Source of the DNA: Scyliorhinus canicula
Lineage: Eukaryota
Reading direction: 5' to 3'
DNA: 64,000 nt
Assembly (NCBI RefSeq): GCF_902713615.1
Contig: NC_052172.1
Span: 21,775,954-21,839,953 of the forward strand
Below, piece by piece: positions 1-64,000 of the stretch. Every line of letters starts with the position of its first letter. Within the stretch, counting starts at the first letter, position 1. Below the pieces are notes generated by a model. The model was not told where the DNA came from. It was given only the letters and a program-made list of their open reading frames with translations, and did not search any database. The position numbers were made by a program, and so were the translations under genes.

Positions 1-770
1 CCTCGAGAAATCAAGAATTTATCAATTTCTGTCTTAAAGACACTCAATGTCCCGGCCTCCACCGCCCTCTGTGGCAATGAATTCCACAGACCTACCACTC
101 TCTGGCTGAAGAAATTTCTCCTCATCTCTGTTCTAAAGTGACTCCGCGTCCTAGTCTCCCCTACTAATGGAAACAACTTCCCTACGTTCATCCTATCCAA
201 GCCATTCATTATCTTGTACGTTTCTATTAGATCTCCCCTCAACCTCCTAAACTCCAATGAATATAATCCCACGATCCTCAGACGTTCATCGTATGTTAGG
301 CCTACCATTCCTGGGATCATCCGTGTGAATCTCCGCTGGACCTGCTCCAGTGCCAGTATGTCCTTCCTGAGGTATGGGGCCCAAAATTGCTCACAGTATT
401 CTAAATGGGGCCTAACTAGTGCTTTATAAAGCCTCAGAAGTACATCCCTGCTTTTATATTCCAAGCCTCTTGAGATAAATGACAACATTACATTTGCTTT
501 CTTAATTACGGACTCAACCTGCAATTTACCTTTAGAGAATCCTGGACTAGGACTCCCAAGTCCCTTTGCACTTTAGCATTATGAATTTTGTCACCGTTTA
601 GAAAATAGTCCATGCCTCTATTCTTTTTTCCAAAGTGCAAGACCTCGCACTTGCCCACGTTGAATTTCATCAGCCACTTCTTGGACCATCCTCCTAAACT
701 GTCTAAATCTTTCTGCAGCCTCTCCACCTCCTCAATACTACCTGCCCCTCCACCTATCTTTGTATCATCG
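1..770 (-). mobile_element. CR1/HER1-type LINE, 3' ORF2 (RT C-terminal) fragment
   Basis: ORF 506..727(-) reads LQKDLDSLGGWSKKWLMKFNVGKCEVLHFG...QRDLGVLV; the minus strand continues into RPHLEYC-like sequence typical of CR1 RT. Confidence 0.9.
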
Positions 771-1060
771 GTTGCCCTTGAACTTTGTGACTTGTTAGGC
801 CATTTCGGTGGGGGGGGGGGTTACAGTTAAGAGTCACATGTAAGCCAGACCGGGTAAGGATGGCAGATTTCCTTCCCTGAAGGACATCAGTGAACCAGAT
901 GGGTTTTTACGACAATTGGAAGTGGTTATCATTATACTTATTAAATTCCAGTTTTTTAAATTTAATTTAAATTTGTCGTGATGGATTCGAACCTGGGATC
1001 CCAGAGCATTACCCTGGGTCTCTGGATTACTAATCTAGTGACAATACCACTTTGCCTCCC
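771..1060 (-). mobile_element. tRNA-headed SINE relic
   Basis: B-box-like GGTTCGAATCC on the minus strand (~983-993); body gagtcac...agaccgggt...gcagatttcct recurs at ~28261-28315. Confidence 0.55.
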
Positions 1061-1567
1061 TGGTAACAAATGTTACATGTTCATATGCTTTTGCTGGTTC
1101 CCTGGCAACATTGCGTACAAGGGGCGTCTTTCTGTCCCTGCAGTGCTCTTCCCCCGGATCCACAATAGTCACAACCCCCACCACCCTCTTGTCCCCTTCT
1201 GGCCTCTTGGTTGGGACGTGTTCGACTTGCACTGTGGCAAGTCGGGACTGAAAACTAGCCTAGCCTAATTCCTACCTCAGTTTGCTTAAATGGCAAGTCA
1301 CAAATCCTATTTCTGTAAATAAAGCCTCTGCTTCATGTGTTGCACAGCAAAATATGTGGATTTAGGAGAATTCAGTTGCATTTAGTAATTACAGTGTAGA
1401 GAAAGCACTTACTGTAAAAACACTTTAGACATTTATATTAAATGTTTTCACCTGATATTTTAAGATGCATTAACCTTCTCAAAATAGCTTTGAAACAATT
1501 CGATACCGTACGATAGTTACCAGATTTGTCTTACTTCCAGCTCCACTTCTTGTTTTTATGTTTGTAG

Positions 1568-1643
1568 GCTGCCTTGGAGGTGTTACTAATGAAAGGTGTG
1601 AGGCGAGACCCTTGTCACCCTCTGGGAGATTACCACTACACTG
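1568..1643 (+). CDS. ZNF541: ZNF541-like (ELM2-SANT family) internal exon, AALEVLLMKGVRRDPCHPLGDYHYTG
   Basis: tgtag|GCT...ACTG|gtaag, 76 nt. The peptide matches the ELM2-SANT linker of ZNF541/TRERF1/MIDEAS; the phase-1 end joins the next exon. Confidence 0.8.
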
Positions 1644-1769
1644 GTAAGAACAAAGCCACTTACATAGGGGGTAGTCTGAAGGTTCATATGATTCAGTGGG
1701 TACAGCATTGAGCTCACAACCATGGAGTCACACCTTTGGCTAGTATGCAAACCACCCTGTTCTTCTTCG

Positions 1770-1816
1770 AAACAAACCTGTTGGACTTTAACCTGGTGTT
1801 GTAAGACTTCTTACTG
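1770..1816 (+). mobile_element. Extreme 3' tail of a Penelope-like element
   Basis: gaaacaaacctgttggactttaacctggtgttgtaa is identical to the tail at ~29989-30024. Confidence 0.55.
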
Positions 1817-3389
1817 ATCCTATTGGGCAAATTTAGTTTGCAGTCAGTTACAGTGCTGGGTGGTAAGGAAAAATCCTCAAACTTTGGCTTCCAAATCCCC
1901 ATGTCAATTAATAAATTAGATCAGTACCTTTCGGGAGGGGTGAATGTCAGCCAGTCTTTCTGGTGTACTTGAGATTAGGAAGAAAGTCTGTGCATGGACA
2001 GAAGGAGTAGTCTTCATTGCATGAAACTTCATTTTTCACTCGTTTCTGAAGTTGAAGTTCAGCTCCACACCTGAAGTTCTATTCCCCCCCCCTCCTACCT
2101 GGCTGTTATTAATTGATGGGAGGCATTTCAAATCGTGAAAACTTAAAACCTTTTTATTTCTAGTATTAACAACTTAAATGTTGGACCCAAGACTAAAATA
2201 TCATAAATTTGTCATGTTTAATGGGGTTCAATGTTACCTGTCTTCTCTATGTTGGGGTATGATTCTCACACACACACACCACCTGCTATCTCACCTTGAA
2301 TGCTCATCCTTCACGTCTGTGCTTACTTGGTGCCAGCAGGCTGTTCAGTCATGGTGGTCATGGGGCTGGGTTCAGTCCTGTCCTCATTCGACAGTCACAG
2401 GCACCTGTACTTTGCAGCTGGATGGCCAGGAGCAGGAAAGCTAGCTGATTTCTGTTTAACCCTCCTTGCCTCCAGCACAAATGAAGCATCAAAACCAGAG
2501 GTTTCCCTGCTGTTTATGGCTGGCTAATTTTCCACTGAGTGCGTTTGCCCATTGAGCTATCTGTTTTGTGTAGGAGTGGATAAGAACGGGAAGTGAATAA
2601 GATATGCCCCCACAACCCAAAAATGTGCAAGCTAGGTGGATTGGCCAAGCTAAATTGCCCCTTAATTGGAAAAAATGAATTGGGTACTCTAAATTTATTT
2701 TTAAAAAAATAATGGCCAATCTATTACAAAGATGATATATATAAATGCCACAAATAAACAGCTAAAAATGAAAAAGAGACTTTATAAATCTGTACTGAGA
2801 GCATTAAATGACAGGAACAACAGATCTGTCAGCACCTGAACGAGACTCTTTCAATTAAACACTTCTTCAGAATGATGAAGGCTGGGATTCTCCATTCACG
2901 GCTGCTGCAATCGGGAACCTCGATCAGGCGGAAAATGGAGTGCGGCACAAAAATGGGATCCTTTACCACCGACTATAACGTGCTATCTGCCCCACGCTGG
3001 TGGGAAAATGCAAAATAGTGATCAGCATGCAATTATGGCCTGGAAGACCAAAATGGTTTCACTTCCTCTTTCCTCAGCAGAAAGCACTTAGCTCCTTTGA
3101 TGTGCTGAGGGGCTGTCAATCACAGCGAGAGTGTTTATAAATATTGTGGTTATCAAAGCAAGGTACTTGAGATGCAGTCAAGTGTAAAGGGAAGCCTGAA
3201 TAGCCTAACTTCCTAAGCAGCTGTGTCTAAACCATTAAGCTGTCTCTCACAGGCTAGTGAAAGGACGCTTAGCATTTCAAGGGGCGTCAGGGGATTTGAG
3301 GCCTTAAAAGCCACAGCACTCATAAAACCTGCTGTTTTAAAGATATTTGTCTGAGGGAGCAGATGTTAGTAAAGAGAAAGTTTTCCGAC

Positions 3390-3955
3390 ATAAGATGATA
3401 AAAAGTACTGACATAGAGCGGATGCTTCCTCTCGTGGGGCAATCTAGAACAAAAGATTGTTTTAGGATAAGAGGTAGCAAATTTAAAACAGAGATAAGAA
3501 GAAATTACTTCTCTCAAAGAGTCTTGAATCTGGGGTGGCACGGTGGCGCAGTGGTTAGCACTGCTGCCTCATGGAGCTGAGGACCCGGGCTCGATTCCAG
3601 CCCCGGGTCACTGTCCATGTGGAGTTTGCACATTCACCCCGTGTCTGCGTGGGTCTCACCCCCCACAACCCAAAGGTGTGCAGACCAGATGGATTGGCCA
3701 TGAACCATTTCCTCTTAATTGGGAAAATTAAAGAGTCGTGAATCTGTGGAATTCACTACTCCGGAGAATGGTGGATGCTGGGTCTTAAGGAGCAGATAGA
3801 CAGATTTTCAATTAGTAATGGGTTGAAGGGTTATGGAGAACAGGCAGGAAAGTGGCGTTGAGGCCGAGAGAAGATCAGCCATGATCGTATTGAATGGTGG
3901 AGCAGGTTCGAGGGGCTGAAATGCCAACTCCTGCTCCGAGTTCTTATGTTCATTG
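3390..3955 (+). mobile_element. CR1 3' fragment interrupted by an HE1-type SINE (~3533-3729)
   Basis: FKTEIRRNYFSQRV CR1 end; the SINE is flanked by a duplicated aaagagtc(t/g)tgaatctg target site. Confidence 0.8.
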
Positions 3956-4514
3956 ATTCTTCACTGAACTGCCTGGACTGCTCTTCAGAGTTTAAAAAGT
4001 CAGACCAGGAGGATGCTATTGATCAGAGGGCTACCTGAGATTACCATGCCAATGGTGATCATCTATTGCCTGGGGCTGAAAGGGGCAGACCAGACACGGC
4101 ACCCCCCCCCCATCACAGGGTCAATCCCTCAGCCACAGCACAAGCCCACACAACCCCCCCCCCCCCCTCCTGCAGCATGACAGTGGCAGAGGGACACAAT
4201 ATGAGAGGTTGGGGGTGCCCTCCTTGTCAGTGGGGGAGGGGGGGGGGGGGGTCAGGATTTGTATTGTGGGGGAATCCAGTGTGATCTCCGCCGTGCATAA
4301 ATTTGCATGGCCAAGGACTATGAATCACACCTGGGCACCGTTCCTAGCGTCAACGCAGACCAGTCCCGATCTGCTGCTGGCACTTTCCCTTTCACATGCC
4401 AACTGGCTGGTGTTGTTCCAACACTTTCTGTCCTCTTTTCAGACATGTGACATTGGCAGAACTTCATTTCATCGATATGTTGTTAATCCTTCAATGTGTT
4501 TCTTTTGAATTTAG

Positions 4515-4603
4515 GTACTGAGAAATGGACTACTGCAGAAAAAAAGATGTTCAATAAAGCAATTTGCCTTCACAATAAAGATTTCTTTCTAATGCAGAAG
4601 ATG
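4515..4603 (+). CDS. ZNF541: ZNF541-like exon, SANT domain first half, (G)TEKWTTAEKKMFNKAICLHNKDFFLMQKM
   Basis: ttag|GT...ATG|gtaag, 89 nt; SANT W..E...F..A.....KDF motif; frame consistent with both neighbours. Confidence 0.85.
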
Positions 4604-4694
4604 GTAAGAGATAATCAAATCGCAAAGTCAGGGTATTAAAGGCAGTTAAAAACGATTCAACTGCCAAAATTGACTCTATATACAATATTGAATT

Positions 4695-4885
4695 AAAAAA
4701 AAAAATTTAGAGTACCCAATTATTTTTTTCCAATTACGGGGCAATTTAGCGTGGCTAATCCACCTAGCCTGCACATCTTTGGGCTGTGGGGGCGAAACCC
4801 ACGCAAACACAGGGAGTGACCCAGGGCCAGGATTCGAACCCGGGTCCTCATGGCCGCAGGCAGCAGTGCTAACCTCTGCTGCTCC
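4695..4885 (-). mobile_element. HE1/V-SINE (A-rich-tail subfamily)
   Basis: tRNA-like head (GGTTCGAATCC) and V-domain ggattagccacgctaaattgcccc on the minus strand. Confidence 0.8.
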
Positions 4886-5388
4886 AATATTGAATTTTTT
4901 AGGAGTTATTTTCACTTTCACTGTGGGCAGTAAAGTGACAGACGAGAGGACAACCTGCCCGTGGTAGAAGATGCCCGTTTTACATTTCCCCACACTGTCG
5001 GCCTTCTAGTTTCCTAGGTTACACTACCATCTTAATCTCCAATTAGTCATGAAAATTATGCTCTTGTCCAAAGTAATTTTGATCTTTAGAGCTCATAAAA
5101 CAGAGGAAGCTTTCATCTTATCGATCGAGACAAAACTCCCAGGCCTCAGCAGAGAGAGAATCCCACTCTGACTGCATGGAATTGCCAGTCCTTGGAAACA
5201 TTTGTCAGCCAGCACTAAAATACTGACACCTTATTACTGGTGTGTGTGATCTATTTACAGCAGCATTATGGAATTTGAAAGCGTTTAGTGGAAGATGGTG
5301 CAGTTAAAACAGCATATTTTGGTTAGCAGCCTCAAGTGGCATCATTGTAAAGTGTAAATATTTTTCTGCCCACAAATGTTTTAATCCA

Positions 5389-5510
5389 GCACATTCTCCC
5401 CGTGTCTGCGTGGGTCTCACTCCCCACAAACCAAAGATGTGCAGGGTAGGTGGATTGGCCACACTTCTTTGGAAAAAAATTAATTGGGTACCCTTAATTT
5501 AAAAACAAAA
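5389..5510 (+). mobile_element. 5'-truncated HE1/V-SINE with TSD
   Basis: Flanked by direct repeat caaatgttttaatcca. Confidence 0.75.
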
Positions 5511-6280
5511 CAAATGTTTTAATCCAAACATGGAGGGCACCCATGGAAAAAGAATCACAGCATTATAGTTTAATGCAGTAACTACTGTATTATGAAGTTC
5601 TATTTCTACAATTTTGGATTGTTGGTTCGCTATTAGAATTTCCAGCAGTACTCCACAATTTGTTGCTACCACCTAGTGATGAGAAAGAGACTGCAGCTGC
5701 TGGAGCTGCAAGATGATCTTTAGCCAGTCAACATCTAAATAATTACATTACATCTCATGGAACTTGGGAATGAATTCCATGCGCAGAATGAAAGTCCCGG
5801 CACGCAGAAGCCTTGGACGAAGAAAGCCTTTTTGCTCATCCTTCTGAACACAAACATCTTCCACTGCCAAAATGTAACTGTTTCTTAAATACTTTTATTC
5901 CCCTTCTCGCTTCTGCAGCCTGAAGGAGCTTGAACTAAATGAGTTAGGGGTGGTCCCAGTCCCCTTCCTGTGAGTTCGCTGTACTATTTTGATAAAGGCT
6001 GCTTAATTCTACATCCAAAAGGTTTTAAACTGGGAGTTTCTGGTTGGGAGAGACTGGTAGTGAATATCAGGACAGGGTGGCTGGTGAATTAGGACACGTG
6101 AGCCATTTGAGGCACTATCAGAGAATTTTGTTCTTAAAAATTGTGTAATGAAAAACCACCAGGCTGGAAATCGGACTGTCCAGGTTAAACCCTGTGATTG
6201 TCCACGTTTGTAATACCATTAAGTGCAAGAACAATCCTCGGCCTACTGAATTCAAAACATTTTTCTTTAAAGTATAATAG

Positions 6281-6575
6281 CGGTAGCATAGTGGTTAGCA
6301 CTATGGTTTCACAGTGCCAGGCTCCCAGGTTCTATTCCGGCTTGGGTCACTATCTGTGCGGAGTCTGCACGTTCTCCCCGTGTCTGCTGGATTTCCTCCG
6401 GGTGCTCCGGTTTCCTCCCACAAGTACCGAAAGACGTGCTGTTAGGTGAATTGGGCATTCTGAATTCTCCCTCAGTGTTCCCGAACAGGCACCGGAATGT
6501 GGCGACTAGGGGCATTTCACAGTAACTTCATTGCAGTGTTAATATAAGCCTACTTGTGACATTAAAGATTGTGAT
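6281..6575 (+). mobile_element. V-SINE with 'gtggcgactagggg...gcctacttgtgaca' tail
   Basis: tRNA-like head, V-domain, and a tail shared with copies at ~14177, 25690, 28340, 35010 and 52500. Confidence 0.8.
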
Positions 6576-6829
6576 TAAAATATAGGAATGATTTAAAATT
6601 GAATAGTAAGAGGAGGCAGACCTGCTGTAGATTACAGGGCTGATTTTACAAATTACTGCTACCATTGGGAACTCACACTCTACATATTGAAAAAAAGCAG
6701 GGGTTCTGGATCTAAAATGTAAACAAGTGAATTGCCCCAGGTGAAACACCCCCCCCAGTAGCGCACACACAAAAGTATTAACCCTGTTAGAACAGATCTA
6801 TTGCATTCATGGGACCTGCTGTTTTACAG

Positions 6830-7033
6830 ATAAAATACAAAACCGTGGCACAATGTGTTGAATATTACTACACCTGGAAGAAACAGCTAAAATTTGAGTG
6901 GAAAAGAACACACTTGCTTGAGGAAGAGGAGATAAAGCGTGAGACAGACAGTCCCGCTGATGGAAAAGAAATAAAAAAGCTGGTTAGAAATGCTGCTAAT
7001 TATGCTCAGGCCAGTGAGGGAACATGCAGGCAG
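6830..7033 (+). CDS. ZNF541: ZNF541-like exon, SANT domain second half, IKYKTVAQCVEYYYTWKK...
   Basis: ttacag|ATA; KTVAQCVEYYYxWKK is diagnostic of ZNF541/TRERF1/MIDEAS. Donor CAG|gtaagg at 7033; an alternative in-frame donor follows 6982. Confidence 0.85.
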
Positions 7034-7194
7034 GTAAGGGAAACCCAAGGCAATGCTGGAGGAGTCTCTGCCCATATCCAACAGGCACCAGATTTTTGCT
7101 GCCGGTGTGGATGAGGGCAAACTGCAGGGTGGATAACAGACTGACCACAGGACTATAGTACAGAAGACCGCTGAAATGGGGGTAATAAGCATAA

Positions 7195-7485
7195 ACTAGG
7201 AGCAGAAATAGGCAATTCAGCCTTTTGCGCCCGCTCCGCCATTCAGTACGATCAAGGCTGATCTCTTCTTGACCTCAACTCCACTTTCCTGCCTGTTCTC
7301 CATATCCCTTCAACCCATTACTAATTAAGAATCTGTCTAACTCCTCCTTGAATTTACTCAATGTCCTGGCATCCACTCTGGGCTCCACAGATTCACCACC
7401 CTTTAAGAGAAGTAATTTCTTCTCATCTGTTTTAAATCCGCAACCCCCTCCATCATCCTAAAACTATGACCTCTTGTTCTAGAAA
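7195..7485 (-). mobile_element. CR1 3' end fragment
   Basis: Reverse complement resembles the CR1 tail at 3730-3955. Confidence 0.7.
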
Positions 7486-7489
7486 AGGA

Positions 7490-8960
7490 ATGTGATAGTG
7501 AGAAACAATATAGCCGGGGGGGAGATAGATACTGTTTAGTTGTGACAAGAAGTTCTGAACGTTATGCTGCCTGCCCAGTATCGGGGTTAGGACATCTCCC
7601 GTGGCTGGAAAGGGAGGAGATTGATACAATTGTCAGGGTTCATGTTGGCACACAACACAGGGAAGAACAGGCAAGAGGTGAGTACCAGGAACTAGGAGCT
7701 AAACTAAAGAACAGGAGCATTCAACCATTCTAAACTGGATTACCCTAGCTCTGAGTAAATTAGGATAGGGATAAGAAGATGAGTGAGGTGAATGGCTAAT
7801 GGAGCAGGGTATGAAAAGGAGGTTTCCATTTCATGGAATACCAGCAGCAGTAGGGGGGCAGGAAGGAACTGTACCAATTGGACGGACTCCACCTGAACCA
7901 GGCTCAGACTAGGTTCCTAATGGAACGGATAACCAGGATGGTCACAAGGACTTTAATCTAGTTAAGGACGTTGGAGAGGAATGGGGCTCAATGGTAGTAG
8001 ATAATAGCTGAAAAACAGAAGAAAGGCAAGACGTCAGAGTCCGAAATTGAGCTTTAGGCACCACAGATGTAAATAAAAATAGAGATAAGCAAAGTGTCAG
8101 TACAACATTAGAGAAGGACAAGAAGGGGGTGTGTGGCTCAAATAAGAGTTCTTTATCCAAGCCTACAGAGTGTAAGGAACAACAAAATTTAATCTGGCAT
8201 AAAGTGAACAGGAAAGATGGAAAATCGTGGGGAGGGAGGAGTGAGTAGTAATAGTGATTTAGAATGAAATCACTTCAATAATATGAGAGGATATAACGAG
8301 AGGTTAAGCAGACAGTGGAAACCTCATGGGAAGAATAATGAGATAGAAAAGAATAAGACAAGGGATATGTGTATACGGTCCCTGTAACAAGCGAGAAGTT
8401 GGAGGCTGTAGAAATACAAAGATTAGGTAAGCATGCAGCAAATGCAGAGTATTATAGGCACAAGCAGACTAGCACAGGTCGGAATGATAGTGAATTTGTT
8501 GATTTGTGTCTATGATAGTGTTATGTTTTTGGTCCTGGAACCTTTCAGGATCAAGTAGACGCGGAGGTGATTAACATCGCAACTGTTCTTTAGTGCTGTC
8601 GCAGTCGAGCTAATAAAACATGTATGCTGCGATCCCACAGTGCACTGGCTTGCAAAGTACAGCAAGCCAGTCAAAGCATACAGTAGAAAACAGAGAGATC
8701 CCAGCTTAGTGCCACTGACCTCTGGGTCTTCAAGCTCTACACCGGGCTGGGACTCCAGTGCTACATTGTTAGAGCTGCTGTCCCTTGAATGGAATGCTAG
8801 ACCTGGGGTGCTTGTAGAGGATACAAGAGGAAAGTTGCACAAACAGTTGATTTAACCTACTTCAGACAGAAAATGTGGTCGGGACTATTACCCACGGAGG
8901 CAGTGCAAATAAATAATGAGAGGCTATTAAGTGAGAATTGAAGAGATATTTGAGGGAATA
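7490..8960 (+). mobile_element. Old degenerate CR1 (ORF1 esterase and ORF2 endonuclease remnants)
   Basis: VRVHVGT and DGLHLN-like remnants (gacggactccacctgaac); many stops and frameshifts. Confidence 0.5.
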
Positions 8961-9162
8961 AGTGATTGAAATGTGTTTCTTTCCAGCACTGACTGGGTAG
9001 ACTCCAGTATCCTTTCACTGCATACATTCCTTGTATGTTTCTATATCAGAAGGACGTTCTGGTAACAGCAATAGTCAATTTAGTCATTGGTTGTAATATT
9101 TTATCAATAACTCTTGTGGGTAAAAATATTCAACTCTGCTTTTTCCCCCTCCCCCTCCTCAG

Positions 9163-9347
9163 TCGTTCATAGCCTCACAGGGTTTGAGCATTCCTTCCCA
9201 GACAAGTGTGAGCCGGGAAAAGCTCAAGAAGAAAATTGTACGGTCTAAGCCGAGCCCTTCTCCATCAGTTCACTGTCAGACGGGAGCCCAGGACAAGAAT
9301 GAGAAAAAATTTATCCTGGGGAATTTCCCTTGTAAAGAGTGCACAAA
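9163..9347 (+). CDS. ZNF541: ZNF541-like exon ending in the first half of a C2H2 finger (...GNFPCKECT)
   Basis: Strong polypyrimidine tract + cag|TCG; open frame for 185 nt; AA|gtaggt phase-2 donor matches the last exon. Confidence 0.8.
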
Positions 9348-9559
9348 GTAGGTAAAGCTATGAGTGGTGGGGTCTGGATAATACATGTTGCCAAGAGTTG
9401 TGATTTCCTGATTAACTGCTGTTAAGGTGCAGAATTAAGTAAATAACTTGCATTTATATTGGACCTTTCACCACCTCGGGACAACCCAAAGAACTTTACA
9501 GGAAGTGTTTTTGAAGTTCACTGTTGAAATATGGGGAAACTTTTAAAAACAATATGTTT

Positions 9560-10390
9560 AAGAATTTTTTCATTATCAAAACAACTAGAAACAATCAAAC
9601 AGAAAAACATAAAAGATAAGAGAAAAAAGGCAAAAACACATACAACATATAATAAACTTAATACAAAAACTAACTTTTAAAAATAAATTTAGAGTACCCA
9701 ATAATTTTTTCCAATTAAGGGGCAATTTGGCGTGGCCAATTCACCTACCTACCCTGCACATTTTTGGGTTGTGGGGACGAAACCCACGCAAACACGGGGA
9801 GAATGTGCAAACTCCACAATACAAAAACTAACCTAAACTCCCTAACACCTGATGGTGATGTAACTCTTTTAAAAAAAAAAAGAAATGAATGGCTGACATC
9901 TCGGGTAAAATATCTCCACTGACCCCCTAACGTTGAACTTGACCTTCTCCAAATGCAAAAATTACATTAGGTCACCCAGCCGAAGTGAGGCTCTAGGCGG
10001 AGTGGGAGGCCTCCACCCAAGCAAAATTCACCTTTGGGCTGTCAACGAGGCAAAGGCAAGGGCATCCACCTTGACCCCAGACTGAAGCACCAGTGATTCC
10101 AACCCCCCAAATATGGCCACCAGCAGACACGGATCCAAATCTACACTGAGTATCTCTGACATGGTGTTAAAGGAAGAAGCCCATAAACCTATCGACTTGG
10201 GACAGGACCAGAACATATGCGTGTGATTAGCCAGCCCACGATAGCGGTGCTCACAGTTATCCCCAGGGAAGAACCCGTTCATCCTTGCCCTGGTCAAGAG
10301 CGTCCTCGGCAAAACGTTAAACTGAACCAGAGGCACAAAAAGGACAGTACTGCAGCGGGAGCCACCTTGTGTACGTCTTCCCCCTACATT
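9560..10390 (-). mobile_element. L1/Tx1-type LINE 3' fragment (with SINE insert ~9675-9820)
   Basis: ORF 10028..10426: C...HTHMFWSCPK...W, an L1 C-terminal zinc-knuckle-like motif. Confidence 0.65.
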
Positions 10391-10626
10391 ACACCACTGG
10401 GAAACTTTCTCAAGGGCAATTAACAATGGGCAATAAATGCTGGCCTAGCCAGTGATACCCACTACCCATGAATGAATTTAACACTGGCAGCACGCAAATT
10501 GTGCACAGTAAGCTCCCACAACAGTAATGAGACAATAGTGAATTATCGCGGATGCTGGAATCTGAAACGAAAATAGAAAATGCTGGAAAATCTCAGTGGA
10601 TCTGACAGAATCTGTGGAGCGAGAAC

Positions 10627-10670
10627 AGAGTTAACGTTTCGAGTCTGGATGACTCTTCGTCAAAGCTGGA
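10627..10670 (-). ncRNA. Minimal type I hammerhead-like motif (Penelope pLTR), C3U variant or decayed
   Basis: Minus strand: TTGACGA-A-GAGTC-atcca-GACTC-GAAACGTT; perfect 5-bp stem II and palindromic AACGTT stem III. Confidence 0.55.
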
Positions 10671-10687
10671 GAGAACTGGAAATGGGC

Positions 10688-10885
10688 TGGGGTGCGGTGA
10701 GGCTGGATAGGGGGTGCGGTGAGGCTGGATAGGGGGTGCGGTGAGGCTGGATAGGGGGTGCGGTGAGGCTGGATGGGGGTGCGGTGAGGCTGGATGGGGG
10801 GTGCGGTGAGGCTGGATGGGGGTGCGGTGAGGCTGGATGGGGGGTGCGGTGAGGCTGGATGGGGGGTGCGGTGAGGCTGGATAGA
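10688..10885. repeat. ~20-22 bp minisatellite (ggggtgcggtgaggctggat)n
   Basis: About 9 near-identical tandem copies visible. Confidence 0.95.
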
Positions 10886-11203
10886 GGGCCAGAGATAGAT
10901 TGAGGCTGGGGAGAGATTGACAAAGATGTTGTGGACAAAAAGAAAAAGGGAATGTAAACGGTGGTGATTGTGGCACATTAACAGCACCCCCTATCCAGTG
11001 TTAATGGCACAACAAAGGTAAGCAGTGTGTCAAAGGACAACCTGGAACAGAGAACAGATGGCCCTGGTGGGGTGGGGCAAGCAGAGACAGTAGTAAGCGA
11101 AAAACAAGATGGAAAATAGGATGAAAAGGGGGATGGAAAATTGAATCAATGGAAGAAATTGGATCTCAAACAATGACGAGACAGAGTACAGAAATGAGAT
11201 ACA

Positions 11204-11430
11204 AGGGCAGCACGGTGGCCTAGTGGTTAGCACAACCGCCTCACGGCGCTGAGGTCCCAGGTTCGATCCCGGCTCTGGGTCACTGTCCGTGTGGAGTTTG
11301 CACATTCTCCCCGTGTCTGCGTGGGTTTCACCCCCACAACCCAAAAATGTGCAGAGTAGGTGGATTGGCCACGCTAAATTGCCCCTTAATTGGAAAAAAT
11401 AATTGGGTAATCTAAATTTTAAAAAAAAGA
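11204..11430 (+). mobile_element. Young HE1/V-SINE with 14-bp TSD
   Basis: Flanked by agaaatgagataca; near-identical to copies at ~18640-18882, 23925-24149 and 25735-25958. Confidence 0.9.
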
Positions 11431-11446
11431 AGAAATGAGATACAGA

Positions 11447-12205
11447 ATCTGGTGAACTGATGCGACAACAATAATCTCTCCCTCAATGTCAACAAAACGA
11501 AGGAGATTGTCATCGACTTTAGGAAGCGTAGTGGAGAACATGCCCCTGTCTACATCAATGGGAATGAAGTAGAAAGGGTCGAGAGCTTCAAGTTTTTAGG
11601 TGTCCAGATCACCAACAACCTGTCCTGGTCCCCCCCATGCCGACACTATAGTTACGAAAGCCCACCAACGACTCTCTCAGAAGACTAAGGAAATTTGGCA
11701 CGTCAGCTACGACTCTCACCAACTTTTACAGATGCACCATAGAAAGCATTCTTTCTGATTGTATCACAGCTTGGTATGGATCCTGCTCTGCCCAAGACCG
11801 CAGGAAACTACAAAAGGTCGTGAATGTAGCCCAATCCATCACGCAAACCAGCCTCCTATCCATTGACTCTGTCTACAATTCCTGCTGCCTTGGAAAGGCA
11901 GCCAGCATAATTAAGGACCCTACGCACCCCGGACTTGCTCTCTTCCACCTTTCATCAGGAAAAAGATACAAAAAGTCACTTACCAACCGACTCGAGAACA
12001 GCTTCTTCCCTGCTGCCATCAGACTTTTGAATGGACCTACCTCGTATTAAGTTGATCTTTTCTCTACACCCTAGCTATGACTGTAACATTATATTCTGCA
12101 GTCACTCCTTCCTTCCCCATGTACGGTATGCGTTGTCTGTATAGCAGGCAAGAAACAATACTTTTCACTCTATACTAATACATGTGACAATAATAAATCA
12201 AAAAA
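11447..12205 (+). mobile_element. Rex1/Babar-type LINE 3' fragment
   Basis: Encodes LSLNVNKTKEIVIDFRKRSGEHAPVYINGNEVERVESFKFLGVQITNNLSW...SFFPAAIRLLN; ends catgtgacaataataaatc. Confidence 0.75.
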
Positions 12206-13716
12206 TGAAAATAAAATGATAGAAATAAAAATGGGATGAAGGTGGATGAGAGAGTTCACAGCCTGAATTGTTGAACTCAATGTTAAGTCCAGAAGGCTGT
12301 AACGTATCTAATCAGACGGTATGGTGCTCTTCCTCTTGTTTGAGTTGGGCTTCACAGGAACATTGCAGCAGCCCAAGGGCAGACAGGAAAGCAGGACGGT
12401 GAATTGAAATGGCAGTGACAGAAAGGTTTGGGTCCTGCTTTTGTAGGGATTGATGGTGTTCTGCAAAGCGGTCACCCAGTCTGCATTTAGTCTCTCCAGT
12501 GTAGAGTAGACCATATTGGGAGCAGCAAATACAATAGACCAGACTGAAGGAGGTGCACGTGAAGTGTTGCTTCACCTGAGAGGAGTGTTTGGTGAGCAGG
12601 AAGGTAAAGGGGCAGGTGGTGCATCTTCTGCGATTGCATGGAAGGTGCCATGGGAAGAGGGTGATGGGGGAGTCAACTAGGATATCCCAGAGGGAACGGT
12701 CCCTGCGGAATACTGACAGGGAGTGAGGGGATGATGTGCTTAGATCATGCTGGAGTTGACTGAACTGGACAAGGATGATACTTTGAATGGGGAAGCTGGT
12801 GGGGTGAAAATTGAGGACGAGGGACCCAATTCTGCGAGGGGATGGGGAGAGCAGAGGGGCAGAAATGAGAGCCCTGTCAACTATAGTGGGTGGGACGATT
12901 AATGAAGAACGAAGATATCAGCACCATTTTGGAAAGTGGCATCATCACAACAGATATGGTGAAGGAACTGGGAGAACTCGATGGAACCCTTGCAGGATGT
13001 GGGGGTAATGAGATAACGTTTCTTTACCATGCTTTTCAGGTGAATTGCAGTTGTGTTTTGGGTTCTTTCCTTTACTTGCTGCTCAGGAAGGTTCTTTCTC
13101 CTCCCTCACTTCTGCATGTTCTGAGAATCTTGCAGTGCCACTTCCCACTTTCTCTTCATGTGGTGAAACTGCCCGAGTATGAAACGGTGGACAGCTTGGT
13201 CCAACAAACTTGTCCCAAGACAAAAATCAACCACAACTTGCACTTGGATAGCACCTTCAACGCATAACACATTCCAAGGCATTTTACAAGAGGAGAGTTA
13301 TTGGTCAGCAAGCAGTCGTGACAACTAATCCTGTCTGCCGATTTCCCTTCCACCACCAAGGGTAACACTTGATGAAAATCCGAGGTTAGCTAAAGGGAAG
13401 GAAAACATTTGGGTGTTCAGATACTAACATGGCCCTAAACTCACCATTTCCTACAGCGAGAGGACATGGCCTTGTTGTAAGGCACAAGGAGTTTTGGGTA
13501 TGGGACACCCACTCTGATAACCTCACCCTTTTGAAATAAAGGAAGAGATTTTTTGGGATGTGCATGCGATTAGTGTGGGAGATACATGGTGTGGGAAATT
13601 CTGAGTGTTCCTCTTAGCAGAGTGAATTGCAAAGAGTTAGTTGCACAACCATTAGGTTTCAGACAGTGAAGAAGAATTGGTGTCTGCTGCTTTCAGCCAT
13701 GATGAATCGTTTAAAG

Positions 13717-14102
13717 CAGGGGTGGGCAAACTGCGGCCCGCGGGCCGCATGCGGCCCGCCAAAGGTATTTCTGCGGCCCACCAAGTCATTAAAAAAAAAA
13801 AAAAAAAAAATTTTTCTAAAAAAAAAAAAATTTTTTTTTTTTTTAAAGGTTAATGGGTGGGGGGGCTGTTGGATTACTTACTGGCATAGGGTGGATACGT
13901 TGACTTGAGTAGGGTGATCATTGCTTGGCACAACGTCGAGGGCCGAAGGGCCTGTTCTGTGCTGTACTGTTCTATGTTCTATATGAGGCGCCCAGAATCA
14001 TAACCGGGTGAAGTAATTATTTTACTTAATATACTATGCGGCCCTTTGTGAATTGTGAATTTCTGAATGCGGCCCTTGCACGGAAAAGTTTGCCCACCCC
14101 TG
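13717..14102. mobile_element. Non-autonomous hAT (Charlie/Buster-like) MITE, 386 bp
   Basis: Perfect 16-bp TIRs caggggtgggcaaact / agtttgcccacccctg; 8-bp TSD gtttaaag on both sides (13709-13716, 14103-14110). Confidence 0.9.
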
Positions 14103-14176
14103 GTTTAAAGGCTTTTCTTTTCCCAGCTGGATAAGGGTGTAAACTGCCCTCCATGAAGGATCATTTAGAATCTTAC

Positions 14177-14460
14177 GGGTGACACAGTAGCACAGGGGCT
14201 GCACTGTTGCTTCACAGCGCCAGGGTCCTGGGTTTGATTCCCGCTTGGGTCACTGTCTGTGTGGATTCTGCACATTCTCCCCGTGTCTGAGTGGGTTTCC
14301 TCCGGGCGCTCTGGTTTCCTCCCTCAAGTCCCGAAAGACGTGCTTGTTAAATTCTCCCTCCGTGTACCTGAACAGGTGCCAGAATGTGGCGACTAGGGGC
14401 TTTCACAGTAACTTCATTGCAGTGTTAATGTAAGCCTACTTGTGACAATAATAGATTATT
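14177..14460 (+). mobile_element. V-SINE ('tgtgacaata' tail subfamily)
   Basis: Same head and tail as the 6281 copy. Confidence 0.8.
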
Positions 14461-14654
14461 AAATAGCAATTTGCAATGACAAGAACTCAACTGCAACTAC
14501 AGTGTCACATAGATAACAAAGCGAAGTTCCCTCCCCCTGCCCCTTCTGTAATCAGCAGAGCGTTGTTTGATTATTTTGCATGGCAAGTAACCAGATTGGT
14601 TTACAAACTAATAACCCATTGGAAAACAATCTTTATTATGCACGTGTATTTCAG

Positions 14655-14838
14655 AGTATTTGACAAAGTGAAAAGTCGAAACGCTCACATGAAATGCCAC
14701 AGGCAGCAGGAGGAGCAAGAAAGACAGGCAGAGATGAAGCGGTCGAGGATACGTTTGAAAGTTGAGCCAAAGGAGGAACCAGAGGAGACCATTCTAGTCT
14801 TCACGTCAAACAATTTGTCAAACATTACCACACCATAA
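14655..14838 (+). CDS. ZNF541: ZNF541-like terminal coding exon, (K)[19 protein letters not shown]...ITTP*
   Basis: ttcag|A completes the [23 protein letters not shown] C2H2 finger. VFDK and a single terminal finger with a short tail fit ZNF541 better than TRERF1 or MIDEAS. Confidence 0.8.
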
Positions 14839-17800
14839 AAGACTACCAGCATCTTGGGGCTAGCAGATGTAGAAAGAAGGTTTTGGGGAGAGAGCAGAGC
14901 AGTAGTCTTGAGTTTCAGATTGTACAAAGAGCTTGCACAGAAAGAGTCAACACCCTCCCCTCTACTGTAAATAACTGCTTCCAGGTATTTTGATTTGGTG
15001 CATCTGGAGGTGGGGAATGGGTGCACATTGCATATTGTAAGTCTAGACCACCAGACACACATAAAACACGAGTCTGCAGCAAATAAATGCACAGGTTTAT
15101 TTTTCAATTTCACATTGGACTGTTTTCAAGACGATGAAGACAGGTCCTAAACGAGGTACTTTGTGTCAGCCACAAGATTAACTAGTGGGGTAGAGAAACC
15201 CTGGTTCAATGATGATGTGTTAAACCTGTTAAACTCTTGCCATTGAGCTGCTAAGCTTGCAGTAATTTACAACCCATAATGACCTTAGTGTATAGATAAA
15301 GAAGCTCCCAAAAGGTAATAAATACCTGAACCATTGTATTTCAGTCACCTTTGAAGAATGTTCTATTGCTACCCCACTCACCAGCCAATGGACAGGTAGA
15401 AATTGGTGATGCCCTGGGTCTTAAAGTAAAATCACTGATTATCAGCAGAAAATTGGGACATGGAGCACAATGAAACAGACAAAATAATAGAGGTTAAAGG
15501 AAAGAAATCCCTTCTCCTAAAATAGAAAATACAGGGTAATGGAAAAGAGATGATTAGCCCGGGGAGGGGGTGGGGGAGCACAGGGGTTCCACGCCTCAAC
15601 AGGAGGTAACTTCAGGAACAGTTTATAAACAGGCAATGACGATCAATCACCACTTCCACGTTCTCATTGGAAATGAGACACAAATGGGGAGATGATTGTT
15701 GTGAGTGGATAAACCTGCTTGTCAACTGCTACCCCGTGCATTGTCTAATCTACAATGGGGTATAAAAAGTTTTAGAAGCTACCTTTGGTCACCACGAGCT
15801 CGGGTAGGTAGGGCAAGCAGATGATGTTTGGTCAGCTGCTATCAGTGTCTCTTGAAAATAGCTGGTTTGAGAGAGTAAACGGAGGTGAGTGAACTCCAAC
15901 TTTGTCAGTGAGCTCCTTCCCTCTACTGGGAGACATGGGCAAGATCTTTGCCTCCCAGGGAAATTTTTCTTTTTCTCTCCTTTAAATTTGAGGATAGGTT
16001 TCCTCGGTTTCTCTTACCTGCTCTCAGCCAGGGTGTGCGCACACTCAGGACACCCAGAAGATGGGCTTGGGGGAAATGACCTGCCCAATGTCACAAGGAG
16101 GTGCACACATTTGTTTCAGGAGCAAATCTCCCTGAGGACAGTGCATGGGTTTCATTTGGCGGATGCCTGCTCAGCAATTCCGGGGATGGAAGCTGTACCA
16201 CAGCACTTCTGAGACACGCAGTGTTCACACGCATGTACACTCCAGCAGGAGTGGCTAAATAATGAGCAGTCAAACTCCCGCTCGGGAGTGCTGAGGATAA
16301 CTAGCTTTCCAATAATCTCCCTGTCCTAAAAAATGCATTATATAGTTTTATCCTCTTTGCATTTTTAACATTGGTGATATTATCACTGTCTGTGGCAATG
16401 GAAAGATAATTGCTACAGTCGTTATTTTATGTACTATTTTAAAAGATGAAAAAATTTGCAGTACATTTTAGCGCTTTTAAACAGGAAGTAAAGCTGAGCC
16501 ATTAGGATATCGTGCCCTCTTAGCCCCAAGAATCTGGTCAACATGAGAGTCACTTCAGGCAAGAGTAGCTTTTTAAAAAGTTATTTTTAACAGAGGACAA
16601 TCACCGAGATGTCATTATGCCAAATCTCTGGACAGGATTTGCACGGGCAGACTTTATTTTATGGTGGCTGGACCTGAAAGGCATCAAACTTTGTACCCGA
16701 GCATTGGATACACACCCAGGAGTGGGAAAGACAACATTCAGCCAGCTGAAACCCAACCTGCCACGTTAATCATTTTCATTTGGGGACGATCAGAGCTGTG
16801 GGGCAGTGATCAAATTATAAACTGTGTTTCAGATCATATTATACCAAGAAATATTTGATCAGGAAATGGGGGTCAGAATTTCCTCATTAGTGGGAATTTA
16901 TTAATCCGTGGGAGAGGGGGCAAGTACTTTAGATTGAAAGTAATCCCCAACTATTTTAACTTGAGGCATCTCCTGCTAAATTTGTCCTGTTGTTTCCTCA
17001 CCCTGCCCATATAGTCCATAAACTACATAAAAAGTCTAAGTTTATAGATAACCACCCTCTTAAGAATTAAACTCCCAACTGTCCCAAAATCCATTCAAAT
17101 TAATTGCTGAAATAGTTTCAGAATTACACGCATCTGTCAACTCTGCAGGGGGATCAGTTAAATATTGGGAGTTACCCCTTTAGGATTTGGTAATATTGCA
17201 CATCTTGACAAGATGTGCTGTGCAGTTCCAGCAGAGTGGAGATCTGTCTGCCTCCTGTTAATTTACATCAGATTAATGCCCAGTTCTCAGTGGCTGAATG
17301 GGCAGCGTTCCAGATGAGAGATTGGGAATGCATTAAGCCCCAGAGCAACTATTTCTGCTGTCGGGGTTCCTTCTTTTGATTATAGTCACGGTTTATAAAA
17401 CGTGATCCACTCTACGAAATGCAAAATAAAATAAAAGAGTTGGGCGCCATAAAGTTTCAGAGCTTCAACTGTTTCTGTTTGACAAGTGAGAGAAGGAATG
17501 TGGCCTGATTCATTTCCTTCGCATTCACCAAAACGCGAGATAATTTTTATAAAAGCCCAAACTAAAGACTTTGTTGTTTCAAATGCTTTCATAATCTGGA
17601 AGATCTAAAATGGAACAGCTTTTGCTTTACACGAGTTTTATCTCTTAATTTTCTATTGTACATTGCTGTATATTTTCCTTAAGATACCAACCCATGGGCA
17701 GTTCACAGATTACTAGAAAATTGCATTAGGAATGGATGTATTTTTACTTTTTTTTGCTGATAAGTGCAGTGTTTTCTTTTGTGTATATAAGAGAATTTTT

Positions 17801-17982
17801 ACAAATACAGCATATTCGAGTGTGTTTCTGCATTTCTGTTGGGAGAAGCTGGGAAAAGGAGGGAGTGCTGATTGCCCCCTCTGATCCGGTTACCTGAATT
17901 CCTCCTCGAAGTAGTGTGCTGCCAGTGTTATTCAGAAGCACTGAAGCGTTTCAAATTCATCAAGTTGGGGCTTTGTGTGGAA

Positions 17983-18085
17983 AATAAAATCTGTTGAATA
18001 ATTAGATGCAAACCCACCAATGCTGTAAGCACAAGGCCCTGTAGAGTTAACTTGCTTTAAAACTGTGCAGGATTGTTTCAATAAA
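17983..18085 (+). terminator. Candidate poly(A) signals of the ZNF541-like gene
   Basis: AATAAA at 17983-17988 and 18080-18085, near the end of a ~3.2-kb stretch after the stop codon with no recognisable TEs. Confidence 0.4.
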
Positions 18086-18637
18086 TATGTTGACTGTTGG
18101 GAGTATTATTTCAGCTTTGTACAAAGGACATATCTGTTTTCCCTTTTCAATTCCTGAAAGAATGCAAATTACTCAACCTTAGTACTCTCAGCTGCTACAC
18201 GTAACACTTTCTTACACCCAAATTGTCCCATTCAGGCGCTGACTTGATTTTATGCAGGGCCATACTTTTCTCCAGAGTTGGTTGGTCCTTCTGGCCCTGA
18301 AAATCTTTTACCGGGTTGAATATTGTTTTAAAAATTGGTTTGTTGTTGGAAATTGGTTGCAGCTCCACAATCCTGTGAATTTACCAAACCACCTTCTCCT
18401 CCACCCCCCCACCCCAAACACACACTGGTGGTGTCAGATTGAGCAGAATTAAATGAGAATTGGTTGATTAGGACCAGAGTTTACAGCTTTGATTTTTCTC
18501 AAGCATTCACCACTGGCAGTGACTATATAGACTAAAGTCAGAACCCACCCTTGCCTGATACCCAGACATATTAAGCAGACGGATAGTATCAATTTTGAGA
18601 GTTGTGGATTTAAGTTCCAATCCGGCACATTATTAAA

Positions 18638-19065
18638 ATTTTTTTTTTTTTATTTTAATTTTTTTTTTAAATTTAGATTACCCAATTATTTTTTCCAATT
18701 AAGGGGCAATTTAGCGTGGCCAATCCACCTACTCTGCACATTTTTGGGTTGTGGGGGCGAAACCCACGCAGACACGGGGAGAATGTGCAAACTCCACACG
18801 GACAGTGACCCAGAGCCGGGATCGAACCTGGGACCTCAGCGCCGTGAGGCGGTTGTGCTAACCACTAGGCCACCGTGCTGCCCCGGCACATTATTAAATT
18901 AAGAGTACCCCCCAATTATTTTCTTTCCAATTAAGGGGCAATTTAGCGTGGCCAATCCACCTAGCCTGCACATCTTTAGGTTATGGGGGCGAAACCCACG
19001 CATACTCGGGGAGAATGTGCAAACTCCACACGGACAGTGACCTAGAGCCGGGATGGAACCTGGGT
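18638..19065 (-). mobile_element. Two adjacent HE1/V-SINEs
   Basis: The first copy is flanked by TSD ccggcacattattaaa; both have V-domain and tRNA-like head. Confidence 0.85.
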
Positions 19066-19194
19066 GCTATTAACCTCCTTTAATTCTCCACTCCAGCAAT
19101 CATTGTATTTCCCAATCCAAAGTATTCTTTACACAACCCGAACTACCTAACGCAGCCAGATTCCTCTCCTTCCCAACGAAGGTGCACGTGTTTA

Positions 19195-21735
19195 GAACAG
19201 AAAAATACAGAACAGATTAAGAAAAAAAATTAATCGACTCCCCATCATTCTACCATAATCCATGTACCTATCCAATAGCCACTTGAAGGTCCCTAATGTT
19301 TCCAACTCAACTACTTCCACAGGCAGTGAATTCCATGCCCCCACTACTCTCTGGGTAAAGAACCTACCTCTGACATCCCCCTATATCATCCACCATTCAC
19401 CTTAAATTTATGTCCCCCCGGGGAAAAAGTCTCTTATCTATTCCCCTGATCATCTTATAAACCTCTTCTCAAATTGCCCCTCATCTTTCTCCGTTCCAAT
19501 GAGAAAAGGCCTAGCACCCTCAACCTTTCCTCGTAAGACCTACTCTCCATTCCGGGTAAATCTCCTTTGCACCTTTTCCAAAGTTTCCACATCCTTCCTA
19601 AAATGAGGCGACCAGAACTACACGCAATACTCCAAATGTGGCCTAATCAAGGTTTTGTACAACTTCATCATCACCTCACGGCTCTTAAATTCAATCCCTC
19701 TGCTAATGAACGCTAGCACACCATAGGCCTTCTTCACAGCTCTATCCACTTGAGTGGCAACTTTCAAAGATCTATGAACATAGACCCCAGATCTTTGCTC
19801 TACATTGCCAAGAACCCTACCGTTAACCCTGTATTCTGCATTCATATTTGTCCTTCCAAAATGGACCTCACACTTTTCAGAGTTAAACTCCATCTGCCAC
19901 TTCTCAGCCCAGCTCTGCATCCTATCTATGTCTCTGCAGCCGACAGCAGCCCTCCTCACTATCCATAACCATCAATCTTCGTATCATCTGCAAATTTACT
20001 GACCCACCCTTCAACTCCCTCATCCAAGTCATTAATGAAAATCACAAACAGCAGAGGACCCAGAACTGATTCCTGCGGTACGCCACTGGTAACTGGGCTC
20101 CAGGCTGAATATTTGCCATCCACCACCACTCTCTGACTTCTATTGGTTAGCCAGTTTGTTATCCAACTGGCCAAATTGCCCACTATCCCATGCCTCCTTA
20201 CTTTCTGCATAAGCCTACCATGGGGAACCTTATGAAAATGAAAATTGCTTATTGTCACGAGTAGGCTTCAATGAAGTTACTGTGAAAAGCCCCTAGGCGC
20301 CTGTCCGGGGAGGCTGGTACGGGAATCGAACCGTGCTGCTGGGCTGCTTTAAAAGCCAGCGATTTAGCTCAGTGAGCTAAACCAGCCACTTACTAAAGCT
20401 GCCTTACTAAAATCCATGTACACTACATCCACTGCTTTTCCTTCATTCACGTACTTGGTCACCTCAAAGAATTCAATAAGACTTGTGAGGCAAGACCTAC
20501 CCCTCACAAATCCGTGCTGACTATCCCTAATCAAGCAGTGTCTTTCCAGATGCTCAGAAATCCTATCCCTCAGTACCCTTTCCATTACTTTGCCTACCAC
20601 CGAAGACTAACTGGCCTGTAATTCCCAGGGTTATCCCTATTCCCTTTTTTGAACAGGGGCACGACGTTCGCCACTCTCCAATCCCCTGGTACCATCCCTG
20701 TTGACTGAGGACGAAAAGATTATTGCCAACAGCTCTTCAATTTCATCTCGCTTCCCATAGAATCCTTGGATATATCCTGTCAGGCCCGGGGGACTTGTCT
20801 ATCCTCAAGTTTTTCAAAATGCCTAACACATCTTCCTAACAAGTATCTCCTCGAGCTTACCAGTCTGTTTCACACTATCCTCTCCAACAATATGGCCCCT
20901 CTCATTCGTAAATACTGAAGAAAAGTACTCGTTCAAGACCTATCTCTTCAGACTCAATACACAATCTCCCACTACTGTCCTTGATCGGACCCACCCTTGC
21001 TCATTCTCATATTTCTCACGTGTAAAAGGCCTTGGGGTTTTCCTTGATCTTACCTGCTAAAGACTTTTCATGCCCCCTCTTAGCTCTCTTAATCCCTTTC
21101 TTGTTCCCTCCTGGCTATCTTGTATCGCTCAAGCACCCTGTATGAACCTTGTTTCTTCAACCTTACATAAGTATCCTTATTCCTCTTAACAAGACTTTCA
21201 ACCTCTCTCGTCAACCATGGTTCCCTCACTCGACCATCTCTTCCCTGCCTGACAGGGACATACATATCAAGGACACGTAGTATTTTTTCCTTGAACAAGT
21301 TCCACATTTCAATTGTGTCCTTCCCTGACAGCCTATGTTCCCAACTTATGCACTTCAGTGCTTGTCTGACAGCATCGTATTTACCCTTCCCCCAATTGTA
21401 AACCTTGCCCTGTTGCACGCACCTATCCCCCTCCATTACTAAAGTGAAAGTCACAGAACTGTGGTCACTATCTCCAAAATGTTCCCCCACTAACAAATCA
21501 ATCACTTACCCTGATTCATTACCAAGTACCAAATCCAATATGGCCTCCCCTCTGGTCAGACAATCTACATATTGTGTTCGAAAAGCTTCCTGGACACACT
21601 GCACAAACACCACCCCATCCAAATTATTTGATCTAAAGAGTTTCCACTTAATATTTGGGAAGCTGAAGTCACCCTACCCTGTGACTTCTGCACCTTTCCA
21701 AAATCAGTTCCTCCACATCTCTGCTGCTATTGGGG
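19195..21735 (-). mobile_element. CR1/HER1 LINE ORF2 (endonuclease end + RT), frameshifted
   Basis: ORFs contain [51 protein letters not shown] and RPHLEYC. Confidence 0.95.
20232..20388 (-). mobile_element. Short tRNA-derived SINE inserted in the CR1
   Basis: Head ggctggtttagctcactgagctaaatcgctgg...ggttcgattcccg; second copy at ~26802-26970. Confidence 0.75.
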
Positions 21736-21962
21736 GAAGTTTAGCAGACTACGAGCTGAAGTGTACAGAAGACGCCTGAAAGGACTTTCCCAACCCCCAA
21801 GGCACACAGAAGCAAGGAGTAAATTGCCTGGCAATATCCCCTCTGAGGAAACAGCATGATGATGAGATTTCGGGGCACGCTCCGTGCAATATCCAATTCG
21901 GACGGCAACGTTTAAATAAATAACACCGACGCAATGACAATTTTCATATTAAAACAAAAACA

Positions 21963-21968
21963 TTTAAT
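21963..21968 (-). terminator. Candidate ERH poly(A) signal ATTAAA
   Basis: TTTAAT on + followed on the minus strand by U/GU-rich sequence, ~590 nt after the stop. Confidence 0.35.
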
Positions 21969-22556
21969 CTGCAATAACCTGAAGCAAAAAAAAAACTACC
22001 GCGTAACCAGAACTTTGGTCCTACAGAAACAGCTCTGCAGAGACAGCACATCAGATAAGAAGTTTCAACTTTCTAGAAAAATGTTTAACCGAAAAAAGGT
22101 TTTGTTCCAACAACCTGTTCACTCTTCAGTTCTATCAACAGGACAGGTTACAGAAAAAGTGTTTGTAAAACCACTCTCTCATCTAAGCTGGCCTTGGGTC
22201 TGAACATAAACAAGCCTGTGTGGCAGTATTATGTTCTAGTACACCCGTGAATGGCAAAAGCAGGTATGTTTTGACATCAGTGTATGAATGTAAGAGCAGG
22301 GCCCCTTATTCCATTCAATGCGACTACTGTTTTAAAACACCAATGCATGATTTAATATAAAGGAGCAAGCTTTCTAATGGGCTTGAAGGGGGGGGGGGGT
22401 TGAAATAAATCAAATCATCTCTACAAAAATACTGAGATCTACAAGCAGCACCCTGAGGTGCTCCCAGGATCTGAAGAGGTACATCTGTGAGCTAAAAAAA
22501 AAATTGGTGCAATCACTCTCCACGTGGAGCATTGATCCGCAGAGCCAGGACAGCAG

Positions 22557-22659
22557 CTACTTCCCTGCTTGCTGGGCTTGTCGACGGAGCAGAATGTAGA
22601 TTTTCTCCTTGAGCCAGTCCTTGTTGTAAGGTTGGTAAGTCTGAGTGTCTGCTCGATAC
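22557..22659 (-). CDS. ERH: ERH exon 4: (V)[33 protein letters not shown]
   Basis: ttcaccag|G TAT CGA...AAG TAG on the minus strand; near-identical to the vertebrate ERH C-terminus. Confidence 0.97.
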
Positions 22660-23049
22660 CTGGTGAAGGAAGAAAAGTGTTCGTCAAGAAGCTTCATCGT
22701 TCAATTCCGACTCCGACAGCTTATAAAACTGGATGGCCCAAGCATTTTCATGTTCAGCTTTCAATCTTCGCCAAACCCTCCTCTTCCCCCAAGATAGCAG
22801 CTCCCATTTCAGAGGGTGCATTGATTTACGGGCAAACCCTGTTATAAAGGTACACTGCGTTGTTGGTAAAGGTTGCCCAGTGTCAGAATCACAACTATTT
22901 GCAAAATGAAATACAGCACAAGTGTGGGCTACTTTTTATGCACAGGGTCACTATTCCATCAAAAACTATGAAGCGTTTTTAAAATTTAAAGCTGGTTTTC
23001 GGGCTGGGAGATGGAAGGTCACCAGCTTGATCCATATTTAGAGGCCACT

Positions 23050-24149
23050 CATAGAATTTACAGTGCAGGAGGCCGCCATTCGGCCCATCGAGTCTGCACC
23101 GGACCTTGGAAAAAACACCTTACTTTTTTTTGGGTTATAAATTTGAGTACCCAGTTCATTTTTTCCAATAAATGGGGCAATTTAGTGTGGCCAATTCACC
23201 TACCCTCACATCTTTGGGTTGTGGGGGCTAAACCCATGCAAACTTGGGGAGAATGTGCAAACTCCACACGGACAGTGACCTGGAGCCGGGATGGAACCTG
23301 GGCACCGTGCCGTAGCAATGCTAACCATTGTGACACCGTGCCGCCCCCCAGAGCACCCTACTTAAGCCCATACCTCCACCCAGTAACCCCACCTAACCTT
23401 TGGGGCACTAAGGGGCAATCATACCACGGCCAATCCATCTAACTTTTAAAAAATTTGGAGTACCCAATTATTTTCTCCAATAAAGGGGCAATTTAGCGTG
23501 GCCAATCCACCTACCCTACACATCTTTGGGTTGTGGGGGTGAAACCCACACAGACACGGGGAGAATGTGTGAAATCCACATGGACAGTGACCCAGGGCCG
23601 GGACCGAACCCTGGTATTCCATGCCGTGAGGCAGCAGTGCTAACCACTGTGCCACCGTGCTGTCCCCAATCCACCTAGCCTGCGCGTGTTTGGACCGTGG
23701 GAGGAAACCGGAGCACCCGGAGGAAACCCAGGCAGACACGGGGAGAATGTGCAGACTCCGTACAGACAGTCACCCGAGGCTGGAATTGAACCTGGGTCAC
23801 TGGCGCTGAGGCAGCAGTGCTAACCACCCTGCCACTTGCACTCAGTGTAATTGCTCATTTACTAGAAAAACATTAGAAAACAGCTGACCCAGGAACCAAG
23901 GGGTGAATGGCCTTCTGTATTCTTTTTTAAAAAATTTAGATTACCCAATTATTTTTTTTCAATTAAGGGGCAAATATAGCGTGGCCAATCCACCTACTCT
24001 GCACATTTTTGGGTTGTGGGGGCGAAACCCACACAGACACGGGGAAAATGTGCAAACTCCACACGGACAGTGACCCAGAGCCGGCATCGAACCTGGGACC
24101 TCAGTGCCGTGAGGCAGCAGTGCTAACCACAAGGCCACCGTGCTACCCT
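23050..24149 (-). mobile_element. Nested cluster of about 4 HE1/V-SINEs in ERH intron 3
   Basis: Repeated V-domains; the last copy has TSD tggccttctgtattct. Confidence 0.85.
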
Positions 24150-24509
24150 GGCCTTCTGTATTCTAAAGTTGTATGATAAGTTAAGACAGGATCCCCAGGC
24201 TGGGGATTGTATGGACAAACCATGCTGGGAGCTGTTAATAGGCAGACTAATGGATTTTCTCGACTGTTGTGGGGTAATGCTTTGAAACACTTTCTCACAC
24301 AAACGGGTAGCAGATATCTGGAACTCACCCCTCGAAATGTGCTGAGGCTCGGGTCAATTAAAAACGATCAAAACTGAAGATCGGTAGATTTTTTTGAACA
24401 GTATTAAAGGGTTAGATAACCAAGATTAAAATTTAGATAGAGATCAGGGGTACCCCAATAACTAGTGGACAGGCTGGAGGGGAGTGATGGTGCAGGTGAA
24501 GCAACTTAC

Positions 24510-24630
24510 ACAAGGCAGCTGAGGTCAGCAAGGTCATCAATGAAGTCAAAGAGTTGGCTAATGTCATACGTGATGGATGGACTGTTTGGGTTCATCCTCT
24601 TCAAATGCTCTTCAAACATTTTGCAGACAC
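24510..24630 (-). CDS. ERH: ERH exon 3: (G)[39 protein letters not shown](V)
   Basis: cctcag|GT...GT|gtaagt, 121 nt, frame consistent with neighbours. Confidence 0.97.
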
Positions 24631-25689
24631 CTGAGGAACAACAAATGCACGAGTCTCAGTATCGTTTAACTTTTAGCTTTAAACTTCTGGTGCGCCAAAT
24701 GCTGAAGTTTCTTTAATATGTTTGTGGGAAAAGGCCGTCGCTGGCCGGGCCTAGCATTGACTGCCCATCCCAACTGCCCTCGAGAAGGTGGTGATGAGGC
24801 GCCTTCTTGAACTGCTACAACTGTTTACACACCCATCATGATGCTGTTCAGGAGGGAGTTCAAAGACTTGGGGCCCGGCAATAGTGAAGGAATGGTGAAT
24901 TCTTAAAAGGGAAACAAGAGATCTCACATTCACACCCTTTTCTCACTCTTCCCCCACCTCCACCCTGTGCAATCACTGCTCCCAGAAAGTCGTTGCATAT
25001 CGGAATGAGCTGATCTACCACATTAATGAAAAATAACTAGGCCGACAAAGGGGAGGCACAAGAAAACGAGCGGCTTGAGAAAATACAAATCTAGAGAAAG
25101 CAACATCAGTTTGTATTTATATAGCGTCTCTCACAGTAACTTGGCCCAAAGTGGCACACACAGGAGGTTTTGACACCTCACTACCCGAGATATTAGAACC
25201 AGTGACCAAGAGCTAATCCAAATGATAGTTTTTGAGGAGCAGCTTTTTGAGGAGCACTTACAACCAACACCAGCAGCTCCTGTCCAGTCACATTCGAGGA
25301 GTTGCAATGGCATCAGCTGCTGGCAGATGAACCAGCTGCTGGCAGATGAACGAGCTGGGCTTCTCCTGCTGCTCTCTGAACAGCGACCCAGGATTTTGGA
25401 CAAAGGGGTTTTGCTTTTAGTCTTTCGCTCGTCAGGGCACTTTGCAAGAATACCGGTATAAGTGGAAAAAGAACGATTTATATCGTACAAGAATGGCCGT
25501 CGCTTATTTTGTTTAGCTGAAACAGCAATAAGTGACAGCCATTCGCTGATTTATTCCTCAGGGCAACTCTTAACTGATCAGGGCCAAGCTGCCTGGTTTA
25601 AATTTCAAACAATGCTTGGCAGTTATCTGTCATTCATCATCAACTGGTGTATTCTCCATGACAACACCTCCACCATTCAAAGTGCACTT

Positions 25690-26060
25690 TTTCTCAGTGT
25701 CACAAGTAGGTTTACATTAACACTGCAATGAGCGGGCAGCACGGTGGCCTAGTGGTTAGCACAACCGCCTCACGGCGCTGAGATCCCAAGTTCGATCCCG
25801 GCTCTGGGTCACTGTCCGTGTGGAGTTTGTACATTCTCCCCGTGTCTGCGTGGGTTTTGCCCCCACAACCCAAAAATGTACAGAGTAGGTGGATTGGCCA
25901 CGCTAAATTGCCCCTTAATTGGAAAAAATAATTGGGTAATCTAAATTTAAAAAAAAAAAACACTGCAATGAGGTTACTGTGAAAATCCCCTAGTCGCCAC
26001 ACTCCAGCGCCTGTTCAGGTACACAGAAGGAGAATTCAGAATGTCCAAATTATCTAACGA
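25690..26060 (-). mobile_element. SINE (-) with a young HE1 SINE (+, ~25735-25958) nested inside
   Basis: Nested copy flanked by duplicated aacactgcaatgag. Confidence 0.8.
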
Positions 26061-37865: not shown

Positions 37866-38381
37866 GTATAAGTGAGGGGAACATTGGAATTTTGCTAGGA
37901 CACAGACAGGGGGTGCAGGGCTTTGACACTGGGCTGTGTGGGGCGCACGCACCTCCTAATGACTGGGTAAAGAGGTAGCATAGACACGATGGGCCGAATG
38001 GGCTGCTCCTGTGCTGTGTCTGCTGGTTGGTTCCTGGTCTTTCTGCTTGTCCAGGGTGCAACTTCTGGGGTGGAGAATGGAGAACACAGACCTCAGTTCA
38101 GCTGAAGAGGCCATTCAGCCCATAGAGCCTGTTCCATCCTTCTGTGGGATCATGGTCACTCAGTGACCTAACTCTATATGTCCACTTTTGCCCCATTTCT
38201 CTTCATACCGTTAGATACTGGAGATCCATCAATCTCAGACTTAAATTTAACTAATGATGTAGGATCAACGGCCATTTGTGGAAGAGTTTCATGCTTTTAC
38301 CGCTCCTTTGTATGTAGAAGTGTTCCTCATTTCACTCAAAATTTCAACCCCTATTCGTAGACTCGTCAAATGTGGGGAGAA

Positions 38382-38605
38382 GGGGCAGCAAGGTGGCGCA
38401 GTGGTTAGCACTGCTGCCGTACGGCGCCGAGGTCCCGGGTTCGATCCCCGGCTCTGGGTCACTGTCCGTGTGGAGTTTGCACATTCTCCCCGTGTCTGCG
38501 TGGGTTTCGCCCCCACAGCCCAAAGATGTGCAGCGTAGGTGGATTGGCCACGCTAAATTGCCCCTTAATTGGAAAAAATTGGGTACTCTAAATTTAATTT
38601 AAAAA
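38382..38605 (+). mobile_element. HE1/V-SINE
   Basis: Full tRNA head, V-domain and A-rich tail. Confidence 0.85.
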
Positions 38606-39884
38606 ACAGTGGGAGATTATTCAGCAGTGAGAGTCACACACAGATAGTGCCCCCCATCACCACCTCCACTGGACACTGGCACTGGAGCAGCCACCACACT
38701 GCGTCACAGTAGCACAAGGGAAGCAGGTGGATCTTCAATGAGGAACATTACACAAGATGATAGGTCACTTGTTAATCTCCAGCCGTTTACAGAGAGCAAT
38801 GTCTTGCCCATCAGAATCTCATTGCTGCTTCTGAAACCGGTGTCAAAACAATGGATCAAAAAAAACATCACAAAGTTCACTGAGTCACAAAGGAGCTAAA
38901 CATGGAAGATAATGTCTCGGTTACATCTTCATCTCGTCACCGGTAAAACTCTGCGGAAACACACAACGGCCGAGATATCTTTCCAAAGTGTTTCTGGTCA
39001 GGTTCTTCTCCCCGTTCTCTGCCACACACGTGGCCGGGAGTGAGTGTGATGTTTGTGACACTGGGGAATGTTCCATTTAACTGAGCGTCTCGCTCATGTT
39101 TCCAGTCTGGGAATGACCATTCGGCCCCATTTGACCCTATTCTTTCCATCACCCATATTGCAGCCTTTGGCTGTTCCTTTCATGACCGTAGCCACCTCCT
39201 TCCTGGGCTACAGGTTTCAGTTGCTGTTGATCTGGGTGAAGGCAGACGTCCGAAACCTATACCCCCATCCACGTGCCCCTGTCAGAAACCCGCTTGCCAG
39301 CTCTGAGACACGGGGCCAGGACCAGCGTGCTGTGTGCACGGGAATCGCCGAATCCCATCTCAGGTTAGGTTACACACCAGATTTAAATACTATTTACAGG
39401 CGTTGGTCTGGCAGGCATTAATCTCAATGCAACCAGGGGGATCTTGCTGTGCACAAACTGGCTGGACTACACGGACGTTGTACATCACAACAGTGACTGT
39501 GTTTCAAAAGCGCTGGAGGGGCCCGAAAGCATTTTATGACATCCAATGGGAGGTGGATGTATCTTCAGCTCCTTTGCCGAGGGCTGTGGGGCAGACTGTT
39601 CATTCCGAATAAACAGACACAGTTGGTTTTTGGGATGGGATTTCTTCCTTCTGGAATTCTGGTCCTTGCCGAGTTGTCTGAACTCAGCCGGTGTGAGGGC
39701 GATGGGTTCGGATGGGAAAATCACGTCTCCTGTCACTGGTGAGGAGAGGGAAACCGGGTTCCCACATCCTACCCAACGGATGTTGCAGGACAGGACGTGA
39801 TGCCTGCCCTAGTCGATCTGCCTACCAATACTCACAGCTTCAGCTCACACGCTAAGTGCGAGTGGATTAATGGAGGATGCTGGA

Positions 39885-40125
39885 GTGGGGTGGGAGGGGG
39901 GGAATTGAACGTCAGTGGCAGTGCGGGTGGGAGGGGGGTTGAAGGTCAGTGACAGTGAGGGTGGGAGGGGGGTTGAAGGTCAGTGACAGTGAGGGTGGGA
40001 GGGGGGGTTGAAGGTCAGTGACGGGGGTTGAAGGTCATTGATAGTGGGGGGGAATTAACGGTCATTGATAATGGGGATGGGGTTGAAGGTCACTGAGAGT
40101 GGGGGAGGGAGTAGAAGGTCATAGA
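39885..40125. repeat. G-rich ~33-bp tandem repeat (gggttgaaggtcagtgacagtgagggtggga) in the presumed ZBED 3' UTR
   Basis: About 7 degenerating copies. Confidence 0.8.
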
Positions 40126-40251
40126 CAGTTGCGTGGAGCACATGGGGTCAATAAGCTATTGGCTAGAGATTCAAATGAACCCCAATTGATGAACAAGTTG
40201 AGAAACAAATTAAATCTGGCGACTCCCCGTGTCCACAGGCCGGTGCCGACC

Positions 40252-42254
40252 TCATTGTCTGTATCTCTTTAGTGATTCGATATAATCAAAGTTTTTGTGC
40301 AAGAAGAGGATTTGGTCAATGTCCTCTGGCAGCAGAGCTGACCTGGCCTGCTCTGGGATGCTATTGGAACAGAAGAACGCGGTGGTAGCCGACACAGAGG
40401 TGGCAGGAATGGCCAGGTACTGCCTGGCCAGGTTGGCCACCACCGGGAATCGATGCTCGTTGTTTTTCCACCACTCGAAGGGGTTGGTGTTGCGTTTACG
40501 CAGGGGCTCGGCCAGGTAACTCTCCAGCTGCTGGTGAATCTCTGGCATGCGCTCAGTGGGGTCTTCGCCGAACAGGAGGTCGTACTCACACTGGCTGGGT
40601 CGGTGGCTCCCCTTGCGGTCCCGGTGCTTGCCGCCCAGCTCGTGTTCTCTGGCACTGTGCTCGTCTGAGGAGGAGCTGGATGAGTGAGACTGAGGACTGA
40701 CCACAGCACTGGACAGCATGTTCTTCACCTTATTGTGGACCTTGTCACGCGTGTCCGCACTCAGGAAGCGCAGGTCCTTGAATCGTGGATCTAAAAAGGA
40801 TGCCACAATGGCCGGACTCTCCATCATTACATCGTCATCAGGGAGGTGCCAACGTTTAGCTATCTCGGTCCTGATCTTTGCACTCACTGTCCGGACGATA
40901 CAGCCTGGGTCACCGTGGTGATGCCTGAGGGCTGTTATCACCCCATGAAGACAGGGGACCAAGGAGGACACAGAGGCATTCTGCTCCTCACTGAGGAAAG
41001 ACGATGCTACTTTCAAAGTCTTCAGGATGGGCAGTAATCCTGCAGGAGTTTCCACTGGTGATCAGAGAGGTTTTGGACAGTCAGACTCCCAGCTCGATCC
41101 TCCTCCAGCACCATGCTCACTGCCCAGCGCAGCTCCAACAGTCTCTCACACATGTCGAAGGTGCTGCTCCAGCGAGTGGCAGAGTCCATGACCAGTGCCA
41201 GCCTCTCTTTGTTCATTTCTGCCAGCTTGGCGCCCAGTTCGGCATTTGCCCGGGGGCTGTGCACAAAGTGGTTGACGATGCGTCGAGCGACGCTCAGCGT
41301 GTGCTGCACCTGCTCCACCTGCAGCCCCAGTTTGATGCACAGCTGCAGCATGCGGCCAGCGCAACAGAGACTGGACCAGCCAAAGCGCTCCTGCAGCAGG
41401 CGGGCGCTGCTCAGGAGGCCGCTCGCGCTGTCGTGCACCACGCAGCTCACCGCTTTGCAGGAGACACCAAACTCGCCGGCGACGGTGTAGAGCACCTCCC
41501 CGACATAATCTGGCGCTGGGTTGTACTGGGGGGTGGTCTTGAGAACACAGCGGGCCAAGCGCCAGCGACAGTCAATGAAATGGCCCACGATGGTCAGGTA
41601 GGTCTGTTTGCCCTGGGACGCCCAGGTATCTGTGGAGAGAGTCAGAGATGGGACTGAGTGTAGATGGTGCTCCAGCTGTAACTTGGCGATGGTGTATTTG
41701 TGTCTCAGGTTAGTGGCTAAAAGGGTGCTTGATGGTATTTTATAACTTGGCTCCAGGAAGCTAAGCAGCCTCTTAAAGCCCTCGTTATTGATGACAGAGA
41801 GAGGCTGCAAGTCCCGGAAAACCATTCCCAGAATCAGGTCACTGATCACCTCCTCTCTTTTCTCTGAGCAAGGTCTGGCGTCGTGCAGGACCAGTTGGGA
41901 GATGCTCACTGGCTTGTTCTTCTTCACTTCGGGCTCTTGCCCCATGGACTCAGAGGACGAGGACCCCTCGTCGTGGGACTGCCGGAGGTCGAGCTCACTG
42001 AGGTTGTGTTTGCGTCTCAGATGCTCACGCAAGGCTGGTCATGCTGTTGTGGTAACACAGCTGCTTCCGACAGAGGCTGCATTCCACGCAGCGCTCGTTC
42101 AGCTTCTTGAAGAACTCCCACGTCGTCTGCGAGCTTTCCTGGCAGCTCACAGGCGAGGCTCGTTTGTAGCTCAGCTCATTTCCCTTCCTCCTTCTGGAAC
42201 CCACACTCCCATCCCTGGCCAGGTGATAGGATCGCAAAACCATGGAGAGCTCGT
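40252..42254 (-). CDS. ZBED-like gene, last exon: BED finger 2, hAT RNase-H-like core and hATC dimerisation domain (two 1-nt indels as assembled)
   Basis: ttgcag|AC acceptor; WEFF...VECSLC...YHNSMTS[fs]LREHLRRKH; STDTW, VVHDS, TRWSS, FLDPRFK, WWK...FP...LARQYLAIPATS, LFLHKN; frames break at ~42033 and ~41037. Confidence 0.85.
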
Positions 42255-42384
42255 CTGCAAATAATACAAAAACATTCAGGGCACCCAGTTCATTTAATCA
42301 GACCATAACTCAGAATGTACAGCACAGAGCCAGCCCATCAGACAACAGATCTGTACTGATGTTCATGGTCAAGTCTCCTCCCTC

Positions 42385-42612
42385 GGGGCAGCACGGTGGC
42401 ACAGTGGTTAGCATTGCTGCCTATGGCACTGAGGACCCGAGTTTGAATCCCAGCCCCGGGTCACTGTCCGTGTGGAGTTTGCACATTCTCCCTGTGTTTG
42501 CGTGGGTTTCACCCCCACAACCCAAAGATGTGCAGGGTAGGTGGATTGGCCACGCTAAATTGCTCCTTAATTGGAAAAAATAATTGGGTACTCTAAATTT
42601 CTTTTTTTTTAA
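42385..42612 (+). mobile_element. HE1/V-SINE in ZBED intron
   Basis: tRNA head and V-domain. Confidence 0.85.
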
Positions 42613-42717
42613 AACTCTCCTCCCTCGACTTCTACCTCACCCTATCCTTCTATTCCTTTCCACCTCATGTGTTTATCCAGCTTACCCTTATATGTCTCAA
42701 AACTTTACCTCCAATCA

Positions 42718-43097
42718 TTCCCTGTGGGAGCGAGTCCCACATTCTCCCCACTCCCCGTGGGAGTGAGTCCCACATTCTCCCCACTCCCCGTGGGAGCGAG
42801 TCCCACATTCTCCCCACTCCCTGTGGGAGCGAGTCCCACATTCTCCCACTCCCTGTGGGAGCGAGTCCCACATTCTCCCCACTCCCCGTGGGAGTGAGTC
42901 CCACATTCTCCCCACTCCCCGTGGGAGCGAGTCCCACATTCTCCCCACATCCCCGTGGGAGCGAGTCCCACATTCTCCCCACTCCCCGTGGGAGCGAGTC
43001 CCATAGTCTCCACACTCCCCGTGGGAGCGAGTCCCACATTCTCCCCACTCCCTGTGGGAGCGAGTCCCACATTCTCCCCACTCCCTGTGGGAGCGAG
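42718..43097. repeat. 33-bp minisatellite (ctcccYgtgggagcgagtcccacattctcccca)n
   Basis: About 11.5 copies; explains the 11-aa repeat ORFs in several frames. Confidence 0.95.
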
Positions 43098-43163
43098 TAC
43101 TGACAGAGTTCATTAGCACTGGCTAATTTTGATCTAAGATTCCACACTATATTGTGACTGTAC

Positions 43164-43299
43164 CTTCAGCTAATGCAGTGCAGGATTCGGCAACCCCAGC
43201 AAAGGGGTAGATTTCCTGGTCCTCATCGGACTCCAGTTGAGCTGCACACTCTCGCAGCATCTCGGATATCCTCTTACTGCTGTGTGCCGGCAGGGTTAC
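43164..43299 (-). CDS. ZBED-like gene, internal exon VTLPAHSSKRISEMLRECAAQLESDEDQEIYPFAGVAESCTALAE(D)
   Basis: ctccctgaag|GTA...GAAG|gtacag, 136 nt, open; phase 0 in and phase 1 out match both neighbours. Confidence 0.75.
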
Positions 43300-43897
43300 C
43301 TTCAGGGAGAGAGGGATGGAACAACATTACAGTATTAGCTTTTTCGAAGCCTGTCCTGTGATGATAAGAATTTGGCTAAAGAGTCCACACATTCCCATCT
43401 CAGAGCTGGCACTGATACACGGATAAGGAAGCTCGGTGGGGGTTGGGTGGGTGTGTGTGTGGGGGGGGGGGGGGGGGGGGGGGGGGTTTGAGGTGCACTG
43501 GGAGGAGGAAAGGGATGTTGGGCGGCATTGTCATTTTTATTATTTGTTGAGCTACACGGACCAGATGTTCACAAACTCCATCCCGGGTTGGCTGAACTCA
43601 GTGGGAAACCAGCCAAGCTGCTGAAACTCGCAATAGGAGGCTGGAGAGGAGGAACCACAGTGAGGGGAGGGGGAGGGAGAGGGAAGGGGAGGGGGAGGGA
43701 GGGGAAAGGGAGGGGAGGGAGCAGTGAAAGGCACTAAAAGACAAACAACTTGTTCGTAACTCGAGCCTTTGACACAATCACAAGGAGCTCCTCACAGGTA
43801 TTTAGAAATCAATATTTCACCCTGACCCACAACTGGGGGTAATTAGGGCAGCTGGCAGTTTGAAGAAATGGTAGAATTTGAGGAGAAACTGTGAATT

Positions 43898-44245
43898 AGG
43901 GCAGCACGGTAGCATTGTGCAATTGCTTCACAGCTCCAGGGCCCCAGGTTCGATTCCGGTTTGGGTCACTGTGTGTGCGGAGTCTGCACATCCTCCCCGT
44001 ATGTGCGTGGGTTTCCTCCGGGTTCTCCGGTTTCCTCCCACAGTCCAAAGATGTGCGGTTAGGTGGATTGGCCATGCTAAATTGCCCTTAGTGTTGGGTG
44101 GGGTTACTGGGTTGTGGGGTTACTGGGTTATGGGGATAGGCTGGAGTTGTTGACCTTGGGTAGAGTACTCTTTCCATGAGCCGGCGCAGACTCGATGGGC
44201 CGAATGGCCTCCTTCTGCACTGTAAATTCTGTGAATTCTATGAAT
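43898..44245 (+). mobile_element. HE1 SINE with HER1 tail
   Basis: Ends gggccgaatggcctccttctgcactgtaaattct. Confidence 0.85.
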
Positions 44246-44310
44246 TGGGGATTGTACGTGGACAGGGTCACATCTCCTAATGTCACCTTCCAAAGGGAAG
44301 AAGAACTTAC

Positions 44311-44604
44311 AGGACTGTCTATCCCAATAAGTTGTGTGATTTTTGGAGTCCTGTCCTTGATGGTCAGAATGGCGGGGGTCCGCTCAACCCTGCTGTCTCC
44401 CTGCACCTTGTTGTGGTCAGTCAGCTCCTCTGTGAAGTGGATGCGGTGATTCCTCTCCAGGTGCAGCCGCAGCACAGTGCCACTGCCAGACGTGACCAGC
44501 TCTTTGCTGCAGATGTTGCACACGATGGTCTTATCATCCCTCCGAGTTACATATTTCCAGAGCTCACTGGCCCGGGGCATCCCCGAGCCTCCGTGACTCC
44601 GCAT
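44311..44604 (-). CDS. ZBED-like gene, first coding exon with BED finger 1
   Basis: Acceptor ttgcag at 44622; in-frame ATGs at 44604 and 44580; SELWKYV...VCNICSKEL...[12 protein letters not shown]; donor CCT|gtaagt. Confidence 0.85.
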
Positions 44605-44689
44605 CAGCTCCGGCCGGCCTGACTGCAATACAACAGGGAGATGGGTCACATCAGGTCCTCTCCAGCCTGCCACTCCCTCACCCTCCCCC

Positions 44690-47600
44690 ACCCACCATGC
44701 CTCCCCCAGCCCTCACACACCCTCCCTCCCTCCCCCACTCACCACCCCTCCATCCCTCACACCCCCCCCATCCTTCACACCCCCATCCCTCACACCCCCC
44801 ATCCCTCACAACCCCCCTCCATCCTTCACACCCCCCTCCATCCTTCACATCCCCCCAACCCTCACAACCCCTCCATCCCTCACACCCCCATCCCTCACAC
44901 CCCCCATCCCTCACAACCCCCCCCATCCTTCACATCCCCCCAACCCTCACATCCCCCTCCATCCCTCACAACCCCCCCTCCATCCTCAGACACCCCTCCA
45001 TCCCGCACACCCCCCTCCATCCTTCACATCCCCCTCCATCCCTCGCACCCCCCCAACCCTCACATCCCCCTCCATCCCTCGCATCCCCCCCATCCCTCAC
45101 ACCCCCCCATCCCTCACACCCCCCCATCCCTCACACCCCCCTATCCCTCACACCCCCCATCCCTCACAACCCCCTCTCCATCCTTCACATCCCCCCCAAC
45201 CCTCACACCCCCCCCTCCATCCCTCACCCCTCTCCATCCCTCACCCCTCTCCATCCCTCACCCCTCTCCATCCCTCAGACACCCCCCTCCATCCCTCACC
45301 CCCCTCCATCCCTCGCACGCCCCCTCCATCCCTCGCACGCCCCCTCCATCCCTCGCACCCCCCTCCATCCCTCGCACCCCCTCCATCCCTCACCCCCCTC
45401 CCTCCATCCCTCACCCCCCTCCATCCCACACCCCCCCTCCATCCCTCACACCCCCCGCTCCATCCCACCCCCCTCCATCCCTTACAGCCCCGCTCCATCC
45501 CTCACACCCTCCCCATCCCTCACACCCCCCTCCATCCCTCACAACCCCTTCCATCCCTCACACCACCCCCCCATCCCTCACACCACCCCCCCATCCCTCA
45601 CCCCTACATACCTCACCCCTCCATCCCTCATACCCCCCCATTCCCTCACACCCCCCCCCCATCCCATCCCTCACACCCCCACCCCCCACTCACTCTCTTC
45701 TCCCTCACTCACCCCCCTCCATCCCTCACACCCCCCCTCCATCCCTCACACCCCACCTCCATCCCTCACACCCCACCTCCATCCCTCACACCCCACCTCC
45801 ATCCCTCACACACCGCCCTCCATCCCTCACACCCCCCATCCCTCACACCCCCTCATTCCCTCACACCCCCTCATTCCCTCACACCCCCTCATTCCCTCAC
45901 ACCCCCCATCCCTCACACCCCCACCCCCCATCCCTCCAACCCCCCCATTCCCTCACACGCCCCCATCCCTCACACCCCCACCCCCAATCACTCACACCCC
46001 CACATCACTCACACCCCCACCCCCATCACTCACACCCCCATCCCTCACACCCCCACTCACTCTCTTCTCCTTCCCTCCATCCCACACCCCCCCTCCATCC
46101 CACCCCCTTCCATCCCACACCCCCCTCCATCCCACACCCCCCTCCATCCCACACCCCCCCTCAATCCCACACGCCCCCCCTCCATCCCCCCCCCCCCTCC
46201 ATCCCACCCCCTTTCCATCCCACACCCCCCTCCATCCCACACCCCCCCTCCATACCAACCCCCCATCCCGCACCCCCCCTCCATCCAACACCCCCCCTCC
46301 ATCCCACACACACCCCCTCCATCCCACCCCCGCTCCATCACACCCCCAGCTCCATCCCTCACTCACTCTCCCCTCCATCCCTCACTCACCCTCCCCTCCA
46401 TCCCTCACTCACCCCCCCCTCCATCCCTCACCCCCCCCCCTCACCCCTTCCATCCCTCCCCCCCTTCATCCCTCACCCCCCCTCCATCCGTCACTCCCCC
46501 CCCTCCATCCGTCACTCCCCCCTCCTCCATCCCTCACCCCCCCTCCCTCACCCCCCCTTCATCCCTCACCCCCCCTCCATCCGTCACTCCCCCCCCTCCA
46601 TCCGTCACTCCCCCCCCTCCATCCGTCACTCCCCCCCTCCATCCCTCTCACCCCCCCGTCCCTCTCACCCCCCTCCATCTTTCACCCCACTCCATCCCTC
46701 ACCCCACTCCATCCCTCACACCCCCCTCCATCCCTCACCCCCCCTCCATCCCTCATCCCTCACCCCCCCCATCCCTCACCCCCCCCCCCCTCCCCCTCAC
46801 ACACCCCCTCCATCCCTCACACCCCCCTCCATCCCCACCCCCCCCTCCATCCCTCACCCCCCCTCCATCCCCCCCCCTCCATCCATCCTTCACCCCCCTC
46901 CATCCCTCACACACCCCTCCATCCCGCACACCTCCCTCCATCCCTCACACCCCCCTCCCACCCCTCACACCCCCCTCCACCCCTCACACCCCCCTCCATT
47001 CCTCACACCCCCCCCTCCATCCCTCACACCCCTCCCCGCTCCATCCCTCACACCCCCCCTCTCCATCCCTCACACCCTCCCCCTCTCCATCCCTCACACC
47101 CTCCCCCTCTCCATCCCTCACACCCCCCCGTCTCCATCCCTCACACCCCCCCTCTCATCCCTCACACCCCCCCCCCCCTCTCCATCCCTCACACCCCCCC
47201 CTCTCCATCCCTCACACCCCCCCTCTCCATCCCTCACACCCCCCCTCTCCATCCCTCACACCCCCCCCCTCTCCGTCCCTCACACCCCCCCTCTCCATCC
47301 CGCCACCCCCCCCCTCCATCCCTCACCCCCCCCCCTCCCATCCCTCACCCCCCCCCCTCTCCATCCCTCACCCCTCTCCATCCCTCACCCCTCTCCATCC
47401 CTCACCCCTCTCCATCCCTCACCCCTCTCCATCCCTCACCCCTCTCCATCCCTCACCCCTCTCCATCCCTCACACCCCCTCACCCCCCCTCTCCATCCCT
47501 CACACAGGGAAACCCCCCTCTTCCATCCCTCACACCCCCCTTCACTCCATCCCGTCACACCCCCCCCTCTCCTCCATCACACCCACTCATCCATCCCTCA

Positions 47601-49170
47601 CAACCTCACAACCCCCCCTCTCCCATCCCTCACCCCCACCCCTCTCCATCCCTCACCCCTCTCCATCCCTCACCCCTCTCCATCCCTCACCCCTCTCCAT
47701 CCCTCACCCCCCCTCTCCATCCCTCACCCCCCCCCCTCCTCCGTCCCTCACTCCCCCCCCCTCCGTCCCTCACCCCCCCCCCTCTCCGTCCCTCACACCC
47801 CCCCTCCATCCCTCACACCACCAACCCCAATCCCCCCCTCAACACCCACCACCCCCATCCCTCACACCACCACCCCCCCATCCCTCACACCACCACCACC
47901 CCCATCCCTCACACCACACCCCCCCTCACACACACACCCCCCCTCTCCGTCCCTCACACCCCCCCTCTCCGTCCCTCACACCACCCCCCCATCCCTCACA
48001 CCACCACCCCCATCCCTCACACACACCCCCCCCTCACACACACACCCCCCCTCTCCATCCCTCACACCCCCCCCCTCCCCACACCCCCCCCTCCATCCCT
48101 CACACCCCCCTCCATCCCTCACACCCCCCCTCCATCCCTCACCCCCCCCTCCATCCCTCACACCCCCCCCCCTCCCTCACACCCCCCCCCTCCATCCCCC
48201 ACCCCCCCCTCCATCCCTCACACCCCCCCCCCATCCCTCACACTCTCCCCCCCCCATCCCTCACACCCCCCCCTCCATCCCTCACACACCCCCCTCCATC
48301 CCTCCACCCCCCCCTCCATCCCTCACACCCCCCCCTCCATCCTCACACCCCCCCCTCCGCCCTCCACCCCCCCCTCCATCCCTCACACCCCCCCCTCCAT
48401 CCCTCACACCCCCCCCATCCCTCACACCTCTCCATCCCTCACCCCCCCCTCCATCCCTCACACCCCCCCCTCCATCCCTCCACACACCCCCCCCTCCATC
48501 CCTCACACCCCCCCTCCATCCCTCACACCCCCTCTCCATCCCTCACACCCCCCCTCCATCCCTCACACCCCCCCTCCATCCCTCACACCCCCCCCCCCAC
48601 CCCCACACCCCCCCCTCCATCCCTCACCCCCCCCCCCCTCCATCCCTCACACCCCCCCCTCCATCCCTCACACCCCCCCCCCTCCATCCCTCACACACCC
48701 CCCCCTCCATCCCTCACACCCCCCCCTCCATCCCTCACACCCCCCCCCCCCCTCCATCCCTCACACCCCCCCCTCCATCCCTCCACACCCCCCCCTCCCA
48801 TCCCTCACACCCCCCCCCTCCATCCCTCACACCCCCCCTCCATCCCTCACACCCCCCCCTCCATCCCTCACACCCCCCTCCATCCCTCACCCCCCCTCCA
48901 TCCCTCACACCCCCCCTCCATCCCTCACCCCTCTCCATCCCTCACCCCCCTCCATCCCTCACACCCCCCCTCCATCCCTCACACCCCCCCCTCCATCCCT
49001 CACACCCCCCTCCATCCCTCACACCCCCCCCTCCATCCCTCACACCCCCCCCTCCATCCCTCACACCCCCCCTCCATCCCTCACACCCCCCCCCCATCCC
49101 TCACCCCTCTCTCCATCCCTCACACCCCCCCCCATCCCTCACCCCTCTCTCCATCCCTCACACCACACCC
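44690..49170. repeat. ~4.5-kb C-rich satellite, (ccatccctcacacccc)n variants, in ZBED intron 1
   Basis: Plus strand almost free of G; hundreds of degenerate units. Confidence 0.97.
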
Positions 49171-49189
49171 CCCGCATCCTGTCACTCAC

Positions 49190-49386
49190 TCTCTTCTTCC
49201 CTCCAGCCTCCCTCAGTCACTATCTCTCGGTTGTCACGGAAACGCGGCTCGAGGTTCCCGGAAGCGGCTCCGCAGCAACAGGAAGTGACGCAGATTTGGG
49301 GCCTGTCTGTATCTAAGCCCCGCCCCCGGTCTCCACGGAAACGCGGCCTGGTTCCGCTCGGAGCCTCACTCCAGCCCGGCCCGCGG
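49190..49386. promoter_or_regulatory. Bidirectional CpG-rich promoter and non-coding first exons of ZBED-like (-) and MRPS12 (+)
   Basis: Minus-strand donor |gtgagt below 49190, plus-strand donor G|gtgagt after 49386; ETS CCGGAAG 49258 and CAGGAAGTG 49279, TGACGCA 49286, GC box 49317-49327, cacggaaacgcggc twice (49235, 49334). Confidence 0.75.
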
Positions 49387-49429
49387 GTGAGTTTCCCCCG
49401 GATCCGGCCCCGTACCTCCGGGAATTATC

Positions 49430-49850
49430 CTCAGTACCTCTGGGGTTGGGTCTGGGTGGTCAGTTAGGCTCAGTACCTCTGGGGTCTGGGAGGTCAGTTA
49501 GGCTCAGTACCTCTGGGGTCTGGGAGGTCAGTTAGCCTCAGTACCCCTGGGGTTGGGTCTGGGTGGTCAGTTAGCCTCAGTACCCCTGGGGTCTGGGAGG
49601 TCAGTTAGCCTCAGTACCTCTGGGAGGTCTGTTAGCCTCAGTACCTCTGGGAGGTCAGATAGCCTCTGTACCCCTGGGGTTCGGTCTGGGTGGTCAGTTA
49701 GCCTCAGTACCCCTGGGGTTGGGTCTGGGAGGTCAGTTAGCCTCAGTACCCCTGGGGTCTGGGAGGTCAGTTAGCCTCAGTACCCCTGGGGTTGGGTCTG
49801 GGAGGTCAGTTAGCCTCAGTACCCCTGGGGTTGGGTCTGGGTGGTCAGTT
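49430..49850. repeat. 33/39-bp minisatellite (ctcagtaccYctggggt[tgggt]ctgggaggtcagttagc)n
   Basis: About 12 copies in MRPS12 intron 1. Confidence 0.9.
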
Positions 49851-49989
49851 GCTGGACCCAATGCCAATAGTTCACCAATGACTCTGGCTGCACAGAATTG
49901 GGCATGATGCCCCATCCAGTCAAGTATCATATTCGCCCTCTTTGTCCTGCTTGATCACCCTGATTGGGGCATTTGCTTGATTGGGAGGG

Positions 49990-50885
49990 GGTTAAACTCT
50001 GTCTGGGTGGGGTAAACACTGGGGTGGGGTAAACACTGGGGTGGGGTAAACACTGGGGTGGGGTAAACACTGGGGTGGGGTAAACTCTGTCTGGGTGGGG
50101 TAAACTCTGTCTGGGTGGGGTAAACACTGTCTGGGTGGGGTAAACACTGGGGTGGGGTAAACACTGGGGTGGGGTAAATACTATCTGGGGTGGGGTAAAT
50201 ACTATCTGGGGTGGGGTAAATACTATCTGGGGTGGGGTAAATACTATCTGGGGGGGGGTAAATACTGTCGGGGGGTACATACTGTCGGGGGGGGGTAAAT
50301 ACTGTCGGGGGGGTAAATACTGTCGGGGGGGGGGGTAAATACTGTCGGGGGGGTAAATACTGTCGGGGGGGTAAATACTGTCGGGGGGTAAATACTGTCG
50401 GGGGGGTAAATACTGTCGGGGGGGGTAAATACTGTCGGGGGGGGGTAAATACTGTCGGGGGGGTAAATACTGTCGGGGGGGTAAATACTGTCGGGGGGGT
50501 AAATACTGTCGGGGGGGTAAATACTGTCGGGGGGGTAAATACTGTCGGGGGGGGTAAATACTGTCGGGGGGGTAAATACTGTCGGGGGGGGGGGTAAATA
50601 CTGTCGGGGGGGTAAATACTGTCGGGGGGGTGTAAATACTGTCGGGGGGGTTTAAGTACTGTCGGGGGGGTGTAAATACTGTCGGGGGGTGTAAATACTG
50701 TCGGGGGTGTAAATACTGTCGGGGGGTGTAAATACTGTCGGGGGGGGGTAAATACTGTCGGGGGGGGGGTAAATACTGTCGGGGGGGGGGTAAATACTGT
50801 CGGGGGGGGTGTAAATACTGTCTGGGGGGGTAAATACTGTCTGGGGGGGGGGTAAATACTGTCGGGGGGGGGGGTAAATACTGAC
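49990..50885. repeat. G-rich 17-22 bp satellite (gggggtaaaYactgtc)n
   Basis: About 45 copies with an ordered shift from GTAAAC to GTAAAT variants. Confidence 0.95.
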
Positions 50886-50962
50886 TGGCAACCATGGAAC
50901 CTGCATCCAACAGCTCGGGGAGGAAGGAATTGATTTTAGACTTCCATCAAGAAAAACCCCTC

Positions 50963-51188
50963 TGGGCAGCACGGTGGCACAGTGGTTAGCATTGCTGCCT
51001 ACGGCGCTGAGGACCCGGGTTCGAATCCTGGCCCTGGGTCACTGTCCGTGTGGAGTTTGCACGTTCTCCCCGTGTCTGCGTGGGTTTCACCCCCACAACC
51101 CAAAGATGTGCAGGTTAGGTGGATTGGCCACGCTGAATTGCCCCTTAATTGGAAAAAAATAATTGGATATGCTAAATTAAAAAAAAAC
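50963..51188 (+). mobile_element. HE1/V-SINE with TSD
   Basis: Flanked by gaaaaacccctct. Confidence 0.85.
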
Positions 51189-51240
51189 GAAAAACCCCTC
51201 TAACTCCTACAAAAAGGGGGGCTGTAAATACCGAGGCGCT

Positions 51241-51810
51241 GGGTGGGATTTTCCGGTTGCCGACGTTGAAATCGCGTTCGGCGAAATCGGGGACAGTGCC
51301 GGTTTTTAGATGCTCCGCCCCCTCCAAAACAGTATAATCGCTGAGTAGGCCGCATGCTGCTGGGACGGCCTCAGGATATCCTCTGAGGCCCTCCCCCCGA
51401 AGCTCCGCCCCCGACGGCCCGACTTCCGAAGGCGAGTCGAGTGTACTCTCATTTTCCGGGGACTTGGCGTGGTGGCTGCGGACCGTGTCCAATGCCGCCA
51501 GTCGGGTGCAGGGAGTGCAATTCCGCTGGCGAGGGGAGGGGGGGTCTTCAGCAGGGGCTGGGGGTGGCGAAGGGGGCTTCAAGCGACACTATCTGGCAGG
51601 CCGGGTCCGTGCCCAGCCGTCGCCGTGCGCATGCGCGGCCATGGACCTGGCCATTCTGCATCCGTATCTGCAGGTAAAGACGGGGGCTTCACGTGGTGCG
51701 GCTGCTAGCCCCCCACCGGGTGGAGCATCGGTGTGAGGGCGGCACGACGTTTTGGTCAGAAGACCAGATGCTTCCTCCGGACATAGCTGCAAAATCGGAG
51801 AATCCAGCCC
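51241..51810. mobile_element. GC-rich TIR element (possibly PIF/Harbinger-type MITE)
   Basis: Imperfect TIRs gggtgggattttccg / cggagaatccagccc; similar termini at ~2879 and ~34838; TSD not clear. Confidence 0.55.
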
Positions 51811-52499
51811 ACTATTTCTGGGCTTGGCATTCTGGTGAAACTGATTTCCCGAGTTTCTCGTGTCCACATCAGATGAAAGCTTTCCCAAATGCAAGGTTAA
51901 TCTGGAAAATCAGTTAAAATTGTTACCAGACTCATTATTCACTCTCTCCATCACCGACACACAGGAGCAGCCGTGTGTACCATCCACAAGATGCAGGAAC
52001 TCACCAAGGTTTCTTAGACAGCACTTTCCAAACCCACGATCACTACCATCTAGAAGGACAAGAGCAGCAGATATCTGGGAACCCCACCACCTGGAGGTTC
52101 CCCTCCAAGTCACTCACCATCCTGACTTGGAAATAGGTCTCTGTTCCTTCACTGTCGCTGGGTCAAAATCCTGGAGTCCCTCCCTAACAGCACAGTGGGT
52201 GTACCTACATCTCAAGGACTGCAGCGGTTTAAGACGGCTCACCACCACCTTCTCAAGGGGCAACTAGGGATGGGCAATAAATGTTGGCCTCACCAGCAAA
52301 GCTTGTATCAGTGTGATAACATTCGAGGCTATGGGCCAAGTGCTGCAAAGTGGGATTAGTATAGCTTTGTTGGTGCAGACTGGATGGGCCAAAGGGCCTC
52401 TTCTGTACTGCATGACTCTCTGGACAGGGTAAGTTATTGAACCTGTTTCCATTGCCATCTCAAGCTGAGCGTTCCAAATCATAACTTGCAGCATAAAAA

Positions 52500-52700
52500 T
52501 AGTAATAATCTTTATTATTGTCACAAGTAGGCTTACATTAACAGTGCAATGAAGTTACTGTGAAAATCCCCTAGTCGCCACACTCCGGCGCCTGTTCGGG
52601 TACACTGAGGGAGAATTCAGAATGTCCAAATTACCTAACAGCACGTCTTTCAGGACTTGTGGGAGGAAACCGGAGCACCCGGAGGAAACCCACGCAGACA
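52500..52700 (-). mobile_element. V-SINE ('tgtgacaata' tail), 5'-truncated
   Basis: Reverse complement of the 6281 family. Confidence 0.8.
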
Positions 52701-52921
52701 ATATCCACTTCATCTCTCCCTCTGGTTCTTTGCACTCTGGTTACAGACACCCCTCCTGACGGAAGGTTCCCCTTCTTTACTTTTCAACATCTCCATCAAA
52801 GCTCCCCTTAATATTCTCTAAGGAGATAATCCTGGCTTCTCTAATCTTATCGCACTGGTTTGTTTTCGTTGTGTAGGACTGAAAACTACTCTGTTCCCGT
52901 GGTGGGGTCAAGGCTGAAGAG

Positions 52922-52970
52922 ATGTTCTCCACAGGTGCGATGAGGACCTGGATGTCATCGTTGAGTTTGG
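52922..52970 (+). CDS. MRPS12: MRPS12 first coding exon, MFSTGAMRTWMSSLSL(A), start of mitochondrial presequence
   Basis: Exon acceptor gtgtag| at 52877; gagATG; 49 coding nt then G|gtgaga; phase 1 matches the next acceptor. Confidence 0.7.
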
Positions 52971-53914
52971 GTGAGAGTTTTATTTGTGTCAGAATCAGAA
53001 GAGGGGCAATCAGAAGAAATGGCGGGGCTGGGAGAGGAGGGGGTGGAATAATTAGCAGGGAAGGTGATCGTGTTTGTACAAAAACTGTGTGATGTGCGGG
53101 TTGTTTTGGCAGCAACGGCGGCGAGGATTCTGCACGCAGCGAGTGGTTAGGATCGGGAATGCATTGCCAGAGAGTGGGAGGATCCAAAAGGGAACGGGAT
53201 CATTTTCTGAACAGGAAATCGGCATAGGGCTAAGGGGAGAAGGTGGGGCAGTGGCACCAGCTGATTCAGAGAGCAGCACAGAGAGGACTAAATGTGGGGG
53301 GGGGGAAAAGGCTGGCTCATCTTTCAGCTGACATAGTAGGTCAAGTGGCCTCTCTCTGTGTTGTAGACCGTTACGATTTCTATCACACGATGGGCCGAAT
53401 AGCCTCTGTTGTTCTGGAATTTAGCACTGGGTGGCTAATTGAGTGTTTTCCCCTATTTGTCAGCAAATATGCTGACTTGCTGCCTCTACCCCCTCTCTGC
53501 AGCGCTGGGAGAGCGGTGGCAAAAATGTACCCGAGCACTCAGTCCGTCCCCACAGCAGGCCTATGCTGCAGACATCGTCTGTCCAGTGCTAGGTTGGCCA
53601 GGCGACAGACCGTTGTGCTTCTCCCTAGTTGATCTCCCATTGATTGCAGAAGGACAACCCCAATCTCTGCTACAGACCCACCCACTCAGCCCCAGTCAGG
53701 ATGGTGAGTGACTTGGAGGGTGGTTCCCAAGTATCTGCAGCCCTGGTCCCTCTAGTGGTGGTAACAGTTTGGAAGGTGCTGCTGAAGGAGCCTTGGCGAG
53801 TTGCTGCAGTGCCTCTTTTAGATGGTGCACACGGCTGCCGCTGATTCTGTGCTGTAATTACAACCTGTTTGCTGACATTAAAGACACTGTGAATGTTTCT
53901 GTGCTTCCCTCCAG

Positions 53915-54351
53915 CAGCCGCAAGACTGCTCAACTCCTCCCCAGCTTCCCATCTTCAGCGGGTTTTCCCACCCAGAGTCACGCTGCCTCCTCCCGTTTCC
54001 CAGCAGAACAGCCGGACCATGGCCACCCTCCACCAGATGCACAAGATGGGCAAACCCAAGCGCGCCCCACCCAAGGTAGGCGCCACCTTCGGCCGGCCCC
54101 AGCTGAAAGGTGTGGTGCTGAAGACCATGATCCGCAAACCAAAGAAGCCCAACTCGGCCAACCGCAAGTGCGCCCGCGTGCGGCTCAGCAACGGCAAGGA
54201 AGCGATCGTCTTCATCCCCGGAGAGGGCCACAATCTCCAGGAACACAACATCGTGCTGGTGGAGGGGGGGCGAACACAGGACCTCCCGGGCGTCAAGTTA
54301 AAAGTCGTTCGGGGGAAGTACGACTGCGCTCACGTCCAAAAGAAAAAGTAA
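53915..54351 (+). CDS. MRPS12: Mitochondrial ribosomal protein S12 (uS12m), main exon
   Basis: MATLHQMH...[35 protein letters not shown]...[11 protein letters not shown]...[11 protein letters not shown]...[12 protein letters not shown]; acceptor ctccag|. Confidence 0.95.
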
Positions 54352-54405
54352 CGGCTGTGTGTCGCAGGACATTATTGAAATAGTGGCTGGGACTGCGAGT
54401 GAATG

Positions 54406-54411
54406 ATTAAA
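54406..54411 (+). terminator. MRPS12 poly(A) signal ATTAAA
   Basis: 54 nt after the stop, followed by U/GU-rich sequence. Confidence 0.55.
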
Positions 54412-54699
54412 GCTGTTTGAATCCACGTTTGGCAGGATTGCCTTTCTTTATGATTACGCATGTTCCATTCACCTAGAACAGAAAACAGGTCCCCAAACCT
54501 TTGTCACCAGTCTTCACAGTGTCATGGCGAGTGGGGGAGGAGGGGGGTGGGGTGCACAGCTGTTAGCCTCAGTACCACTGAGTCGGGTATGGGTGTGTAC
54601 ATGCCAACATTCCTGATCGCTGCCCAGATAACCCTCCCCAGGAAATGCGGGGAATTTACAGTTCCCTCTGAAACTCTCCACATCCTCAACCGTTTACAG

Positions 54700-55290
54700 T
54701 TTCTACAACGGACTTGGATGCAGGGACCAAAGATATTGTCGCTAAATTTGCTGATAATACAGAAAGAGGTAGGAAGGTAAATTGTAAAGAGATGGGGACA
54801 TGGATAGCTTAAGCGAGTGGGCAGAGGATTGGCAAATGGAGTAAAATGTGAGATGGTCCATTTTGGATTGTCTTTTGAGGAAAGGTTGCAGAGGTCAGGC
54901 TTGTATCCGCTGGAGTTTAGAAGATGAAGAGGCGATCATCTTCTTGAAACATGTAAGATCCAGAGGGGTATTGACGGGGTGAATGTGGAGGGGACGTTTC
55001 CTCTTGTGGGAGCATCTAGAACTAGGGGGAGTCACCCATTTGAGATTAAGCTGAGAATTATTTTCCCTGAGGAAGAGGAGTCTCTGGAGCTCTCTTCCTC
55101 AACAGGCACTGGAAGCAGAATCTTTGAATATTTTTAAGGCAGATCCAGGATTAACACGGGGGTGAAAGGTTATCGGAGGTCGGCGGGAATGTGCGGTTGA
55201 GGTTGGAATCAAATCAGTCACGATCTTATTGAATGGCGGAGAAGCCTCGAGAGGCCGATTGGCCTCCTCCTGTCATTAACTTATATATAC
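54700..55290 (+). mobile_element. Old degenerate CR1 3' fragment
   Basis: aaatttgctgataatac (KFAD-like) and a CR1-like 3' UTR similar to 3730-3955. Confidence 0.6.
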
Positions 55291-55445
55291 TCATGTATGT
55301 TTTTTTATTCGCTGGGAGGCCGGGGAGGAGAGTTTCTGCAAGGTCCTCCTGCAGAAGCAGCAGGAAAGACCTGGCAAAATGGTCCGCTCTGCCGACGTGG
55401 AGACTCGGTCCTTGGGATGAGGGGGGACTCTCACGTGAGGATGAC

Positions 55446-57500
55446 TGTTAGGGACGGGTCAGTCACTGTATAACACAGGTACAGTATTGCTGGATACAGG
55501 TCAGTCACTGTATAACACGTACAGTACTGTTGGATACAGGTCAGTCACTGTATAACACAGGTACAGTACTCTTAGGGATGGGTCAGTCACTGTATAACAC
55601 AGGTACAGTACTCTTAGGGATGGGTCAGTCACTGTATAACAGGTACAGTACTGTTGGATACAGGTCAGTCACTGTATAACAGGTACAGTACTGTTGGATA
55701 CAGGTCAGTCACTGTATAACAGGTACAGTACTGTTGGATACAGGTCAGTCACTGTATAACAGGTATAGTACTGTTAGGGACGGGTCAGTCACTGTATAAC
55801 AGGTACAGTAATGCTGGATACAGGTCAGTCACTATAACACTGGGATTCAGTACAGGTCAGTCACTGTATAACACTGGGATTCAGTACAGGTCAGTCACTG
55901 TATAACACTGGTATTCAGTACAGGTCTGTCACTGTATAACACTGGGATTCAGTACAGGTCTGTCACTGTATAACACTGGGATTCAGTACAGGTCAGTCAC
56001 TGTATAACACTGGGATTCAGTACAGGTCTGTCACTGAATAACACTGGGATTCAGTACAGGTCTGTCACTATAACACTGGGATTCAGTACAGGTCTGTCAC
56101 TGTATAACACTGGGATTCAGTACAGGTCAGTCACTGTATAACACTGGGATTCAGTACAGGTCTGTCACTATAACACTGGGATTCAGTACAGGTCAATCAC
56201 TGTATAACACTGGGATTCAGTACAGGTCTGTCACTATAACACTGGGATTCAGCACAGGTGTGTCACTGTATAACACTGGGATTCAGCACAGGTCTGTCAC
56301 TAACACTGGGATTCAGCACAGGTCTGTCACTGAATAACACTGGGATTCAGTACAGGTCTGTCACTGTATAACACTGGGATTCAGTACAGGTCTGTCACTG
56401 TATAACACTGGGATTCAGTACAGGTCTGTCACTGTATAACACTGGGATTCAGTACAGGTCTGTCACTAACACTGGGATTCAGTACAGGTCTGTCACTGAA
56501 TAACACTGGGATTCAGCACAGGTCTGTCACTGAATAACACTGGGATTCAGCACAGGTCTGTCACTGTATAACACTGAGATTCAGTACAGGTCTGTCACTG
56601 AATAACACTGGGATTCAGCACAGGTCTGTCACTGTATAACACTGGGATTCAGTACAGGTCTGTCACTGTATAACACTGGGATTCAGTACAGGTCTGTCAC
56701 TAACACTGGGATTCAGTACAGGTCTGTCACTGTATAACACTGGGATTCAGTACAGGTCTGTCACTGTATAACACTGGGATTCAGTACAGGTCTGTCACTA
56801 ACACTGGGATTCAGTACAGGTCTGTCACTGTATAACACTGAGATTCAGTACAGGTCTGTCACTGAATAACACTGGGATTCAGCACAGGTCTGTCACTGTA
56901 TAACACTGGGATTCAGTACAGGTCTGGCACTGTATAACACTGGGATTCAGTACAGGTCTGTCACTGTATAACACGGATTCAGCACAGGTCTGTCACTGTA
57001 TAACACTGGGATTCAGCACAGATCTGTCACTATAACACTGGGATTCAGCACAGGTCTGTCACTGTATAACACTGGGATTCAGCACAGGTCTGTCACTATA
57101 ACTGGGATTCAGTACAGGTCTGTCACTGTATAACACTGGGATTCAGTACAGGTCTGTCACTGTATAACACTGGGATTCAGTACAGGTCTGTCACTGAATA
57201 ACACTGGGATTCAGTACAGGTCTGTCACTGAATAACACTGGGATTCAGTACAGGTCTGTCACTGTATAACACTGGGATTCAGTACAGGTCTGTCACTGTA
57301 TAACACTGGGATTCAGTACAGGTCTGTCACTGTATAACACTGGGATTCAGTACAGGTCTGTCACTGAATAACATATTCAGTACTGATCTGTAAAACATTG
57401 GGAGTCAGTACAAATCAGTCACTGTATAACTGGAATTCAGCACAGGTCTGTCACTGTATAACTGGGATTCAGCATAGGTCTGTCACTATAACATGGGGTT
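55446..57500. repeat. ~2-kb satellite: 40-42 bp units switching to 34-bp (ggtctgtcactgtataacactgggattcagtaca)n
   Basis: Period directly visible; no unique spacers. Confidence 0.97.
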
Positions 57501-58042
57501 CAGCACTGCTTTGTCACTGATAAACCGGTGCGTACCTGATCTGGCTGCGTGAGGAATCGCCTCACGATTTTCGCAAGACAACTCCCTTTTCCCATCAGAG
57601 AAAGGAAAGCTGAGGGCTGTTCACCGTTCCTCTCCTCTTGTCCTCCTCCCCAGAGGGCACCGCCTTTCACCAGCAGGTAGTTCAATAGAAAGGCCAGTAA
57701 CTCACCAATAACCACCCAGGAGGCCATTTACAGCCTTGACAGGAGACAGGGAATCCGATCCAATCCTGACGCCAATTCTCAGCAAATATGTGCATGAATC
57801 CTGAATAACTCGTTTGCTCTTCCCTACCGAGGGCAGAGACCGAGGGTGAGGGCCTGCTGCGAATGGTGGGAAGGCTTGGGTTTCCCACAAAGCCATTCCC
57901 TCCTAACCAGTTTGGCAATTTATACAATTATTCAAACAGTTTCTTTAAACAGAAATGAACAAATATTTTACGGTGAAGGATTGGGCTGGGAGGCATTCCC
58001 TTTGTACACTGCTTGTCTGAAAGTGTATAATGGGAATGCAAG

Positions 58043-58255
58043 GGCGTTAGCACTGCTGCTTCACGGCGCCGAGGTCCCAGGTTCGATCCCGGCTCTGGGT
58101 CACTGTCCGTGTGGAGTTTGCAAATTCTCCCCGTGTCTGCGTGGGTTTCACCCCCACAACCCAAAGATGTGCAGGGTAGGTGGATTGCCTACGCTAAATT
58201 GCCCCTTAATTGGAAAAAATGAATTGGGTACTCTAAATTTATTTTTAAAAATAAA
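58043..58255 (+). mobile_element. HE1/V-SINE
   Basis: B box, V-domain and A-rich tail. Confidence 0.85.
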
Positions 58256-59119
58256 GGGAATGCGCTTTCCCTTTACAACTAACTTCAGGCCAGAAAACTT
58301 GGTCTTTAAAATTTATTTTAAAAACCTTGCTGATTAGATCACCTGCTCCATTTACAGTCAGAAGCAACAACTGCCACTCCAGGTGAAGGGAGGAGAGGAT
58401 TGAGCTCAGTCAGGGGGTCAACGCCTTCAGGGAAATGCACAAAATAAAATGTTTATCTCTCCTGATCAGGGACATGTCAGGGCCCAGGTGTGAAGCGTCT
58501 GTCCTCCTTGCCGTGACTAATCTTGCTTTTATTCCCCTTTATTTGCTCCTCCGACTCCAGCTTCCTGCCAGTGGAGACTGCTTTTACCTATACTACTTAG
58601 TGGAGTGAAACTGCTCCATATCCTGCGCTGGTTACCTACTGACAGATCTCCCATGGCATTGCTTGTGCATAGTCGCAGGTTGTGGTATCTGGCCGTTGGC
58701 CTAGCAACAAGCTGTATTTATTTAGTCACATCGTAAAATGTCCCAATGCACTTTGGAGGAGTGTGAGCAAACAAAAATAAAGCTCTAAATGCATATTCAG
58801 GGCTCAGTGAGGTCAGTCAGAGAGCAATTGTAATTATTTGTAAATTTCTGGGAGCCAATCAGCAGCTGGGCTTTTTCTAGCGTATATTCTGGAGCACTAG
58901 GTGGAAATGTTTTTGGGGTAGACATTTTGGCAAGCAATCCCCGATCACTGGCCCTGGTTACAGAGGAAACTCAAGAAGAGAAATGGACAATCTTCCTCCA
59001 AAGTTACTGCGGGAAAGGGAGTGAATTTGTGTGAAAATCCCAGGCCTTTGTGTGAGTGTGTGTGGTTATAATAGAGGTCTCGCTCTTGCTAAGAACTATG
59101 GGTGAACCCTATCGTAGAT

Positions 59120-59425
59120 ATCATGGAATTTACAGTGCAGAAGGAGGCCATTCGGCTCATAAGAGTCTGCACCGGCTCTTGGAAAGAGTACCCTACCTAA
59201 ACCCACACCTCCACCCTATCCCTGCAACCGAGCAACCCCAACTAACCCAAGGGCAATTTAGCATGGCCAATCCACCTAGCCTGCACATCTTTGGACTGTG
59301 GGAGGATAATGGAGCACCTGGAGGAAACACAGGGAGAACATGCAGACTCCGCACAGACAGTGACCCAAGCCGGAATCAAACCTGGGATCCTGGCGCTGTG
59401 AAGCAACAATGCTAACCACTGTGAT
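59120..59425 (-). mobile_element. HE1 SINE with HER1 tail
   Basis: Reverse complement of the 43898 family. Confidence 0.8.
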
Positions 59426-60888
59426 AACGTACTGCTCCTCCATTATGATGATTCTTGACCATATGCCTAAGCTCACGGACCATCAAAGACATTAAATGAA
59501 GCTTGATGAACTGAGGGACAACTGTATAGATTAGTTTTGAGCTTTTAATTTATCCAGGCATCAACTCTAAACGTAGTTTGCATCAATTTAACTCCTCCTG
59601 CAACTAACTAGCCCTCAGCATTTGCTGAATGACTCTTGGATCAAAGAATTATGTAGGTGAAAAATGTGACTCCAAATAAAACAAGTGTATCCAGCAGCTC
59701 TGGATTTGTAACCTCACCAATCAGTCAGTTACCCAGTGATTTTATCAAGAAGATTTACAAGCCTCTGCGCATGTAGGATTTGCACCGGTACCTGTAAACG
59801 TCTGGAGTCACATCCTGAATAAACCCTAGACAGAGTATAGCCAAAAACTGTTCGATCGCAGCAGACACCTAAAGTAAAGGCCAAATTCTGACCTGAACTG
59901 AGATCATCAAACTCAGAACCGACCACCCACAGGACTGAAACGTGCAGTAGATTTATCCACAGGTCCGTCCGCAGTTACACAATGAGATTACAGCCTTAAA
60001 AAAAAATCACTCTTCAGAATTTAATGACATACATCAAAACAATCATGTGCTCGATTAAGATTGTGTTCTGGTCAATAGCTCAGTGCATTGACAGTCCATA
60101 CACTTGGTGGCCGTAGGGGACATGGCTAACACATATGGATGGAATCTCTGGAAGCAATGTCTGGTTAATTACCCGCAGTTAACGTGGTCCATATCTACAC
60201 CGAGACAGTGTAACAACTAAACCTTTAACAAACAAAGCAGCTCTCAGTCATGGTCCCAATGGTGATTTATGGCTTCAGTTTTATCTCCCCCTCCGTGCCT
60301 TTTCAAACTTATAAGGGGGAAAATTTGGATTGACAATTGAATTGGGGGGGGGGGGGGAAGAGATTGTGATGTTGGTGGAGGGGGGCAGTAAACAAAGGTG
60401 ACACATGGCACACCTGGGCTTTCACCTCTGGGGCCCACGTTTCAATCCAGGCTGGATAACAGATGCAGTCTTCTTAATTCGGGAGATGTGGGAATCGGAT
60501 GTGAGATGAGTTGGTCAGTCTCAACATGGGGGTTGATTGGTACCAGGAGTGGCGATCAGACGCAGGGTGGCTGGTGTAGCTAATGGTATCGCATTAATGC
60601 AGGAGGACTGAATCCTGTGTGGTTTGGGGAGCAGGAGGGTGGCAAGGTGTGTTATTGGGACAGTGCAGAGGGAGCTTTGCATTGCACATACCTGTGCTTA
60701 ATGCTGCAATACTTTGGTGCTCCAACAAATATAGAATTAGCACAAAAAAACTGCAAGAAAATACTGTTAGGTTAAGGTCAGAATTTGTAATCTTCAAATA
60801 AATAGTAAACGATAAGAAAGTTATTTAAAGTTGATCCTCTATCTCTGCGGTTTGGAGGAGGTCCAGTTACAGTGACTTTCTGTTGGTT

Positions 60889-62199
60889 TCACCTGGTATC
60901 GAGTCGACGCACTCGCACCTTTTGCTTGTAATGATATTCCTTCAGGTATTCCTTCAGGGTGTTGGGAATCGGGAGGAGGTCAATCCCATCGTAGGTGGAG
61001 CAGCTGGAAATGGCAGCCCTGCAGATGTGCTGGAGACTGAACGGGAAGGTCCTGTTGATGGGGCTGGAGAGGAGTGGTTCGAAGAACATGCAGGAGTTGG
61101 GATCCTTGTAGTGCTCCAGCAGGCCGGTGACAGTGGGGGCGTGGAAGACGCTGGGGTCGTGGACATCAAAGCTGAAATTGTGGTTCCACTGCTCAATGCG
61201 TGCATGCAGGGAGCGGCTGTACCTGCGGAAGCTGACCGAGAAGAGGTAGTCCTCCTGGGCAGAGTCCCGCAGCAGGAAGGCTCCCTCTGGTTTACCCTCC
61301 AGCAGAGCCTCAGCCTGGTACCGATCCATCACCCCCCAGTAGCAAGGAAAAGTGGTCAACTCCAGGAGGTCGGGAACCAGGCAGTGGATGTAGTCGATCT
61401 GCGTGTGGGCGCGATAGCCATCTTTGATTTCCACCTGCTCTGGGGCCAGTTGGGGAGGGGGCACCTCCTCGACGGGCACACTCTCCTGTACCTGGAGCAT
61501 AGCCCGGTCATCTCCAGCCAGCTCATTCATTCCTGGCGCCAGTTTGGGCCCCAGTTTGTACAAGGGGTTAATCTGTGCTGTCACCTCAAAGGTGTGAATC
61601 TGTGCGTGGGGCGGGGGCTCGACCCCCTGCTCAATGCTGATCCGCCTTCTCTCTCTCAGACGGTCATCTTCATCCTCCACTGGCGTCCCACCAGAGGGTG
61701 CGGTATCCAGCATCGGTGGGCTCTGTGAGACGGGGGCCGTGTGCTGCTTGATCAGGTACCATTTCTGTGCTAAATCTGTGCCTTCAGGAAAGGGGCATTT
61801 ATCAAGCATCAGTTCGCTAATGTGGATCTTCCTTTTGGAGGAGGATAAGATGGCAGAATGTAGGCTGTGGGATTTAATGGGAAAACACTGGCCCACAACA
61901 TCCTGTATCCGCTGCCTCAGGGATCTGCTGTGCAGTTTGCATGCTCCAAAGTCACGGGAATCCTTCTCCCGGGTCAGATCCAGATTCTGTTTCCCCGATC
62001 TCCCGCCCGAAGGATTCTCGACATTCCCCTCCTTTTGTTCTATTCCCGAGGTGCCGGCGGAGGCCTCGGATTTGTGGGAATTTCTGTTCTTCCTTTTGCT
62101 CCGACCTTCCGCCTGATCTTCTGGGTCCCCCCGTCTGACCTTTGGCCTCACAGCCCGCTTATCCTTCTCCGGCCTCTGGTTTTCTTGTGGATCCGACAT
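60889..62199 (-). CDS. SOCS9: Suppressor of cytokine signalling, SOCS4/5 subfamily (SOCS9/SOCS5-like), 436 aa, single coding exon
   Basis: [62 protein letters not shown]2 (CYWGVMDRY...FLLRDS) and SOCS box (FSLQHICR...[10 protein letters not shown]). The family call is secure; the paralog name is from recall of the N-terminus (RPKVR). Exon acceptor ttttgcag| at 62433. Confidence 0.85.
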
Positions 62200-62934
62200 G
62201 TTTTCCGGGAGTGAGCGGGAATCAGCGCCGATCGAGGGTCACAGCTTCAAGACGAACTCCCGCCGAGACACCAATGGCTGATCGAATCAGTTAACAGACG
62301 ATACCTAGAAACACGCCCAACAGTTCGAGCAGCCATCTTGCCCTGTGCTGCCAGCCCTGCGCCCATTCGCGATTCCCCGCTCCTCGGTTTGATTCGGGGC
62401 TGGAAACCAGGAAATACCACGGAGAAACTCGCACTGCAAAAAAAAAAGAGATAAAGGAACATGAATGAAAAAGTTCGGCACAACATCATGGGCCGAAGGG
62501 CCTGTTCTGTGCTGTATTTTTCTATGTTCTATGACACAACTAGCCTGATCAGATGATCTCCGAATAACAGAGCGACTGCTTCACACCGGCAGACCCTCGC
62601 TCAATATTTCGCCCCTTGGCCCCTGTTGCGCAGCATTGACAGGGAAGTGGGAGAAGGGATCCCTCAGGATTAATTCTTGCCCCTTGAGGGGGAAAGCAGT
62701 GAGTACGGTCGTGGAGCCCCGGCTTCCGTCTTGTGACTGAGGGCAGCTAACAGCACAGGGCTGGGGCTGCCCTGTCCGACTCTGCTTGGGTGGGGCTCCT
62801 GCACCAGTCATTAATCCGGCTGAAGAAACTCCTCGTTAACCAGACCTGATGCAAAATACTCTCCATCTCAGTAACAAATACTGGGTGTATTTATATGGGA
62901 ACAAGCCAGAGGCCCTGAGTAAATATGAAGTAAT

Positions 62935-63275
62935 AGGTCGGCAAGGTGGCACAGTGGTTAGCACTGTTGCCTCACAGCGACAGGGCCCCAGGTTCAATTC
63001 CTGGCCTCGGGTCACTGTCTGTTTGGAGTTTGCACTTCCTCCTCTTGTCTGTGTGGGTTTTCTCCGGGTGCTCCGGTTTCCTCCCACAGTCCAAAGATGT
63101 GCAGAGTAGGTGAATTGGCCACGCCAAATTGCCCCTTAAGTGTCGAAAAGATTAGGTTACTGGGTTACGGGCACAGGGTGGAGGTGTGGGCTTGGGTAGG
63201 GTGCTCTTTCCAAGGGCCGGTGCAGACTCGATGGGCCGAATGGCCTCCTTCCGCACTGTAAATTCTATGATTCTA
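62935..63275 (+). mobile_element. HE1 SINE with HER1 tail
   Basis: tRNA head, V-domain, gggccgaatggcctccttccgcactgtaaattctat tail. Confidence 0.85.
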
Positions 63276-63544
63276 AATGCTCAGTAAATACCGAGAAAAT
63301 CCCAGTGAACAGCTGAAAAATACCCAGTAAATATCCAGCCCCCTGTTTAACCTGTTAAATTCCCAACTAATCACTAATAAATATCCGGTAAATTCAAAAT
63401 GACCATTAAATCCCCGATACCGAGGATAGTATCTGGGAAGGAGAATTAATACCAATTGAAGGTGTAATTAATGGGGAGAGGGGGCAATTGCCGGGGAGAG
63501 GGGGCAATTACTGTGGGAAAGGGGAGATTACCGGGGAAAGGGAA

Positions 63545-64000
63545 GGAGAGTACTTACTTGGAGTATTTACTGGGGGAGAGTATTTACCGGGATTATTTGC
63601 CTGGGGAAGGGAGTATTTACTGGGGGAGGGAGTATTTACTGGGAGTATTTACTAGGTGAGTATTTACTGAGGAAGGGAGTATTTACCGAGATTATTTGCC
63701 AGGGGGAGCATTTACTGGGAGTATTTACCGGGGGTATTCAGCAGGGGAGGGAAGTATTTACTGGAAGTATTTACCAGGGGGAGGGAGTATTTACCGGGAG
63801 TATTGACCAGGGGAAGGGAGTATTTATTGGGAGTTTTTATCACGGGAGCATTTACTGCGGGAGGGGAGTATTTACCGGCGAGGGGAGTATTTACCGGCGA
63901 GGGGAGTATTTACCGGCGAGGGGAGTATTTACCGGCGAGGGGAGTATTTACCGGCGAGGGGAGTTTTTACCGGAGTATTTACCGGGGGAGGGGATATTTA
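63545..64000. repeat. G-rich satellite (ggggagtatttaccggcga)n in the presumed SOCS intron 1
   Basis: Degenerate units, then 19-bp perfect units, running off the window end. Confidence 0.9.

Follow-up and report, generated by a model that had tools for sequence, protein, structure and literature searches.

A ZBED-like gene of hAT transposase origin in the catshark Scyliorhinus canicula and the two frameshifts in its assembled copy

Introduction

The minus strand of a 64,000-nucleotide stretch of Scyliorhinus canicula contig NC_052172.1 (hereafter, the window) encodes the domains of an hAT transposase, interrupted by two single-base indels. Is this locus a host gene, a gene that was lost recently or the remains of a transposon? 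An initial annotation, made from the sequence, had described it as a domesticated, intron-bearing hAT transposase gene with two BED fingers and a dead active site. Here we conclude that the gene is domesticated and is not a transposon. We further consider it likely that it belongs, as the catshark ortholog, to an ancient single-copy family of host genes whose source was an Ac-type hAT transposase, and that the indels are consensus errors.

Results

The coding sequence is divided among three exons on the minus strand. Exon 1 (44604-44311; 294 nt, 98 codons) begins at the ATG at 44604 and has another ATG in the same frame at 44580; its M(W/R)SH start is common to five of the six elasmobranch orthologs. 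BED finger 1 lies within this exon, at 44443-44568 (Pfam zf-BED, E 4e-9). Exon 2 (43299-43164; 136 nt) encodes an acidic linker conserved among sharks, showing 64-79% identity to shark orthologs by tblastn and 79% nucleotide identity to the whale shark. Exon 3 (42254-40252; 2003 nt) encodes BED finger 2, an RNase-H-like core split by an all-helical insertion, and the hAT dimerisation domain, and ends in a stop codon at 40254-40252. The dimerisation domain (40291-40527) matches 82 of the 84 positions of Pfam Dimer_Tnp_hAT (E 3e-16); BED finger 2, at about 42006-42120, gives a weaker zf-BED match (E 0.009) and is split by the first frameshift. GTAAGT follows 44311, AG precedes 43299, GT follows 43164 and AG precedes 42254. 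The three exons are the exact alignment blocks of shark orthologs in tblastn, and the whale-shark locus has the same three coding exons, collinear with those of the catshark. These observations bear out the earlier three-exon model (294+136+2003 nt), and the Pfam matches in exons 1 and 3 together with the conserved exon 2 do the same for its two BED fingers and acidic linker exon. Two clear zf-BED matches were also found in both the Heterodontus and Rhincodon orthologs. If the full protein is made, as it probably is in the living animal, its length would be about 810 aa.

Upstream of the coding exons, a CpG islet of about 250 bp (49165-49425), with 19 CpG in 200 nt and an observed/expected ratio of 0.89, is predicted from its sequence to hold a shared promoter and a non-coding first exon of the gene on the minus strand. 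It contains two GT donors, one on the minus strand near 49193 and the other on the plus strand near 49390, and no conservation of the islet was found in the whale shark. The 5' junction proposed for this exon would lie near 49193/44623, and a second CpG island, at 51.2-51.8 kb, is an alternative candidate promoter for this gene or for MRPS12. Between the islet and exon 1, Tandem Repeats Finder detected a 4.4-kb minisatellite (44706-49164) of about 228 copies of a 20-nt unit, which is G-rich on the sense strand of the gene, with a GC skew down to -0.97. This minisatellite occupies the putative 5'-UTR intron. A second one, with 11.5 copies of a 33-nt unit, lies in intron 2 (42719-43098). No inverted repeat of at least 11 nt joins the flanks of the gene, which agrees with the earlier report that terminal inverted repeats are absent; SINEs account for the long inverted pairs of this region. 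An Rfam scan of the whole window returned no matches.

Orthologs were found in sharks, rays, a chimaera, the coelacanth, amphibians, the alligator, birds and ray-finned fishes, and no mammalian member of the family was among the search matches. Identity to the catshark protein is highest in S. torazame (96-98% over exon 3), followed by Heterodontus (88-90%) and Rhincodon (87%), and falls to 41-47% in the coelacanth, the alligator, birds, frogs, gar and cyprinids. The window contains one copy, and most orthologs come from a single contig per genome. The gene tree of the family mirrors the species tree, and among 125 hAT representatives the family forms a clade with 100% support on a long stem. 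The 20 non-family representatives that were named are hAT proteins of sponges, tunicates, insects, teleosts and metagenomes, and no ZBED1, ZBED4 or ZBED6 was recognised among them. Comparison with the whale shark gave a dN/dS of 0.10 at a dS of 0.63 (Nei-Gojobori, 666 codons), and the proposed checks by ortholog search and dN/dS thus returned intact orthologs across jawed vertebrates and strong purifying selection. The BED count varies within the family, with two fingers in sharks and in a Danio species and one in the tetrapods and gar tested. Orthologs of sharks and the alligator have introns, and those of gar and frog are single-exon, so that the term intron-bearing holds for the catshark gene but not as a mark of the family. 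The orthologs are named 'E3 SUMO-protein ligase ZBED1-like' at NCBI and zbed4l2 or si:dkeyp-117b8.4 in fish databases; we found no paper on zbed4l2 or dkeyp-117b8.4.

The neighbours of the catshark gene in the window are MRPS12, ERH and an ELM2/SANT gene, the last of which is represented by ELM2/SANT-like exons at 1553-1669 and 4514-4618 and is convergent to the catshark gene. In gar and alligator, the order is a SNAP (NAPA-like) gene, the ZBED-like gene and a convergent ELM2 gene, and the convergent downstream position of ELM2 is therefore common to gar, alligator and the catshark window. ERH lies downstream in both Heterodontus and the catshark window. The suggested check of synteny with MRPS12 did not extend the association beyond this locus: the head-to-head pairing was seen in the window alone, and a search of the 10 kb upstream of the gene in the whale shark did not find MRPS12. 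No gene is called within 10 kb of the frog ortholog, whose locus is therefore uninformative on synteny. Domestication is supported because the orthologs are intact across jawed vertebrates, the gene tree follows the species tree, the ELM2 and ERH neighbours are conserved and dN/dS is 0.10, as the initial annotation had proposed. This domestication is older than the split between cartilaginous and bony vertebrates, and the gene has been kept for some 450 million years in jawed vertebrates outside mammals.

To which of the described ZBED genes does this one correspond? ZBED1 lies by DHRSX, ZBED4 by ALG12 and ZBED6 in intron 1 of ZC3H11A (PMC3606216, Table 1). The catshark gene occupies none of these positions and has different neighbours, which fits the earlier view that it is not orthologous to the mammalian genes; the comparison with these genes draws on synteny and names. 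A possible link to ZBEDX had also been suggested and did not hold. ZBEDX is a Xenopus tropicalis gene upstream of LRRC61 and syntenic with C7ORF29 (PMC3606216). The neighbours of the catshark gene differ from those of the LRRC61 locus, and no Xenopus protein appeared among the matches of the ortholog search. The zebrafish gene that has been called 'ZBEDX', zgc:161969, encodes 630 aa with one BED finger and is a different gene again (PMC9859435).

The catalytic positions were mapped by aligning a profile of the family to the Hermes transposase (E 1e-40 over 508 profile positions). A profile was needed for this match because the middle piece of the catshark protein, used as a single-sequence search against the PDB, returned only chance matches to designed repeat proteins. 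The AF2 model of the Heterodontus ortholog agrees in fold with Hermes (TM 0.66-0.71). On the minus strand of the window, the Asp corresponding to the first catalytic Asp of Hermes (STDTW) is encoded at 41628-41630 and that corresponding to the second (VVHDS) at 41430-41432. The His of the CxxH motif is replaced by Arg (CAGR, 41352-41354) and the catalytic Glu by Thr (SATTAFF versus SERVFS, 40384-40386). The set of residues of active hATs (D-D-E plus CxxH) is thus incomplete in the catshark protein, and the residues read earlier, with both Asp kept, Glu lost and CxxH turned into CAGR, correspond to those of the Hermes profile alignment. The same state, with D-D present, CAGR at CxxH and Thr at the Glu position, occurs in four other shark genera. 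We infer from these residues that the protein is probably catalytically dead in sharks, with which the earlier description is consistent. Other lineages kept different residues: the full set of D, D, E, CxxH and RW persists in the coelacanth and a caecilian, most bony vertebrate orthologs retain three acidic residues, shark orthologs have lost Glu and His, and ray and chimaera orthologs have lost the first Asp.

Two single-base indels interrupt exon 3. At 42031-42033 (about 42032), the minus strand has one extra T (CTTG versus CTG in the whale shark), inside BED finger 2 and between its Cys pair and His pair, and the literal reading frame stops at 42027-42025 after 217 aa. At 41036-41038 (about 41037), one base is missing (GAT-TACTG versus GATCTGCTG in the whale shark). 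The indels compensate each other, with the coding sequence passing through frames -2, -3 and -2 and the original frame being restored after the second. Consistent with consensus errors, the first site changes a single T to TT, and the base missing at the second may have been lost from a T run. Against such errors, both indels lie in runs of only one to three T, and consensus errors are most frequent in long homopolymers. All orthologs are intact at both sites; S. torazame is uninterrupted at the first (MTSLREHL) and reads LLQDLLPILK at the second. The restored frame contains no stop codons, and over 2 kb the only other indel relative to the whale shark is an in-frame one of 3 nt. Constraint is even along the gene, with dN/dS values against the whale shark of 0.09 ahead of the first frameshift, 0.10 between the two and 0.11 beyond the second. 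Selection was followed in two ways: dN/dS was taken from whale-shark DNA, and the branches of the catshark and S. torazame were compared by a protein relative-rate test, which gave six amino-acid changes on each (branch lengths 0.012 versus 0.013). The indels are probably assembly errors and less likely signs of a very recent inactivation, because the orthologs are intact at these sites and the catshark shows no excess of amino-acid changes relative to S. torazame. The indels noted by the initial annotation are real in the sequence; that annotation handled them as trivially repairable, whereas they are the one point in doubt for this particular copy.

If the frameshifts are real, a gene some 450 million years old has just been inactivated or has been cut to a 217-aa protein that comprises the first BED finger, the linker and half of the second finger, with too little time since then for decay of the downstream ORF. 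We regard this as unlikely, though it deserves serious consideration. The sequence as given carries both indels, and no intact or pieced S. canicula protein was found in the protein collections: no independent S. canicula fragment matched the 336-aa middle piece, and searches with the sawfish and S. torazame orthologs gave no S. canicula protein among the matches. The absence of an S. canicula protein is also what is expected if annotators called the locus a pseudogene. A real loss is opposed by the equal number of changes on the two catshark branches, by the lack of stops and of further frame-breaking indels in 2 kb and by a dN/dS that is equally low in the out-of-frame segment, and it calls for two independent compensating events with nothing else broken, which is a tight coincidence. 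By a rough estimate, with neutral change about ten times faster, any inactivation would be confined to roughly the most recent fifth of the branch to S. torazame.

The other two explanations are far less credible. That the locus is a decaying hAT transposon copy rather than a host gene would fit its transposase architecture and two frameshifts of the kind typical of dead copies, but it is very hard to reconcile with syntenic single-copy orthologs, a gene tree that matches the species tree, a dN/dS of 0.10, introns conserved between catshark and whale shark and the absence of terminal inverted repeats. Least probable of all, and close to negligible, is a bypass of the frame changes in the cell, either by splicing of a cryptic intron or by programmed ribosomal frameshifting (+1 at CUU-G, then -1). 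The first site does offer GTGAGC and the second CTCCTGCAG, and the succession of CUU, a rare codon and a stop bears a loose resemblance to +1 sites of the Ty1 type. A cryptic intron from the GT at 42028 to the AG at 41040 was rejected, given that its 989 nt are not a multiple of three, it runs in the wrong phase immediately into a stop and it would delete the conserved core. Programmed frameshifting was likewise rejected, as no slippery heptamer (X XXY YYZ) is present at the second site and in all orthologs the same residues are read from a single continuous frame.

Discussion

If the indels are consensus errors in an intact gene, as we favour, what might the protein do? With Arg in place of the His of CxxH and Thr in place of Glu, it would no longer cut DNA. 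Its BED fingers may bind specific DNA sites, and its hAT domain may assemble it into a dimer or a higher oligomer, so that by analogy with ZBED1, ZBED4 and ZBED6 the protein could regulate transcription or chromatin. These three proteins are the likely model for its working as a DNA-binding oligomeric regulator.

A wider reading, which we offer tentatively and rate as possible rather than probable, is that the family represents a separate ZBED lineage that has yet to be described, with a single domestication before cartilaginous and bony vertebrates separated and a later loss in mammals. The transposase active site would have survived domestication and then decayed independently in different lineages. 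Ancestral proteins, and perhaps living ones, would have kept a metal-dependent activity on nucleic acids long after domestication, and cartilaginous fishes would have moved to a purely DNA-binding form with an extra BED finger.

The copy in the window is a real, conserved host gene, and a pseudogene label is premature before the frameshifts have been compared with reads. The ZBED literature that we searched (PMC3606216, PMC7471704 and PMC9859435) does not cover this lineage, which extends from sharks to birds. Because its lineages kept or lost different catalytic residues, the family offers a clean natural series in which to ask why a transposase that has been domesticated might still need its former active site.

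Comparison with known systems

Hermes of Musca domestica (PDB 2BW3, 4D1Q and 8EDG) has the same fold as the catshark family. Of the Hermes residues, the catshark protein retains the first two Asp, the CxxH Cys and the RW Trp, whereas it has Arg instead of the CxxH His and Thr instead of the catalytic Glu. Unlike Hermes, the catshark gene has an additional N-terminal BED finger and linker, lacks transposon ends and is inherited vertically. ZBED1 (DREF/TRAMP), ZBED4 and ZBED6 resemble the family in their BED finger or fingers, Hermes-like core with a helical insertion and hAT dimerisation domain, and like it they are host genes under constraint (PMC3606216). Their loci differ from the SNAP/NAPA and ELM2 locus of the catshark family. 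The DDE triad is reported to be conserved across ZBEDs (PMC3606216), while in the catshark family it erodes lineage by lineage and sharks have lost the Glu. ZBEDX of Xenopus tropicalis, whose truncated counterpart in mammals is C7ORF29/ZBED6CL (PMC3606216), is likewise non-mammalian and has two BED fingers. Closest are the genes named zbed4l2, si:dkeyp-117b8.4 and ZBED1-like, which are orthologs with the same domain order, placement in one clade and an ELM2 gene as neighbour; among them, that of S. torazame has the same CAGR and SATTAFF as the catshark. The catshark assembly differs from these orthologs in the two 1-nt indels of its reading frame. The catshark gene is an ordinary, as yet unstudied representative of a known class of genes.

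Structure and surroundings of the ZBED-like gene

The ZBED-like gene occupies 40252-44604 on the minus strand, where three coding blocks are delimited by canonical splice signals: GTAAGT after exon 1 (44604-44311), AG before and GT after exon 2 (43299-43164), and AG before exon 3 (42254-40252). The whale shark (Rhincodon) locus has the same three coding exons. By Pfam profiles, exon 1 encodes a BED zinc finger (E 4e-9), exon 3 opens with another that scores less well (E 0.009), and a hAT dimerisation domain forms the C-terminus (E 3e-16). The three coding exons and two BED fingers proposed in the initial annotation are thus confirmed, and its estimate of about 810 aa agrees with a conceptual protein of 811 characters, including an X at each of two breaks.

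The surrounding DNA is of vertebrate style, with SINE copies and minisatellites. One shark SINE family is present in many copies in both orientations (for example, at 43924-44056, 42458-42510 and 37709-37841), some of them inside the gene's introns 1 and 2, and its copies account for all long inverted repeats of the region.

Upstream, a 250 bp CpG islet (49165-49425) contains divergent GT donors as well as a 14-nt motif that occurs twice, and it is plausible as a putative non-coding first exon; comparison with the whale shark locus revealed no conservation of the islet. Three different minisatellites enclose it: a 20-mer in ~228 copies (44706-49164), a 34-mer in ~11 copies (49448-49835) and an 18-mer in ~46 copies (49987-50871). 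The first of these extends over 4.4 kb and, being G-rich on the ZBED sense strand, would be liable to form G-quadruplexes or R-loops immediately 3' of the putative promoter. A 1608-aa proline-rich plus-strand ORF was rejected as spurious, being created by this array. A unit related to the 34-mer (GGTCAG..GCCTCA.TA.CCC.GGGGTTGG) was also found in the whale shark (locus L001, 9807-9980), just upstream of the orthologue's ATG, while in the window it lies upstream of the islet and in the opposite orientation relative to the gene; the two occurrences may be members of a minisatellite family scattered through shark genomes, not one orthologous array. Another CpG island, larger than the islet (51200-51800; 52 CpG in 600 nt), separates the ZBED-like gene from the main coding exon of MRPS12 (53893-54351). 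Farther along, an intact single-exon ORF of 436 aa (60889-62199, minus strand) carries SOCS (PF12610), SH2 and SOCS-box domains, which identifies it as a SOCS4/5-type gene.

Orthologues and gene order

An exhaustive HMMER search with the 336-aa segment of exon 3 lying out of frame yielded 7744 matches, the best being proteins of 660-980 aa from sawfish, stingrays, skates, chimaera, bichir, gar, cyprinids, bonytongue and falcons. Queries with the sawfish and catshark orthologues added five shark genera, coelacanth, a caecilian, nine frogs, alligator and many birds; no mammal was among the matches listed in these searches. The closest protein, at 96-98% identity, is that of the cloudy catshark, Scyliorhinus torazame. 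NCBI names the orthologues 'E3 SUMO-protein ligase ZBED1(-like)' and fish databases zbed4l2 or si:dkeyp-117b8.4; neither zbed4l2 nor dkeyp-117b8.4 was named in any paper that our literature search turned up.

We rooted a maximum-likelihood tree of 23 family members with eight transposon-like hAT proteins, and it reproduced the species tree. Chimaera is sister to sharks and rays; among bony vertebrates, bichir, gar and teleosts branch in order on one side, with coelacanth, then amphibians, then an alligator-bird group on the other. Among 125 hAT representatives, the family forms a clade with 100% support and a long stem. The gar and frog orthologues are single-exon, and introns are therefore not a family-defining feature. 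Two BED fingers were found in sharks and a Danio species; the tested tetrapods and gar have only one. The sawfish protein (Pristis pectinata, P0001) diverges from every other orthologue over its last ~120 residues, from about residue 690, and no hAT dimerisation domain is detectable in it as annotated; this looks like a frameshift in the gene model or assembly.

In gar and alligator, the gene has a SNAP-domain (NAPA-like) gene in divergent orientation on one side and an ELM2 gene in convergent orientation on the other. The window contains ELM2/SANT-like exons at 1553-1669 and 4514-4618 (plus strand), convergent as in those species, and ERH lies downstream of the Heterodontus orthologue. Gene order thus supports the orthology of family members. 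The window exons resemble the ZNF541/TRERF1-like gene beside the gar and alligator orthologues, and in one of them the sequence GTEKWTTAEKKMFNKAICLHNKDFFLMQ is SANT/Myb-like. In whale shark, no MRPS12 was detected within 10 kb of the gene.

Two frameshifts in exon 3

The reading frame of exon 3 is interrupted in the sequence as given. Frame -2 holds from 42254 until a TGA at 42027-42025, frame -3 then takes over for 336 codons, and frame -2 resumes at ~41037 and lasts to the stop at 40254-40252. Aligned to whale shark DNA (85% identity over 1999 nt), it shows exactly three indels: an in-frame one of 3 nt, an extra T at ~42032 (CTTG against CTG in whale shark) and a missing base at ~41037 (GAT-TACTG against GATCTGCTG). 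The extra T falls within the second BED finger, between its Cys pair and its His pair, and read literally it ends the protein after 217 aa. The initial annotation had counted the indels as something to be repaired; they are there, and repair restores ~810 aa, but they pose a real question about the gene.

Both sites are uninterrupted (MTSLREHL and LLQDLLPILK) in S. torazame, Heterodontus, Rhincodon, Heptranchias and Pristiophorus. An intron hidden over the out-of-frame segment was rejected, as it would be 989 nt long and of the wrong phase, and so was programmed frameshifting, given that there is no slippery site and the orthologues stay in one frame. A long-dead gene would carry an excess of replacement changes and more lesions, so any inactivation could only be very recent, dating by a rough estimate to the final fifth or so of the branch leading to S. 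torazame. Such a fresh lesion, with both frameshifts real, seems unlikely to us: with Heterodontus and Rhincodon as outgroups, replacement changes are not in excess on the window lineage (six private amino-acid changes against six in S. torazame; branch lengths 0.012 and 0.013), the restored frames of exon 3 contain no stop codons, and dN/dS against whale shark, 0.10 overall, is equally low before (0.09), between (0.10) and after (0.11) the frameshifts. Judging from the sequence comparisons, an assembly error is the probable source of both.

Fold and catalytic residues

The family profile aligns to the Hermes transposase of Musca domestica (E 1e-40), and the AlphaFold model of the Heterodontus orthologue (mean pLDDT 73, above 85 in the core) matches Hermes structures with a TM of 0.66-0.71. 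In it, both BED fingers are well folded, the linker is disordered apart from two short helices, and a serine-rich loop is disordered too; the former catalytic-Glu stretch is of low confidence. By alignment with Hermes, the window protein retains both Asp (STDTW and VVHDS), the CxxH Cys and the RW Trp, while Arg replaces the CxxH His and Thr the catalytic Glu, in line with the losses first read from the sequence. Other sharks share both replacements, except that Heterodontus has Cys at the CxxH position. With these residues gone, the shark protein would presumably not cut DNA; by analogy with ZBED1, ZBED4 and ZBED6, it may bind DNA via its BED fingers and pair or oligomerise via its hAT domain.

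Across the family alignment, His stands in place of the first Asp in rays and chimaera, and Glu does so in birds, frogs and ray-finned fishes. Retention of the CxxH His is limited to chimaera, coelacanth, alligator, caecilian and a single frog; the catalytic Glu persists in coelacanth, caecilian, frogs and bichir, with Asp or Asn in most others. The full set (D, D, E, CxxH, RW) is kept by coelacanth and the caecilian Geotrypetes. The residues form a mosaic in which different lineages lost different members of the set, and this pattern over the whole family is of greater interest than the shark protein by itself.

Relation to known ZBED genes

What the initial annotation observed is confirmed, and its interpretation as a domesticated transposase is supported by syntenic orthologues, purifying selection and the absence of dispersed copies among what was seen, with two corrections: the frameshifts raise a real question, and the gene is not ZBEDX, as had been thought possible. 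ZBED1 lies by DHRSX, ZBED4 by ALG12, ZBED6 in an intron of ZC3H11A and ZBEDX/C7ORF29 by LRRC61 (PMC3606216, Table 1); the window gene differs from all four in chromosomal position, which fits the proposal that it is not orthologous to the mammalian ZBEDs as far as the ZBED1, ZBED4 and ZBED6 loci are concerned. The family could be an ancient paralogue of one of these three or could stem from a domestication of its own. The zebrafish 'ZBEDX' (zgc:161969; 630 aa, one BED; PMC9859435) is yet another gene, different from this family. The catshark gene is an ordinary representative of the ZBED class of domesticated transposases, annotated in databases yet unstudied. Hayward et al. (PMC3606216) described a DDE triad conserved across ZBEDs, of unknown role, whereas in the ZBED-like family the triad erodes lineage by lineage.

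Follow-up and report, generated by a model that had tools for sequence, protein, structure and literature searches.

The 260-bp CpG island at positions 49165–49424 of the window, the whole 64-kb stretch of S. canicula DNA analysed, very probably (probability roughly 0.88) acts as one compact TATA-less, CCAAT-less bidirectional promoter giving rise to the spliced first exons of both MRPS12 and a ZBED gene. In layout the island is typical of TATA-less bidirectional CpG-island promoters. The two genes lie on opposite strands and are transcribed apart, as given by the GT–AG orientation of their introns and the strands of their coding sequences. Both splice junctions are found in RNA, which places both first exons in a 197-bp interval with divergent transcription from one small CpG island. 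The features of the locus are as follows.

44308–44622, minus strand: ZBED exon 2, the first coding exon, with the ATG at 44604 and the first BED zinc finger; the start of the annotated 810-aa CDS matches
44623–49189, minus strand: ZBED intron 1 (GTGAGT...TTGCAG), 4.6 kb, almost wholly minisatellite
49190–49342, minus strand: ZBED exon 1, non-coding; 3' end exact; donor ACTCAC at 49184–49189 (GTGAGT on the minus strand)
49165–49424, no strand: CpG island, with both first exons and all promoter motifs inside
49314–49386, plus strand: MRPS12 exon 1, non-coding; 3' end exact; donor GTGAGT at 49387–49392
49387–52876, plus strand: MRPS12 intron 1 (GTGAGT...TGTGTAG), with arrays inside; junction from RNA contigs
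52877–52970, plus strand: MRPS12 exon 2, with the ATG at 52922 and the start of the mitochondrial presequence; donor GTGAGA at 52971
53915–54351, plus strand: MRPS12 exon 3, coding part and stop codon; 100% identity to P0001

Contigs from the catshark runs X1, X2 and X5, which come from three studies, together with the raw-read run X20, were mapped on 49090–49490. The RNA label of these runs is a guess, and they are taken as RNA because their contigs are spliced. In X1, X2 and X5 one contig ends its island portion exactly at 49190 and continues with 30 letters unique in the window, at 44593–44622 in the ZBED coding exon, while a second contig leaves the island at 49386/7 and goes on with 30 letters, also unique in the window, at 52878–52907 in MRPS12 exon 2. 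Since these tails are unique to the two acceptor exons, the junctions 49190 to 44622 and 49386 to 52877, both of which the sequence-only reading had predicted, are real and are each present in contigs of three independent runs. Both introns are canonical GT–AG introns on the expected strands, with GTGAGT donors and pyrimidine–AG acceptors, and the divergent donors lie 197 bp apart, as had been read from the sequence. The ZBED-side contigs measure 1433 and 2829 nt and carry the island piece at their terminus, as expected of the 5' end of a ZBED mRNA; the MRPS12-side contigs, of 366–686 nt, are spliced in the three studies. Stable, processed transcripts are thus made both ways. In the mapping on 49090–49490 no RNA depth was present left of 49188, and run X20 contributed 0 reads on the island and bears on neither strand nor start sites.

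The contigs also delimit the 5' ends. ZBED exon 1 extends to 49256 in X5, to 49292 in X2 and to 49342 in X1, the last in a single contig that could contain k-mers of rare upstream MRPS12 starts. The contigs of MRPS12 exon 1 begin at 49314 (X5), 49326 (X1, right after an Illumina adapter) and 49357 (X2). Both first exons fall within 49190–49386, so that the two starts are less than 1 kb apart, the positions given being contig ends and not exact starts. From these exon extents the 5' ends of ZBED and MRPS12 abut or overlap by up to ~30 nt, and no spacer is left between them. The GT–AG splice orientation suggests the strand of each transcript, and the contig ends suggest approximate starts. On the plus strand, transcription would start at about 49314–49326 or slightly upstream and give a non-coding exon of 60–75 nt that is joined from 49386 to 52877. 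On the minus strand, it would start at about 49292–49342 and give a non-coding exon of 100–150 nt, joined from 49190 to 44622 across the 4.6-kb intron, the product being the presumed mRNA of a BED-finger, hAT-derived ZBED1-like protein with its ATG at 44604. No upstream ATG was seen when ZBED exon 1 was read by eye. At 49293 and 49309, within ZBED exon 1 and the promoter, the X1 contig has A where the window has G, and these differences are probably allelic variants.

It is very unlikely that the island exon is a minor or alternative ZBED 5' end, a spliced upstream antisense output of the MRPS12 promoter, with the main ZBED promoter elsewhere, for example near 44650: the MRPS12-side contigs are 5–14 times deeper than the ZBED-side contigs (contig depth being a poor measure of expression), the RNA mapping covered 49090–49490, so that a second ZBED start at 44622–44700, just ahead of the coding exon, may exist, and the coding-exon acceptor is just 18 nt ahead of the ATG, but the ZBED contig runs unbroken through the 49190–44622 junction in all three studies where a comparably abundant alternative 5' end would be expected to branch the assembly graph at 44622, the DNA upstream of 44622 is a CpG-poor array, and the sevengill shark Heptranchias repeats the layout, with a ZBED 5'-UTR acceptor just before the ATG, a G-rich array upstream and a CpG island beyond the array (in the skate, the matching acceptor was read by eye only).

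The bidirectional reading is further supported by the composition of the interval. The island has a GC content of 0.65 and a CpG observed/expected ratio of 0.91, against 0.38 for the whole 64-kb window. It is thus GC-rich, above the ratio of about 0.6 and set in a CpG-depleted genome, as a CpG island should be, although its 260 bp fall below some formal length cut-offs. It is the sole unique DNA between the C-rich minisatellite at 44706–49164 and the G-rich arrays at 49425–49850 and 49982–50871. Neither CCAAT, ATTGG nor TATA occurs in 49100–49450. The motifs located in the island are listed below.

49258, plus strand: ETS/GABP-type site CCGGAAGC, from the motif scan
49279, plus strand: ETS/GABP-type site CAGGAAGT, from the motif scan, running into a TGACG half-CRE at 49286
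49318, plus strand: GC box CCCCGCCCC, from the motif scan
49340–49351, plus strand: conserved block AACGCGGCCTGG, overlapping the second copy of a 14-bp repeat (49334–49347)

The ETS/GABP, CRE-like and GC-box motifs, the 14-bp repeat and the lack of a CCAAT box had all been described from the sequence, and each description was borne out. The ETS sites and the GC box (49258–49326) fall inside ZBED exon 1, 0–65 nt upstream of the MRPS12 contig starts. MRPS12 exon 1 in turn contains the conserved block AACGCGGCCTRG at 49340, positioned at the farthest ZBED 5' end or slightly upstream of it. All these elements are thus first-exon sequence and are presumed to act in both directions, and binding of the corresponding factors to shared elements may drive both genes and produce a real co-regulation of ZBED and MRPS12. 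Co-expression of the two genes had been expected in the sequence-only reading; the presence of both transcripts in three of three runs (X1, X2 and X5) is consistent with this expectation.

The 12-base block is invariant as AACGCGGCCTRG in the islands of the catshark, the sevengill shark and the skate Amblyraja, and in the three-way alignment a single block, AACGCGGCCT(A/G)G, is invariant and has conserved flanks. Allowing up to two substitutions, the block has no match in the MRPS12 upstream regions of chimaera, frog, gar and turtle or in that of the frog ZBED gene, and blastn of the island against the chimaera, gar, turtle and frog loci returned CT-rich low-complexity matches only. The 14-mer direct repeat CACGGAAACGCGGC has exactly two copies in the 64 kb, at 49235–49248 and 49334–49347, with no further matches at up to two mismatches; 0.13 are expected by chance, and two were reached in 1 of 100 shuffles. 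In the skate and the sevengill shark no conserved block corresponds to the first copy, at 49235. Conservation is limited to the second copy, so that the functional unit is probably something other than the repeat itself. E2F, NRF1, hDRE (ZBED1) and Kaiso/BANP-type motifs were considered for the conserved block and none fits. The Heptranchias island repeats the order of ETS site, GC-rich box and conserved block. By consensus search, two candidate ETS sites are predicted in the catshark island, one in that of Heptranchias and, by the same pattern, none in that of Amblyraja; CCAAT occurs once in the Heptranchias island and is absent from the Amblyraja island. The skate island also contains, at 8783–8832 of its locus, a perfect (GGTGAC)x8 microsatellite ~130 nt away from the conserved block, which amounts to eight TGACG half-CRE motifs in tandem.

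The translation of MRPS12 exon 3 is 100% identical to the S. canicula protein '28S ribosomal protein S12, mitochondrial isoform X1' (P0001), and Pfam Ribosom_S12_S23 is found in MRPS12 with an E-value of 3.2e-26. The MRPS12 CDS covers 1430 bases in the genome record, and the CDS of an 810-residue protein on the opposite strand starts 8.3 kb upstream of that of MRPS12. The end of exon 2 had been placed at 52934 from the sequence and is here corrected to 52970, the annotated 161-aa protein using the donor at 52971. This later donor is needed because P0001 (161 aa) reads MFSTGAMRTWMSSLSLAAAR..., and its use yields MFSTGAMRTWMSSLSL..., which is conserved in other sharks. The minus-strand gene carries Pfam zf-BED (E-value 1.7e-09) and Dimer_Tnp_hAT, the hAT dimerisation domain. 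With a BED finger, this dimerisation domain and a syntenic host gene in four species, it is a member of the ZBED family. Orthologues are present in at least 10 elasmobranchs, and the chimaera has a ZBED4-like gene (P0131). Identity to the catshark protein is 78–90% in sharks, ~50% in stingrays, 33–40% in skates and 41–48% in frog and chimaera. The 78–90% identity among sharks indicates that the gene is under constraint, and the 33–40% identity of the skate orthologues (P0121, P0122) indicates that the skate lineage of ZBED evolves unusually fast. The ZBED loci tabulated previously have a synteny other than ELM2/zinc-finger and NAPA or MRPS12 (PMC3606216). Having no synteny match to those loci, the gene is a separate paralogue, labelled ZBED1-like or zbed4l2 by different sources.

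The island is bracketed by tandem arrays that occupy much of the two 5'-UTR introns.

44706–49164: minisatellite of a 20-bp unit, ~228 copies, 4.4 kb, C-rich on the plus strand and G-rich on the ZBED sense strand
49425–49850: array of a 34-bp unit, G-rich on the MRPS12 sense strand
49982–50871: array of an 18-bp unit, G-rich on the MRPS12 sense strand

The GC skew of the plus strand is accordingly about -0.95 to -1.0 left of the island and up to +0.6 right of it. The same bracketing arrays, G-rich on the sense strand of each gene, are present in Heptranchias (7868–8245 and 8691–9907 of its locus), where the ZBED intron holds a 1.2-kb GGGA-type array and the core GCCTCAGTRCCCCTGGGG is common to the array of the MRPS12 intron and the 34-bp unit of the catshark. 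In the skate, looser G-rich and C-rich stretches are found at corresponding places (7740–8340 and 9071–9370 of its locus). These G-rich minisatellites on the sense strands flanking the island are candidates for R-loop or G-quadruplex effects.

The order of genes in the window, obtained by tblastx against the loci of other species and from the genome record, is ELM2/zinc-finger (plus strand, to 14838), ERH (~24.1–26.6 kb), ZBED (minus), MRPS12 (plus) and SOCS (minus, 60889–62199). The last is a SOCS-family gene with SH2 domain and SOCS box, of 436 aa in the annotation; the ELM2/zinc-finger gene is represented in the window (1–14838, plus strand) by its 3' part, and the chimaera locus has the same two flanking genes. 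SARS2 had been reported as missing from the window, and this stands: no hit was obtained when the frog SARS2 region was compared by tblastx, and the turtle region matched a low-complexity array alone. A short repeat family in the window (37704–37869, 62935–63137, ~6280–6440 and 14195–14326) shows a 55–65% translated match to frog and gar introns and is probably a deeply conserved SINE core; some of its copies have ORF translations ending ...WVTVCVEFA.SP.VCVGF. The neighbours of MRPS12 and ZBED in other vertebrates are as follows.

Cetorhinus (basking shark): ZBED (minus) and MRPS12 (plus), head-to-head
Amblyraja (skate): ZBED (minus) and MRPS12 (plus), head-to-head, 2.3 kb between CDS starts
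Heptranchias (sevengill shark): MRPS12 (minus) and ZBED (plus), head-to-head, then ERH
Callorhinchus (chimaera): ELM2/zinc-finger (plus), MRPS12 (plus), SOCS (minus); no ZBED called
Mixophyes (frog), MRPS12 locus: SARS2 (minus) and MRPS12 (plus), then FBXO (minus), as in mammals
Mixophyes (frog), ZBED locus: NAPA (minus), ZBED1-like (plus; P0132), ELM2/zinc-finger (minus)
Atractosteus (gar): MRPL11-like (minus), MRPS12 (plus), prefoldin (plus)
Caretta (turtle): FBXO (plus), MRPS12 (plus), SARS2 (plus)

The head-to-head ZBED/MRPS12 pair is thus found in four elasmobranch orders (catshark, Cetorhinus, Amblyraja and Heptranchias), and in Rhincodon, Heterodontus, Hypanus and Rhinoraja both proteins are encoded on contigs of equal size. 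In Amblyraja and Heptranchias a CpG island that carries the invariant 12-mer lies between the two genes; both islands are likewise GC-rich, with a CpG observed/expected ratio above about 0.6. Read from these genome sequences, the ZBED–MRPS12 pairing is as old as the crown elasmobranchs. In the caecilian no neighbour was found within 10 kb. In the gar (Atractosteus spatula, 1–15926 of the locus analysed) the MRPL11-like mitoribosomal gene is head-to-head with MRPS12 with 3.9 kb between the CDS starts; a single island for this gar pair was considered and rejected, two CpG islands ~2.7 kb apart being present. In the turtle (Caretta caretta, 2289–24964 of its locus) MRPS12 alone looks inverted relative to frog and mammals, SARS2 lying downstream and the F-box gene upstream of it, both on the same strand.

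The frog places both genes on one chromosome, 1.16 Mb apart, in the order MRPS12 (minus) / SARS2 (plus) ... NAPA (minus) / ZBED (plus) in its own coordinates. The frog ELM2/zinc-finger gene is collinear with the exons of the window and tail-to-tail with ZBED. This orthologue in conserved synteny dates the ZBED gene before the split of cartilaginous and bony vertebrates. A frog ZBED gene sharing the island of NAPA was rejected, the two having separate CpG islands ~2 kb apart. It follows from the frog order that MRPS12 and ZBED keep their divergent orientation and are parted by one block bounded by SARS2 and NAPA, an order that fits either the loss or relocation of the block in cartilaginous fishes or its insertion in bony vertebrates. 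The sequence-only reading had offered two origins, a transposase domesticated by capturing the antisense output of a housekeeping promoter or an older ZBED–MRPS12 pairing. This choice is narrowed and not settled: the pairing is elasmobranch-wide, and the ZBED gene is older than the pairing demonstrably is. Moreover, as the frog ZBED gene lies beside NAPA with its own CpG island, domestication by capture of this particular promoter holds only if the ZBED–MRPS12 pairing is ancestral.

A derived pairing is favoured over an ancestral one and carries about even odds. ZBED would already have been a host gene elsewhere when a rearrangement on the cartilaginous-fish or elasmobranch stem placed it next to the MRPS12 promoter and it took that promoter over. 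Such a history agrees with the surroundings of the frog ZBED1-like gene (P0132), which lies tail-to-tail with the ELM2/zinc-finger gene, has NAPA as its upstream neighbour and is served by its own CpG island, ~2 kb from that of NAPA. It also agrees with the head-to-head position of SARS2 and MRPS12 in the frog, as in mammals (PMC1802594), with the chimaera, where no ZBED lies between the ELM2/zinc-finger gene and MRPS12, and with the absence of the conserved 12-mer upstream of MRPS12 in the non-elasmobranchs compared (chimaera, frog, gar and turtle). However, the gar displays a third arrangement, with the MRPL11-like gene upstream of MRPS12, and in the chimaera MRPS12 already has the ELM2/zinc-finger and SOCS genes of sharks as its neighbours, so that it is equally simple to suppose that the chimaera lost ERH and ZBED.

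A ZBED–MRPS12 pairing ancestral to jawed vertebrates, possibly the site at which the transposase was domesticated on the antisense output, and later split in bony vertebrates, is rather unlikely. Removal of the 1.16-Mb block from the frog order would recreate the shark arrangement, and the pair is stable in all elasmobranch orders sampled; against this, the ancestral pairing depends on one frog genome, ZBED is missing at the chimaera MRPS12 site and tblastn found no ZBED remnant in the chimaera MRPS12 locus. Its fullest form is more doubtful still: the ancestral pair would be the first domestication site of the hAT transposase on the antisense output, and the SARS2–NAPA block would later have split the promoter, SARS2 inheriting the MRPS12 half. 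The frog order MRPS12 (minus) / SARS2 (plus) ... NAPA (minus) / ZBED (plus) is a prediction of such a split, and if it were true, the textbook 'functional' pairing of MRPS12 with SARS2 would have arisen secondarily, by the chance of a breakpoint falling within a promoter.

Whichever origin applies, the bidirectional catshark promoter can be set beside known systems. Mammalian Mrps12 and Sarsm are transcribed in opposite directions from a promoter region of less than 200 bp that depends on CCAAT/NF-Y (Zanotto, Shah and Jacobs 2007, PMC1802594), with four NF-Y CCAAT boxes in the mouse (PMC1802594); the sequence-only reading had thus correctly described the mammalian head-to-head arrangement of MRPS12 and SARS2 on a CCAAT/NF-Y-driven promoter. 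Mammalian MRPS12 has an NRF-2/GABP (ETS) site at its start cluster and a non-coding first exon (PMC1802594). The mammalian and shark promoters share a GC-rich, TATA-less CpG island, divergent transcription from less than 200 bp and a non-coding MRPS12 exon 1 followed by a 5'-UTR intron; ETS sites would be a further common element, at the MRPS12 start cluster in mammals and, as predicted from the motif, 0–65 nt upstream of the contig starts in the shark. In contrast, the shark partner is a ZBED1-like domesticated transposase and not the functionally related SARS2, the shark island lacks CCAAT, minisatellites fill the two long 5'-UTR introns, and the first exons abut or overlap. Thus, neither the SARS2 partner nor the CCAAT array that mark the mammalian type of promoter is found in the catshark. 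The partner of MRPS12 varies by lineage, being SARS2 in frog and mammals, an MRPL11-like gene nearby in gar and ZBED in elasmobranchs.

Head-to-head pairs with starts less than 1 kb apart account for ~10% of mammalian genes (PMC1802594). The shark island resembles generic bidirectional CpG-island promoters in its divergent, stable, spliced mRNAs, the lack of a TATA box, the ETS/GABP and Sp1-type motifs and the switch in GC skew, and differs from them in its very small size (260 bp) and an essentially zero spacer. Other ZBED genes also live in host contexts, ZBED6 in intron 1 of ZC3H11A, ZBED1 at DHRSX and ZBED4 by ALG12 (Hayward et al. 2013, PMC3606216; Markljung et al. 2009, PMC2780926). Similarly to these, the shark gene, a domesticated hAT transposase carrying BED fingers and a dimerisation domain, is expressed via the promoter region of a host gene; unlike them, it relies on the antisense side of a housekeeping promoter via a new non-coding exon. 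Among the papers searched, none mentions ZBED together with MRPS12. The promoter of the shark locus is of an ordinary type; what is unusual is the partner.

The mammalian MRPS12–SARS2 pair serves as a paradigm of a bidirectional promoter coupling two functionally related mitochondrial-translation genes. Throughout shark and ray history MRPS12 has instead been paired with a domesticated transposase, without a CCAAT/NF-Y array. A ZBED partner and the lack of an NF-Y array show that neither the identity of the partner nor the core architecture is fixed by MRPS12 function. The AACGCGGCCTRG element has stayed unchanged for about as long as crown-group elasmobranchs have existed. For new genes, one proposed route to expression is the antisense side of a CpG-island promoter, and the locus provides a clean, RNA-supported case of a transposase-derived gene expressed via a new non-coding exon from that side of such a promoter.
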